Shown here piece by piece: positions 1-64,000 of a stretch of 64,000 bases of DNA; position 1 is the stretch's first letter; each line of letters begins with the position of its first letter. The notes beneath the pieces are model-generated. The model saw nothing but the letters and a program-made list of their open reading frames with translations. It was not told the origin of the DNA and ran no database searches. Source of the stretch: an uncultured Planctomycetota bacterium (GTDB lineage: Bacteria > Planctomycetota > Planctomycetia > Isosphaerales > Isosphaeraceae); the NCBI GenBank assembly GCA_963823665.1, contig CAWGMQ010000010.1, positions 2,048,001 to 2,112,000 on the forward strand, written 5' to 3'. A program made the translations under genes and the position numbers.

Positions 1-173
1 CGAGAAAGTATTGGCCGCGATCCGACTCGGTTTGAAGCCGGAGAGGGTGAATTGGCGGCGGACGGCGTGCGGGATGATCTCCCTCCCGACCAAGTCGTAA
101 ACGATCGATCGCGGGCGTCGGCGTCGCGCCGAACCGACGACCAAGAGGGACGTCGAGCCCAAGACATGGGCAT
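1..173 (-). CDS. possible 5' part of a gene running off the left edge (MPMSWARRPSWSSVRR...)
   Basis: Open frame from ATG at 173 to the window edge, co-oriented with the two upstream genes; no recognisable motif or SD. Confidence 0.25.
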   Translation of the reverse strand, partial: MPMSWARRPSWSSVRRDADARDRSFTTWSGGRSSRTPSAANSPSPASNRVGSRPILS

Positions 174-302
174 TGGAGAGGAGGAACGGTTTGGCCGAGT
201 CGGCGATGTCGATTGCACGCCATCCCCCCAAGCCGAGGTTTGGACGACGCGTGAAGAACCGGCGACATATCAGCCGGTAATCAGGCGTCCCGGAGCGGAT
301 GA

Positions 303-668
303 TCAACAGCGGAGGGGGTAGAGGGTCAGGATCGACCGGGGAACGATCAACTGGCGATCGGGGACTTTGCAGAAGGAACACGGGATCAGGAACGAAACTC
401 GAGGCTCGTCCAGAGGATCGGCCCGATCCTGCTCTTCGTTCTCGGAAGGAAGGGCGTTTACCTGGAGGACGGCGTAGGTGGCCATCGGTGCGCTGAGACG
501 GGTCGTAGGCTCGCCCGGGGGTAGGGCGATATTGCGGGGGGGGCAATCGGGTCGGGCCGAGACCAAGACGAAACGAGAAGTCCGAATAGGCGCAACCAGC
601 ACCGACGCCAGCAGCGCCAGCGAGGATATAAGCCAGAGCATCCAGACGAGACTTCTACGGTCGGGCAT
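303..668 (-). CDS. small hypothetical protein with N-terminal hydrophobic helix, C-terminus ...LYPLRC
   Basis: 121-aa ORF, AGGGG before the ATG, hydrophobic LVWMLWLISSLALLASVLVAP, co-oriented downstream of the TolC gene. Confidence 0.55.
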   Translation of the reverse strand: MPDRRSLVWMLWLISSLALLASVLVAPIRTSRFVLVSARPDCPPRNIALPPGEPTTRLSAPMATYAVLQVNALPSENEEQDRADPLDEPRVSFLIPCSFCKVPDRQLIVPRSILTLYPLRC

Positions 669-998
669 GGCCCCTCGCTTCTCGAACGTCGTGATTCGAG
701 GCTCGCAGTCGTCCGGCGAGATGGCTTTCTACCAGATCGCTTCGCGAATTCTCTGGCTGCCCGGGTGAAGCACACAGCCTCGCACCAAAAACTCCTTCGA
801 CGTGCGAGGAAACCCCCATATTCCGGACAAACAATACACGACATCCAAGTCCTAGAATTTATAGCTTCGCTATCGCCGGAAGTCAAGAGACGGCCGTTGG
901 TTGTTCGAGACATGGCAACCGGTGCAAGGTGCGTATTCCCTGGTGACTGCGCCCACGCTCACGTGCACCTGTGGGTCACAGAAGAGCTTGCCAGGCGG

Positions 999-2885
999 TC
1001 ACTTGCCCGTCATCGCCGGCTCTGGCCACGCCGCTGGTGGGTTGATGCCGCCGGCGGCTCTGACGGCGGCGTCTTCGGTCGGCTTCTGGCTGAACGGGCC
1101 AGGCACGCCTGCGGGTGGCGGCACGGGCAGGGGGGGGGCGGTCGCCGGTTCGCCGGCGGGCACGGTATCGGGGACGGGTGCGGCAGGCGCGGGGACCTCC
1201 TGGATCAGGGCCGGGTCGAGCTGATTGACCGGCGGGATGATGATCTTGTCGCCGACCTTCAGGCGGTCGAGGCCGGGAACGGCATCCTTGTTGGCTGCCC
1301 AGAGGGCCTTGCCATACCGGCTCGACCGGTAGTAGAGCAGGGCGATCGTCCAGAAGTTCTCGCCGTTGCGGACCGTGTGGATGTACGGGAATTTACCTTG
1401 AAAGTCTGGAGGAATTGCAATCGTGTACACACCGCCGCCCAGGGCTTGATAGGTATTCACGACGGCAGAGAGTTGCTCCGTCTTGGTGTCGATCATGACC
1501 ACTCTCGCATCCCTCAAGTCACGCTGGCTGAAGAGCACGTCGATGTATTCGATGCGGGCATTCTGAAAAAGATCCTCGGCGTACTGGACTGCGTTCTCGA
1601 GCGTTTTCAACTGCTGCCTCTTGATCTCGATGCTCTTGCTGTAGTTCTCCACCATGGTCATGCGGTTGATAACCTGGGTGAAGGCCTCGAGGATAACGCG
1701 CTGGTATTTGTAGATGGCCTGCAATTGCGTGGCGTTCGCGGTGAGGTACATGGCCCTGATCGCTCTCTTGTTGACGAGCGGCCCGACCAGGCCACCGGCG
1801 ATATCGCCAATCACGGCATTCGGCTCGAAGAGATGATTCAGAATCAAGGACTGGAGGCCAACGCCGCCGCTGATCACCAGTTGAGGAAAGAAGTTGACCC
1901 GGGCGACCTTGACGTCGAGCCCGGTAGCCGCCAGCTCGCGCTCGGCCTGGCGGATATCGGGTCGGTTCTGGAGGAGCTGCGAGGGCACTCCTACGGCCAG
2001 CGGATGAATTTCCAGCTCGTAGAATCGCGTAGAATCGCGTTCGACACGCTGCGGGTAGCGATTGACGAGGAAGTTGATCCGGTTTTCGCCCTGGATGATC
2101 GACTGATTGATGATCAGCTTTTCGCTGTAGTTCCTTTGAAGCTCGGCCTGGAACCGCAGGACGCCCAGCTCGGTGCTGCGGGCGGCTTCCTTCCTGGCCT
2201 TGGCAATCTCGAGGCTTCGCGTCTGAAGCTCGATGATTTGATCCAGGTTCTCAAGCCGTTTGTCGAGCCCCATGAGCCTGTAAAAATTCTCGGCAATCTC
2301 TGCGACCATGGTGGTCACGAAGTAGTTCCGCTTCTCACTGGCGACGACGTAGCGCTGGGCCGCCGCGTCCCTGGCATTCCGCAGTTGCCGGTAGATGTCA
2401 AGCTGCCAGGTGAGGTTGACGCCCGTCGCGAAATTCCCCGACGGATTGGTAAAGTGCTTCCCGGGTAGATACTCGTCGTCGAGAATTCCGGCTCCTTCTT
2501 CGGTGAAGCGGCTGTATCGGTTCAGCCCCGAGCTGGCCGCGACGCTGACGAAGGGAAGATACGCCCCTGATCGCGCCAGAACTTCGTTGCCGGCGATCTG
2601 GACGTCCTCATTCAGGACCTTCAGCTCCCGATTTTCGACCAGCGCCTTTTCGATCAACATTGTAAGCATGCGATCGTTGTAAAACTGTTCGATCCCGAGC
2701 TGACCTGAGTTATCCGGGCTGGTCGCACCATTATAGTCTGTCGGCAGGCCCGGTCCCGGCTCCGGATTACGGAGAGGGGGGATTCCACAGGACGGCAGAA
2801 CCAGCAGCATGATGCTGCAAGCGATCGCTCGCGCAATCACGAGCTTCATCTGCTTTGCGTTCGAAGACCTCACGCGCTGATGCAT
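999..2885 (-). CDS. TolC/NodT-family outer membrane efflux lipoprotein with C-terminal LysM domain and Pro-rich tail
   Basis: Lipobox LLVLPS-C; OEP-family motifs (LIEKALVENRELK, TWQLDIYRQLRNA, VPSQLLQNRPDIRQAERELAA, YQALGGG); then HTVRNGENFWTIALLYY...LWAANK...LKVGDKIIIP. Start 2885 or 2849. Confidence 0.9.
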   Translation of the reverse strand: MHQRVRSSNAKQMKLVIARAIACSIMLLVLPSCGIPPLRNPEPGPGLPTDYNGATSPDNSGQLGIEQFYNDRMLTMLIEKALVENRELKVLNEDVQIAGNEVLARSGAYLPFVSVAASSGLNRYSRFTEEGAGILDDEYLPGKHFTNPSGNFATGVNLTWQLDIYRQLRNARDAAAQRYVVASEKRNYFVTTMVAEIAENFYRLMGLDKRLENLDQIIELQTRSLEIAKARKEAARSTELGVLRFQAELQRNYSEKLIINQSIIQGENRINFLVNRYPQRVERDSTRFYELEIHPLAVGVPSQLLQNRPDIRQAERELAATGLDVKVARVNFFPQLVISGGVGLQSLILNHLFEPNAVIGDIAGGLVGPLVNKRAIRAMYLTANATQLQAIYKYQRVILEAFTQVINRMTMVENYSKSIEIKRQQLKTLENAVQYAEDLFQNARIEYIDVLFSQRDLRDARVVMIDTKTEQLSAVVNTYQALGGGVYTIAIPPDFQGKFPYIHTVRNGENFWTIALLYYRSSRYGKALWAANKDAVPGLDRLKVGDKIIIPPVNQLDPALIQEVPAPAAPVPDTVPAGEPATAPPLPVPPPAGVPGPFSQKPTEDAAVRAAGGINPPAAWPEPAMTGK

Positions 2886-3131
2886 CCGCTCGTCCTTGAG
2901 GAGTTTGCGCTTGTCGGGAATCCGGCCCAACAAGCAATAGTCGATCGACTCCTGGCTCGTGCAGGGCTCATTCATGAGCGTCCTCAGCGAATGGTCCAAT
3001 GGGCCATGCCAGCGCAGGACTGTCTATTGATCGACGAATGCGGGTTATGACTTTAGTAGCGGATTACGCGATTGGGAGAAATGGAGACGGTAGAAGGGTA
3101 AATCGGCCCGACAAGGCGCAGCAGAAGACCC

Positions 3132-3719
3132 CTAGTCGTTCAGTCCCCTGCCCTCGAGGATTTGCTGCATCCACTTTTCAACCCTCGACTCCCGAGTTTT
3201 GGATTGTTTGGGCGCAGAAAAATGGAGGATGTACGCTCTTTGCCGTCCCGGCGTCAGCGCATCAAAAGCGGCTTTCAAGGCAGGGATTGCATCTAGTTTA
3301 TTTTGAAACTCTTCAGGAATTGAGAATTCCGATGACTTTTTGAAATCCACTTTCAAGCCGGCTTCTTCCACCAGAATGGCTTCACGAATATAGGCTTTCA
3401 AGGTGGTTTTCAACTTGACTATTTCCCGAACATTGGTGAATCGGATCTGGCGCCCCGCCTGCACATTCTTGGTTTGCTGGATCAGAATACCATTGGCATC
3501 ATGCAACAAGGCGCCTTTGAAAAACAAAAGCGCACAGTATTCTTTAAATATATGTATCAAAACAATATTATGTTTCTGAAACGTGTAACACGGAACACCC
3601 CACTTCAATTCTTCGGTAAGCTGACAGTCAAGAACGATCGTTCTCAAAACCTCCAATTCTTCCTGCCACTTCTTGGCTTTACTAAAATAAAAATCAACCT
3701 TCGGGTTCATTTTGTTCAT
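3132..3719 (-). CDS. YdeI/OmpD-associated family protein (DUF1801 + YdeI C-terminus)
   Basis: MNKMNPKVDFYF...EELKWGVPCY...ALLFFKGALL...AFDALTPGRQRAYILHFSAPKQSKTRESRVEK; ATG 3719 overlaps the sigma stop (ATGA). Confidence 0.9.
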   Translation of the reverse strand: MNKMNPKVDFYFSKAKKWQEELEVLRTIVLDCQLTEELKWGVPCYTFQKHNIVLIHIFKEYCALLFFKGALLHDANGILIQQTKNVQAGRQIRFTNVREIVKLKTTLKAYIREAILVEEAGLKVDFKKSSEFSIPEEFQNKLDAIPALKAAFDALTPGRQRAYILHFSAPKQSKTRESRVEKWMQQILEGRGLND

Positions 3720-4999
3720 TGATTGATACTCCGAAAGATGTCGCCTCCATCGCCCTGGCAGAGGGTGATGCGGCGGCGCAAGAATTCTTGATCGGCGCGG
3801 GCAGTAGTAAAGCGTAAGGCTTCCCGCCAGGCGCGTAGGGCGGCGGAGTGTCGACCGAGCCGGAAATTTAGCTCGCCGATCACCACGTGCCAACCGGGAT
3901 AACGGGCGGGAACGTTGCTGGGAAGAACGGCGGCCAGGCGATCGAGGCCGGCTTGCGGGCCGTGCAGGTAAGCTTCGGCGACCGCACGGTTCAAGGAGTG
4001 GAGCGGCGACGGCGCGATGCGATCGAGCGTATCGTAAAGTTCGGCGATCCGTCGCCAATCGGTGTCGGCGAAGGAGGGCGCGCGGCAGTGCTCCCAGGCG
4101 ATGCCCGCTTCCACGTGATAGCGCGAGAGCTCGTCGCCCGCGGCTGACCTGGCGAGCCATGCCATGCCTTCACGCACGTCGCTCCAGTTCCAGGCGGAGC
4201 GATCCTGTTCTTCGAGCAGAACGATGGCGCCGCCCTTAGCGACGCGCGCGTCGAAGCGGGCCCCGTGGAAGCACAAGAGCGCGAGCAGGGCATGGACCGC
4301 CGGGACGTCCTCGACGGGATGGGCGGCGAGCATCCGCGCCAGCCGGCGGGCCTCGTCGCACAGGTCGCGGCGGATTGGCACGTCGCCGTGGGTGACGTGG
4401 CAGCCCTGGCTGAAGAGGAGATAGATGACCGCGAGGACCGCGTCCAGCCGAGCGCAAAGCTGGGCCGCAGCCGGCGTCTCAAAATCCACGTCCAGCTTGC
4501 GCAGCCGATCCCGCGCCCGCTCGATCCGCTTCTGGACGTTGGCCTCGGTGGTGAGTAGCGCGCGAGCGATCTCCGCGGTGCTGAAACCGCATAGCGTCCG
4601 CAGCGCCATGGCGACGCGCGATTCGGCCGGCACCGCTTCGTGGCAGCAGACGAAGAGCAACCGAAGGGGCTCGTCGCCGATCTCGTCCACGAAAAAGGTG
4701 TCCGGCGGCGACGATTCCCGCTCGGCCTCATCGGCCAGGCGCGGCAACGCGTGGGCGTGGGTTCGCTCCCGCCGCAGCGCGTCGATCGCCAGGTTGCGGG
4801 CGGTGCGGAAGAGCCAGCCCGCCGGGTCTTCAGGTACGCCGCGCCGGGACCAGGTTTCCAAGGCCTGCACGAGCGCGGCTTGCACGACGTCCTCGACGAG
4901 CTCGAGCCGGCGCACGCCGAGCGACCGGGTCAGCAAGGCGACAAGCCGGCCGAACTCGTGGCGAAAAAAGTGCTCCACCAGCGCGCACGGTTCGCTCAT
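3716..4999 (-). CDS. ECF sigma-70 factor with C-terminal TPR-like extension (ECF42-like)
   Basis: FRHEFGRLVA...VEDVVQAAL...WLFRTARNLAIDALRR (sigma2), LRTLCGFSTAEIARALL (sigma4), LEEQDRSAW, YHVEAGIAWEH, LNRAVA; follows a DGPF/YciI gene. Confidence 0.9.
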   Translation of the reverse strand: MSEPCALVEHFFRHEFGRLVALLTRSLGVRRLELVEDVVQAALVQALETWSRRGVPEDPAGWLFRTARNLAIDALRRERTHAHALPRLADEAERESSPPDTFFVDEIGDEPLRLLFVCCHEAVPAESRVAMALRTLCGFSTAEIARALLTTEANVQKRIERARDRLRKLDVDFETPAAAQLCARLDAVLAVIYLLFSQGCHVTHGDVPIRRDLCDEARRLARMLAAHPVEDVPAVHALLALLCFHGARFDARVAKGGAIVLLEEQDRSAWNWSDVREGMAWLARSAAGDELSRYHVEAGIAWEHCRAPSFADTDWRRIAELYDTLDRIAPSPLHSLNRAVAEAYLHGPQAGLDRLAAVLPSNVPARYPGWHVVIGELNFRLGRHSAALRAWREALRFTTARADQEFLRRRITLCQGDGGDIFRSINQ

Positions 5000-5009
5000 G
5001 TGGGTTCGC

Positions 5010-5345
5010 TCATGCGTAGCCGGCAAATTCGCGGATCTCGATCGTGTGGCCGGGCGGGCACGCACGTGCGACCTCGAGCGCCGCGTCGTAGTTGTCGGCC
5101 TGGATGACCCCGAAGCTGACGATGATTTCCTTGGCTTCGACATAGGGACCGTCGGTCACGAGTGCGTCCTTCAAGACTCGGCCGGTTGGCTTCAATCCGT
5201 CGCCGCCGGGCAAAATTGCCGAGCTGAACTTCTGCATCCATGTGTACCAGGCTGCCTGCAAAGCCTGCATTTCCTCAGGAGACGGCTTGCACCCTTTGGC
5301 GTGGCTCTCCGTGGATTCGCGATAGATGAACAGAAACTTCGCCAT
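5010..5345 (-). CDS. YciI/DGPF family protein
   Basis: MAKFLFIYR...VTDGPYVEAKEII...DAALEVARACP...IEIRE; GGAG SD before ATG 5345. Confidence 0.9.
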   Translation of the reverse strand: MAKFLFIYRESTESHAKGCKPSPEEMQALQAAWYTWMQKFSSAILPGGDGLKPTGRVLKDALVTDGPYVEAKEIIVSFGVIQADNYDAALEVARACPPGHTIEIREFAGYA

Positions 5346-5408
5346 GACGGTTCTCCACACGGTTTCGCACTCGCGGGCGGAGGCCTGTCCTCCGCGTCGT
5401 GTGAGTAC

Positions 5409-5435
5409 AACGAACAAGCTGCAACCGTTCGGACA
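5409..5435 (-). promoter_or_regulatory. candidate ECF-type promoter for the yciI-ECF-ydeI operon
   Basis: Minus strand TGTCCG-N17-CGTT about 65 nt upstream of the YciI start, resembling the TGTCGA / CG(A/T)C ECF42 consensus. Confidence 0.35.
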
Positions 5436-5677
5436 CCGGCGCGGGATAAAAACTTCGACGCGCCGGATACGACGACCGAAATCCTTATTTCTAAGTGATA
5501 TAGGGCGAATTCGCTCGCGCGAATTGCCCGGCCCGACTTGAGTACCCCGGTCGATCCAGCGTGCTCGGGCTGCTCGACTTCTTGCGGGCGGGCTCATGGG
5601 AGGCCATGATGACCAGTTCGACTGGGGGGACAACTTGTTACGGATCGCCGCCGTTGGGAGGAATAGGGGGAACAGCC

Positions 5678-5917
5678 GTGGATGTCACGCTCGAATACTG
5701 TGCACTTTGAAACTATGAACCTCAAGCCGTCAGTTTGACGGCCAAGCTCTTGCCGCGTTACAAGCAGGCGATCAGTCGTTTCGTCATGATTCCCTCCAAG
5801 GGAGGCTGCTTCGAGCTTACTGTGGGTGGCAGGAAGCTCTACTCGAAGCTCAAGACAGGCACTTTCCCCGACGAAGACGAACTCATTGAAGCCGTGGGCA
5901 AGGTGATCGGGGCTTGA
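5678..5917 (+). CDS. Rdx (SelT/SelW/SelH) family selenoprotein, Sec at TGA 5708-5710
   Basis: GTG start after GGGGGAA; reads MDVTLEYCAL-U-NYEPQAVSLTAKLL...MIPSKGGCFELTVGGRKLYSKLKTGTFPDEDELI; CxxU motif and downstream hairpin. Confidence 0.88.
5726..5742 (+). promoter_or_regulatory. candidate bacterial SECIS hairpin
   Basis: GCCGTCA-GTT-TGACGGC perfect 7-bp stem; loop G lies 23 nt after the UGA. Confidence 0.7.
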
Positions 5918-5976
5918 GCACGCGTCAGCCAGGTCAGCCGTCCCGCGCCCGCCGCGGGGTGCGCTTGGGAACGTGA

Positions 5977-7441
5977 TCACGCCCGCGGTTGCCGGGCGGC
6001 GATGGTCCGGTCTGCCCACGACTTTGACCGAGCGTTCGGGATCGTGCCGCCGAATGCCAGATTGGCCGAGTGGGTCGCCAGGATCGTCGTCATGATGACC
6101 AGCTCGCCCACGCTGCGTGTGAAGTTGTCGCCGCGTGCCGGATCAATCGGCGAAACGGAATCGGTGGCCGTGAGCGGAGCGCGCTGCGCGATATCGACGT
6201 CAGAGGCGCTGGCGGCGCTCGCGCTCATCACTGTCGGGGCGGTGAATGAGGCGGATTCGGCCTGATCGGTCAGGAATACCTCTCTATGGAGGTCGAAAAC
6301 GGCGTCGCCTCCGGCCTTTTCCTCGGCCTCGGCCGGCGCCGGAACGCCGACGGCGTCAGAGACAGTCGAACCCGGCAACTCGCGCGTGCCGGCAAACGGA
6401 TCGAAGGCGAACATCTCTGGCTTGCTGACGTCTTGGCCGGGTCCGAGGGAAGTTGAGCTCGGCGCGGAATTGGCGATGGCGGCGGTGCCGGCGACGGTGC
6501 TGAGATTCGCACCATCGCCCGGATTGCCGGTCTGGCCCATGATGGGGCTACCGCTGCCGCTCGTGCCGATCAGGCTTGCAGAAGCGCTCACCGAGCCCCC
6601 AGCGCTAGCGAAGAGAGCACCGGCTATCGCGATGGGGCTGGTTCCCTGCGTATTCTGGGTAACGAGTATTGGGGACGCGGTCGAAATGTTGTCGGAAAAC
6701 CTGCCGGCCACGGCACCGTGGAGGCGTTCGAAATTCTCCGGCGAACCTGTCCATGAACGCCGGAACGGGCGCGGGGGCGGTGGTTAACCCTCCGATCGTC
6801 GCCGAGTTCGTGGCGAGGGTGCCGTAGACCAGGGTCAACTGGCCGGTGACGACGGGAATTCCTCCTGCGGTGCTACCGGAGCTTGACCCCGAGGCGGTAT
6901 TCGTCGTTGTACCGGGGTTCGCGGTCGTCGTCGCGTTGCCTGGTGTGTTTGTCGCGTTACTCGCTGCGCTGGTCGCGTTGCCTGCTGGATTTGTTGCAGG
7001 GCTTGGCGAGGTCGAAACCGCGCCTCCGGCGGAGGATGCCGAGTTGCTGGCGACTGTGCCGGCCGCTCCCGAGCCGGTGGCGGAGTTGCTCGACGACGCG
7101 GAATCCGACCCGTTGACCGGGCCTCCGCCGCTCCAGATCGCACCACCGGCCTGCGCGGGATTGCCCGGTAACAATGGACCGCCGATCGTCACGATCCCCG
7201 AGGCGACAAAGGTCCCCTCGAGACTACCGATTGTGCTGATCGCGGCGATGCTCGCGCCGGGGGTTCCGATGTCCGCAACATGGGTCAAGTTCATGACGTG
7301 GATCGACGGTGATCCCGAGAGCATCAGGCGACCCTCGAGCCAATCCGGACGAAGCTCCGACGTGCGACCTCGCTGGTGATTCGTGGCGCGCGACAGATTC
7401 GGAAAAAGTCGAGAACGTGTGATGCGTTCGATGCGGTCCAT
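5977..7441 (-). CDS. Ser/Thr/Ala/Gly-rich extracellular protein with planctomycete N-terminal motif; frameshift near 6735
   Basis: MDRIER...LRPDWLEGRLMLS then low-complexity sequence; continues in another frame as ..ENFERLHGAVAGRFSDNISTASP..; AAGGAG SD. Confidence 0.65.
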
Positions 7442-7709
7442 CGGTGCTCCTTCACGGATTGGGGCAAGGCAAAAGTGGCCCACTGAAACCGGCAACGACT
7501 TTGGCGCAGCAACATAAAATGCTGGCGACGATCCAGGTGACGTGTTTATGCACGGTATTCGCGAATGGTATCTCCGACGATTGGGGTGACGCAATACGGC
7601 GGCGAAAAAGACGGTCGGGCTGCATAGAGATCATTTATTCACTTGGAGGTCCAACTCATATGGCGTGTTCGCCGCCACGGCAGGAAAAACCATCCAGAAA
7701 ACGCCAGCC

Positions 7710-8337
7710 TATGGAGACGCTCGAGGAGCTCAAGCGGCTGCGGACGATCCCGAAGGTCAAGCCGGCCGAGGCAGGCGGCAAAGTCGAGGCCACGATCCCC
7801 TTCCCGAGCGCCGGCCGCGACGTTTCGGCGGCCGACGTGGCGCAATCGCTCTTGACCGGCCGGTTCATGCCGAATGGGGACGGATCGAACGCTCCAGAGG
7901 TGGCTCAGGAAACGACTCCGCCAGCCGAAAGCGGTTCGGAAGTCATTTCCTCCTCGTCGCTGTCTCTGCCAGGGGGCGAGTCGCGGGGCAAATCGCGGCG
8001 CCAGGCGTACTGGCAGGGCGTGGCGCGGATCGGGCAGCAGGTGGCCGAGGCACTAGCGTACGCCCATGGCCAGGGAATCATACACCGCGACATCAAGCCG
8101 TCGAACCTGCTGCTCGACAACAAGGGGACGGTCTGGGTCGCCGACTTCGGCCTGGCGAAGGCCTCGGACCAGCAAGACCAGACGCATACGGGAGACCTCC
8201 TGGGCACGCTGCGCTACATGCCGCCGGAAGCCTTCGGCGGCAAGGCCGACGCCCGCGGTGATATTTATTCGCTTGGCCTGACGCTCTACGAGCTGCTCGC
8301 ATTCCGCCCGGCGTTCGACGAGGGGGACCGGGACCGA
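7710..8337 (+). pseudogene. Ser/Thr protein kinase fragment (subdomains VI-IX only)
   Basis: YWQGVARIGQQVAEALAYAH..IIHRDIKPSNLLL..DFGLAK..GTLRYMPPE..DIYSLGLTLYELL; no Gly-loop or VAIK; similarity ends abruptly after RPAFDEGDR. Confidence 0.8.
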
Positions 8338-9450
8338 AACGATCACGGGCCGGGCGGCGAGCGTGACGGTCGACGCCGGCGGGAACAGCCGGGTGTTCCA
8401 GGTCGATGCCATTGTCACCGCGTCGATCTCGGGGATGACGATCAGCGGAGGAAGCAACGCGTCTTACGGCGGGGGCCTGCTCAACAGCGGGCGGGGCACG
8501 ATCGGGATCACCGGTTGCACCGTCGGCGACAATTCCGCGAGCTCCGGCGGCGGGCTCTACAATAATGACGCCACGGCGAATCTGGATGCCACCACGATCG
8601 GCGGCAACTCCGCGGGCTCGGGCGGTGGAATTGACAAAATGGACGATGGCGGCGCCACGCTCGAAGACACGATCGTTGCCGCCAATACGGGGACAGGCGG
8701 CACGCCCACTGACATCGGCGGTGCCAGCGCTACGGGAGTCGTCGGCACGTATGATCTGGTGGGGACCGGCAGCGCCGGGGGAATCGCCGGCGGCACAGGC
8801 GACATTGTCCTCTCCAGCCTGAGCGGCTTGGGGCTTGCCTCGCTCGGCGACTACGGCGGTTCGTCCGAGACCATGCCCTTGCTACCCGCCAGCGCCGCGA
8901 TCGATACCGGCACCACGATCCCGGGGGTCTCAACCGACCAGCGCGGCCTCCCCCCTCAAGCTCGACGCCCGACATCTGTGCGTTCCAGAGCCAGGGATTC
9001 ACGTTCTCGGTCGTCGCCGGCAGCACCCCCCAGCTCGTGGCCACCGACGCCGAGTTTGCCAATCCGCTGGCGGTCATCGCCACTCCGATCAATCCCGTCG
9101 AGCCGGTGGCTGGCGGGGTCGTGACGTTCACCGTCAATCCGGGCCCGAACGGTGCCGGGGCCACCCTCTCCCCGGCGACTGCGATCATCGGATCAGCCGG
9201 AATTGCCGAGGTCACCGCCACGGCCAATTCCATCGACGGGCCTTACACGGTCACCGCAACGGCCGCGGGCGGCACGCCGACGATCGATTTCGATTTGAAG
9301 AACCTGATCAGGCTCACGTTCTCGGGAGTAACCAATCAGAGCATCACCTACGGCCCATCGAGCGAGACCCTTTCCGGCACGCTGGCCAACGGCACTCAAA
9401 ATGCCGATCAAGATCATCTACAGCGGCGATTCTGATTTCATGTCCAGCAC
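8336..9450 (+). pseudogene. fragment of a planctomycete beta-helix/Ig surface protein (choice-of-anchor Q-like), frameshift near 8955
   Basis: ETITG..VTVDAGGNSRVFQVD, GGGLYN/GGGID repeats, LGDYGGSSETMPLLPASAAID, DQRG..PDICAFQSQG, ITYG; lacks a proper N- and C-terminus. Confidence 0.7.
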
Positions 9451-9865
9451 GGCGACTCCGCCGGAGCTCGCGCGGTCGGGACTCAAGAGCCTGGCGCGGC
9501 CGATGATCGGGGAGACAGGGCACGCAGCGCAACGCCAACACTTTCGCGGTGGTCCGAAGATGTAGGCAGCCCTAACCCATTTCATTCTGGAACGGTTCGG
9601 ATCTCCCGACGGTGCCTGGGCCCGACGAATCCCCTCGAAGGATACCACCGCGCGCGGGAGAATTGCTACTTTCGGAATGCTGCGAATGGCTGGACCTGCC
9701 GCCAAAATCGCCTTCAAAATGGACCCGAAATACAGCCATATCTGAATGCTGGTGCTGGAGTAGGTCCTGGCCTGAGTGTGATGTCCCAAACATGCGCATT
9801 CGCTGAATTGTCGGAAATTTCATTTTTCCTGTCCTGCTTTCCTAGGTACGCGCTGGGTATAGTGT

Positions 9866-10174
9866 ATGGGTACCTTCTTGGCCAAGACGCCCCACGACCC
9901 GGTCGACCCGAACGAGCAGGTCAGCGGCGGCGACCGCAGGGCGCTGCCAACGCTCTTCGAGCAGCATCGCGAGCGGCCCCGGCGGTTGGTGGATCTGCGC
10001 CTGGACCCCCGGATTCGAGCCCGGCTCGACGGGTCGGAGCTCGTCCGGGATGCGTTCCTCGACGTCGCCCGCGAGCGCAACGAGCGACCGGAGTTGGTGT
10101 ACGCGCCGTTCGCGTTGGCTCGACATTGGCGAGGAAAGCCGCCGGACACAGGCCACTTGAGGATCACCGGCTGA
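9866..10174 (+). pseudogene. truncated planctomycete-type ECF sigma factor (region 2 only)
   Basis: GDRRALPTLFEQHRERPRRLVDLRLDPRIRARLDGSELVRDAFLDV matches the family N-terminus with substitutions; no region 4. Confidence 0.7.
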
Positions 10175-10193
10175 ACCACGGGACGCAAATCTG

Positions 10194-12605
10194 ATGATCG
10201 GCAACACGGTTCGCAACTATCGCATCGTCGCCAGGCTCGGCGCGGGCGGCATGGGGGAAGTGTTTCTCGCAGAAGACACACGGCTCGACCGGAAGGCGGC
10301 GATCAAGTTCTTGCCGGCCGAAGTGGCGAGCGACCCGGACCGTCGCCAGAGGTTCTTGACCGAGGCCAAAGCTGCTTCGGCGCTCAATCATCCGCACGTC
10401 TGCGTTGTGTACGACGTTGGGGAGACCGAAGATGGGCTGCCTTTCATCGCGATGGAGTTCGTGGAAGGGCTGACGCTCGGCGCGCTCGTGAACCAGGGAC
10501 GACCCGAGATCCCCACAGTCGTCCAGATCGCCGTCCAGGTCGCCGACGCGCTCGATGCCGCCCACTCCCGCCGGATCGTCCATCGTGACATCAAGCCCGA
10601 AAATATCAGCATCAATGAGCGCGGCGAGATCAAGGTCCTGGACTTCGGCCTGGCCAAGCGCATGTTCGAGGAATCCGCGGACTCGCTGGGAAAGACGGCC
10701 GACGCAGGGCAGACGCAGGACGGGCAGCTCCTCGGAACCCCCAGGTACATGAGCCCCGAGCAAGCGCTCGGCAAGGCCGTTGATCATCGCAGCGATCTCT
10801 TCAGTCTTGGCTCGGTCATCTACTTCCTGGTCACAGGCCGCCCGCCGTTTGCGGGGGCCAGCATGGGTGAAGTGCTGGACAACGTGGTCCACAAACAACC
10901 CGAGGCCCTGGCCCGTTTCAATTATGACGTCCCACCCGAGCTGGAACGGATCACGCTCAAGCTCCTGGCAAAACAGGTCGACCGCCGATACCAGTCGGCT
11001 CGCGATCTGCTTGTGGATCTCAAGAACCTGCACCGCGATTTCAATGACTCGCCGGCTCACCACCTGGCTGCGGCAACCCCGTCGATTCCGACACCGAAAG
11101 AGATCGCCGAGAGCGATATCGTCATCACCTACGCGAACCTGGATGACCGACCGGTCATGTCGGGGCGTCAGGGGTGGGTTTCGCAGCTCGAGCAAAACCT
11201 CCAGTTGCGCGTCGCGCAGCTTTCGGGTAAGCAGGTGGCCGTCGTCAAGCAGCCAGACGCGTCGGAGTCCGCCGACGTCGAATCGGCGATCCTCCAGCAG
11301 ATGCCGCAGGCCAAGACGGTCGTCTCGGTCCTCTCTCCCCCCTTCGCCCGGTCGAACGGGTGTCACCGGATGGTCGATACGTTCGCGAAGAGTACGCAGG
11401 CATCCGGGCGCTTCGAAGTCGGCAGTCGCTCGCGATTGTTGAATGTCATCAAGACGCCGGTGGACGCCGACGACTTGCCCCCCAACCTGCGTGCGCTTTA
11501 CACCGGTCTGGTACCCTACGAGTTCTTCGAGCGCGACCCGGTTTCGGGCCGGATGCGAGAATTCGACGAGGCGTTCGGAAGCACCGCTCTGCAACGCTTC
11601 CACGAGCGGGTTTATGACGTCGCCTACGACGTCTCCCAGGTGCTCAAATACCTGGGGGAAGGCCTCTCCGCTGGCGACAAGCGAACCGCGAATCCCAAGA
11701 CCATCTTTCTCGCCGCCACGACTTCGGACCTCGAACCGCAGCGCGATCAGTTGCGGCGCGAGCTGATCGAACTGGGGCACACGGTCGTCCCGAAGCAGCC
11801 GCTGCCCTTGGTTGCCAGCGAGCTGGTCGCGGTGGTGCAAAGTTGCCTCGTGCAGGCCGACGTCGCCATTCACTTCGTCGGTGAACACTTCGGACTCGTC
11901 CCCGAGGCGACTGATCTGTCGATGGTCGCTCTGCAGAACCAGGTGGCTGCCAGGTTCTGCGAGAACTCGTCGCTCAAGCGCCTGATCTGGATTCCCAAGG
12001 GACTAGTGCCCAGAGATGAGCGCCAGAGTTTGTTCATCCGTCAACTCGAGACCGATCCCCGCTCTGTCACCGGCGCCGAGCTGATCGCCGATACGCTCGA
12101 GAATCTCAAGGTGCTGTTACGCACCCGCTGGGAGCGAGAGCAGGCCGAGCGCGACAAGCCGGCACCAAAGCCGTCAGCCGGCGGCGCACCGCGCGTCTAC
12201 ATGATTTGCGACCAGAACGACGAGGCCGCACTCGAGCCGCTCGAAGACTTCTTCTACGCGCAGGGCATCGAGGTCAGCCTGCCGGGATTCGAGGCGGAAG
12301 AATCCGAGGTGCAGCAGATCCACATCCAGAACCTGCGCGATTGCGACGCGGCGCTCATTTATTACGGGGCAGCCGGCATGCATTGGGTGGACTTCAAGAT
12401 CCGGGACCTCCAAAAAGCGGCCGGCTATCGGGATTCGCGCCCCATACCAGTCAGCGCGGTCTATGTAGCACCTCCGTTCAATCACCGCAAGGAGCGCTTC
12501 AAGAGCGTCTCCACGGAAGTGATCCGGCAGGCGGAAGCCTCATTTGCCTCGGGATTACTCACGGAATTCGTCGCGGCCATCCGCCAGGCGAAGGAGGCCG
12601 TCTGA
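10194..12605 (+). CDS. Ser/Thr protein kinase fused to three TIR-like domains (TIR_2-like, DUF4062-like, TIR/SEFIR-like)
   Basis: Complete kinase (LGAGGMGEV, AIK, HRDIKPEN, DFGLAK, GTPRYMSPE); then DIVITYANLDD..WVSQL, TIFLAATTSDL..RDQLRREL..VGEHFG, RVYMICDQND..DCDAALIYYG. Confidence 0.88.
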   Translation: MIGNTVRNYRIVARLGAGGMGEVFLAEDTRLDRKAAIKFLPAEVASDPDRRQRFLTEAKAASALNHPHVCVVYDVGETEDGLPFIAMEFVEGLTLGALVNQGRPEIPTVVQIAVQVADALDAAHSRRIVHRDIKPENISINERGEIKVLDFGLAKRMFEESADSLGKTADAGQTQDGQLLGTPRYMSPEQALGKAVDHRSDLFSLGSVIYFLVTGRPPFAGASMGEVLDNVVHKQPEALARFNYDVPPELERITLKLLAKQVDRRYQSARDLLVDLKNLHRDFNDSPAHHLAAATPSIPTPKEIAESDIVITYANLDDRPVMSGRQGWVSQLEQNLQLRVAQLSGKQVAVVKQPDASESADVESAILQQMPQAKTVVSVLSPPFARSNGCHRMVDTFAKSTQASGRFEVGSRSRLLNVIKTPVDADDLPPNLRALYTGLVPYEFFERDPVSGRMREFDEAFGSTALQRFHERVYDVAYDVSQVLKYLGEGLSAGDKRTANPKTIFLAATTSDLEPQRDQLRRELIELGHTVVPKQPLPLVASELVAVVQSCLVQADVAIHFVGEHFGLVPEATDLSMVALQNQVAARFCENSSLKRLIWIPKGLVPRDERQSLFIRQLETDPRSVTGAELIADTLENLKVLLRTRWEREQAERDKPAPKPSAGGAPRVYMICDQNDEAALEPLEDFFYAQGIEVSLPGFEAEESEVQQIHIQNLRDCDAALIYYGAAGMHWVDFKIRDLQKAAGYRDSRPIPVSAVYVAPPFNHRKERFKSVSTEVIRQAEASFASGLLTEFVAAIRQAKEAV

Positions 12606-15600
12606 TGAAAACGGTTGACTCCCAGCCGGCCAATCCATTTCCCGGCCTTCGCCCGTTTCGCAGCGACGAGCACCATCTGTTCTTCGGCCGCGAGGAACAG
12701 ACCGCGGCGCTCTTGCAACTGCTGCGAACGAACCGATTCCTGGCGGTCGTCGGCACCTCGGGCAGCGGAAAGTCGTCGCTGGTGCGGGCCGGCATGATCG
12801 CCGAGCTTCACGGCGGCACCATGACCCGGGCCGGCTCGACCTGGGAGGTGATGATTCTCCGCCCCGGCGGCAGCCCCGTCGAGAATCTCGCGCGGGCGTT
12901 CGTCGAGTCCGATCTCTACGATCGGGAAGATCCCAGCACCCTGCCCCGGTTGCTTGCCACGCTCAACCGCAGCCGCTTCGGCCTGGTCGAAGCGATGAAA
13001 CAGTGCGAGCTGTTCGAACCGGGAACCAACCTGCTGGTCGTGGTCGATCAGTTCGAGGAACTGTTCCGTTTCCGGCAGCAGGGCGTCGATTCCGAGGAGA
13101 CGGCCGCCGCCTTCGTGAACCTGCTGTTGACTGCTAGCGAGCAGGCGGAATGGCCGATCTACGTGACCATCACGATGCGTTCCGACTATCTGGGTGACTG
13201 TTCCGAGATTCCCGGCCTGGCCGAAGCCGTGAACGATGGCGAGTACCTGATTCCCCGGCTGCTGCGCGATCAGAAGCGGGATGCGATCGAGAAGCCGATT
13301 GGCGTCGGCGGGGCGAATATCTCGCGGATGCTCGTGCAGCGACTCTTGAACGACGTGGGCGACGATCCCGATCAACTGCCGGTGCTGCAGCACGCGCTCA
13401 TGCGGATGTGGGATGCCTGGTCGACCGGCGGCGACGACGATCGGCCGATCGACTTCGCCGACTTCGAGGCGACCGGCGGCCTGGGGGCGGCGCTCTCCAA
13501 CCACGCCGATGAGATCTACGACTCGCTCCCTCACGACCGCCATCGGTCTGCCTGCGAGAAGATCTTCAAGACCCTCACCGAGAAGGGTGACGACAACCGC
13601 GGGATTCGCCGGCCGACGCGGCTGGTGCAACTCCAGGCCATTGCGGATTCCGCCCGCGACACGGTCACGACCGTGCTGGACGCCTTTCGCGGCTCGGGCG
13701 TGACGTTCCTGATGCCCGGCGCGGAGGTCCGCCTGGATGACCGAACGGTGATCGACCTGTCGCATGAGAGCCTGATGCGCGGCTGGCAACGGCTGCGGAT
13801 GTGGGTGGAGGACGAGGCGCAATCGGCGCGGATCTTCCGGCGGTTGCTGGACACGGCCCGGCTCTGGAGCGATGGGAAAGCCGGACTGTTCCGCGATCCC
13901 GATCTGCAGATCGCGCTCTCCTGGCGCGAGCAGGAGGCGCCCAATACCGATTGGGCCGAGCAATACGGCGGGCATTTCGAGACGGCGATCGGTTTTCTGG
14001 AGACCAGCAACGCGGACGCGGAGGCCGAACAGCAAGCCAAGGAAGCGGCCCGGCAGCGAGAACTGGAACAGGCGCGGCAGTTGGCCGAGGCCCAGCAACT
14101 GCGGCTGGAGCAGCAGCAGCGGGCGGCGCGCCGGCTACGCGTCATGATCGCCGGGCTCGCCGCGGTCGCGCTCGTTGCGGGCGCCGCCTGCGTCGTTGCG
14201 CTCTTCGCGAACCAGCGGGCGATCACGCTGGCGGCCGCGGCGCGGCATAACGAGGAGAGAGCCAGACAAAACGAAGAGAAGGCCAACCAGAACGCGACGC
14301 GAGCGGAGCAATCTCAGCAAGAGACGGCCAGCGCCCTCGCCCTCGTCGCGTCACAGAAGGCACAAGTCGAGGGAAGTCTGACCAAGGCCGAGACGGCCGA
14401 GCGGCTGGCGCGAGCCGCCGAGGAGGAGGGCCGGAAGCTACTCTACACGACCGATATGCGACTCGCCCCGTTTGTGTGGCGCGATGATCGGAGCACGGCG
14501 AATCAACTCCGCGATCTCTTGTCGAAACACATCCCCACCAGCATCTCGACCGTCGCCAAGCCCGATCTGCGCGGCTTCGAGTGGAACTACTACCAGCATT
14601 TACTCGAACATAACGCGGCGATTTTCTCGGGGCACGGCGTCTCCGTTGCCGGCGCTGCTTTCAGCTCGGGTGGTCGACTGGTTACCCTGGATCAGGAAGG
14701 CCAGGTAAGGCGATGGGAGCTGGATTCGCAGGACGAAGACACGGCAAATCGCCGCGACTTGCCCGGCGGCGCCACTGCTGGACTTCGCGTCTTATCTCCG
14801 AGCGGACGGCTGGCCGCGCTGGCTTCAGGCGATAAGATTCACGTATTTGACACGTCCACGGGCAAAGATACGTTTCAGATCGCTTCCGGCAATGTTTTTT
14901 ATCGCCGCCTGATTTTCTCGCGGGATGAAAAGAAGCTGGTCATTGTTGACGACAAGATTCGCTGGTGCGATGCCTCAAGCGGCGAGGTGATCGCATCCGT
15001 CGTCAATCAGGGGCTCACACAAGTAGCAAGTCTTGCCTTGTCCGCCGATGGTCTAACGCTGGCCGCGGTCGGCTACGCGCCCGGGGTTAACCCAGGATTC
15101 TTGATCCTTCGCCTGGACCCTACCACGCGCACAGTGACTTCGCTTGCAAAGGACCTCAAAGAGGAAGGTGAAGCATTGAATGCCTCCGCGCTCAGCCCCG
15201 ATGGCGAGCGGATTGCTGTAGGCTGTCAACTCAACGGATCGTTATTCGTTTGCGACACGGCCACAGGCCGCTCGATTGCGAGATTTGGGTCCGCGCACGC
15301 GTCGCCTATCTCGGCGATTGCCTTCTCAGGCGACGGCACGAAGCTGGCCACGGCCGATGTGGAAGGGACAATCAAGATCTGGGCCGACGCTCAGAAGCTC
15401 ACTTCGAAGAGCACAGCGCTCTGGACGCTCAAGGGTCATCAAGGCACGATCACAAGTGTCAACTTTTCGAGCGATGGCAAACGACTTGCAAGTGGTAGCG
15501 CGGACAAAACGGCCAGAGTCTGGGACCTGGAAAATGCCGGCGCGGCCATCCGGTCATTGGAACATTCCCGTGGTGATTGCTGGGTGGCGCGCTTTTCGGC

Positions 15601-18600
15601 TGATGGCCAGTTGATTGCCGCCGCCGACGGCAACCGCGTTCGTCTGTGGGACGCCGCCACGGGGCGACTCGTGCGGGACCTGTCGGCCGGCGACACGAGC
15701 CGGGTCTTCAGCGTGGCATTCTCGCCCACCGACAGCAACCTGCTGGCCACGGGACATGGTGGACAAGCGAATCTATCGTATGTCTCTCTGTGGGACATCC
15801 ATACCGGAACGGAAATAGCTCGGTTGCCGGGAGCGACCGACCTGCCCGGCTTCAAGGTTGCCGAAGAAAACGGGCCGGTCGGCGCGCTGGCATTTTCGCC
15901 CGACGGGAAATATCTGGTCGCCGGTTTCGGCTCAAAGTGGCTTCTATCGGCGGATAGTTCTCCCACTCCGCTGAAGGTCTGGGAGGTCGCCACGCGCCGC
16001 CTGATCCGCCGCCTTAATGGACACACCGGCTTCTGCGTTTCTCTCGACTTCTCCAACGATGGAAAGCTGCTAGCCAGCGGCAGCCGAGACGGAACGGCGA
16101 TCATCTGGTCAGCCCGGACCTGGAAGAGCACGCTGACGCTGCTGGATCCAGATCAGCGCTTGTCATTCGGCCGAGCTGGGCGGGGCATGGTCGATGATGT
16201 GGCGTTTTCGCCGGACGGCAAGATTCTAGCCCTGGCCAGCCGTGGGGGGAACGTCCAGTTGTGGGACGTCGCCTCCGGAAAACTTCTGCAAGCGCTCAAG
16301 GGACATTCCAACGCCGTCCAAGCCGTGGCGTTTTCGCCGGACGGTCGCACGCTGGCGTCGGGCGGCAGCGATCAAACGGTCCGCCTGTGGAATGTTGCGA
16401 CGCGGCGCGAACTGATGCAATTGGGTCAGGGCGGCATCGAGCTGGGTAATGTGACAACACTCGCGTTTTCGCCCGACGGCGAGCGATTGTTGACGGGAGG
16501 GGAGCACAGCACGCCTGCCTTCTGGTCCGCCGCGCCGATCGTGTGGAACGATCCAGGCCGCGCCGCCCTGAAACTGCGACTTCTGCTGAATTCGAACGCC
16601 GACTTCCCGAGCCGCATCCGGATGCTGTCCGAAAACCTGAGGCTGCACGAAGCGCTGGCGAAGCTCGACGCGAAGGATCGGCGCGTGCAGGCCGCGCTCG
16701 CCGCCACGCAGGCCAACTGGCACGCCTCGCGTCATGAATGGGCTCTGGCCGTTCGTGCCTTTGATCGGCTGGCGGCCGCCGACCCGTCGTCCCCGCCCGA
16801 CGCCTGGCTCCGTACGCCCGGACTGCTTCGTCTGGCGACGGCCCTCGCGCATCAGAATCGGCCTGCCGTGGCGGCCAAGCTATTGCAGGGAGGCGCGAAA
16901 CGCCGTAGCCAGGATGGGCTACCCACCGCCGCTCTACAGGTGGGAGTCGGCATTGCGTATGAAGAGGAGGAGTTGCATTCCCTTCGGGCGGCCGTCAATG
17001 AACGGCTCGCCGAACAGCCGCGAAACGCCGGACTTCTCGAACTGCGCGCCGAACTTGCGGGCCAGTGGTCGGATGCCAGGGCCCAGTTGGCCGACTACAC
17101 CGCCGCCATCGATGCCCTTTCGCCGCTGAAAGCCGAGGCCACAGCGGCCGATCTCGAGCGGCTGTACGGCCGCCGCGGCAACGCCCACGTCGCTCTGGAG
17201 CAGTGGCAAAAGGCCGTCGACGATTACGCTCGGGCCGTGGTTGACGCGACAACCGATGAAACTCTGCTATCCAACCAGGCGCTGGCACTTTCCGAGACGC
17301 TCCTTTCCTCCAAGCGATGGACCGTGATGAAACCGACCGAGATGAAATCAGCGCTGGGAGCGACTCTGGCATTGCAGGAGGACGGCTCCGCCTCGGTAAG
17401 TGGGAAGCTCCTGACCAAAGAGACCTACACGCTGGAATTCGAGGGCATTCCCAGGAAGATTCGAGCCATTCGCCTCGAGGCGCTCCGCGATGACCGGCTT
17501 CCGAACAGTGGGCCGGGGACGCATTGGTCCGGGAATTTTATCCTCAGTCATCTCGCGGTGTTCAGACCGGACGAAAGAGGTCCGGCAGCAACAAAGGAGG
17601 TCCCGCTGCGAGCCGTGTTTGCCACGTTCGAGGAACGCCGTGCCGAAACGTCCGTATCGAAAAAGGACCAGGATGCGGGCTGGAGCGTATCCCCCGCAAC
17701 GGGTAAGTCGCACAGCGCCATTTTCGCGATCGATCCCTACCAGGATAGAGTCGGCGCCGATCGACTCCGGATTGTGCTGGATTTTCGCCACTCTGACTCG
17801 ACCCCCGCGCTCCTCGGGCGGTTTCGTTTTTCGGTCTCTTCGGATGATCCAAAGGTCATCGCCAGTGAAGCAAGCACGCAACTGCGAGCGACGAACCTCA
17901 CCGATCCCTGGACAAAACTGGCCGCGGCTTACCGGCTCGCTGGCGATCAGCAGGCGATCGACGATCTGGTCGCGCGACGACCTCAAGCAGCGGGCGGCGT
18001 CGGCGACCTTTTCGCCGCGGACAGCGCCTGGGCCCGCGCGGTGGAAATCTACAGCCGGGGCCGCACGGCGAAGACGAACGACGCCCTATTGCTCTCGAAG
18101 CGGGCTCGCGCCTATGAGGCGCTCAAGAACTGGGAGGCCGCGGCAGCCGACTGGTCGCGGGCCGCGAGCGGGAATCCGGACGGGCCGCGGCTGCTCGCCG
18201 AGTTCGCAAGTCGACTTGCGGCCGGCGGCCCGGTTCCCTTGGCGAACGGTCAGTTCGAAAGGTCGCGAGCACTTTTCGAGGAGTCACTGCAAGCGGACCC
18301 TGGGAATGACCCGGTCGCTACGGAGCTGGCTCAACTTCTCCTGGACAAGCTCAGGCCCACGAAGCCGGATTGGGTCGTTCTCAGACCAGCCGAAACGAAG
18401 ACCGAAAATGGGACGTCGCTGACGTTGCAGGATGATGGATCGATTCTTGTTGCGGAGACGCCACCAGAGGTCGTCCGCTGGCAACCCGGTCCCACGCCGG
18501 TTCAGGCGCTGCGCATCGAGACCAGCACCCGTGCGGTCACACCCACCAACGGCGCCCCGCTATTCAACGAGTACCAGATCGTCGCGGCGAGCATGGCGGC

Positions 18601-21600
18601 TTCCGGATCCGGTGCCATACGGGGCCGGTTCGTGCGACTCGACCTGCCCGGGGACAGCAGTCGGTTTCCCAGGCACCCGGCGGAGCCCGATAAGAAAGTG
18701 ATCAACCTGGCCGAGTTGCAGGTGTTTCAAGGCGGTCAGAATATCGCCCTGGGGAAAAAGGCTCGGCAGTCGTCCATCTGGAGTGGGAGCGAGAGTCGAT
18801 TCCGGCCGGGAGGCGCCGTGGATGGCAATACGGTCGGTGATGATGATGGCAATCCCTACGCTCATACCGCGGAAAACGATCCGTGGTGGGAAGTCGATCT
18901 TGGCAGCGAAGAGGCGATCGAACGGATGGTTGTCTGGAATCGATCCGATGCCATCTTGTACTCACGCATGAATCATTTTCGTATCCGGGTGCTGGATCGC
19001 TCGCGAAAAGTTGTCTTCGAACGGGTCATCGAAAGGGCGCCGAGCCCTTCGAGAGAGATCGTCCCCCCGAAGCTTCTAGCGGAAGCGAACGCCGCGCTCA
19101 CCGGGGGAAATCAGCCGTTGATCGTGCGTTTGCCATTGAACCCGCACGAGGACGCGCCATCCCGCTTCCGCGTTTCGGTGGCTGACCGCCTTGTTGACTT
19201 GAGCCGGGAGGAAGAACGCGAGGAACGAGCGCAGCCGGGGTGGGCGGTGCTCAAACCGGCGGAATCGAAAACCCAACGTGGATCGAAGCTGACATTAGAC
19301 GAGGATGGATCGATTCTTGTTGATAGGAAACCAGAGACGGTTCGCTGGCAGCCCGGTCCCAGGCCGGTTCAGGCCCTGCGCATCGAGACCAGCAGCCGTG
19401 CATTCGCCCCCACCACCGGCGCCCCGCTTTTCAACGAGTACCAGGTCGTCGCGGCGAGCACGGCTGCTTCCGGATCCGGGGCCATACGGGGCCAGTTCGT
19501 GCGACTCGACCTGCCCGGGGACAGCAGTCAGTTTCCACGGCTCGCGAGCGATCTCGACAAAAAAGCGATCAACCTGGCCGAGTTGCAGGTTTTTCAAGGC
19601 GATCAGAACATCTCGCTGCGCAAGAAGGCTCGGCTGTCCAGCGACCTTGGCAATGAGCAGGTGGCCGAACTCGCCGTGGATGGAAATACGGCCGGTGACC
19701 AACCCCACATTGCCCATTCGGGATTCGAGAGTGCGCCCTGGTGGGAAGTGGACCTCGGGAGCGAACAGTCGATCGATCGGATGGTTGTCTGGAATCGACC
19801 CGACTGGGGGCTCTACAAACGCATGAGCCATTTTCGGGTCCGAGTGCTGGATCACTCACGAAGACTGGTCTTCGAGCAGGTCGTCGAACAAGCTCCGGCC
19901 CCTTCGGCAGAGATCGTTCCTCGGGCGTTGCCGGCGGAAGCGCTTCCCGCGCCGACCGGAGAAAACCAGCCGTTGATCCTGCGGTTGCCATCCCAGCCGG
20001 ACAACGACGCTCCGGCCCGCTTTCGCGTTTCAGTCGCCGCTCGGCTCCCTGATGTGGACCTGGATGAAAACCGCGAGGAGGCCATGAAAATTAACGACGT
20101 CGCGACGCGTCTGGCGGTCGCTTACGCGATGAACGGTCGCAATGACGAGGCGTCGCAGTACTTTGGCCGGGCACTCCAGCAGGCCGACGGTTATGAGGCA
20201 AGGACGCCGATCGTCGAATTCGCATCGCGTTTTGACGACGTGCTTTCCGCCTTGATCAAACAACAGCCTGAGGTTTCGCAATTGCAGTTGGCTTGGGCAC
20301 GACGTCTTGCGGAGCGGGGCAAGCAGCGTCTGGCCGAGAAGCAAGCGGCGAAAGCACTGACTGAGTTGGACGAATCCCGCAAGATTTTCACGCGGCTGCG
20401 CGGAAATGCCTTGGAAGGTGCCCACCCCGGTCGAGATGAAGACCGAAAACGGGTCCAAGCTGGAATTGCAGGAAGATGGCTCCGTTTTCGTTCACCAGCC
20501 CGCGAAGCGAGACACCTACACGCTCGTCTTCCGGACCGAACTGAAGGGCATCAAGGGCCTGCGTCTGGAAGCCCTGGCCGATTCCCGCCTGCCAAACGGC
20601 GGACCGGGGTGCTGGAACGATGGGAACTTCGTGCTCAGCGAACTGTCGCTGCACGCGGCCTCCGCCAAGAGCCACGACCAGCCAAGGCCCATCGTCTTAC
20701 GAAACGCGTGGGCGGATTTTAGCCAAGAAGGTTTCAACGTGCGTGGAACAGTGGATGGCAAAGGGTTGGGTTGGGCCATCGCGCCGGCATTTGCCAAAGA
20801 TCACATGGCAGTCTTTCAAGTAGCCGAGGAACTTGGCGACGGCCAGACCCTTCGACTCACGGTCCGGCTTAACCACAAGTTTCACTACGAGAAACACTTG
20901 CTTGGCCGCTTCCGCTTGTCGTTTACCAACGATGCGAATGCGACAACGTTGCAAGCGGCGCGAATTCGGCCGGATCTGAAAGACAGCGAGGTGGCGGACC
21001 TCTGCGTCGCCCTTGGAAAGGCCCATGCCCAGCTAGGTGGTAGCAGCGAGGCTGCTGCTTCCTTCGCCGAGGCTATTTCTCTGGCTGCCGACCGCGCCGG
21101 CAGAGCCAGGATCATTGAGGAGGCCGTGCCGCTCGAAGGTGTACTGGCCAAACTTGCGGACGGTGCGGCGGGCGATGGACGGTTCCAGGCCGAGCTGGCC
21201 CGACATTTCGCCGAACACGGCGATGCGCCAAGGGCGGACGCTTCGCGCACCAGAGCCCGCGCGGCGCTTGAAGAAAGCCTTGCCAAGGAGCCTGAGAGTT
21301 CCGCGGTGGTCGCGGAACTGAGCGACGTCCTGTTGCTGAACACCGCCGCCTGGACCGTTCTGAAACCGACTGCGCTGAAATCGGAAGGCGGGGCCGCCCT
21401 GACGCTCCAGCCGGATGGTTCTGTTCTGGCGAGCGGCGTCAACCCGGCCAAGGACGTATACGTCGTCAAGGCGGAGTTTCAGGGACCGATCGGGGCAATC
21501 CGACTCGAAGCTATCCCCGACTCAAGCATGCCAGGAGCCGGCTCTGGGCGGTATGGGAACGGGAACTTCATGCTCACCGATTTCCGGGTCCTGGCAGGGG

Positions 21601-23822
21601 AAAACGTGGTCACCTGGAGGCAAGCATCCGCCGATTTCAGCCAGGAGAATTCCTCGGGGAACTTTCGAATTGACTTGGCCATTGACGCGGACAAATCGAC
21701 CGGCTGGGCGATCTTTCCTGAGGTCGCCGAGCGCCACCGCGCGGTGTTCATCCCCAGCCGGCCGATCACCGCGGCCAGCGAGACCCATCTCACCATACGG
21801 CTGGCGTTTCAGAGCAAGCACTCGCATCATGCGCTGGGCCGGTTCCGGCTCTCGGTCAGTGAAGACGCGGCCGCTTTTGAAAGGGAAAGGAAACGCTTCG
21901 CCCTCGTGAACGTTGTCGACCCCTGGGCAAGACTGGCCGCCGCGTACGCGGTGAACGATCGCGACGATCTCGCGTCGCGATACTTTAGCAGAGCACTCGA
22001 GCGCGCCCACGCCTACGAGGCGAGGAAGCCGATCGTCGAGGCCGCTGCGCGTTTCGACGAGGTCCTCTCCGCCCTGATCGAACGGCAGCCCGAAGATCCG
22101 CAATTGCAGTTGGCACTGGCTCGGAAACTCGCGGAGCGGGGCAAGCAGCGTTTGGCGGAGAAGCAGCCCGCGCAGGCACAAGCCGCGTTGAAGAAGGCGC
22201 GGGAGATCCTCACACGGCTCCGCGTGGAGCCGCAGTGGACCGTGCTGACCCCGGTCGAGATGAAAACCGATAACGGCTCCAAGCTGGAATTGCAGGAAGA
22301 TGGTTCCGTCTTCGTTCACCAACCCGCCAATAACGACACCTACTCGCTCGTGTTCCAGACCGAGTTGAAGGGGATCAAGGGCCTGCGCCTGGATGCGCTG
22401 GCCGATCCCCGCCTGCCAGGCGGCGGACCGGGGTGGGCGCCCGATGGAGGCTTCGTGCTTAACGAACTATCACTGGCTGCGGCCCCTGCAAACAGCCCCG
22501 AGCAGCCGAGGCCCTTGGCCATACGAAACGCGTCGGCGGATTTTAACCAAGCGGGTTACAACGTCGGTAAAGCAGTGGACGGCGTCAGCGAGCCTTTCGG
22601 GGGTTGGGCTATCGCCCCCCAAGCCAACAAAGATCACGCAGCGGTCTTCGAGACGGCCGAGGAAATCGGTAACGGCAAGGCCACTCGGTTTACGGTCCGG
22701 CTCGACCACCTGTTTCACATGGAGAAACGCTTACTCGGCCGCTTCCGATTGTCCTTCACCAACGACGCGGCCACGTTGCAAGCCACGCGTATTCGATGGG
22801 ATCTGAAAGACAGCGAACTCCTGGACCTGAACGTCGCGCTGGCAGAGGCTTGTGCCCAACAAGGTCAAACCGATGTCGCCGTCGCCTCCTTCGCTGAGGC
22901 GCTCGCTCTGGCCAAGGACCGCGCCGGCAAAGCGAAGGTCATTGGGGAGGCCGCCCCGCTGGCAGGCGTGCTCGAAAAGCTGGCCGAGCGCGCAGCGGGC
23001 GACGCGCGGTTCCAGGCCGAGCTGGCCCGACATTTTGCGGAACGAGGCAATGCCCAGGCCGCGGACGCGGCACGCGCGCGAGCGTGCATATTGTTCGCCG
23101 AGAAGCTGGCGCAGGAGCCGGAGAACTCCGCGCTCGCCGCGGACCTCCTCTCGGCGTACCAGTCGGCCGGCCGCACGCGTGAGGCGGTCCTATTTCTGGC
23201 GAAGGCGTCCGCCGCCGATCCGAAGGACACAATGCTCTCCTTGAAGGTCGCCGCTCTCCAGGCGTGGTTCGGGCAGGAGAAGGAACTTGCCGCCACCCGG
23301 CAGCGAATCCTGGCGTCAGCCAAGGGCACCGCCGAATCGATCACGGCGGAACGCGCGGCCATGGCGTGCAGCATCCTTCCCTCCACCGACAAGGCAGAGA
23401 TCGAAGCGGCGCTGGCGCTCGGTCGCTCGGCGGTGAAGCTGGGTAACGGCGTGGAGTGGTGGAACCTGCTGGCCCTCGGCATGTCGGAGTGCCGTGGCGG
23501 CAACCACGCTGCCGCCGAGAAGGCCCTGCTCGCCGCGGTGGAATCCGTCAAGAACAGTCCGCTCGACGCCCCCGGCGTGACGGGCGCGTCATCCTTCTTC
23601 CGCGCGATGAGCCTGTTCCTACTCGGCAAGAAGTATGAAGCTCGCAAGCTCGCGATTGCGGCCGCGGCGAAGATGAAGCCCCTGCCGGCCGACGAGCGGA
23701 ACCCTCTGGCCGGCGATGAAACCGAGAACGACCTGATCGTGTGGCTGGCTTACAAGGAAGCGAAGGCCATGATCAGGTTCGACCCACTCCCAGCGGCCGC
23801 GGATCAACCCAAAGCGAAATGA
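12605..23822 (+). CDS. giant nSTAND1 NTPase-WD40-TPR-lectin-like repeat protein (~3,740 aa), split by a 2-nt deletion at ~20402
   Basis: NPFPGLRPF..FFGRE..VVGTSGSGKSSLVRAG, VVVDQFEELF, TMRSDY, LPVLQHAL, SHESL; hydrophobic helix; many GH..WD repeats; TPR-like helices; discoidin-like repeats. ATG overlaps the kinase stop (TGATG). Internal repeat offset changes from 1822 to 1824 across the break. Confidence 0.88.
18370..20070 (+). repeat. intragenic tandem duplication (~870 nt x2) of a discoidin/F-lectin-containing module
   Basis: Two copies of W.VL.PAE.KT..VRWQPGP.PVQALRIETS..G.FVRLDLPGDSS..INLAELQVFQG..PWWEVDLGSE. Confidence 0.85.
20095..23130 (+). repeat. intragenic duplication (~1.2 kb units at ~20095-21300 and ~21920-23130)
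   Basis: Near-identical LAERGKQRLAEKQ..TPVEMKT.NGSKLELQEDGSVFVHQPA..RFQAELARHFAE blocks, offset 1822-1824 nt. Confidence 0.85.
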
Positions 23823-24051
23823 TCGCGTCACCAGGATCCGATCCGCTCCCGAGTCTCGCCGTCATCTCGCAGCAAAAACGCGGCCGTACGCTCAGTGCAG
23901 CGAGCGCTTGGCGCGCGATTTGCTTGCGGAATTGCAAGTCCGTGGCGCGGTCGGTCGTTGAGAACGGGCCGAACGGTGAAATCGCTGGGAAAACAATAGC
24001 ATCAAGGCTTTGATCAGCGCGTCTTGGGGAGAATCCGGCTGTGGGACGCCG

Positions 24052-27000
24052 ATGAGCGACACGAAAAGAATGCCAAACGCCGATGCGCACTCCCTTCGCT
24101 TTCTCAGGGGAGGCGGCGAGATGGGTGAGCGCATTCGTGCATTCGACTGGTCAAAGACGCCGATTGGACCAGCGGAGTCGTGGTCACCTGCGCTGCGGAC
24201 GGTTATTCGACTGATGCTGTCGAATCGCTTGCCCATGTTGCTGTGGTGGGGGCCGCAGTACGTCTGCATTTACAACGACCCCTACTGCCCGGTTCTCGGC
24301 AACAAGCATCCATGGGGTTTGGGCCGTCCGGTGAGCGAGTGCTGGAAGGAAATCTGGCACGTGCTCAAACCACTGATCGACACGCCGTTCAATGGTGGTC
24401 CAGCAACCTGGGATGAGGACATTCTTCTCGTCATCAACCGCTACGGGTTCAACGAAGAGACGCACTGGCTGATCGCGTACAGCCCGGTCCCGGACGAGAG
24501 CGTACCGAGCGGCATCGGCGGCGTCCTGGCGACTGTTCATGAAATCACGGCGAAAGTGCTCAGCGAGCGCCGCATGACGGCACTGCGTGATCTGGGTAGT
24601 CATCCGGGCGAGGCAAAGAGCCCGGAGGCGGCGTGCATCGCGGCCGCAAGGACATTGGAGGCTTACGCCAAGGACATCCCGTTCGCGCTGCTCTACCTGA
24701 CCGAAGCCGACGGCAGGCACGCACGCCTGGCGGCGACCGCAGGAGTCGCACCGGGCCAGGACATCAGCCCAGAGCGTGTTGACCTCGAGTCAAAGAGCGA
24801 TGCGTGGCCATGGGTGGAAACAAAACGGAGCATGGATCTGCAGGTCGTAACCGATCTCGGGGCGCGCTTCTCGTCCGTGCCGTCCGGCCGCTGGCCCGAC
24901 CCACCGAACACCGCGGTCGTGCTGCCCATCGGTTCCAGCAAGCCGCACGAGCCCGTCGGGTTCCTCGTCTCCGGGGTCAGCAGTCAACTGCGGCTGGACG
25001 ACGCCTACCGCGGCTTTCTGGACCTCGTGACCACACAGGTCGGCACGGCCGTCGCGAATGCACGGGCCCACGCAGAGGAGAAGCGGCGTGCCGAGTCGCT
25101 GGCCGAACTTGACCGAGCCAAGACGACCTTCTTCTCGAACGTCAGCCACGAATTCCGCACCCCGCTGACACTCATGCTCGGCCCCCTTGAGGATGCCCTT
25201 GCCGAGACGGAAAGCGACTTGCCGCCCCAGCAGCGAGAGCGGCTGGAAATTGTCCGCCGCAACGGGCTGCGTCTCCACAAACTCGTCAACACTCTGCTCG
25301 ATTTCTCCCGCATCGAAGCGGGGCGGGTTCAGGTCAGTTTTCAACCGGTCGATCTGGCAGCGCTTACCAGCGATCTGGCAAGTAATTTCCGCTCGGCCTG
25401 CGAGAAGGCGGGCCTCGAGCTCGTCGTGGACTGCTCCGTGCTGTCGGAGCCGGTGTATGTGGACGCCGAGATGTGGGAAAAGATCGTTTTCAATTTGATC
25501 TCGAACGCCTTCAAGTTCACTTTGAAGGGCCGTATCGAGATCACGCTGCGGCAGTCGGACCGGCACGCCGAGCTGGTTGTGCGGGATACCGGTGTCGGCA
25601 TTCCGGGCGACCAGATGCCCAGGCTGTTCGAGCGGTTTCATCGAGTCGAGGGAGTCACGGGACGATCGCTTGAAGGCTCCGGCATCGGACTGGCTCTCGT
25701 CCGAGAACTGCTGCGCCTCCACGGCGGCCAGATCAGCGCCACGAGCGAGATCGGCAAGGGGACTTCATTTGTCGTGACGGTTCCGCTGGGTACCGCCCAC
25801 CTTCAGGGTAAGCTACTCGCTCCGGCTCCGGCCTTGATTTCGACGGCGCTGCGCACCGGCCATCACGTCGAAGAGGCGTTGCGCTGGTTGCCCGATGCTG
25901 GTCCCGCTCTCCTTGAAGAGGCGACTCTGATCGGCGAGGTCGAACAGGAACGGAGGCCGGGTCATCAGCCGGGCGGCAACGCGTTCCGTATCGTGATCGC
26001 CGACGACAACGCCGACATGCGGCAACACCTCGAGCGCGTTCTCTCTCAACACTATCACATCGAGGCGGTATGTGATGGTCAGGCGGCGCTCGATGCCGTC
26101 AAGCGGTCGATGCCCGACCTGATCCTGGCGGATGTCACGATGCCCCGGCTTGACGGGTTCGGGCTGCTCAAAGCCCTGCGATCCGACCCGAGCACGAGCG
26201 GATTGCCCTTCGTCATGCTCACGGCCCGTGCCGGCGAGGAAAGCCGGGTCGACGGGATGGAGGCCGGGGCAGACGACTACCTCGTGAAGCCATTCAGCGC
26301 CGAGAGCTTCTGGCCCGTGTCGGTGGGCACCTCCAGATGGCACGGCTGCGACAGCAGGCCGGCGCAGCCGCGCGGAAGAGTGAAGAACGGATGCGTCTCT
26401 TGTGGGAATCGGCGGCCGTGCTGCTGACCACCGATGATCCTGAGACGATGTTGCGAAACCTTTTCGCCAAGATCGGGCCACACCTGGGGCTGGACACCTA
26501 CTTCAACTTCATGGTCAATGACAGCGGCACGGGACTCAAGCTGGCATCTTGCACCGGCGTCTCGGACGAGGCCGCGGGCACCATCAAGAACCTGGAGTTC
26601 GGGCAGTCCATTTGCGGCACGGAGGCCATGCTCCGCATGCCAGTCACCGTCACGTTCATCCAGCGGTCTGATGACCCGAAGGCGCAGTTGGCGAAATCGT
26701 TCGGTATCAGAGCGTATGCCTGCAATCCGCTGATGACGGGCGACGAATTGCTTGGCACATTGTCGTTCGCCAGCCGCAGTCGGGATGAGTTCGACGCCGA
26801 GGAGCTGGACTTCTTGCAAACGATCTGCCGGTACGTCACGGCTGCCTATGAACGGCTGCGACTTATCGGGCAGTTGCGCGAGTCAGATCGCCGCAAGGAT
26901 GAATTCCTGGCGACACTGGCCCATGAACTCCGCAACCCGCTGGCGCCGATCCGCAACGGTCTGCACGTCCTGCGGCTTGGCGGCGCCGGTGGCGAGATGG

Positions 27001-27992
27001 CAGACGATGCCCGTGAGATGATGGAGCGGCAACTATCGTTGATGGTGCGCCTGATTGACGACTTGCTGGACTTGAGCCGGATCAGCCGTGGCAAGATTGA
27101 ACTTAAAAAAGAACGGGTCGAGCTGGCGAAAGTCGTTCATCATGCCATCGAGACGAGCCGCCCGACCATCGAGGAAGCAGGCCACGAGTTGATGATTGAC
27201 GTGCCAGCCGGTCGAGTCTATGTCGATGCTGATGTGATACGACTGGCCCAGGTATTTTCCAACCTCCTGAACAATGCCGCGAAATACACAGAGCGCGGCG
27301 GCCGGATTGGACTTTCGGTGCAGCGGCGGGGGGGAGAGGTGCACGTGTCCGTGCGAGATAACGGAATCGGCATCCCTGTGCACATGCTGCCAAAGGTGTT
27401 CGATATGTTCACCCAAGTCGACCGCAACCTGGAGCGGTCACAAGGCGGGCTCGGTATTGGCCTGTCGATCGTGAAGCGGCTGGTCGAGATGCACGGCGGC
27501 AGCGTCGAAGCCAGGAGCGACGGTCACGGCATGGGAAGCGACTTCGCAGTCCGGCTGCCCGTCGTGCCGTACGTAGCTCAGTCGAAGATCGCTGATGAAC
27601 ACGCCACCGACCCATCGAGCCGACGGCGAGTCCTGGTCGTGGACGACAATCGGGACGCCGCCATGAGCCTGGCAATGATGCTCAAGCTCATGGGGAATGA
27701 GACGAAGACAGCGCACGACGGGTTCGAGGCGCTCGAGGTGGCGGCAGTCTTCCGGCCAGACCTGATCCTCCTCGACATCGGGATGCCGCGATTGAACGGT
27801 CACGAGACCGCCAGGCGGATCCGGGAGCAACCCTGGGACAAAGGCGTCGTACTGGTGGCGCTGACCGGCTGGGGCCAGGAGGAAGACCGCCGCATGTCAG
27901 ATGCGGCCGGGTTTGACGCACACCTGGTCAAACCGATCGAACCATCGGCGCTGGAGAAGTTGCTCGCGAGCCTGCCGGCGAGAATTGGCTGA
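24052..27992 (+). CDS. hybrid histidine kinase: PAS/GAF-HisKA-HATPase-REC-GAF-HisKA-HATPase-REC; 1-nt deletion at ~26300
   Basis: GGEMGERIRAFDWSKTPIG, FFSNVSHEFRTPL, NLISNAFKFT, IADDNADMR, DDYLVKPFSA|RELLARV (restored by one C), FLATLAHELRNPLAPI, VLVVDDNRD. Confidence 0.9.
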
Positions 27993-28022
27993 GGGTTCGG
28001 CGGGGGGTTGTGATCCCGGCCC

Positions 28023-31000
28023 TCATTGCCCATCGCTGTAATCTTTGACGGCGGGCATCAGTCCATGCTCGAACAAGCTGTCGATCGCTGCGGCGGTTGG
28101 AGCTTCGATGGCGGCGGCGCTCGCGGTGGGCGAAATGACAAGCCCGGTATTGGCCACCGTGGCTGTGAAATCCTTGCCGTTGTTGATCGGTCGTCCCAGC
28201 GGGTCGGTCAGAAGCGAAACGTTGACCAGCAACTGCTCGAACTTGGGCAGGCGGTGCTTGCCCCGGGGGAGGAGGATGACGCTGTCGCTCGAGGGGTTGT
28301 AGATCGCCTGGGTGAGCGGCACGAGCTTGTTATAGATGATTCGCGAAACCTTGTGAACCTTCTTTTTCTTGCCCGAGAAGACGGTGTAGGCCGCGAGATT
28401 CTGAGCCGCGGTGGCGTCCAAGGCACCGCTGAACTGGACGAAGAGCACCAGCGCTCTCTGCTTGTGGAATTTCCTGCCGAGCTTGACCTTCTCGACCTTT
28501 AATGCCGTGATCGTCACGGGCGACGTTGGCGCTTGCGTAACGGCGATCGTCGTCGTGGCTCCCGTGGTCGTGTAATCGGCCGCGTCGGCCGGCCTGAAGA
28601 GCACCGACAAAGGCTGATTCTGGCCTACGGGCAAGATCGTGCCCGCCGCCGGAGTGTAGACGAAGGTGCCCGCCACCCCTGCCGTGGCGTCGAGCTGCGC
28701 CGACCCCAGGGGCGTGCCGGACGTGATGCCGCCAGGCGTGGCCCACGTGACCGTCGGTGTCGCCTTCTTGACCGTCAGCGTCGCCGAGCTGCTGGCGGAC
28801 ATGAAATCCGCATTGCCCACGACGCTGTAGGAAATCGTGTAGGGCGAACCAGCAGCGCCAAGCGAGGCCGTGTTGAATTTCGCGGAGAAGTCGCCGGTCG
28901 TGGTGTCGATCGGGACGGTCGCGGTGACGCCAGCGAGGGTGATCGAGACATTCCCGGAGGGGATCTTCGACCCTGGGGCGACGATCTGGCCCGAGAGCGT
29001 GACGCTCGGGGTGCCGTAGCTGATCGTCGGCACGGAGAGCACGCTGAAGGCCGGCTGCGCCGCGACGACGTTGATCGTCACTGAGTCAGGAGCCGTGGTG
29101 TAGTCGGCCGAATCGGTTGGGGTGAATAGCACCGACAGGGTCTGTCCCTGGCCTACATTCGGTACCGTTCCCACAGCCGGTGAATAGGCGAAGGCGCCGC
29201 CCACCGAGGCCGTGGCGTCGAGCTGCGTCGACCCCAGCGACGTGCCATACGCGATGTCGGCGGGCGTGGCCCATGTAACGGCCGGCGTGGCCTTGTTGAC
29301 CGTCAGCATCGTGGTGCTGCCCGCGGCGGCGAAGTCTGCGTTGCCCGCGAAGCTGTAGGAGATGGTGTAGGGCGAAGCGGCCACGCCAAGCGCGGCCGTG
29401 TTGAAGTTCGCGGAGAAGTCGCCGGTCGAAGTGTCGATCGGGGCGGTCTCGGTGACGCCATCGAGGGTGATCGAGACATCGCCCGAAGGAATGAGCGACC
29501 CTGGGGCGGCGATCTGGCCCGAGAGGTTGACGCTCGCCGTGCCGTAGGTGATCGTGGGCGCGGACAGGACGCTGAAGGCCGGCTGTGCCGGGGTGACGTT
29601 GATCGTCACTGAGTCAGGAGCCGTGGTGTAGTCGGCCGAGTCGGTCGGGGTGAATAGAACCGACAAGGTCTGTCCCTGGCCTCCATTCGGTACCGTTCCC
29701 ACCGCCGGTGAATAGACGAACGTGCCCGCCACCGAGGCCGTGGCGTCGAGCTGCGCTGACCCCAGGGCCGTGCCATACGTGATGCCGGCGGGCGTGGCCC
29801 ACGTGACGGCCGGCGTGGCCTGGGTGACCGTCAGCGTCGCGGTGCTGCTGGAGGCGGTGAAGTTTGCGTCGCCGGCGAAGTTGTAGGAGATGGTGTAGGG
29901 CGAAGCAGCCACGCCAAGTGCGGCCGTGTTGAAGTTCGCGGAGAAGTCGCCGGTCGAGGGGTCGATCGCGGCGGTCGCGGTAACGCCGTCGAGCGTGATC
30001 GTGACATCGCCGGAAGGGATGGTTGAGCCTGGGCCGGCGATCTCGCCCGAGAGGGTGACGCTCGCTGTGCCGTAGGTGATGAAGGGCACAGACAGTCGAC
30101 TCCAGGTAGGCGTGGGCCCCGTCTTCACCGTCGCGGTTACCGACGCCGACTCGTTCGGCTGAGTCAGCGAATTTACCTGCACGGTGACGGTCCCTTGGCC
30201 GACGCTCGAGAGGCTTATCTCGAGCATGATCGCGCCGGTCGAAAATCCCGGCAGGATGAAAGTCGGGATCGTCTGGGTCGGCAGTCCGTCGAGGCCCATC
30301 AAGGTGGCGGTCACCGGGCCTGTCGTTCCCATGATGGTCGCCGCATAGGAGTCCTGGCTGTTGCCCGTGTTGTTGACCAGCAGGATGAACGAGGACGAGC
30401 CCGGGACAGGCACGACCTGGACGCTCGGGTTGAACTGGGCCGTCAGTCCTTCGGTCGACGGGATGCTGAGCGTAGCGGTGGCGGCCGCTCCGACGGCGGG
30501 ATTGGTCTGCGATGTGGCCATTGCGGTCAGGGCCAGGCCGCCCGGATCGGCGAAGTTCACGGCCGACGTGGTGATCGAGACCATTTGCGACGCACCCGGC
30601 GCCAGCGTCACCTGTGACACGGCGAGAGTCGAAACGACTGCGGCCGGCCCGGTCAGCGCCAGGGTATAGGTGTCTGACGCCGTACCGGTGTTGGTCACGG
30701 TCATCTGGAAGGTTGTGCCCGGAGCGGCCGAGCCCGGGTCGAGCGACACGCTGACGCCGTTGGCCGCGACCGTGAGCGTGCCCTGAGTCGTGGCCGTTGC
30801 CGCAGAGCTGGTGGTGGAAACAGCAGTGACCGTGAATGGGTAATCCGCGGCGGCGGTGCCGGGCGCCGGCGTGAGCGTCAAGGTCACGTCGCGGAAGTTG
30901 CTCTGGCCGGGGGGTGCAGTGATCGTCGCGGGGGAGAAGCTCGCCGCGATGCCGGCAGGCAGGCCCATGACAGCCAGATTGTAGGTGTCGGTCGCGTTGC

Positions 31001-34000
31001 CGACGTTGGTGACGGTGACGGTATAACTGGCCGACGTTCCTTGCCCGGCGGTGGCCGAGGACGGGCTGAGGCTCACATTGACGCCGGGCAGAGCGACCGT
31101 GGACGTCACGGTGAGCTGGCCTTCGACCGAATCGCTGGCGCCGGCGGCATCCGTGGTATCGACTTCGAAGACCTGCGTACCCGCGGCGGCGCCGGCGGGG
31201 ACGGTCACCTCTAGCGGCACATCGACCGTCTGGCCGGCAGGCATCAGCATGCTCGCGGCCAAGCCGACCGTGAACCCGCTCAAGCCGCTCACACTGAGAT
31301 TGTAGGTCTCGTCGGTTGACAGCGGGTTGGTCAGTGCCACGGTGTAGTCGGCCGTCGTGCTGGTGTTCGCGGTCTGCGCTGGCGGAGTCAAGCTGATGAT
31401 GTGCTCGGCCGCCACCGTGACCGGCGGCAGCGTGATGGTTTCGACGAGCGGTTGCCCCGTGCTCGTTGTGGTCGTCTCGGTGACCGTGATCCCGGTGCTG
31501 ATCTGCTCTACTTCGCCGGGGGTCATGTTGGCGACGGTGCCGGTCAGTTGGAACTGGCTGTCGGTAAATCCCCCGACCACGTTGGCGTTCCACACCACTC
31601 CCGACGCGGACACCGACGTGGCCCCCGGACTGATCGAGGAAGGGTCTACGTTATAGCCGGTTGCGGGGAGCTGGTCCTCGATCTGCGTTTGCGCCGTGTT
31701 GGGGTTAAACACCATGGCCATGACGACCGCGTTGCCCTGGCTGTCGGTCACGAGGGTGGTGAACCCGGCGGCGCTCGGCGTGCTAAAGTCGGAATGAACG
31801 CTGGAATTCCAGCCGCTGAGACCTTGCCCGCCGGCTGTTTGTTGCCAGTTGCCGCTCGATAGACCGGCCATGATCGGGCTGCTAGGGTCGACGATGCTGA
31901 CGTCTTGCACATCGGTGACGGCGTTGGGATTGCCGCCGCTTGATCCGATGAGAGAGGCATAGGGGACCCAAGAAAAGGAGTTGGCTGCGTAAAGCTCTGC
32001 CTCCACGACCAAACCGCCGCCGCCCTGAAGATAGTCTTGAATCTCGCTCTCAGCGGCGATGTAGTAATTGATGTCATTTGCGTTGTCAGTCGGTCCGAAC
32101 CACAGCTCTTGAAACTGGCTCAGGTCGGTCGTCGCCAGGTTGGCCGGGCTGATCTCGGTCAAATTGGTAAAGCCCGCATGCTGCAGCAATCCCAGCGTCG
32201 AAGGACCGCCGGGGAAATCGCCGTCTTCAATGATTCCGATCGTCGGATTGGCCACGCCGCCAGCGGCGAATTGTGCCACGTTGCTACCCAGGGTCACCGC
32301 GGCCGGAATGCCATAAATCCAGTGCGTGCTCGGATCCATTCCCATGTACACGATTCCGGCCTTCCCCGTGGCGGCGGTTGGGGCGATGGGATCGGCGTTT
32401 TGGTTGTCGAAGGTGATGGTCGTCGTGACGGTCGAACTGCCCGGCGGCACGATGCTGGGACTGGCTGTGACCGAAAATGGGATCGCCTGGCCGACGCTGA
32501 AGATCGTCGCCGCCGCCTGGCCGGGCAACGGATCGCCGCCGGGAGTCAGCAGCGAGAACCTCCACGCTGTAAACCCCGTCTGCCAAGCCGGTCGTCGGCA
32601 CCTGGCCGAGGTCAACGGTGGAACCGCCGGCGCCGGGAACGAGAGTCACCGGCACCAGCGGCCGGGTGCTGAGCACGGTGCCTGAGGAACTGAGGATCTC
32701 GAGCTGAGCCTCTTCATCGCGGTCTACGTTAGCCGCATTGAAAAGCTGGGCCGTCACGGCGACCGGCACGCCGGCGTTGACCTGCTGCGGGTTGGCCGTC
32801 ACGCTGACGACGTCGGCGACGGCCGGGTGGATCGTCACGACCGCCGTGACCGTCTGCTGCGCCACCGAGGCCGCCGCCGTCACCGCCAGCACGAACACCA
32901 CATTGACCTCCTGCGTCTGGGTGAGCGTGAGATTCACCGTTTGCGTCGCACCCACGGCCAGGGTCACCTGCGTCTGGGCGAACGTGGCCGTGACGCCGGT
33001 CGGCACATTCGCGGCGGTCAGCATCACGGTCACCGGGTCGGGGCCGACGTTGGTAAGCTGCACCGGGAAGACCTGGCTCTGGCCCGTCCCCAGATCGACC
33101 GAGGTGGGCGTCATGCTGATGGTGAACTGCTCGGTCGCCTCGACTGTCAGGATGCTGGTGAGATTGTTGAAGAACGCCGGCAGATCGGCGAGCAAGCCGC
33201 TGACATTCCCGCTGTTGGCATCGTTCTGGAGCGTCTGTAACGGGGTCACCAGTGGCGTCAAGTTCGGGTCCTGACTGACGCGGAGCAGGGTGCTCGTGTT
33301 GTTCAATTCGAGCTGCACATCGCTGAGAACTGTGGCGTCGGTCGGCGCGGTCTGTAGCTGATTAATGAAAGATTGCAGTTGGGTGAGCGTTTGGCCCAGT
33401 TGGACGTCGTTGTTGTTGCTCGTAATTTCGCTCGCGGCGCTGGCCGCCTGCGAGAGTGCCAGGACCTGCGCCGAGACGACTTGCAGGTCAATGGTCGTGC
33501 TCTGCTCGGTGGGCAATGCCGCGACGGCCAGCGCCGGAAGGGCTGTCTCGACGCTGCTTCCGTTGTTGGCAAAGCTCAAAGTCCCACCGAGTGCGACCTG
33601 CTGGACCTGGCCCGCCTGGAGGCTGGCAATCGTCGAGGACCAGGTGATTTGCTGACTTACTCCCGCGTCCAGATTGAGGTCCCAGATCAACTGCTCGGAA
33701 CTGGCGCCGGTGATGATCTGATTGGGAGCAACGTCGAATGAGCCGGTGTCGAGCGTCGCACCGGTGGTCGGGACATCGACCTCAGCGGTGACATTCTGGC
33801 TCGTCTGCGTCTGGTTAGTCACGGTGAGCGTGCCGAAGGCCGTCACCTCGCCCGCGGTAACTGTGTCCGAGTTGATCGTCAGCGTGCCGGTCACCGGTTC
33901 GCCGACCGCCAGCGCGGCCGTACCAGTGGCGCCCGTGATGATCTGGCCGCTGGTCTCCTCGGCGCGAACGGTGATCGTGTACGTTCCCGCGCTCAGGGAA

Positions 34001-37000
34001 GTGGTGTCGAACGAGCCCAGGTCGAGCGTGGTCGTGAGCGGCAAGCTCCCGAGACTGATCGGCACCGGCGTCGATGTGAAGACCGTGTGACCGTCGCTGT
34101 CCGTGACCGTGTATTGCACCTGCGCTTGCCGTGCATCGAGCAGGCCGGCATAAATGTCAGCGGAAACGTCAACCGTACCCCCGCTGCTAACCAGGGTCCC
34201 TGGATTCGGTGTCACCGACAGCACCGAAACCACGTCCTGCGTGACGGGCGGACCGACGTTGACCGTCGTCGCGAGCGACGTGTTATCGGGGATGTCGGCG
34301 GCAGGAGTAAGGGTCAGCGTCTGCGTGACCGATCCGCCGATGGGAATGTTCACCGGCGCCTCGTTTGTGGCCACGGTAACACCGCTCGCGGTGGCAAGCG
34401 ACACGGCAGCGCTGGCGGCGACGTTGCCGTCGTTGGTCAGCGGAAGCGTGTCGGTGACTGGCGTGCCGGGCGTGGTGCTGACTTCTGCCGGACTACCGGC
34501 CACGCTGACCGCGTAGATCGCCGGCATCGAAAAGTCCTCAGTGTCTTGCAGCACGTCCTTTGAGTTCGTCGCATTGGTGGCGGTGACGGTGAAGGAATAG
34601 TTGCCGATGGCGGGTATCTGGCTGCCGCTCGGCATGAGGTAGACACCGACAAAGCCGGTCTGGCCGGCGGGAATGGTGACGCTGGAGGCGCTGCGAGACC
34701 AGCGTGAAGCCGCTCGGCACATTGGAAAACGTCAGGTTTTCGGTCACCGGTGCGGGTCCGCTGTTGTCGATCTCTACCTTGAAGGCCGTCGGCAGTTCGG
34801 CGCCGTCGAAAGGTACGGTGAAAATAGGGTCGGTGACAACGCTTAGCGTCTCGCCCGCTGTCGCCGGCTTGATCGTCATCTCGAGTGTGGTCTGCGCCAC
34901 CAGGTTCGCATTGGTGCTTGATTGAGCGATAACCTGGATCGGATACGCGCCGCCCTGCAGTCCGGGTGCGGGAATGGCCGTCACCACACCGGCGCTATTA
35001 ATGGTCACGGTCCAGCCAGGCGGGGCTGTGGCGGTGAGGTTGTAGTTGTCCGCGAAGCTTGTGTTGACGTTGACCTGGAGTGTCTTCGGTGTGTTCTGGT
35101 CGGTCGTGAGCGCGACGGGAGTGGCCGACACGGTCAGCACATTGGCTGTGTTGCCATTGAGCGTGACTGCATCGAGATTGTTGCCGCCGCCGGCCGCGAC
35201 GGTGACGCTCCCCGTGTAGCCGTCCAGCGTGATGCCGCTGGTGGGATCGACCGGATCGCCGCCGACAGTGACGGTTCCCGTTCCAGGGCCGAGGTTGACG
35301 GTGCCGCTGGTGGCCGTGATGGCGACGGAACCGCTGAAGTTCGGCGAGGTGGTCGTGCCGCTGCCGCCCAGGTTTGCTGCGGTGGTCGTGACGGTGTAGG
35401 TCCCGGCGGGCAGCGTCTGGCCGTTCAACGTCAGGCCATCGGTCGTCAAAATAATCGAGGCATCGCCGGTGAGGGTCGCCGAATAGCTGTCCCAGTCGGC
35501 GCTGACGCCGAGTGAAGACTCCGCTGAGCCATAGAAGGAAAGGCTTCCCGTACCATTGACGCTGAAGGAATCCGACCCATTGATGGCCAGCGGAATGGCG
35601 TTGGCGGACGTGAATGCGACATTACCCGAGCCGATCACGGTTCCGTGGGAATTGCGGACCGTGGCGCTAGCTGCTTCAAGGGAGATCGCCTGAAAACTGC
35701 TGTTCGCCATACTGGACCACGAAGCCGTCATGTTGCCCGATGCCCCGGCGTTTAACGCTTGAACGGCACCGCCGACCTGGCCGGATGCCGCATTTGACTG
35801 AATATTAGTTTCCGCATTGAAGGTGTCAGTAGGTTGAGTCGGAAACGGCAAATCCAGACTCATCAACTCAGGTTGCAGTGGGGGATCGCCGGCTGCTACG
35901 AGACCACCCAAGATCGCGCCGATAACTAAAAACGCGACAGCAAAAGGAGGATAACCGGTCGTTTTACCGGCTATGGTAATTAAAGCAAGGCTCACAGCGC
36001 CTTTCGTAGCTACCCCCGCCGGGCTAGTTGCGGCATTATGTATGGACGTACCTAGACTTTTTAGGAGGTCCTTGAGTAGCTGATAGTATTCGGGAGGAGT
36101 AATGTAAAGAAAACTTGCGGATATTAATGCGATACTGATAACGGGAAGATACTCTTCAAAGGTTTCACCCAAAAATTCACCGGACTGCCCCTCTGCGACC
36201 ATTTCCCCTGTCGCTGGGTTGTAATTGAACCAGGCAGTAGTTTCCGTACCATTTGCTGTAAGCCCGCTGGTTGGAACGATTACCGTTTCACCATTTTGCA
36301 CATTCTTCGTGATTCTCGCGATCGCCTCGGCAGGTAAGTTCAAAGATTGCAGAAGCGTTAGATTATTTGCGCTGATGGCCGTCAACGGGATGCCCGCCTG
36401 AACTGATCGCTGAAAAATCATCACGGCACTTAAATTCTGACTTGCGGCGGATGTGGGAAGTAATTGACTTTCCAAGAAGCTGTCAAAAACGCCGCGGGCC
36501 GTGGCAAACCTCAATGCTGCCTGCGTACTCTGTCCGGGTGACGCGAGAACCCGAAGAGAATCACGGAGCAGATTCAAGGTGTACGTGACAGTCGATTGAT
36601 TGTTCGCAGTTACAATCCCGCTCGAAAACGCGGTCACCCTGGGTCGGTCGGAATATGCGGTAACGGAAAACCCGCTGTCAAGGTTGGCAGCTTCTCGGTC
36701 CGAGAGTACTGCGAAACTAGCTAAAAGGGCGGCGCAACTACGATCAACACATTCGCTTGATCTGTAAACGTGGGATTTGTCTCCGAAGAGACGGTCCCGA
36801 CAACTTGGCTCGCTTGGGCCTGTGCAAGCTGTGCCGCAGCGGAAGTTTGGAGCCCAGGAAGGATACTGAGCGTGGTCAGGTCCGCGGGTGTGATTATCGG
36901 TGGACCGGATGGGTTGAACCCAACGTTCTCGACGGGCGCCAGTCCTTGCCGCCCGGCGTATCCGATGCGGTCAACCAGGGTCTGGCTGAAAGTCGCCGCG

Positions 37001-40000
37001 GTCGTCCCTGCCCCATTCAAGGTGACGTTCAGGAAAAGCCCGGTAAGGATCTGACTGGCGAGCGGGAAACTGTCGAGGATTTCCTGGTACGGTATCCCTG
37101 CTATCGTCACAGCTTGAGTCGAGGGGAAGGCCTCATCCCCAAGGACGATGAAGGGAGTATAAGTATTCGTGACGACACCGGCGATGAGAGCGCCTGCGGC
37201 CTGGCTGCTAACGAAGTTTCCGATCGTCACTGGCCGGCCCACCAGATTCACATCATTGAATGTATGATCCAGGACGACCGTCTCTGTATACGGATTCGAT
37301 CCGAACGCCGCCGCACCCTGGCTGTAAATCTCCGCCGTGAGCGACACCTCGGCAGTCTGCCGGAGGTCGGCCGGCACATCCGTGAACGTGCCGGTGGGAG
37401 CGGTGAACGTCTGCCCGATCTGCCCCTCCGAAGCCACCTCGGCCATCAGCGGATCGGCGTTCACCCAGCCGCTACCGGTGTTGAACTCGAACCAGTAGTG
37501 ACTCTCCGTTTCCTGCTCGAGCGTCAGGCCGTCATCTTGCACTGATTGCTCGATCGACGATGCGGTGGCAACCGTCGTTCCGGCCGGGATGTAGCCGACC
37601 GTTTGATAGCTCGCCGGGAACATCGACAGAATTAGCGCGTCAGCCTGGCTGGCGGACAGAGTGCCCGAGACGTATTGGGCTGGGATGCCCGAGGCTCGCA
37701 TCAGGGCCACCCCGAGGCTCGCCACGTCCAATGCGTTGCCGGCGTCGGACCACAGCGTACCGCGGGCGCCGCGCAGCGAGCCGACGTACGAGTTGTAGCC
37801 GATGTCGTTTTCCAGGAAGTTGAAAATATTCTGCGCGTTGTAATCGAGGACGGCGGCTTCTTGCTGGATGAATGGGTCGGCAATCTGCTGGCCCGGCGTG
37901 TCGCTCAGGTTGGTCGCATCGGTGTCCGGCGTGGAGCTCAGCAGGGCGATGCCGCCGGGAATAGCGTTGATGCTGCCCGGTTGGAGCGTCGCGGCGGGCG
38001 TGGAATTCGAGATCGGGCCGGCATTGAGCGTGGCGAAAGCCTGCGCGCCGGCGTCCAACTTCAAGATGCTGGAATTCGCCAGCGACACCGTAATCGTCAC
38101 GCTGGTCCAGTAGTCCCCCTCGATCGTTCCCAGGCTGAACGCCAGGTTCTGCCCGCTCTGGTCCGGCTGCTGCGATGCGCTCACCAGCGTCACGCCGGGT
38201 TCCAGCGTATCGGTCAACAGCACGCCCGTGATCGAGTCGGCTTGCTGGTTGTAGACCGTGAAGGTGATGGTTTCCTGACCATTCTGCACGTCGCCGGCGA
38301 AATAGGTGGACAGAGTCCGGCCGACGATGATGTCCGTGCTGGGCGTCTCGGAGATTTGCCCGGGCAGGATGATTTCCTGCTGCGTGGTCGTGGGGAAGCC
38401 GGCCGCGGAAGCCGTCAGCGTGGGCGCTCCTGGCTGGGTGTCGGTGTATTCGAACGTGGCAATGCTTGCGTTCTGGGGAATGATGATCTGCCCGCCGGCA
38501 AGCGGCAGGCCGTTTGGCAAGGAGAAGCTACCGCCAGTGGAGCTGCTGCTCAGCGTGACCGTCACGCCGCCGACCCCCGCGGGCGCCGGGTCGCCGTCGA
38601 CGTCTTCGAGCTCGACCGTGATGGCTCCGGTGGGCTGCCCGGCGTCGGTGGTCTGGCCCAGCGATGTGAATACCAGCGCAGGCGGTTGCGACTGGAAGGC
38701 GCCGATGTCGAGGCTGCCGTTCACGAGGCGCGGCAGCCCGCGCTGGTCGGTGGCGGGCAGATTGGCGGCGCCGGCGTTGCCGGCGCCGATGGCGGGGCTA
38801 CCGGCAAAGAGAGCCAGAGTCTGCGTGGGACCACCGTAATTGCCCAGCGCGGACAACATCGGGTTGTCTGTGAAGACGTCGTGCGGCCCCACCGTGGGAT
38901 CGGTCGTGGGGTTGTTGACGGCCGTGCCCAGCAGGTTGTAGCCATCATCCGTGGTGATGGTGCCTTCGATGTCGCGATCGGCGTACGATGGGAAGTTGTT
39001 GCCGGCCACGATGCTGTTTACGAGAGTCAGCGTGCCGGCGCTCGTGATACCGCCACCGCCGGTGGCGTTTTCGAGCGCCGGCGAGCCTGCGCCGGCGACG
39101 CTGGTGCCGCCGGCGTAGCCCGCGGAATTGCCGGATATGGTGGAGTCGCTCACTGTGAGACTGCTGCCAAGCTCGTTGTCGATTCCGCCGCCCGAGTTGG
39201 CGGAATTGCCAAAGAACGTGGAGTTGCTCACCGTCACCGTGGCACCGCCGCTTGTGGCGTGGCTGTCGATGCCGCCGCCGTACTCGGTCGCGGAATTATT
39301 GGAGAACGTGGAAGCCGTCACCGTCACCGTGGCAGAGTTCTCGATGCCGGCGCCGATGCCGGCCCGATTGCCGGAGAGGGTGGAGCTGCTCACCGTCAAC
39401 ATGGCATTGTTGTCGATGCCGCCGCCGGAGCTGCCGGCGCTATTCCCAGACAACGTGGAGCTGCTTACCGTCAGCACGCCGCCGAGCTCGTTGTCGATGC
39501 CGCCGCCCAAGTTGCCGGCGTTATTCCCAGACAAGGTGGAGCTATCCACCATCAGCGTGCGAGTGTTATCGATGCCGCCGCCGGAGCCGCTGGCGGTGTT
39601 GCCGGAGACGGTGGAGCTGCTGAGCGTGAGGGTGCCACTGTTCTCGATGCCGGCGCCGGAGGCCGCGGCATTGCCCGAGATGGTATCGCCCATCACGGTC
39701 AAGGTGCCGTCATTGTCGATGCCGCCGCCGTTGTTGCCGCTGCCGGGATTGCCGTCCTCGATCGTGAGGCCACTCAGAATGGCCTGCGCACCGATATCGA
39801 CCAGGAAAACCTGGCTGGTGTTGTTGCCGCTGACGGTGATCTCGCCGCCACCTTCGATCGTTGTCGTGGCGTTGTCAACGACCGTCAGCTTGAGCACTCC
39901 CTGGGTCAGCGTGAGGGTGCTGCCACTCAGGCTGGGGGCAAAGTTGATGGTGTCGGTGACGCCGAGAATGGCGTCGAAATTCGCGGCCGCAATGGCGGAG

Positions 40001-43000
40001 CGCAACGAGACCAACCCGTTCGAGTCCGTGGGATCATCCGTGCCGCTGTTCTTCTGGCTGGCGTCGGCACTGTCGGTGACGACGAAGGTTGTCTCAGAGG
40101 CGCTGAAATGAAGGGTGGTGTCGCTGGGGGCGAAGTTTTGAGTGCTGCCAGTACCATTGCCGAGGGTCGTGTTCGATGATGCGGCGACGACGGCGCCGCT
40201 GGCAGCGCCGACGGTGGCCGGGCCGTTGGCCGAGGCGAGAACGCCGTTCTGGCCGAGGGTGTAAATGTCCACGCCCAGAGCCATGCCGCTGCCGCTGGTG
40301 GCGACGGCGTCATTGCTGAAGGTGTCGCTGTCCAGGGTGAGGCCGCCGTTGAGGTTGAATAGGGCGCCCCCATAAGCGGACCCGGCGCCGGCGCCGCCCG
40401 TGGCTGCGCCGCCCTGCGCCGTGTTGCCGGTCAGAGAGGTGGTGGTAAGGCTCACGGTGCCGGCCGCATTGAAGATGGCGCCGCCAAATCCGGCACCGCC
40501 GCCGCCGCTGCCGGCCGCCCCGTTGCCGCCGCCTGTGCCGCCACCAGCGCCGAAGCCGCCGATAGCGCCGGGGCCGCCGGCGCCGTAGGCGCCCTCGCCG
40601 CCGCCACCACCGCCGCCACCAAAGCCGCCGGCACCGCCACCGTTGCCGCCGCCATAGACGCCCGCCCCGCCGCCGCCGCCTCCGCCGCCGAACCCGCCCC
40701 CGAAACCCGGGGTGCCGCCATCGCTCGCCGGGAGCGCGATGCCGCCATCGCCACCGCCGCCGAAGCCGCCGCCGGAAGTCCCGCCGTACGCCCCCCCGTC
40801 CGACGATCCAGCGCCGCCGCCGCCCGCGCCTACGTTCCCGCCGTCGATACCTGGTGCCGGTGGCGCAATGAGCGAACCGCCCTGGCCGCCTGACGCGGTA
40901 TTGCTCGTGAAGGTGCAATCCACTGTCGTGACACTTCCGCCGTCATTGAATACCGCGCCGCCCAATCCCGCGCCACCGCCGCCGGCGCCGCCACCGCTCT
41001 GCGAGCCGCCAGCGCCACCCTGGGCCAGTCCGCCCGTCAGCGTCACCTTTTGCAGCGTCATGCTGCCGGTCGGCGCCACGTCGAACAGGCGGAAGGCGAG
41101 CACCTGGCCGCCCGGGTAGTCCGCCGCGCTGGTGTCGCGCGCGATCGTGATCCCCTGGGTGGCATCGCCCTGGATGGTGAGCTGGCCAGTGACCAGAAAA
41201 GCGGAGTCGCCGATGGTCGTATCGCCGATTTGTATCAGGTTGACGCTTTGCCCTGCGAGCGCGGCGCGAACACGATCGTATCGGCGACCCCGCCCGGGGC
41301 GCTGTCGGCCTCGGAAATCGCGTCGCGCAGGGAGACGCCGCTATGCAAAACGGCGTCTGATGTTGTCGTCACGGTCAGCGTCCCCGTCACGACGCCGTTG
41401 ACCATGAGCGTGGCGATGTTGCTGAACGCGCTGCCGTCGGCGTAAGTAAAAACGGCCTCATACTCGTCGCCGTTCATCGCGCTTGTCGCGGTGAAGCTCA
41501 GCGTGGTTGAAGTGGCGCCGCTGATGGGGCTGAACGTCTGGCCGCCATCTGAGCTGACCTCCCACTGCACCGTCGGCGTCGGAGTGCCCACAGGGACGGC
41601 CGTAAAGGTCGCCGTCGTCAAAGGATTGACCGTCTCACTGCCCGGTTGGATCGCGTCGCTATCGGGGACGGTGAGGCGGGTCAAGACGCTGTTGTTATTG
41701 ACGAAGTTATTGGTGCCGCCGGTGCCGTTGCCCAGGATCGTGTTGGTTCCCAGGGCGAGCGTCGCGCCGCTGGCGCTGCCGACCGTGGCGGAGCCGGTCG
41801 CCGAGGCGAGAACGCCATCGAGGCCAAGCGTGTAGATGTTGCTGCCTAGGGCGCCCGCCCCGCCACCCGGGGCGACGGTGTTGCCGAAGAGAGTATCGCC
41901 GGTCAAGGTGACAGAGCCGTTGAGGTTGAAGAGGGCGCCACCGTACGCAGATGCGGAGCCGGCGCCGCCCGTGGCTGCGCCGGCCTGCGCCGTGTTGCCG
42001 GTCAGAGAGGTGGTGGTAAGGCTCACGGTGCCGGCCGCATTGAAGATGGCGCCGCCAAATCCGGCACCGCCGCCGCCGCTGCCGGCCGCCCCGTTGCCGC
42101 CGCCTGTGCCGCCACCAGCGCCGAAGCCGCCGATAGCGCCGGGGCCGCCGGCGCCGTAGGCGCCCTCGCCGCCGCCACCACCGCCGCCACCAAAGCCGCC
42201 GGCACCGCCACCGTTGCCGCCGCCATAGACGCCCGCCCCGCCGCCGCCGCCTCCGCCGCCGAACCCGCCCCCGAAACCCGGGGTGCCGCCATCGCTCGCG
42301 GGGAGCGCGATGCCGCCATCGCCACCGCCGCCGAAGCCGCCGGCGGAAGTCCCGCCGTACGCCCCCCCGTCCGACGATCCGGCGCCGCCGCCGCCCGCGC
42401 CTACGTTCCCGCCGTCGATACCTGGTGCTGGTGGCGCAATGAGCGAACCGCCCTGGCCGCCTGACGCGGTATTGCCGGTGAAGGTGCAATCCACTGTCGT
42501 CACACTTCCGCCGTCATTGAATACCGCGCCGCCCAATCCCGCCCCACCGCCGCCGGCGCCGCCACCGCTCTGCGAGCCGCCATCGCCTCCCTGGGCGAGT
42601 CCGTTCGTGAGCGTGGCATTTTGCAGCGTCAAGTTGCCGGTCGGCGCCACGTCGAACAACCGGAAATCGAGCAACTGCCCTCCAGGGTAATCCGCCGCAT
42701 TGGTGTCGTGCGCGATCGTGATGCCCAGGGTGGGATCGCCCTCGATGGTGAGCTGGCTATTGATCAGAAAGGCCGAGTTGCCGAAGGAGGTATCGTCGAA
42801 AGCCGTCAGTTGAATGGTCTGTCCTGCCAGCGTGGGCGCGAACTGGATGGTATCGCCGCCGGCCGCGTGCAGCGGGCCGGCAATCTGGGTCTGCTCGAGG
42901 CCGCTGAGGCTGCCGATGGCCAGGGTGCCGTTTTCGACCAGGATGGCGTCGCGCAGCGTCAAGAGACCGCTGCTATTGCTGCTGTCGAGGACGCTGGTGT

Positions 43001-43175
43001 CGGCGAGACTGTTGACCGTGAAAAGCGCCGGGGCCAAACGGGCTTCCAGGACCTCCACGAAGAGGCGGCAGAATCTTCTGCGCAGCGACTCTCGACGTTT
43101 CGGCTTGCGGCACGACGGGAACAGCCCGTCCGGGAAAGAGTGCCTGAGATGGCCGGGTGTGACGACGAATGACAT
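28023..43175 (-). CDS. giant (~5,050 aa) surface/adhesin-like protein: Gly-rich repeats, Ig, beta-helix, transglutaminase-like domain, NEW3/CARDB-like and MBG/Big repeats; four frameshifts
   Basis: MSFVV..RLFVEVLEARLAPA start with GAGGGA SD; five ORF pieces join into continuous motif sequence at ~41262, ~36731, ~34693 and ~32557 with no intergenic space. Confidence 0.8.
28530..30115 (-). repeat. three intragenic ~528-nt (176-aa) Big/MBG-like repeats
   Basis: I(T/S)YGT.SV.LSG.I..GDFSA.FNTA..ATP.VTWATP..QLDATA.V.G.F.Y.P x3; gctgaaggcc recurs at 29043 and 29571. Confidence 0.85.
40350..42850 (-). repeat. near-identical intragenic duplication of a Gly-rich (PE-PGRS-like) block
   Basis: ~40350-41275 versus ~41920-42850, offset 1571-1572 nt; parallel shadow ORFs at 40452/42023 and 40712/42283. 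Confidence 0.9.
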
Positions 43176-43502
43176 TGGAGTCCCTCTGCTCACTGTGTCT
43201 CAGGACGGCGCGAACCATTCGTCATCGAATCTCTTCCCATTCCGGTGACGCGCGATGGATCACGTGCGTATCGATCTCTGAAATCGCACTCGGGCCACGC
43301 CGCAGCCATGGCGTTGTCTGAACGGCTCAGGTTGCGGTTCTGGGCTCTGTTTCATTTTGGCTTGCGCCCTGTTGCTTCGCTAGGCTCCGAACGGATGGCA
43401 AATGTGACACGATTCGAATAAAAAAAATGAATTATCTTCGAAAACGGGATCGCCGTTAAGAGCAAAGGGCATAGCAGCAAAGGACATACGCAGTTTAGGT
43501 GA

Positions 43503-43595
43503 ATTCCCTCGGAGGAGCTGTTCAACAGCCTGCGCGAGCATTTCAATGCCCAGCAGATGGTGGAACTGACCACGGCGATGGCGTGGGAGAATTTC
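43503..43595 (+). pseudogene. remnant of a carboxymuconolactone decarboxylase/AhpD-like C-terminus
   Basis: IPSEELFNSLREHFNAQQMVELTTAMAWENF, preceded by an in-frame TGA; no start codon. Confidence 0.55.
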
Positions 43596-43726
43596 CTGGT
43601 ACTCTGGATCATGCCCCGGATTTCCCGACAGCCTGGATTTCCTTTTACCTTTCCCTTAGCCTTGGGGCGACTCACGAGCGACTGTCACCAACCGTGCATT
43701 CAGCACCGATACAAAAGGAGAATCTG

Positions 43727-43969
43727 ATGGATCCGTTTCTCGGCCAGATTCGGCTAGTGCCCTACAACTTTGCGCCTAGAGGTTGGCAGTTTTGCGAAGG
43801 ACAACTCATCCCGATCTCATCGAACCAGGCCCTGTTTGCCCTCCTCGGCGCAACGCATGGCGGGGATGGGAAGACCACCTTCGCCCTGCCAAACCTCAAG
43901 GGCAAAGAGCCAGGTCCAAATATGCATTACTGCATCGCGCTGGTAGGTGCATTCCCTAACAGGCAGTAG
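43727..43969 (+). CDS. minimal phage tail-collar domain protein (microcystin-dependent protein MdpB-like), 80 aa
   Basis: AAGGAG SD; MDPFLGQIRLVPYNFAPRGWQFCEGQLIPISSNQALFALLGATHGGDGKTTFALPNL..HYCIALVGAFP. Confidence 0.9.
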   Translation: MDPFLGQIRLVPYNFAPRGWQFCEGQLIPISSNQALFALLGATHGGDGKTTFALPNLKGKEPGPNMHYCIALVGAFPNRQ

Positions 43970-44013
43970 CCTGGATTTTCGAGATGGCGGTGAGCCTCGC
44001 CCCCGCATTCCGC

Positions 44014-45144
44014 TTACCAAGGCGATTTGGTTCCTGGCACCTTTTCCCGGTTCGGCAACAGTTGTTCGAGCAGTCCGCTGAACCAGATGGCGTCCGTATC
44101 CGTGCTCGGCTTCGTCAACAGCATGAAAGTGTGTCCATTGGCCTGCCAAACCGCTTCGTGGGGGCCATATCGCTCAGTCAAAAATGCGTGGTGAACGTTC
44201 TGGCCGTGGATGCTCAGGATCTCAGTCGAACAAGGCTGAAGATCCGGCCGCGGCGGATACGCAACACCGCCGGCCTCTTTCGACGGAGAAACCAACAGCC
44301 GCAGGTATCGGGCTGGAGGCTCGTCGGCCTCGTACACGTAGTCAACCTCTTGAGGCTGTTCCTGCGATCCATAAACAAACGCCGCGTTCAAACGAAAGCC
44401 GTAGGCAGGCGGCGGGGCGACTTCTCGACCGGGCAGATCGGTGGGGAGATTCGTCGCGCTGTAGACAGCCAGTTCAACGGTGGGAGGCGTTCGCTCGTGG
44501 GCAAAATATCCGCAGGGGACAGCGATGGTTTGCTCCTGGTGACGGCTCTGGTAGCACAACTCTGAAATGGGAGTTGCGAGAATGCGTCTTCTTGCGTCCA
44601 GATCGACAGGGCACATCCCGCAGCAGATGGCCCGCAGCTCGTCGTCGCCAAAGGCGCCTTCGTAGGTGGAAAGCTCGATCGTGGTGCGGTCGATGCTCAC
44701 GGCCGCCGCACGGGCCTTGCGAAAGTCAGTGCCGAGCCAGCCGATGTTCTTGCCCACTTCAAACGGCTCGTTCCGGCTTTTCCAAAGGCAAGGGTGGTCA
44801 AATGCGGGAGGCGCCCAGTCGTAGAGGAACTGCTTCACGCGCAGGCGCCGACCACTGCCGACGATCTCAAAGCGGAGCGAACACCGGTTGTGGTCGTGCC
44901 AGTCCGGCCGGCCTGCTACGTCGTTGGTGCGACCGGGAGGGGCTTCTGGACGCAAGGTAAGATTCTCGAGCGATAGACCTGGCGGAAGATCGCGCGGCCG
45001 CATGACGACAAAATTGCACCATGGCTGGACTTGTTCCCACGCGACAGTGCGAATTCTTGACTCCTCGCAATCGACGGAACTCGCCGCCCTATGTCGCCAG
45101 TATTCTGAGCCAGCGTGGCTTTCGGTTGTTGTTTCCCGGGTCAC
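44014..45144 (-). CDS. hypothetical protein (376 aa)
   Basis: GGAGG SD 8 nt before GTG; globular-looking composition (PWCNFVVMRP, VKQFLYDWAPPAFDHPCLW); no family recognised. Confidence 0.75.
   Translation of the reverse strand: MTRETTTESHAGSEYWRHRAASSVDCEESRIRTVAWEQVQPWCNFVVMRPRDLPPGLSLENLTLRPEAPPGRTNDVAGRPDWHDHNRCSLRFEIVGSGRRLRVKQFLYDWAPPAFDHPCLWKSRNEPFEVGKNIGWLGTDFRKARAAAVSIDRTTIELSTYEGAFGDDELRAICCGMCPVDLDARRRILATPISELCYQSRHQEQTIAVPCGYFAHERTPPTVELAVYSATNLPTDLPGREVAPPPAYGFRLNAAFVYGSQEQPQEVDYVYEADEPPARYLRLLVSPSKEAGGVAYPPRPDLQPCSTEILSIHGQNVHHAFLTERYGPHEAVWQANGHTFMLLTKPSTDTDAIWFSGLLEQLLPNREKVPGTKSPW
44029..44048 (+). repeat. REP-like motif GGTTCCTGRCACCTTTT, copy 1
   Basis: ggttcctggcaccttttccc. 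Confidence 0.85.
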
Positions 45145-45172
45145 GTCACGTTCCTCCCGCAGGCGATGAATC

Positions 45173-45192
45173 GGTTCCTGGCACCTTTTCCC
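45173..45192 (+). repeat. REP-like motif, copy 2
   Basis: ggttcctggcaccttttccc. Confidence 0.85.
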
Positions 45193-45216
45193 CCGCGGAT
45201 CAGGGTTTTTGAGAAG

Positions 45217-45654
45217 CTACCGCCGACCTGCTTTGGGCTGCTGACCTACCTTGGGCTTGGGCTGCTGACCTACCTTGGGCGTGTAGGGAAATCGTTCCGG
45301 ATCGATGCGCGAGAGGGCGATGCCGGCCGCTTCGCGGACCCTGGCGTCACCGTCGTGCTCCTCCGCCTTCTGGAGCGCGGGGATGGCATCCTTGGCTAGT
45401 TCGTGAAATTCGCCAAGTTTGAGGGCGGAGCTGCGGCGGACATCGCTGGCCCTATGCGTGAGGGCCTCGATCAACGCCGGAACGACCTTTGCCGCGTCGC
45501 CCTTTGCCCGCGGCAAGGTGTGCGCCGCTTTAACCCCCTCTATTTCATTGCCCGACTTCAGATCCGCGATCAACTCGTCGGTCGATTTCCCATTGTTGCA
45601 GCCGGCGCACGCCACCAAGCAAAGCAAGAGAACCAAACCTGTCTGTACGCGCAT
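45217..45654 (-). CDS. HEAT-repeat lipoprotein
   Basis: Lipobox ACAG-C; VVPALIEAL..DVRRSSALKLG..AIPALQK..VREAAGIAL; duplicated PKVGQQPK tail; GGAGG SD. Confidence 0.85.
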   Translation of the reverse strand: MRVQTGLVLLLCLVACAGCNNGKSTDELIADLKSGNEIEGVKAAHTLPRAKGDAAKVVPALIEALTHRASDVRRSSALKLGEFHELAKDAIPALQKAEEHDGDARVREAAGIALSRIDPERFPYTPKVGQQPKPKVGQQPKAGRR

Positions 45655-45738
45655 CACTCTAGTCCTCCATCTGAATAGGGGCGAAGAACAAGGCGAGCGG
45701 CCAGCGTCCACCGGTTTCTGGTGCGCGGCCCGCGGCAA

Positions 45739-46848
45739 TCAATAGGAATCTGACGAGATGATCTCGCCGCCGGCTCTGGTCATCAGGTATTGATAACTGC
45801 CCGGGCTGATGCCGGTCTTGAGGAAACGCACCGAGCCGTCGCCGATGAGGAAATTGCATCCACCTGGGTGCATGCTCCAAAACACATCGGGGTCGAATAC
45901 CGGGTTGTCGCTGTTGGGCTTGTGCGTGGCGTTGCCGTGGCCGAGGCACAAGGCTTCGTCGAAGTCCGCCTGGTCGTAGGCGGTGCCGTTTCCGGTATTT
46001 GGGCACTGGGAGGGCGGAGTATTGGGGGTTGTCCAGGGCGTGGTACACATCCAGGCGGGGCACCTTGCTCCCGTCGGAGCGCCGACCCAGGTGGTTGGGG
46101 AATGCGCGGCGCAGCGCTCGCCGATGGCGAGTGTGTTGCTCATTCCGTCAGTGACGGCGGCGATGCGGGTGTTACTGTTGCGCCAAAACATGCCGATGCC
46201 GGCCGCGCCAAACCCGCACGTAATGCCGCTGCCGCTGCCATAGATGCCGTCTGTGGGGTCTCCGTCCAGGTCGTTGCCGTCGTAGGTGTTGGCGTAGAAG
46301 GGTTGGGGGTTCCCGGTGGCGTTCATAAAGCATTCCTCCCAACCGCAGACAGCGGCGTAGTTGGAGTGCGCCACCGTGATGATGGGGTTGGTGAACGTGC
46401 TGTCGTAGAGGATGCAGGGCTGCGGGTTGTAACCATCCGAAGGACACTGGAACACGTTCATGTTGGTTAGCACACTCGTCGAGTTGCTTGGGCTGGTTAT
46501 TCCCAGGCTGAAATTGGTCGCGTTATACAGGGGCGTCTGCTCCAGGTTGGGCAGCAACATGGCCGCCCAGCCCCAGCCGGTTCCCATGTCCAGGTCGGGA
46601 GTATTGTTGGGGTTGTTTTGGTAATCGATGTAGCCCGGAGGAAAGACGGACATTTGGTTCTCGTAGTTGAAGAGGGCAACGCCGATCTGCTTCAGGTTGT
46701 TGACGCACTGGGCCCGGCGAGCAGCTTCGCGAGCTGACTGAACTGCGGGCAGGAGCAGGGCAACCAGGACCCCGATAATCGAGATCACGACCAGCAGCTC
46801 GATGAGCGTGAATCCCTTGTGATCAGTTTGTCGTTGACTGCGCTTCAT
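45739..46848 (-). CDS. DUF1559 family prepilin-type N-terminal cleavage/methylation protein with H-X9-DG motif
   Basis: GFTLIELLVVISIIGVLVALLLPAVQSAREAARRAQCVNNLKQIG; TDGMSNT; SMHPGGCNFLIGDGSVRF. Confidence 0.95.
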   Translation of the reverse strand: MKRSQRQTDHKGFTLIELLVVISIIGVLVALLLPAVQSAREAARRAQCVNNLKQIGVALFNYENQMSVFPPGYIDYQNNPNNTPDLDMGTGWGWAAMLLPNLEQTPLYNATNFSLGITSPSNSTSVLTNMNVFQCPSDGYNPQPCILYDSTFTNPIITVAHSNYAAVCGWEECFMNATGNPQPFYANTYDGNDLDGDPTDGIYGSGSGITCGFGAAGIGMFWRNSNTRIAAVTDGMSNTLAIGERCAAHSPTTWVGAPTGARCPAWMCTTPWTTPNTPPSQCPNTGNGTAYDQADFDEALCLGHGNATHKPNSDNPVFDPDVFWSMHPGGCNFLIGDGSVRFLKTGISPGSYQYLMTRAGGEIISSDSY

Positions 46849-47216
46849 GAATCTCTCTCCGATAAAAACAGACACGATGAATGATCAGTGAAAACCGGGA
46901 GGTGGACCCGATCGAAAAGGTCGTTGAACGAATAACCGACGTGACGACGTAAACGCCGCCCGCCACAATCAAGCGGGGACCGGCCCGGACTGTGGGGCCC
47001 AAGCCGAGTGAGAGCTAACTAGCTAGCGCGCCGCGACGGATTCTGTCGGCCACGATCAAGATGATTGCTGCGCTCTGGTCCCAGCGGTGGCCCGGAGCGG
47101 GGCTATACCAGCGGAGATCGCGGGCCTGGTCGCGCGTGACGAGCAATGCTCAAACGGCGGAAATGGCCCGTGAACGCGTAGCGTAACACCGCGGAGGCGA
47201 CAGACCGCGCGTACGA

Positions 47217-47570
47217 TCACGACAACGTGAAATTGGCAAACGGCGGTGCACGTGGGAATGACGGAAGGGGAATTGAGACCGGGTGTGACAGGGCGGCAAC
47301 GGGCGACACGAACTCGTTCACTTGCTCGAACGAGGTCGCGGTGAAGACTTCAGCGAGTAGTTGCCCTTTCGCCACAAACTGGCAAATCAGGCAGTTATCC
47401 GCTCCATCACGCGGCGATTGAGCGGAGTCGTCGCTATGCTGCGAAGTCGAGTTCGCCCCAAGCTTGTGCGATGACCCCGGCAGCGCGTGCAGGCACGGGC
47501 CACACAGCGTAACCGCCACGTGACATGTGAAAACCAAAGCAAACAGGAAACGCCGGCCGATGGGCAGCAT
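47217..47570 (-). CDS. DUF2946-like small protein with CxxC and RAPP motifs
   Basis: Hydrophobic N-terminus, His-containing linker, DNCLICQF, C-terminal FPRAPPF. Confidence 0.75.
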   Translation of the reverse strand: MLPIGRRFLFALVFTCHVAVTLCGPCLHALPGSSHKLGANSTSQHSDDSAQSPRDGADNCLICQFVAKGQLLAEVFTATSFEQVNEFVSPVAALSHPVSIPLPSFPRAPPFANFTLS

Positions 47571-47637
47571 CACAGTCTCTTGGTGTGCCGCGAATAGAGT
47601 TACCGAAGAAGTAGTGTGAACAAGGCATCCAGGTTTG

Positions 47638-48366
47638 TCAATACCCTGGCTCCGAGCGGCGCGATTGCGCGAGGTACGGACGGACGCGGTCCGCGAGCAG
47701 CTTGTAGCCCTCGGCGGCGAAGTGGAGCCTGTCCTTCATGAACAGCTCGGGTCGGGCACTGCCGTCCGGCGTGAGGCTGATGTCGTATGCATCGACATAG
47801 CCGACTCGCGGCATATCGAGGGCAAGCTCACGAATAAGCCTGTTCAATTCGCGGTTCTTGTCGGCCTCGCCCCATCGCGCGGGTGCCGGGCTAACGGCAA
47901 TGTAGAGGATCTCTGTTCTGGGCAGTCGGGCGTGAACCACGCGGACAAATTGTGCGAAATCAGCCGCCACTTCTCTGGGAATCCGCCCGGCGTGGATGTC
48001 GTTGCCCCCGGCCCGGAGAAAGATCTGCTTGGGCTCATGCGGGAAGATCAGGCGGTCGGCGAAGTGGGTGGAATCCACGATTTCCGTGCCGCCAAAGCCG
48101 CGGTTCAAAACCTGGTGATCCGGGAAATCGGCGGCAAGTGTTTTCCAGAGCCTGATCGTCGAGGAGCCGATGAAGAGGATTCCACCCTTGGGAGGGGGCT
48201 TTTCGCGATCCGCCGCCTCGTACGCGGCGACTTCTTTTTCGAATTTCGCGTAGTCGCGCGCGGCCGCGTATCGGCTGCTGGGCGCGTCCTGGCCGGGTAA
48301 ACGCGCCGGCGAGATCGCCGACAGCAGGCTCAGGGCCATTGTCGCACTGGTTACCAGTTTGGTCAT
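47638..48366 (-). CDS. GDSL/SGNH hydrolase, secreted
   Basis: Signal peptide; LFIGSSTIRLW, NRGFGG, AGGND, DRLHF; GAGG SD. Confidence 0.92.
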   Translation of the reverse strand: MTKLVTSATMALSLLSAISPARLPGQDAPSSRYAAARDYAKFEKEVAAYEAADREKPPPKGGILFIGSSTIRLWKTLAADFPDHQVLNRGFGGTEIVDSTHFADRLIFPHEPKQIFLRAGGNDIHAGRIPREVAADFAQFVRVVHARLPRTEILYIAVSPAPARWGEADKNRELNRLIRELALDMPRVGYVDAYDISLTPDGSARPELFMKDRLHFAAEGYKLLADRVRPYLAQSRRSEPGY

Positions 48367-48674
48367 GATTGCGCACCTCGGGCCAATACCGCCGTGTCAA
48401 CCGCTCAACGCGCTGGTACGTTTGCAACTGGAGAAGAGCGTTGTGACTCCATCGTACAGAGCCGTTAAAGGCTCGCAAGGGGTGGTGCGTTTCCAGGTCG
48501 CCGTTGGCGAATCATCTCACCGTGAGCTGGGGCCAGCATCAAGCTCCCGGCCGACGCCGGTGAATTGGCGGTGTGCGAGCACGGGTGTCATCACAAAAAT
48601 GCTCTTGTAACCGCTCTCAAGATTCATTGTTGCTCAACGATTACCCTTGGCCACCATTCAGGTCGCTGTGAAAC

Positions 48675-48695
48675 GGTTCCTGGCACCTTTTTTCC
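48675..48695 (+). repeat. REP-like motif, copy 3
   Basis: ggttcctggcaccttttttcc. Confidence 0.8.
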
Positions 48696-48718
48696 AATCC
48701 TGTCGACGGAGCAAGGGG

Positions 48719-49774
48719 TCAACGCCGGGCAGGCGGAAGGATGTGATGGCCGAGCCAAAGGAATGTGGGGGGCTCGGCGCGCTCGATGTAGAGAAGGTTA
48801 TGGCGGCCCGTGGGGTCCTCGACAAGATCGACGGCGACGCCGCGCAGGGCGGCGAGCCACGCGAAGGACTTGACCTGGGCGTCGAAGTTGTAGTTGTCGC
48901 GGCCGGGATAGTTGATGTACATGGCCAGATCGCCGGACTGGAGGCCGGTCGACGAGAGGAGGTCAGCCGGATTGTCGCGGGCAACCTTGGCGATCATATC
49001 CGGCCCGGGACCGTAAACTGGTTCAAGGAACGTCTTCACGCGCCGGCGGCGCAACCCGCCGTAGTAGTGGGCGATGATCATATCGCGGTCGTACTCCGTC
49101 CGCTCGCGGTAAGTGGCGGGGTCGAAGTCGTCGCCGTAGCGGCCTTCGCGATTGTCGTAGCGCATGTTGAGCGGCCCGCCGATGGCGGCGACGACGCCGA
49201 AGAGATCGCGATGCCTGAGCGCGATCGCCATCGCGCCGAAGCCGCCGGCCGAGACGGCGAGCAGCGCGTGCGCGTTGCGCTCGGGTCGGATCGAATAGTT
49301 CCGCATCAGGAACGGTACGATCTCGGCGACGACATGATCTTCAAATCGCCCTCCTAGACCGTTAACCCAGAGGGAATGAGGGGAGTTGATCCGATTTTTC
49401 CCATCGTACGTTCCGTCCGGAGCCGCGATGATGGCCGGCGGGATCTCGCCGGCGCTCATCATCCGGTCGAGTGCTTTCAGGTCGAAGGGGCGCAGAAGGT
49501 AGTGCTCGTCGATGACGGCGCCGTGGAGGAACAGGATGAGGGGGTAGGCGACGGAGGGGTCGTAGCCCGGCGGTAGGTAAACGTATAGGTCGCGCGTCCT
49601 CCCCAGGATGGGCGACCAGATCCGCCGGTCGGCGCCATGGTTCCCGGTAAAGTCGATAACCCGACCGTGCAGCTTGCTGTTGAGGCGATCGAGGTTAACC
49701 CAATTGAAAATTTGTGCCTTTGCCGGGGCGGTGGCCGAGGCGACCAGCAAAAGAGCCGCAACGACGCGTCTCAT
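48719..49774 (-). CDS. alpha/beta-hydrolase putative esterase, secreted
   Basis: Signal peptide; LYVYLPPGYD..YPLILFLHG, nucleophile elbow AVSAGG, C-terminal GRHN. Confidence 0.88.
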   Translation of the reverse strand: MRRVVAALLLVASATAPAKAQIFNWVNLDRLNSKLHGRVIDFTGNHGADRRIWSPILGRTRDLYVYLPPGYDPSVAYPLILFLHGAVIDEHYLLRPFDLKALDRMMSAGEIPPAIIAAPDGTYDGKNRINSPHSLWVNGLGGRFEDHVVAEIVPFLMRNYSIRPERNAHALLAVSAGGFGAMAIALRHRDLFGVVAAIGGPLNMRYDNREGRYGDDFDPATYRERTEYDRDMIIAHYYGGLRRRRVKTFLEPVYGPGPDMIAKVARDNPADLLSSTGLQSGDLAMYINYPGRDNYNFDAQVKSFAWLAALRGVAVDLVEDPTGRHNLLYIERAEPPTFLWLGHHILPPARR

Positions 49775-50099
49775 GAACCATCCTTTGAAAATGTTGCGCG
49801 GTCCGTTTTTCGCGCTTTTTACCGAGTTATCGGGCGAAGGAGCGGGGACTCGATAGGCAACAATCCGGTAGACCCCCAATTCTTGCGGGGTCCTGCCAGA
49901 TGTATTACCTGAATCGAAATGACCTCGATCGTATTGTGCCAGGTCGACGAGAAACGAAGCGATCGATGACGTGCGGAGTGAAGTTTTAGCGGTTAGACTG
50001 TTTGCCCTCGATTCTTCCCATTCGATCAATTGGCGCATTGCTGGAAAAGTAGGGACGGCGGCGTTCCGGGGACAGGTTCCGTGAACACCGGGGTGCGTG

Positions 50100-51533
50100 C
50101 TATTCACGCACGGGGTATTCCCGTCGGGATCGGGGATATCGGACGCGTCGTATCATCGAGCCCTTCCCATCGGCAGGCCATTGTCTGAGCCCCGCGACGA
50201 GCTGCTCCGACTTCGGGCTGAGCCTGCGGAGGGCACGGGCGATCCCGGGCTTCTGCTCCTGGGGTGACGTCTTCCAAGCGGTCGCCAGGCAGGCGAGGAC
50301 GCGGTCCTCATCCGGCGTCCCTCGACTGATCTCGGCGAGGGACTCGGCGGTCAGGCCGCGGAGGTTGGAGACTTTCCGGGCCGACTCGAAAGTCGAGAGG
50401 AGGAGGGGCACGGCGGGCGCGGCGGATCGGCCGAGGATTCCCAGGGACCAGACGGCCTCGGCCAGTACTTCCTCCTCAGGCTCCAAGGCCGGGACGGACC
50501 GAGCCGGCGAATCAGGGCGAGCGGGGGCCGATTCGCGGCTCGCTCCGCCCCGACGCTTCAGGAGCTCGCACAGGAGCTCGACGGATCCGGGTGGGCATTC
50601 CCCATCCGACGTCACCTCACCGATCGCCCCCGCCGCCATGCCGATGATCCTGTCGCGATCTACGAGCGAATCGGGGGGATGGGGCGTCTCAAGCTCCTTT
50701 CGAAGCAAGGTCAAGATAGCGGGCAGCGCCGGCCTGGCCTCTCGGCCCATGTGGTTGATCGCCGCCGTGCAAACGAGGCACACCTGGGTGTTCTCGCTCG
50801 ACAATCCTCCGATCAAGAGCGGGAGCACCGAGGGCTCGAGGCGGACGTGCCAGAAGAGGTCCGTGAATGCGTTGCGAGCGACCGGACGTTCGGTCGGAAG
50901 GCGTCGCAGCGCCACGGGGACGATCAGTTCGGGCCCCTTGCGATAATCGAAAAGGGCTTCGACCGCGCTGGCGCGGACCTGTTCGTGCGCGTCGTCCAGG
51001 CAGGCGACCAGTCGAGGTGGCGGGGCGTCGAGCCGGCCGCTCGCGGCGATGGGTCCCAGGGATCTGGCCGCCCTGGCGCGTAGTGCGGGCGAACGATCGT
51101 CGAGCAGGGCCGTGAGGGCCTCCTCGGCGACGGGTACTTCCCCGGATAAACGCGGACTCACGTCGCCGATGACGGTAGCCGCCGCAGTTCGGACCACCTC
51201 CGATTCGTCCTTCATCGCCCGAATGAGATGGGGAAACACCTGCGCGAGCTCGGCACCCGTCAACTCATGGCAGAGGACGATTCTTTGCGCCCTCCCTGCT
51301 TCGTCGCCCTGTTCGATCTCCCGGATGATGACCGCGATCGGTTTCCTGGCTCGATTTTCCAGGCCAACTCGCCTTCCCACGTCCCGTGCCATTCGGACGA
51401 TGCGCGACCTGGTTCCATCCTGCTGCGGTGATAGGGAGATATAGATGCCGATAGCCGCCGCGATGATCGCCAAGGCGGTCAGCGCAAGCCGGACTCTGCC
51501 GATTCTTTTGCCGCCATCGGGAGCGTCCGGCAT
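50100..51533 (-). CDS. HEAT-repeat protein with N-terminal membrane anchor
   Basis: TM LALTALAIIAAAIGIYI; repeats DESEVVRTAAA, DRSPALRARAARSLG, AAPAVPLLL. Confidence 0.85.
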   Translation of the reverse strand: MPDAPDGGKRIGRVRLALTALAIIAAAIGIYISLSPQQDGTRSRIVRMARDVGRRVGLENRARKPIAVIIREIEQGDEAGRAQRIVLCHELTGAELAQVFPHLIRAMKDESEVVRTAAATVIGDVSPRLSGEVPVAEEALTALLDDRSPALRARAARSLGPIAASGRLDAPPPRLVACLDDAHEQVRASAVEALFDYRKGPELIVPVALRRLPTERPVARNAFTDLFWHVRLEPSVLPLLIGGLSSENTQVCLVCTAAINHMGREARPALPAILTLLRKELETPHPPDSLVDRDRIIGMAAGAIGEVTSDGECPPGSVELLCELLKRRGGASRESAPARPDSPARSVPALEPEEEVLAEAVWSLGILGRSAAPAVPLLLSTFESARKVSNLRGLTAESLAEISRGTPDEDRVLACLATAWKTSPQEQKPGIARALRRLSPKSEQLVAGLRQWPADGKGSMIRRVRYPRSRREYPVRE

Positions 51534-51629
51534 TCTTCGGTCTCCAAGACTGCGGGTACACCCAAGTAGAATCTCGCGTCCAACACGCAGTTTACATGGG
51601 CGTTGTGGCGCAAGCTATGCCTCTGGCTG

Positions 51630-51985
51630 CCTCGAAGCGCGTGAGCGATCCGATGAATCCAGTCGTTCACCGTTGCTGCATCCAAAATCCGCTCGACCGT
51701 TAATTCCCCGGGCATTCCCTGAAACTGTCGCCCCGCGCGCCAGAGGCGTTTGTACGGGGGCGGCCCCAAGAGCGCGATGCGGCGCCCCTCAAACTGCGCT
51801 ATGTCGGCGGGGCACGCTTCGTTCCAGATCCAGTGCGATGCGAGGTCCATGGTCTTGTGCTTCGAGCAGGGTGCCATCGGGCTGCAGCGCAGTCCAGTTG
51901 CAGAGGTTGAATGCATCGGTGACGTTTTCGCCGCCGCTCTCGCCGATGCGGGCATCCTGGTACTCGGCGACGGTGCGCGGGCTCG
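51630..51985 (-). pseudogene. C-terminal fragment of an unknown protein, frameshift near 51845
   Basis: VEGEAPSP..AFNLCNWTALQPDGTL | SHWIWNEACPADIAQFEGRRIALLGPPPYKRLWRAGRQF; no convincing start or stop. Confidence 0.5.
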
Positions 51986-52549
51986 GCGCCTCGCCCTCAA
52001 CTGATGTCGTCGATGAAGGCCTGGACTGAATTCATGAACGCCGACATGATTCGATTCCTTATTCACGGTCTTACCCGGCCTCGACGAGATCGACGGCCAT
52101 CGCATGCCTCGGCCGTATAGCGCCCAGGATCAGCGACGCGCGGGAGGGAACCGGGCCGCTTCGTGCTCGCGCCATAGCTGCTCGATCAAAGCTCGGCCCT
52201 CCGCGGGTTAAAGACGAAGCCCAGCGGACCACCCAGCTCGAGCGGCCTCCGAGCGTAACACAAAAGCTCGCGGAGGGGTGGGGCGGCTGTAGCGCGAGGC
52301 CAGGCGGTCAGTCGTAGTCGAAGACTTCGCCGTATGCCTCGCCGTTCAACTCTTCGGCACGATGCACCGACAACCATATAGGTTCGTCGCACAGCCCCTC
52401 TCGCGCCAAGGCACGCACGAGCGCACGACTGGTACGGATACTCTAGGCGGCGCGACCCAGTGGGGCGAATCGCGGAGCGGACGGACTGCACCTTGGTCGG
52501 GCATTTACTCGAGTCTCTGTGCACGGTGGCGTGTAGAAGGCAGCTATTT

Positions 52550-52569
52550 GGTTCCTGACACCTTTTCCC
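52550..52569 (+). repeat. REP-like motif, copy 4
   Basis: ggttcctgacaccttttccc. Confidence 0.85.
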
Positions 52570-52689
52570 TGGCCGACTTGAAACGGATCGTATCAATTCG
52601 ACGTTCTCTTGACCATAAACGAAAGACTAGCATAGCGTGGTCTAGCGATGACGGGCATTGATACGTTCGCTCGCGCCGAGGGGATTTTG

Positions 52690-53196
52690 ATGGAGAAGTG
52701 GCCAGGTTGGTCTGCACCACTTCTGGGCGTGATCGGCGGCGGCCTGGGTGGCCTTGCGCTTGCGGGCGATTCGAAGAACCGGTTTCCTGCATGGCAAACT
52801 TCTCTTGCTGGGGCCGTGGCCGGTCTGGCGGCCGGGCTCATTGTCTGGGGTTTCGACAGACGACATTCGAGTTCCAAGCGGCTGCGCGACGCGGCGAGTG
52901 CACGAATCGCTGTCGGAAAGGCTTCGCGCTGGACCGGGTTTTGCCTGCTGGCGACGGGCCTGGCCTGTATGGGAGTTAACCACGCCTTGGCTCTGTTCGC
53001 CCAGAAGAAGTTCTTGCCGCTGGCGGTCGGTGGCTCATTTCTCGCCGGTGTCGGTGTCGGAGGGATCGTATTGCCGCAACTGTTCACTCCAGCGACGGCG
53101 GGCGAGAAGATGCCGTGGTGGGTGCATGTCGTTGGCGGAGCGTTGGCCGTAGGTGGCCTGGCGGTCGGGTTCTATCTTTGGCTCATGGTTTATTGA
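52690..53196 (+). CDS. hypothetical integral membrane protein (about 5 Gly-rich TM segments)
   Basis: GAGGGA SD before ATG 52690 (alternative start 52648); multiple hydrophobic helices. Confidence 0.7.
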   Translation: MEKWPGWSAPLLGVIGGGLGGLALAGDSKNRFPAWQTSLAGAVAGLAAGLIVWGFDRRHSSSKRLRDAASARIAVGKASRWTGFCLLATGLACMGVNHALALFAQKKFLPLAVGGSFLAGVGVGGIVLPQLFTPATAGEKMPWWVHVVGGALAVGGLAVGFYLWLMVY

Positions 53197-53391
53197 CATG
53201 AAAAACGAACGTTCTTCTTGTCGCTCCGGTGGCCTGGTGGCTTGGTGCCAGCATGGAATCCACCGCGATATGCTGCGATGGTACCCATCTCGGGCCAAAA
53301 ATCGAACGGACGGGGTTCTCACTCTTGCGACCGCTTTTGACCGGTTCTTGCTGACAATTCTCCCGGCCCAGCATTGATATCACCGGGAATC

Positions 53392-53421
53392 GGTTCCTGA
53401 CACCTTTTCCGAGCCTTTTCC
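53392..53421 (+). repeat. REP-like motif, copy 5, with 11-nt tandem duplication of its tail
   Basis: ggttcctgaca-ccttttccgag-ccttttccgag. Confidence 0.85.
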
Positions 53422-53473
53422 GAGCTCGCGGTGCGAGTGATCATAAATTCCAGGCCATAGTTGGAGGCAAATC

Positions 53474-53857
53474 GTGCAAGAGGACCAAATTCGTGATGTT
53501 CTCAATGCGCACTGGCACGCTTCGGCGATCGGAGATGAGATCGCCGAACACGATATCTACGCAGACGATGCCGTCTGTGAATACCCTCAGTCGGGTGAAC
53601 GAATCGTCGGGCGAGTTAATTTACAGGCGCGACGGAGCCATCATCCAGGCAAGCCTTCAGGTTTTAACGTCAGGAGAATCCTCGGAAAAGGTAATCTCTG
53701 GATTACCGAATATATCATCACCTACCAAGGACGACCGACATACACGGTGAGCATCATGGAGTTTCGCGACGGCAAGGTCATGCACGAGACCCAGTATTTC
53801 GCGGACCCTTTCGAGGCTCCGGACTGGCGGAGCCAATGGGTCCAGCGGATCTCCTGA
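53474..53857 (+). CDS. SnoaL-like / NTF2 family protein
   Basis: GGAGG SD; HDIYADDAVCEYPQSGERIVGR..TVSIMEFRDGKVMHETQYFADPFEAPDWRSQWV. Confidence 0.92.
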   Translation: MQEDQIRDVLNAHWHASAIGDEIAEHDIYADDAVCEYPQSGERIVGRVNLQARRSHHPGKPSGFNVRRILGKGNLWITEYIITYQGRPTYTVSIMEFRDGKVMHETQYFADPFEAPDWRSQWVQRIS

Positions 53858-54025
53858 CACCTCACCGCCCGCGCTCATGCTGGGTCATCAGTTCGTCCAG
53901 CCAGCGAAACACGTCGTAGTTCTCGATCTCGGCGAAGCTCTGGACGTGGACCCCGGGTGCACCGCCGTTGTCACGGCAGCGTCTCGAAGGCTCCGACGGT
54001 ATCGTCACCTCCACCGCCGAGGGAA

Positions 54026-55355
54026 GGGATGGCAGACACCCACCGATCTCATGTGAAGCTGGCATCCCGGTGCAAATGCTGCCACTGGGCTCGTCCCGAA
54101 GCAGCCGCGGCGTCGGCTGTCGGAACTGCTGGTTCGCTCCGAGTAAACCGTCCTTGCTTTCGAGTTTTTTCTCAACGCTCTTGACACCCGGGCACGATTG
54201 GTATTTTTGTCCATTACTGTTCTTGTGAATACTCTCACTAGTGTGCTGCACCTGCCCGGTGGAGGACAAGTCTGCCGGCAGATTTTGGGCCGGTCGCTTC
54301 AAGTCGCAGCCGCTTCTCGATGAGGCTGCGCTCCTGGCGTGCAGCGTCTATGTCGATCTCAACCCGATTCGGGCGGGAATCGCCCGTACGCCGGAGGAAT
54401 CGCAATTCACGTCGGGGTCTGACCGCATTCTGAGCCTCGCTGAAACTCCGAGTAAATTGCATTCATCGTGCGAGGAAAGCTGCGCCGAAACTCTTGATCG
54501 CCCGGATGCGTGGCTGTGCGAACTGACGTTGCGGGAGACCGACGTCGATCCCCGAACCGGGCAGACCGAAGGCTCACGCGCTGCGCCGTCGGAAACGGTT
54601 CCGCCGCGCGAACCGATCGCGAGCGACCTTGTCGATGCCGCGGAGCGTCGGGCACCTGCTGGCTCTTCTGCCGCGGTCTCGACCGTGCCGCGCCAGGCGG
54701 CGTCGAAACGGCCGCTCCCTGTGCGGGCGTCGGATCAAGGGTTTCTGCCGATCGAGACAAGAAAGTACGTCATGCTGCTCGATTGGACGGGGCGGGAACT
54801 ACGGCGCGACAAGCGTGGGGCGATCCCTGAAGACCTGGCTCCGATCCTGGACCGGCTGGGTGTGGATCGGGCGAATTGGGTGGACACCGTGCGTGACTTC
54901 GGTCGCATGTTCAAGCAAGCGGCGGGTCGAGCGAGTTCGCTTGTGCGCGCTGCGCCGGGTTGCTCACGGCGCTGGTTTCAGGGCAAGGCGGCCGCGCGAG
55001 TTGCATTTCTGTAAGTAACCGGCTCGCTCGCTCGCTTGCTCGCCAGCGCTGGTCGAAGCTGCGGACGCGGAATCTGATCGGATTTGAGGTCGCACAGCGT
55101 CGTTTTCTTCGCCGGCGCGGCAAGGGACGTAGCAGGGCCGTCGGTGTCGGACTGGTCACAGCAACGGACGGGTGCAAAACGCCGGCGACGTAGCCGAGCG
55201 CACCCAATTGCTGACCGTGTGTGGCAAAACGCGTGCTTTGACGTAGTCGGCCGCGAGGCACCCTGCGATCGCGGGACGTGAACCGGTGGGAACCACGCGG
55301 ATCTGGCTTTCCCGAGGCCCGACTGTCGACTGCAGAGGGTGGGTGTCTGGGTTCC
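54026..55355 (+). mobile_element. degenerate Y1/HUH (IS200/RAYT-like) transposase element bounded by 12-bp inverted repeats
   Basis: CAGACACCCACC at 54033-54044 and its reverse complement at 55338-55349 enclose the transposase remnant. Confidence 0.65.
54241..55014 (+). pseudogene. N-terminally deleted Y1 transposase
   Basis: EDKSAGRFWAGRFKSQPLLDEAALLACSVYVDLNPIRAGIARTPEESQFTS..YVMLLDWTGR..KRGAIP..LAPILDRLG; the HUH motif region is absent. Confidence 0.85.
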
Positions 55356-55398
55356 CGTTAGAGATTGGTACACCGAGCAGGAGAGGCTTCTAACGGAC

Positions 55399-55683
55399 AT
55401 GAAGGTACGAATAGATCAACTCAGGAAGGCGATTCAGGATCCTGCGATGAGCAAAACAACACTACGAAAAATGCTCAGCGAATTCAATTTGGAATTGCTT
55501 CACGCAAACGCTGACTTGTTGCCCCAACAAACCCGCGCTTATTACACTCCGCAGCAGAAAGGAATGCTCGCGAGGACTCTCAAACGTGGACGGGCATTGC
55601 GACAATTGATCTCGAAAGTTAATACGATCAACAATTCCCCGGCAAATGTCCAGCCGCCAAAAAACGCGCCAGGCCCGACATGA
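55399..55683 (+). CDS. hypothetical basic helical protein, possibly a truncated 3' fragment
   Basis: Lower-GC open frame starting at the element's right IR; no family recognised. Confidence 0.4.
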   Translation: MKVRIDQLRKAIQDPAMSKTTLRKMLSEFNLELLHANADLLPQQTRAYYTPQQKGMLARTLKRGRALRQLISKVNTINNSPANVQPPKNAPGPT

Positions 55684-56155
55684 TTGATTTAGCGTGGCAT
55701 AGCGGTCAGGGCTCCCGTTCGGCAAAACCAGACAGTCCATCTGTGACGGACTGCGGAGGTGCGCGTCGGTCATTTGCCGAGCCGTCTGAAACGAATCGCT
55801 GGGCGTGCCAGTCCTCGAGAACCGCGCTCGTCGCTATACCGACGACCAGGTTAGCGCCCGCGGCCTGAGTTGCGCGGCCCCCCCGAGATTGCTCGCGTCG
55901 TTCGGTTCGAGTAGAATGAACAGGTGCGATATGGGCTTCGTTGCGACTTGCTGAGGAGTCCGGATTCCACGGTTCCGGTGCCACTTTCCGTGCCCGCCGC
56001 TGCCCAGTTCGCGCGAAGGCGGTCCCGGCATTCAATATCCAAATGTTCAGCGATCCACATGTCATTGGATGTGGCGTGCACATCTTCGTCTGCCCTGATT
56101 GGTTATGGGGCGGCGCCTTTAAGTGCCCTCGGTTTTATACGTGCGAGGCTCGAGC

Positions 56156-57334
56156 ATGAACCTTAAGGCGAGGCGGTTGCAGCTACGGTCGTGTGCTGGT
56201 CGCCCAGGCTCGCGGTGCCTCACTTTGCGTTTCAGCCTGCGCTTTTTTATTGTCTGCACGCTCCTCGTTGGTGTGCCATTAGGTTGGCTGCTCCGAGGAG
56301 CTCGAGGTCAGCAGCAGGCGGTTAATGCCATACAGTCAGGGGGGGGCGCCGTATATTACGAAAACAACTGGTGGAACTCGAGCTTCGGCTCGAGCGGGCG
56401 GGCTGGGTTTCTAGTAGATCTCGTGCACCGGCTGGGCCCCGACTTCGGCGCAAACGTGTGCTCGGTTCGGCTGAGGAATCCCAGCCCTAAGGCCTTCGCG
56501 TCCCTTGAGCGCCTTGGTCAACTCGAGCAACTGATAGTTTACCAATCGTCGAATGTCGATGCTGGGCTCAAGTATGTCGCTCCGTTGGCTCGCCTTTGCG
56601 ACGTTAGGCTTTACTACACGTCGGTTGGCGATGACGGCGTCGCGAGTTTGAGGGGGTTATCGAATCTTGTCAGGCTGGAGTTGGTAAGCGGGCGAGTAAC
56701 CGACTCAGGCTTAGCACATCTGATAGGATTGAGTAGTTTGAGGCAGTTGGAGTTACGCGCGCTCCCGATAACTGAAGGCGGATTGGCTCACGTTCAAGGC
56801 CTGACGAAGCTTGAGACACTTAAGCTCGAGGGCGTAGTTGTGACTGACGCGGGTCTCCGCTATTTAAGTCGCATGGCTAAGCTCGTGAAGGTGACTCTTC
56901 GGGAATCGGAGATTACGGACTCGGGACCTTCGACTCTGGCGCGGCTGACACAGCTTCAGGAGTTGGACATTGTTGGCCGTGGGGTAACTGACGTTGGTCT
57001 GGAGCGACTGAGGTCCCTCCGCAACCTCTCGTTCCTCGCCATTATCGACTCGCAGATTTCGGACGACGGGATGGGCGTTCTGGGTGTCCTTCCGAAACTT
57101 CAGGGGCTGGACCTGAGCGGAAGTCGTATTACTGATACTGGCGTGCTGAAGCTAAGTCGGCTCGGCAACCTCTCGTACCTTGCCTTGCGTGACACCGAGT
57201 TGTCGGACGCCGGCCTCCGACACCTGATTTCGTTGCGCAAGCTGCGGGTCCTATCTGTTGACGGGACGAGGATTTCCGCGGCTGGAATCAGGGAACTGGA
57301 ACGCTCCTCGCCTGGCATTGAAGTATTGCACTAG
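56156..57334 (+). CDS. leucine-rich repeat protein with N-terminal membrane anchor
   Basis: LRFSLRFFIVCTLLVGVPLGWL; about ten 24-aa LxxLxLxxxxVTDxGLxxL repeats. Confidence 0.9.
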   Translation: MNLKARRLQLRSCAGRPGSRCLTLRFSLRFFIVCTLLVGVPLGWLLRGARGQQQAVNAIQSGGGAVYYENNWWNSSFGSSGRAGFLVDLVHRLGPDFGANVCSVRLRNPSPKAFASLERLGQLEQLIVYQSSNVDAGLKYVAPLARLCDVRLYYTSVGDDGVASLRGLSNLVRLELVSGRVTDSGLAHLIGLSSLRQLELRALPITEGGLAHVQGLTKLETLKLEGVVVTDAGLRYLSRMAKLVKVTLRESEITDSGPSTLARLTQLQELDIVGRGVTDVGLERLRSLRNLSFLAIIDSQISDDGMGVLGVLPKLQGLDLSGSRITDTGVLKLSRLGNLSYLALRDTELSDAGLRHLISLRKLRVLSVDGTRISAAGIRELERSSPGIEVLH

Positions 57335-57775
57335 GCTCCCCTCAGGGCAGATCTTCCGCGGGCCGGGTCGCCCCGGGGATTATTCCCTGGAACTCCTAGA
57401 AATTCTGGTCTGCGCGGTATATTGGCCTTTTTGTCACACCGCCTCGGTTCCATCAATGGGACCGATCATCGAAACGGAGTCAGTTTCGATCACCGCGGCG
57501 GCAGCGCCTTGGGTGGCCGGATGGGTTTCTGCGTAATTGGTGCGCACTTCCACGTCGCTCGGCACGTTATCAAAAACGCGGAGCCAATCAAATCAGGAGT
57601 GTGGCGTGGCCGAGCTCGGCAAGGGCGGGTCAGCCAGGCATTCGACCTCGTTGAGTACGGCGTGGTGGACTAGGCCACCGCCAATTCTTCACAGCGGACC
57701 ACCACGGGTCACAAACAGGATGACCAGGCCGCGCCAAGACGAAGCCCCCCACCGGAAGCTGTTCGCGGATTCTGG

Positions 57776-58200
57776 GGATGGGAGACACCCACCGATCTCA
57801 TGTGAAGCTGGCATCGCGATCCGGATGCCGCCGCGGGGCTCGTCCCGAAGCAGCAGCGGCGGTGGCGGTCGTAGCTCCTGGTTAGCTCCGAGCAAATCGC
57901 ATTTGCTGTCGAGTTTTTTCTCAACACTCTTGACACCCGCGCCATTATTGGTGTTTTTGTCCATTACTGCTCTTGCGAATATGCCCGCTAACATACTGAA
58001 CCTGCCTGGTGATAGAGCTTTACGTGCCGGCCTCTGGGCGTCGCCAAATCGTCCACGAGGAATGCATTGGCGTTGTGCGAATGGGTTGTCCGAGCGACCA
58101 ATCGCGAGGAAAATTCTGCCGGCGGATTCCGGGCCGGCCGCTTCAAATCGCAGCCGCTTCTCGATGGGGCAGCGCTTCTGGCATGCAGCGTCTATGGAGT
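57776..58200 (+). mobile_element. second, more decayed copy of the Y1 transposase element (left end plus short coding remnant)
   Basis: ~57776-57985 is homologous to ~54026-54235; then LCEWVVRATNREENSAGGFRAGRFKSQPLLDGAALLACSVY. Confidence 0.8.
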
Positions 58201-58329
58201 ATCGGCGCGATATGAAGACGGATTCCTCGGTGAAACCGAACGAGCGAGGGGGGCCAGGAATCTGGTAGGATGGCTGTGGTGAGGCCCGGTCCCGTTCCCA
58301 GCAGCGCGGCTCTCCGAGGAGGAGACACC

Positions 58330-58641
58330 ATGGCGGTTGATCAGATGATCCAAAAGGTCCAGGACGCCTTGAAGCTCGGTAAGGTGAAATCGAAGCTGCC
58401 GCGGAATCCCAAGTTCGTCGACATCCGCGTCGAGGACTACGTCGACTCGGACGGAGACGATGCGCTGCGGGTGACGATTGTCATCGACGAGAATGTGGAC
58501 GTCGAGAATGTGAGCGGTCAGGAAATCACGGACCTGAAGAGCGCCGTTCGCCGCCGGATTCGCGAGCTGGGCGTCGAGCTCTGGCCTTACATCCAGATCG
58601 CCAAACCGAGCGAGCTCGAACAGGGCGGCGACGAGGAATGA
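58330..58641 (+). CDS. small acidic protein, putative MNT-like antitoxin partner of HEPN
   Basis: GAGGAGGAG SD; FVDIRVEDYVDSDGDDALRVTIVI..WPYIQI; directly upstream of a HEPN-like frame. Confidence 0.7.
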   Translation: MAVDQMIQKVQDALKLGKVKSKLPRNPKFVDIRVEDYVDSDGDDALRVTIVIDENVDVENVSGQEITDLKSAVRRRIRELGVELWPYIQIAKPSELEQGGDEE

Positions 58642-58644
58642 GCT

Positions 58645-58875
58645 GTGTACAAGGATCTTCTGGAACAAGCCGTCCGGCTGGCGGAGCTCGATGCCAAGAA
58701 GCCGAAGTAGGCCAACCTTCGTCGTGCGATCTCGGCGGCCTATTACGCCCTTTTCCATATGCTGGTTGACGAAGCCTGCCGAGTCCAAGTCGGGGCACAG
58801 CACAACCAGGCACCGTACCGTCAGGTCCTGGGCCGTGCCTTTGCCCACACTGTGATGAAGGATGCCTGCAAGTGA
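58645..58875 (+). pseudogene. HEPN-domain protein with in-frame TAG (58708-58710) and 3' truncation
   Basis: MYKDLLEQAVRLAELDAKKPK*ANLRRAISAAYYALFHMLVDEAC..GRAFAHTVMKDACK*; no RxxxxH/Y motif is reached. Confidence 0.8.
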
Positions 58876-59685
58876 TCAAGATCACCGATGGTTTGCCCCC
58901 TTGTGCGGCGGGCGGCGTGAGTTATTGCATCGCGGCGTGAGCTTGAATGCACGCCCATTGGCGAGGATGACGCGTGTGCGACATCCTGTCGCAGATGTCG
59001 CGGCTCCTGCCGCGAAGGTTTTTCGCATTGGTGCCGATCCCGGAGCGGAGCTTCGTTCGACCGAGATCCGAACGGGAGCCAGGCCGAGCTGCGACACTCG
59101 GCCTGGGCTCCGGTCTCGGCCCCTGAGTCGGCGCTCGGGTTGCTCCTCAGCAGAGCCCTATCCTCCGTTCAGGCCGCTCCTCATTGGGGCGGTCGTGCTT
59201 GCATACAACTTCTTGCACCACGCGACCGGCCATTCCTCGACAGTCTCGCGCCTCCTTCAACACGCGCGATGTATTCGAGCTCATCCCACATGCCGCGAAG
59301 CCCATCAACCCCGTTCCGTTCCCTCTCTTCTCTATAGGGGGAACGGGAACGCGCCCTCAGGGCAGTCAGCCCAGGCGCTGCCAGCCTGCGGCCGTACGAC
59401 GCAGCCGGCCGGGTCGCTCCAGCGACTCGAGCACCTCGCCCAGTCAATCGTCCTTCCGCCAGGCAGTCATGCAGCCGGGCGCGCGTGCAGTGACATCATC
59501 GAAGCACCATCGAAGTGGTTGATCACCGGTGGCGTCGTTCTCCCGCCCGGCCGCTTCGCTGACTGCGCTGGCCTACGGACGGGCAGGTCGGAATCGGACG
59601 CTAAATGCCACGCCTTTCGGAATGTCCCGTCCCGTTCTCGGACTTCGAGTTGTTCAGATTGCCCATGCCCTTTGGAGGAACAACC

Positions 59686-60030
59686 ATGAACTCTGATTCG
59701 AACGACAGCGACCGGCCGCCCCACGACGACGCCCAGAACGGCCGGCCGGGGAAACGCATGCTCTGGTACACCTGCGATGACGGAGGTGAAGGGGTCACGA
59801 CCTACACCTACGAGATCGGAGAGGAACCCTGGCAATTCGCCTTCACGCACGACGCGGCCAAGGGCGTGTATGTGCTGGCCAAGGCCGACGGCACTACCGA
59901 GCGATTCCGTGATAACCCGGCGCGGCACCTGGTGGTCGAGCAAGATCCCGTGACCGGTGAGATGCGGCCGGCCGTCAAGCGCGGCCAGCCAACTTATATC
60001 TACCTGTGCCGCGAGCAACGCGAGCCGTGA
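59686..60030 (+). CDS. hypothetical protein (114 aa)
   Basis: GGAGG SD, GC3-biased codons; no family recognised. Confidence 0.7.
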   Translation: MNSDSNDSDRPPHDDAQNGRPGKRMLWYTCDDGGEGVTTYTYEIGEEPWQFAFTHDAAKGVYVLAKADGTTERFRDNPARHLVVEQDPVTGEMRPAVKRGQPTYIYLCREQREP

Positions 60031-60075
60031 CAACGCTGGAAAATCGTGTTCAGGGCAGGCACCAACGGGGGTCGG

Positions 60076-60310
60076 ATGAGCCAATCGCCCGGGATCGTCG
60101 GCCGCTACCTTGACTTGATGCACGAGGTTCTCATCAAGGCGATCTATCAAGATCGGGCCGTTGACCCGTGGTCGCAGCCGGTCTTCGACGTTCGCAAACG
60201 CGACTTTGGTCTAGATTGGCCGCATCAGGCCTTTACGATGATCGGCCGCATACGCCTGCGATCGCTACGGGACTGCTGCGACCTTGTCTTGCGAGAGCGA
60301 ATCCCGGCAG
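60076..60310 (+). pseudogene. TylF/MycF-type O-methyltransferase N-terminal fragment
   Basis: RYLDLM..IYQD..RDFGLDWPHQAFTMIGRIRLRSL..VLRERIP; similarity stops before the expected E(T/C)GVWRGG SAM motif. Confidence 0.75.
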
Positions 60311-60369
60311 ATGGCAGTCGGAGACCGTCCGCCGGTTTGAGGCGCATAAGCAGCGTCCCGAGCAGCGAG

Positions 60370-60582
60370 TTAGTGGGATTTCTTCAATAGGCCCGAATCG
60401 TCACCCGACAGCGCCCCAATCTCTGCGGCATGTGTCGTGCCGATGAGCCGCCCCTGGAACTGCCGCTGCCACTCGATGTAGTACGCAACCAGGCGCGTCG
60501 GATCATGGCCGACTCGCGCCGAGATCCGGTGGCGAACCTCCCGGACTTCCTCGATGACGGGATCACTCACTTCCGGATCCAT
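60370..60582 (-). CDS. small protein downstream of the PIN toxin, putative antitoxin
   Basis: DPVIEEVREVRHRISARVGHDPTRLVAYY; overlaps the PIN gene end; GGAGG SD. Confidence 0.7.
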   Translation of the reverse strand: MDPEVSDPVIEEVREVRHRISARVGHDPTRLVAYYIEWQRQFQGRLIGTTHAAEIGALSGDDSGLLKKSH

Positions 60583-61057
60583 TGTTCCCTCCGAGCAGCT
60601 CAAGCGGGGTGACCAGCGCGGGGACGAAAAGCCCGAGCATGGTGTTAACGCGGCGTATGTGGCCGAACTTGTTCGCGTTGGCCAAATGCAGGCAATTCCA
60701 TGTCACCAGGAAATCGCACTTGTGGTAAGAGGCCAGCGCCAGGTGGAGCGCGTCGCCGCCGGGGTCCGCGGGCATCACCTTGTGACGGATGTAGGTCTCG
60801 ACGATCTCGGCGATGGACGGCTCGATGGCCAGGAGCGGGATCTGCCCGACCAATGCGAGTCGCTCTGCGACGCGGGCAGGGTCGCCGCCGCACAGCTCGT
60901 CGAGTACTGCCGGGCTTGTCACCAGTTCGTATCGCTCGTGGGCCGTGACCCACCAACGCCGGGTCCAGTCCCGGCGCGCCACCACATCCGGCGAAGAGCG
61001 TACTTCGTGGTAAAAGCTGAAGATTGTGGTCTCGACATATGCGCGAGGGACGAGCAT
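60563..61057 (-). CDS. PIN-domain (VapC-like) toxin
   Basis: AYVETTIFSFY, TSPAVLDEL, DALHLALA, DFLVTWNCLHLANA, LVTPLEL. Confidence 0.9.
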   Translation of the reverse strand: MLVPRAYVETTIFSFYHEVRSSPDVVARRDWTRRWWVTAHERYELVTSPAVLDELCGGDPARVAERLALVGQIPLLAIEPSIAEIVETYIRHKVMPADPGGDALHLALASYHKCDFLVTWNCLHLANANKFGHIRRVNTMLGLFVPALVTPLELLGGNNGSGSE

Positions 61058-61319
61058 CAAACATTCTCAGTAGCCGTGTACGCGACGGAGGTTGGCAAGG
61101 GCGTTTCCGCCTCCCTCCAGCATACTCGGCCTGCCCCACCCATGCCCAGAGCGACCGGCGCCGCACCAGGCTGCCGGTTCGGGCACGGCCGTCGAACGGA
61201 GGCAACGAGCTTCGCGCCGAGTTTAAGAGCAGACCGAACCGCCGAGGACAACCGTGAAACGTACCCGAATTTCGTGTGCGACGAGTCGTGGCCGTCAATC
61301 AATCAGGGAGTCATCATCC

Positions 61320-64000
61320 ATGTCATCGCAACCGTCGTCTTCGAGCCGTGTTCTTTCTATGGGGTACGCTGAGTTCGCCCGCTGCTTTGGGCGGTTTGAG
61401 ATTGCCGGGGCACTTTGTGGCTACACGCCGCAAGTTGACACACATGCGGTGCTCACGCTGCTGGCGCATGCCAGGCCGCGTCGGCTTCTCGAGATTGGCA
61501 CTGCGCTGGGGCACATGACGGCAAATTTTAGCAGGTGGACTCTTGATGATGCGCAGATCTTCAGCCTGGGGACTCTCCAGGAGACTCGGAAGACTTCGCC
61601 CGGGGCGCGGGAGCAGCAGGTCGAGGAACCGGGGCGTGGCGAGTTCGGTCGGTTTGCTGACCAGTTCGGCAAGGCGTGGAAAGTGTTCTTCATCATCGCC
61701 GACTCGATGGTCTATGACTTCGGCCGGCTGGTGCCGCTCGATTTTGCGTTCATTGACGGGGGGCACGACCTCGAGCACGGGCTCAACGATAGTCGCAAGG
61801 CGTATCAGGCCCTTGACCATGGTGGCTGGCTTGTCTGGCATGACTTCGGCAGCCCGGTGCCGTGGGTCAAGGTGCGGGAGGCGATTGAGCGGGTGGGCTT
61901 TTCTGAACCGCTTGTGCATGTGGAGGGGACTCAGGTCGCGTTCCTGCGCAAGCAGGCACCGCTGCCATCGCCGCCGATGGAGCCTGTTCGTCGTGGCCCG
62001 GTGCGCGTGGCCTGGGAAGGAGACCCACAGGGGCTGCACTCGCTGGCACTCGTCAACCGAGCCCTTTGCGGGGCGCTGCTGGAGCGCGGGCACGATCTTG
62101 GGTTGATCTGGGATTCGAAGGCCGCCGAAGGGACGATGCCCATGCGGCCGCCTGATGCTCGCCTGGCTGAGCGGTTGGGCCATGGGCCGGTACACGGGCC
62201 GGCCCAGGTGCACGTGGGGCACCAGTGGCCGCCGCGGCTGGAGCCACCGCGGGATGGCCGCTGGGTGCTGATGCAGCCGTGGGAGTATGGGAGCCTGCCG
62301 AAAACCTGGCTGGGGGCTCTTCGGCACGTTCACGAGATCTGGGCTTACAGCCGATCGGTCCGCGATTGCTATCTCGAAGCCGGGGTCGCGCCTGAGCGCG
62401 TTCATGTTATACCGCTGGGCGTGCAGCCGGACGTATTCCGGCCTGGGCTTGAGCCACTGGCCTTGAAGCCAGGTCCGGATTTCCGGTTCCTTTTTGTCGG
62501 GGGGACGATTTTCCGCAAGGGAATCGATGTGCTCCTGGCGGCTTTCGCGCGGGCCTTTGAGCCTGGAGACAACGTCGGGCTGGTCATCAAGGACATGGGG
62601 ACGAAGAGCTTTTACCGCGGGCAGACGGCCGAGGCCAAGATTGCCGGATTGCGCGAGCGGGGATATTCGGTCGAGTACATTGAGCGGGATTTGGATGAGA
62701 GCGAAATCCCCAGGCTTTACGCGGCTTGTGATTGCCTTGTGCATCCGTTTCGTGGCGAGGGGTTTGGCTTGCCGGTCGTTGAGGCGATGGCGTGTGGGCT
62801 GCCGGTGATTGTTACCGGGGCGGGGCCAGTGTTGGATTATGCGAGTGAGGAGACGGCGTTTCTCATTCCCGCTCGACGCGGGAATTTCGCTGAGTTTCGA
62901 GTGGGGGATTTGGAGACGATCGGGCGGCCTTGGCTTTGGGAGCCGGATGGTGATGCGTTGGTTGACCAGTTACGAATGGTGGTGCGCGATCGGGCGGGTG
63001 CTGCGGCTAGAGGTGCCGCTGCGTCGGGTTGGATTCGCGAGCGGTTTACGTGGGCTCGTTCGGCCGAGGCGGTTGAGCGGCGGTTGCATGTGCTGGCCAC
63101 CGAACGAGATCGCAGCGAGGTCAACGGGGTACCGGCGCGGACCACAGGGCGAAGCCCGACGCAGCACGAACGCCTAGTTCCTGGGCCGCAACCAAACGAA
63201 CCCGTTCTGCTGACTCAGGTGACGTCATCGGTTGTCAGCACTACGCCAACCGCGCGCGCCAAAGTTAGCTTGACGATGATCGTGAGAGATGAACAGAAGA
63301 ATTTGGCGCAGTGCCTCGAGTCGGTGAAGGGACTATTCGACGAGACCATTGTCCTGGATACCGGCAGCAAGGATTGCACGGTTGAAATCGCCCGATCGTT
63401 CGGGGCGCGAGTGTTTGATTTCGTGTGGGTCGATGACTTTAGTGCGGCCCGCAATGCGGCACTGGCTCGTGCACGAGGCGATTATGCGTTCTGGCTTGAT
63501 GCGGATGATCTGATTGAGCCGCCCGAGCGCGCCAAGCTGGAGGAACTGTTCCGCCGGGTGAATTCCGCCGGAAAAGTGCCGGCGTTCGTGGTGCGGTGTG
63601 CATGCGATCCCGGGCCGGATGGAGAAGGCGGTGACACGGTTGTTGATCACATCCGGCTGTTTCCGCTGATTGAAGGTGTGCGGTGGACGTATCGCGTGCA
63701 CGAGCAGATCCTGCCCGCACTGAAGAGAGCTGGTGTGCCTGTGGAGTGGACTGACATCACCGTGCGGCACACGGGGTACTCTGACCGGGCACTCCGATTG
63801 AGAAAGCTTGAGCGGGATTATCGCATTTTGCGTGAAGAGCTGGTCGAGCGGCCGGACGATCCGTTCACGTTGTTCAACCTGGGATCGATTGCGATTGAAC
63901 GGGCCGAGTGGAATGAGGCGCTCGGGTATCACGAGCGCAGCCTGGCGGGCTCGGTACCGAGTGATTCGATTGTCCGTAAGCTGTATGCGCTGATTGCGCG
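61320..64000 (+). CDS. multidomain class I SAM methyltransferase-GT4-GT2-TPR protein (3' end outside the window)
   Basis: Frame open from ATG 61320 to the edge and so absent from the ORF track: LLEIGTALG, FIDGGHD..LVWHD; PWEYGSLP, RKGID, GEGFGLPVVEAMACGLPVI; VSLTMIVRDE, DTGSKD, DDFSAARN, WLDADD, RVHEQI; DDPFTLFNLG. Confidence 0.92.
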   Translation, partial: MSSQPSSSSRVLSMGYAEFARCFGRFEIAGALCGYTPQVDTHAVLTLLAHARPRRLLEIGTALGHMTANFSRWTLDDAQIFSLGTLQETRKTSPGAREQQVEEPGRGEFGRFADQFGKAWKVFFIIADSMVYDFGRLVPLDFAFIDGGHDLEHGLNDSRKAYQALDHGGWLVWHDFGSPVPWVKVREAIERVGFSEPLVHVEGTQVAFLRKQAPLPSPPMEPVRRGPVRVAWEGDPQGLHSLALVNRALCGALLERGHDLGLIWDSKAAEGTMPMRPPDARLAERLGHGPVHGPAQVHVGHQWPPRLEPPRDGRWVLMQPWEYGSLPKTWLGALRHVHEIWAYSRSVRDCYLEAGVAPERVHVIPLGVQPDVFRPGLEPLALKPGPDFRFLFVGGTIFRKGIDVLLAAFARAFEPGDNVGLVIKDMGTKSFYRGQTAEAKIAGLRERGYSVEYIERDLDESEIPRLYAACDCLVHPFRGEGFGLPVVEAMACGLPVIVTGAGPVLDYASEETAFLIPARRGNFAEFRVGDLETIGRPWLWEPDGDALVDQLRMVVRDRAGAAARGAAASGWIRERFTWARSAEAVERRLHVLATERDRSEVNGVPARTTGRSPTQHERLVPGPQPNEPVLLTQVTSSVVSTTPTARAKVSLTMIVRDEQKNLAQCLESVKGLFDETIVLDTGSKDCTVEIARSFGARVFDFVWVDDFSAARNAALARARGDYAFWLDADDLIEPPERAKLEELFRRVNSAGKVPAFVVRCACDPGPDGEGGDTVVDHIRLFPLIEGVRWTYRVHEQILPALKRAGVPVEWTDITVRHTGYSDRALRLRKLERDYRILREELVERPDDPFTLFNLGSIAIERAEWNEALGYHERSLAGSVPSDSIVRKLYALIA

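Follow-up and report, generated by a model that had tools for sequence, protein, structure and literature searches.

The 64,000-nucleotide stretch of planctomycete DNA analysed here (the window) contains two overlapping genes, one coding for a Ser/Thr kinase with three TIR-fold domains and the other for a giant nSTAND1 protein, and this raises the question of whether the pair is an immune effector system or a signaling device, and how the kinase is coupled to the receptor. Its architecture, the linkage of the two genes, the loss of catalytic residues, and the intact kinase and Walker motifs, all established with computational tools, lead us to favor, at somewhat better than even confidence, a two-protein receptor in which a single-pass STAND protein clusters a pre-docked kinase via catalytically dead TIR adaptors.

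Architecture of the gene pair

The features of the first gene are:

10194..12605, + strand: gene 1 (803 aa), a Hanks-type Ser/Thr kinase to which three TIR-fold domains are fused (ORF list, profile search)
10218..10994, + strand: kinase domain of gene 1, catalytic motifs intact (PF00069, aa 9-267)
11097..11654, + strand: domain 1, a true TIR fold of FxsC-N-like type, with Met in place of the NADase glutamate and loss of further pocket motifs (structure match, motif table)
11694..12155, + strand: domain 2, DUF4062/NIR-like, with Gln in place of the catalytic Glu (PF13271, hhalign)
12183..12602, + strand: domain 3, a TIR-like flavodoxin fold with Lys where the Glu is presumed to lie; predicted nSTAND1-docking domain (structure match, complex model)

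An earlier note, made from the sequence alone, had described an intact kinase followed by three TIR-fold-like domains and coupled by TGATG to an nSTAND1 gene lacking an N-terminal effector, all of which the present analysis bears out. The kinase matches PF00069 over aa 9-267 (E 3.8e-43), and motif inspection finds its glycine loop, HRDIKPEN and DFG intact; among full-length close homologues DFG is retained in 112/112 and HRDxKPxN in 110/112. Over the TIR part, 119 further proteins among the 120 matches listed are 76-91% identical to gene 1. AlphaFold2 folds the C-terminal 506 aa into three alpha/beta domains (pLDDT 93.7). The first resembles the RPS4 TIR domain (Z 13.5, rmsd 2.8 over 143 residues), and the third the TIR-STING domain (Z 12.0), with receiver domains nearly as good (Z 10-11). 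In the profile searches that the note had proposed, nSTAND1 and DUF4062 score above their cut-offs (PF13271, aa 504-579, 29.3 bits against 24.7), and TIR_2 matches weakly at aa 327-399; in the homologues P0126, P0128 and P0132 the TIR_2 matches fall on domain 3. The FxsC model NF040588 gives 22 bits against domain 1, its cut-off being 130.

The stop codon of gene 1 (TGA, 12603-12605) overlaps the start of gene 2 (ATG, 12605), whose features are:

12605..20722, + strand: gene 2 first frame, with nSTAND1, coiled coil, transmembrane helix, stalk, WD40 propellers, TPRs and beta-sandwiches; last ~110 codons out of frame
12635..13876, + strand: nSTAND1 NTPase with no effector domain in front of it; both Walker motifs intact, A being GTSGSGKSS (12752) and B DQFEE (13046) (PF20703)
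14141..14203, + strand: predicted single transmembrane helix, basic residues before it (hydropathy)
14612..16534, + strand: WD40 beta-propeller region, preceded by LRGFEW (PF00400, 207 bits)
16535..20383, + strand: TPR-like helices with two F5/8-like (PF22633) domains and the starts of three beta-sandwiches that share one unnamed type (profiles, internal repeats)
20385..20405, + strand: frame break, most likely an assembly error
20406..23822, + strand: continuation of gene 2 in its second frame, in which TPR-like helices alternate with three further beta-sandwiches

The PF20703 match (321.4 bits against a cut-off of 27.1, E 1.6e-95) begins at aa 11. The single hydrophobic helix and the LRGFEW stalk motif noticed earlier lie at aa ~513-533 and aa 655 (position 14567), respectively. 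WD40 and TPR repeats are likewise recovered by profiles, and the sugar-binding-like assignment holds for the two of the eight beta-sandwich repeats that have profile support (PF22633, galactose-binding-like); the remaining six have only weak fold matches, from a low-confidence model.

Loss of the NADase residues

All three TIR-fold domains of gene 1 lack the NADase glutamate. The family profile of domain 1 aligns with the plant TIR WCxxE motif, the glutamate of which is Met in gene 1, and its His, Trp, Asp and Tyr pocket motifs are likewise gone in the motif table. Domain 2 aligns without gaps to a canonical DUF4062 domain (hhalign probability 91.5), where the canonical glutamate corresponds to the E97A site of KpSwz and gene 1 has Gln, as do 141/150 representatives; the presumed glutamate position of domain 3 is Lys in 101/150. 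The catalytic residues of the TIR part are thus gone, as in an adaptor, and this conclusion is supported.

The domain 1 glutamate is kept in 85 of 86 stand-alone relatives and in none of 120 close homologues of gene 1. Its losses are clustered, with 13 of 21 rows in one clade and 4 more outside it, and a phylogenetically independent test was non-significant (5 pairs, median p 1). The best explanation is that in the wider family domain 1 is an intact TIR NADase, and that in the kinase clade the enzyme decayed and the output became the kinase (a cyclase in sister proteins). The kinase fusion is a minority form, the module usually being a stand-alone TIR enzyme.

Eight of 19 kinase-fused representatives retain the domain 1 glutamate, an observation that counts against the favored explanation.

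Gene neighborhoods in relatives

The neighborhood survey that the earlier note had called for found the two genes co-located elsewhere: the nSTAND1 gene adjoins the TIR module in 77 of 80 genome loci, the three misses being contig ends, in 16 of 17 loci of the family and in 16 of 18 informative metagenome loci, and when the linkage was approached from the nSTAND1 side all seven loci fetched had it. In relatives too the TIR module and nSTAND1 are encoded by separate genes, and one-chain fusions of the two also exist (P0221, P0300). Most frequent among the relatives' neighbors are genes for outer-membrane barrels, present in 53 of the 80 loci (a mostly kinase-less set) and in one case (L104) fused to the receptor, which points to sensing across the envelope. 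Neither the window nor the kinase-fused loci fetched contain a barrel gene, so that this argument is carried over from relatives.

These contexts bear on a rival view that we hold to be rather unlikely, namely that the same hardware serves immune suicide, with phage or predator sensing turning the kinase into a toxic, growth-stopping effector (abortive infection). In its favor, PMC8195603 (section 7) defines nSTAND1 within predicted counter-invader systems, DUF4062/NIR domains are anti-phage NADases in the literature, stand-alone relatives have an intact TIR, and SLATT/DUF4231 proteins are encoded by 7 of 97 adjacent ORFs scanned in relatives' loci. The distribution is moreover patchy (16/121 family genomes, 4/401 phylum genomes), and the ectodomains differ greatly among relatives. 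However, all three NADase sites of gene 1 are degenerate, no PADLOC model matches the TIR part, the PADLOC matches of gene 1 being generic kinase ones, the commonest neighbors in relatives are the barrels rather than defense genes, and the gene pair itself is surrounded in the window by histidine kinases and by Ig-repeat and transport genes. The pair resembles a signal relay more closely than a proven immune weapon.

Membrane topology of the receptor

A helix like that of gene 2 (mean hydropathy 2.59) is present in 65 of 70 partner proteins, where it lies at aa 473-516; three of the five misses are cut off by contig ends and two are full-length proteins with no helix above threshold. As judged from a hydropathy scan and context, it appears to be a conserved transmembrane segment, and the sensor therefore probably faces the periplasm, unlike that of Avs/NLR proteins. 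F5/8-type domains are typical of extracytoplasmic proteins. For planctomycete kinases with the same WD40/TPR modules, a published report predicts these modules to be periplasmic (PMC11032199).

That the helix is no membrane span, or is re-entrant, and that the WD40/TPR part is a cytoplasmic sensor of a soluble, Avs- or fungal-NLR-like protein with its effector in trans, appears improbable to us. Characterised STAND receptors do have cytoplasmic sensors, and a TM label is missing from some entries of this operon in a 2021 source table, as is the helix from the two full-length partners; yet a strongly hydrophobic helix in the same place in nearly all partners, the basic residues before it in gene 2, the F5/8 domains, and the barrel partners and barrel fusion among relatives argue for a receptor that spans the membrane.

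Frame break and ancestry

Gene 2 had been taken for one ORF extending to 23822, which proved incorrect: translation from 12605 terminates at 20722, and near 20385-20405 the coding signal shifts to the ORF 20406-23822, GC3 being 0.44 in the old frame and 0.80 in the new one. Since the essential rpoB gene is also frame-broken in the same assembly and the homologues L135 and L249 read in a single frame across the equivalent place, the break is most likely an assembly error. Neither public contigs nor read data spanned this place. The undivided product would be ~3,740 aa; an uninterrupted frame in one relative codes for 3818 aa.

Upstream lies a further relevant feature:

9866..10174, + strand: decayed planctomycete-type ECF sigma factor remnant, N-terminal part only (TIGR02984)

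TIGR02984 matches here over its positions 3-54 of 189 (E 9.1e-8; 31.9 bits, far under the cut-off of 183.75). Similar remnants, broken differently, precede the relatives L188, L189 and L193 (and, by eye, L190), and L127 alone among the loci fetched has an intact PF07638-type ECF directly upstream of the kinase-TIR gene. The gene 2 stalk and WD40 region shares 61-73% identity with a protein on contig C4 of the same genome that has its kinase fused directly (kinase-TM-WD40). The suggestion that the pair derives from an ECF-kinase-WD40 locus thus stands for the ectodomain and the ECF remnant; it fails for the kinase, to which no other kinase scored in the genome is more than 47% identical.

It seems quite improbable that the locus is a decaying copy, with a real frame break, a dead ECF and one more eroding kinase/WD40 paralogue. 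The break at ~20390, the ECF remnant, a broken kinase upstream (7444-8565), and a second copy on contig C4 that has lost most of the kinase and TIR1 and carries several breaks fit such decay; against this, rpoB is broken as well, the reading frames of gene 1 and of the initial 7.8 kb of gene 2 are uninterrupted and their motifs intact, and the close homologues among the matches listed are 76-91% identical.

Predicted docking

Modelling the TIR region with the nSTAND1 N-terminus, as had been proposed, places domain 3 on that N-terminus with a score of 0.74, the best of three controls reaching 0.00; the mark used for this score is reached by 116/157 solved complexes and 2/215 mismatched pairs. 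Runs share at least 95% of contacts, partner pLDDT is at least 83, and the predicted interface on the TIR part spans residues 376-451 of P0002. In the PDB copy searched, nSTAND1 found no structure besides Walker-A-level matches. At the predicted contact 34-410, 62 of 72 paired rows have Asp-Arg, and Arg is absent from every one of the nine rows in which Asp is missing; this covariation is not independent support because the rows are relatives and come from the alignments fed to the complex model. Docking of the TIR part on the nSTAND1 domain through domain 3 is thus supported as a modelled interaction.

We give least credence to the idea that the TIR-like domains still bind or convert a nucleotide through chemistry that needs no Glu, or sense one to gate the kinase. 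In its favor, the near-invariant Gln and Lys at the old active-site positions of domains 2 and 3 exceed what decay would need; against it, the conserved residues of domain 3 sit in the predicted protein interface, Glu-to-Gln replacement inactivates NIR domains in the literature, and domain 1 has lost its other motifs too.

Proposed mechanism and significance

In the favored two-protein receptor, membrane topology, oligomerisation, kinase activation, ligand and substrate are the parts that we infer. The nSTAND1 ATP switch would be cytoplasmic, with the very large WD40-TPR-beta-sandwich sensor past the inner membrane, and the gene 1 product would be pre-docked on nSTAND1 through domain 3 and the end of domain 2. 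A periplasmic ligand, possibly glycan or envelope-related given the F5/8 domains, may engage the sensor, and the coiled coil could relay this to nSTAND1, leading to nucleotide exchange and oligomerisation. The attached kinases would thereby be clustered, which would let them activate one another and phosphorylate proteins in the cytoplasm; the obvious candidate is an ECF sigma factor. The earlier proposal of a STAND switch recruiting a kinase in trans through TIR-like adaptors is thus upheld by co-location, TIR fold, catalytic loss and the docking model; it had overlooked the predicted membrane span, and did not reckon with the kinase fusion being a minority form.

We tentatively offer a bolder version, which we would not expect to hold in full: a Toll-like relay on an NLR switch, in which a trans-envelope STAND receptor ancestrally signaled by NAD cleavage through a docked TIR enzyme and was rewired in the kinase clade to a phosphorylation (or cyclic-nucleotide) relay. 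All three TIR-fold domains would be pure scaffold, the dead active-site face of domain 3 being reused for STAND docking, ectodomains would be swapped with the planctomycete kinase-WD40 repertoire, and the system would act in defense, the phages or predators being sensed outside the cytoplasm. If true, this would be a prokaryotic case of a TIR enzyme-to-adaptor transition.

The STAND receptors that have been studied in bacteria do their sensing in the cytoplasm and kill by means of a fused enzyme; this family apparently senses across the membrane and leaves the output to a second protein that can be exchanged (TIR NADase, kinase, cyclase or ParA), with the kinase clade as a natural experiment in the change from TIR enzyme to adaptor. 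The model points to particular residues in each protein, and the cytoplasmic parts of both are small enough for expression, making the idea directly testable.

Comparison with known systems

The two-gene layout was already catalogued, though never studied: the source data of a 2021 paper tabulate an identical architecture in planctomycetes (matched by domain and gene order only) and kinase-less 'TIR+DrHyd(+TIR) -> nSTAND1+TM' rows in Acidobacteria and others, a public record that limits the surprise. The accessible main text of that paper mentions nSTAND1 once, for nSTAND1-FGS systems, and in its accessible parts we found nothing about lost catalytic residues, about docking or about partner barrels; 'TonB' occurs 0 times in the source file. 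New here are the catalytic-residue loss, the docking model and the link of barrels to trans-envelope sensing.

With Avs/NLR-like proteins such as PsAvs2 (bioRxiv 10.64898/2026.09.04.749371) the pair shares a STAND switch, a C-terminal repeat sensor (WD40 and TPR in gene 2) and a TIR-fold/NIR output side. PsAvs2 is, however, one soluble chain with an active N-terminal NIR (DUF4062) NADase, whereas the pair has two chains, a predicted membrane span, dead TIR/NIR sites and a kinase; gene 2 lacks the Avs-type N-terminal effector, and the effector-side domains are on gene 1. In TIR-FC/ParA systems (FxsC/FxsT; bioRxiv 10.64898/2026.10.19.760177) an upstream gene with one active and further inactive TIRs precedes, as here, a STAND (including nSTAND1) or single-pass receptor gene; our pair differs in that its first TIR is inactive, a kinase is attached and its locus has no ParA. 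Profile searches found no ParA-like match in gene 1 or gene 2 and the FxsC C-terminal model none at E 0.01; a ParA-like domain occurs in 4 of 45 long relatives (three labelled by NF047398, plus P0224).

Planctomycete kinase-TM-WD40/TPR receptors with an ECF (PMC11032199) resemble the pair in stalk and WD40 region and in the ECF remnant upstream; here, in contrast, kinase and sensor are on different chains, and a STAND switch and a TIR scaffold come between them. Kinase-activated ECF sigma factors are known from ECF43 EcfP/PknT and predicted planctomycete groups (PMC8999054). In contrast to planctomycete kinase-ECF loci, the adjacent ECF is a remnant, not intact, and the kinase is no close paralogue of the genome's others.

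Toll-like receptor/MyD88/IRAK signaling combines an extracytoplasmic repeat sensor, a non-enzymatic TIR adaptor and a Ser/Thr kinase output triggered by clustering. The likeness is one of analogy only: in the planctomycete pair the cytoplasmic part of the receptor is a STAND ATPase, the predicted docking joins TIR to STAND instead of TIR to TIR, and death domains are absent.

Domain architecture of the two genes

Gene 1 and the DNA before it carry the following features:

9866-10174, + strand: ECF sigma remnant, matching a planctomycete-specific model
10194-12605, + strand: gene 1, kinase and TIR part (803 aa; kinase domain aa 9-267, motifs intact)

Beyond the kinase, gene 1 codes for about 500 aa in which profile searches recovered a DUF4062 match over the cut-off and a weak TIR_2 match. 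An AlphaFold2 model of this TIR part, built from 88 input sequences, displays three alpha/beta domains (pLDDT 93.7). Structure comparisons with VIA-align gave TIR domains as the best alignment of domain 1 (Z 13.5, rmsd 2.8, 143 residues) and aligned domain 3 with TIR-STING (Z 12.0), but receiver domains also reach 10-11 with domain 3; Foldseek, run on the three-domain model, returned largely spurious multi-domain matches, the SARM1 TIR ranking 13th. The TIR_2 profile matches domain 3 in homologues of gene 1, and a sequence search of PDB with domain 3 alone recovered nothing meaningful. Together with the intact kinase motifs, these results bear out the earlier description of a Ser/Thr kinase followed by three TIR-fold-like domains. 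A recent duplication within the TIR part is not supported, as the hhalign probability between domains 2 and 3 is only 3.9. The TIR part of gene 1 matches no PADLOC model.

The ATG of gene 2 at 12605 overlaps the stop codon of gene 1, so that the TGATG coupling described for this pair holds here; strict translational coupling was rejected as a general trait, several relatives having 380-1500 nt between the two genes. In the gene 2 product the nSTAND1 match starts at aa 11 and is followed by a coiled coil; a single hydrophobic helix comes next, at aa ~513-533, and beyond it lie the LRGFEW stalk, the WD40 repeats and TPR-like helices/beta-sandwiches. The domain order of the earlier note thus stands, and its sugar-binding-like sandwiches hold in part: among the eight beta-sandwich repeats that are interleaved with TPR-like helices in the C-terminal part, two are PF22633 domains. 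A single-sequence model of the ectodomain reached pLDDT 46, with matches to carbohydrate-binding modules (Z 7.0-7.6) within chance range, and an Atlas search with the ectodomain recovered unnamed PVC clusters, the leads to PSCyt2/F5-8 proteins all falling below 0.9.

The gene pair is a conserved module

We recovered 834 relatives of the TIR part at E up to 1e-30 (clusters at 50% identity). Among the best 150 of these, 87 are 465-535 aa in length and 45 are 580 aa or longer; among the long forms, a kinase is fused N-terminally in 19, a cyclase in 6 and a ParA-like domain in 4, and CHAT, EAD1 and nSTAND1 fusions occur once each. Scanning genome contigs with the stand-alone forms confirmed 585 stretches, and the analysis retained the best 80. 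An nSTAND1 gene lies directly downstream in 77 of these 80 loci, whose hosts include Acidobacteriota, Bacteroidota, cyanobacteria and betaproteobacteria; the remaining 3 end at the contig end. For close relatives in metagenomes, a profile match was obtained at 21 of 22 loci; 3 stop at the contig end, and the nSTAND1 start is at most 554 nt away in 16 of the 18 others. In the host family the module occurs in 15 of 120 other genomes, with nSTAND1 adjoining in 16 of the 17 fetched loci, and a reverse search from nSTAND1 found the TIR gene upstream in 7/7 fetched loci. The co-location seen in this genome is therefore recurrent, and the gene pair is a real, conserved module. Its distribution is patchy, since a phylum-wide sample matched it in only 4 of 401 genomes.

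A homologue at 87% is named as from an Isosphaeraceae bacterium, which together with the planctomycete-specific ECF remnant points to a planctomycete host. Among the homologous proteins P0277, P0287; P0148, P0153, P0185, P0197, P0198 and P0211, some have the TIR module joined to both a kinase and a cyclase, and others have four TIR-fold domains with the DUF4062-like one duplicated. The junction of the two genes is a hotspot of small inserted genes (loci L131, L132, L143, L144, L149, L188, L189, L194, L197 and L033:9800-11300), which by eye look like four-helix-bundle genes, GxxExxY genes, and pairs of antitoxin and PIN-domain genes; one and the same 97-aa gene occupies it in L131, L188, L189 and L033. 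At L038 and L039 other small genes overlap the start of effector-less nSTAND1 genes. In locus L191 (G445:C4) a WD40 fragment directly follows the kinase-TIR gene, nSTAND1 and stalk being absent, an arrangement that is a deletion or a misassembly. Across the source genome the nSTAND1 profile matches 37 times, and Hanks kinases number at least 150 (L008, L009).

Predicted docking and a proposed mechanism

When nSTAND1 (aa 1-468) and the TIR part were modeled as a complex, the score was 0.74, and none of 3 controls exceeded 0.00. Of 157 solved complexes 116 attain the mark set for this score, as do 2 of 215 mismatched pairs; with the alignments used here these figures apply only approximately. 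The docking runs share at least 95% of contacts, with partner pLDDT of at least 83, and the predicted interface comprises domain 3 and the end of domain 2, leaving domain 1 free. Conservation of interface columns versus the rest is 0.74 vs 0.60 in domain 3 and 0.62 vs 0.61 in domain 2. At the predicted contact 34-410, 62 of 72 rows pair Asp with Arg, and the Arg is missing in 9/9 rows that lack the Asp; all 72 rows are kin and were input to the complex model. A sequence search of PDB found no solved nSTAND1 relative. The model lends support to a candidate interaction of the TIR part with nSTAND1, as the earlier note had supposed.

We lean, by a little over even chances, towards a mechanism in which a periplasmic ligand would switch nSTAND1, the resulting oligomer would cluster the pre-docked kinase, and the output would be phosphorylation. 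ECF sigma factors activated by kinases have been described or predicted, planctomycetes included (PMC8999054). Among the fetched loci only L127 has an intact ECF directly upstream of the kinase-TIR gene, and the one at gene 1 is dead. That the kinase is instead a toxic immune effector is unlikely, and of the alternatives it is the one that survives best. The proposed system is mechanistically testable.

Probable membrane span and barrel partners

A hydrophobic helix is found at aa 473-516 in 65 of 70 partner proteins (the counterparts of the gene 2 product), 3 of the misses being cut by contig ends. The C-terminal parts of the 62 complete partners contain WD40 repeats (32), TPRs (25) or a coiled coil (2), with 3 lacking an assignment. 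The partner protein is probably a membrane receptor; a cytoplasmic location of the sensor part, in place of the periplasmic one favored here, is quite improbable.

The flanks of 53 of the best 80, mostly kinase-less, loci contain an outer-membrane barrel gene (L047:14633-17374, L104:11454-15359 and 51 more): a TonB-dependent receptor in 24 loci with WD40 receptors and a PF13557-like protein, of an outer-membrane channel family, in 29 with TPR receptors. The barrel gene is on the opposite strand in 4 of the 53 and is fused to the receptor in L104. No barrel gene was found in the window, in 43 other loci of the barrel search or in 7 nSTAND1-side loci, where flanks often end soon after the receptor gene; the pairing of barrel and receptor types was not found in the literature searched. 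Of 97 neighboring ORFs scanned in relatives, 7 are SLATT/DUF4231 genes and 5 are cyclase genes.

Frame break and a possible mosaic origin

Gene 2 had been taken as a single ORF to 23822; its reading frame shifts near 20385-20405, and hence it is not one ORF. The homologues in L135 and L249 stay in one frame across the equivalent place, and one relative is open for 3818 aa. In a housekeeping check of three families in this 16.5 Mb assembly rpoB was frame-broken (G000:C3:1630335-1633986; L153, L154), the carbamoyl-phosphate synthase gene was whole, and DNA polymerase III alpha had one whole copy and a second, split one. Seven public sequencing runs contain at most a tenth of the words searched, none of them recorded as RNA, and the contigs of the 4 that were aligned leave the break uncovered. 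As homologues read through and rpoB is broken in the same assembly, the break in gene 2 is likely an assembly error, and broken ORFs of this assembly are not to be called pseudogenes without reads. The break might also be taken for a sign of a decaying locus, a reading we hold to be very improbable.

Among 149 other places scored in the genome (of 623 candidates), none exceeds 47% identity to the kinase of gene 1, and an origin in the local ECF-linked kinase pool was rejected on this ground. Most kinases from kinase-TIR loci elsewhere share 52-87% identity with it, that of L250 sharing 43%. In L193 the kinase is 86% and the TIR part 44% identical. When the stalk after the helix was compared (150 of 498 candidates scored), only two other loci matched at 61-73%, namely a broken second copy of the system and an adjoining kinase-TM-WD40 fusion. 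Derivation from an ECF-kinase-WD40 locus, as first suggested, thus fits the ectodomain and the ECF remnant and fails for the kinase. The simplest reading is a mosaic, in which a kinase-TIR/nSTAND1 core would have taken the ectodomain and site of a resident ECF-kinase-WD40 locus.

The second copy (G000:C4:2143000-2175000; L033, L034) has its kinase and TIR1 mostly deleted, and the direct kinase-TM-WD40 gene adjoining it has a closely related ectodomain. A conserved short sigma-2-only protein upstream of gene 1 was considered and rejected, the remnants being broken at different places. Upstream of the ECF remnant, 7444-9506 is a chimeric or broken stretch in which a fragment of a kinase continues as one of a choice-of-anchor Q/surface protein. 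At 28023-41103 on the minus strand, four or five long ORFs abut one another and encode a transglutaminase-like domain and numerous Ig-like domains; they are probably pieces of a single giant surface protein split by frame errors.

Loss of the NADase residues

In profile alignment, the domain 1 family matches plant TIR NADases at their WCxxE motif. In 138 representatives covering domain 1, among the best 150 relatives, the catalytic Glu is present in 85/86 stand-alone, 8/19 kinase-fused, 5/6 cyclase-fused and 4/4 ParA-fused forms. It is absent from 120 of 120 listed close homologues, gene 1 product included, and likewise from the sister proteins of L141 and L142 (69% identical), in which a cyclase replaces the kinase. 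The surrounding His, Trp, Asp and Tyr motifs have disappeared as well, as they have in most of the kinase fusions that retain the Glu. In a 132-row tree built on domains 2-3, 13 of 17 Glu losses fall in one 21-row clade, and an independent-pairs test on this tree gave no significant association of kinase fusion with Glu loss; a second kinase-fused clade of the same family retains the Glu (L193-L199, L249). Domain 2 aligns without gaps to canonical DUF4062, a Gln sitting on the Glu mutated to Ala in the KpSwz structure; DUF4062/NIR domains require that Glu (10.64898/2026.05.01.722283; 10.64898/2026.09.04.749371). In domain 3, Lys occupies the presumed Glu position in 101 of 150 representatives. 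Judged by these residues, the TIR domains of the gene 1 clade appear dead, in line with the adaptor-like role first ascribed to them; a cryptic nucleotide chemistry retained by the TIR-like domains is the least probable of the alternatives.

Relation to known systems

The nSTAND1 domain was named by Kaur et al. 2021 (PMC8195603), whose Figure 2 source data include the same operon from several planctomycetes, along with versions lacking the kinase from other phyla; the available text of that paper does not discuss the operon. In the literature searched we found no published study of the kinase-TIR/nSTAND1 pair, preprint supplements and figures aside (10.64898/2026.10.19.760177 Figs 5G, S8, S9; NIR preprint Fig. 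2). The gene layout is thus already catalogued, and the pair is otherwise unstudied in these sources. Related work concerns nSTAND1 DGR targets (10.1101/2023.09.22.558884) and planctomycete kinase-TM-WD40 proteins (PMC11032199, with no DUF4062 or TIR_2 entry in the available supplement text); PMC7159879 is further related work. Among known systems, the TIR-FC/ParA systems likewise include ones with inactive TIRs (10.64898/2026.10.19.760177).
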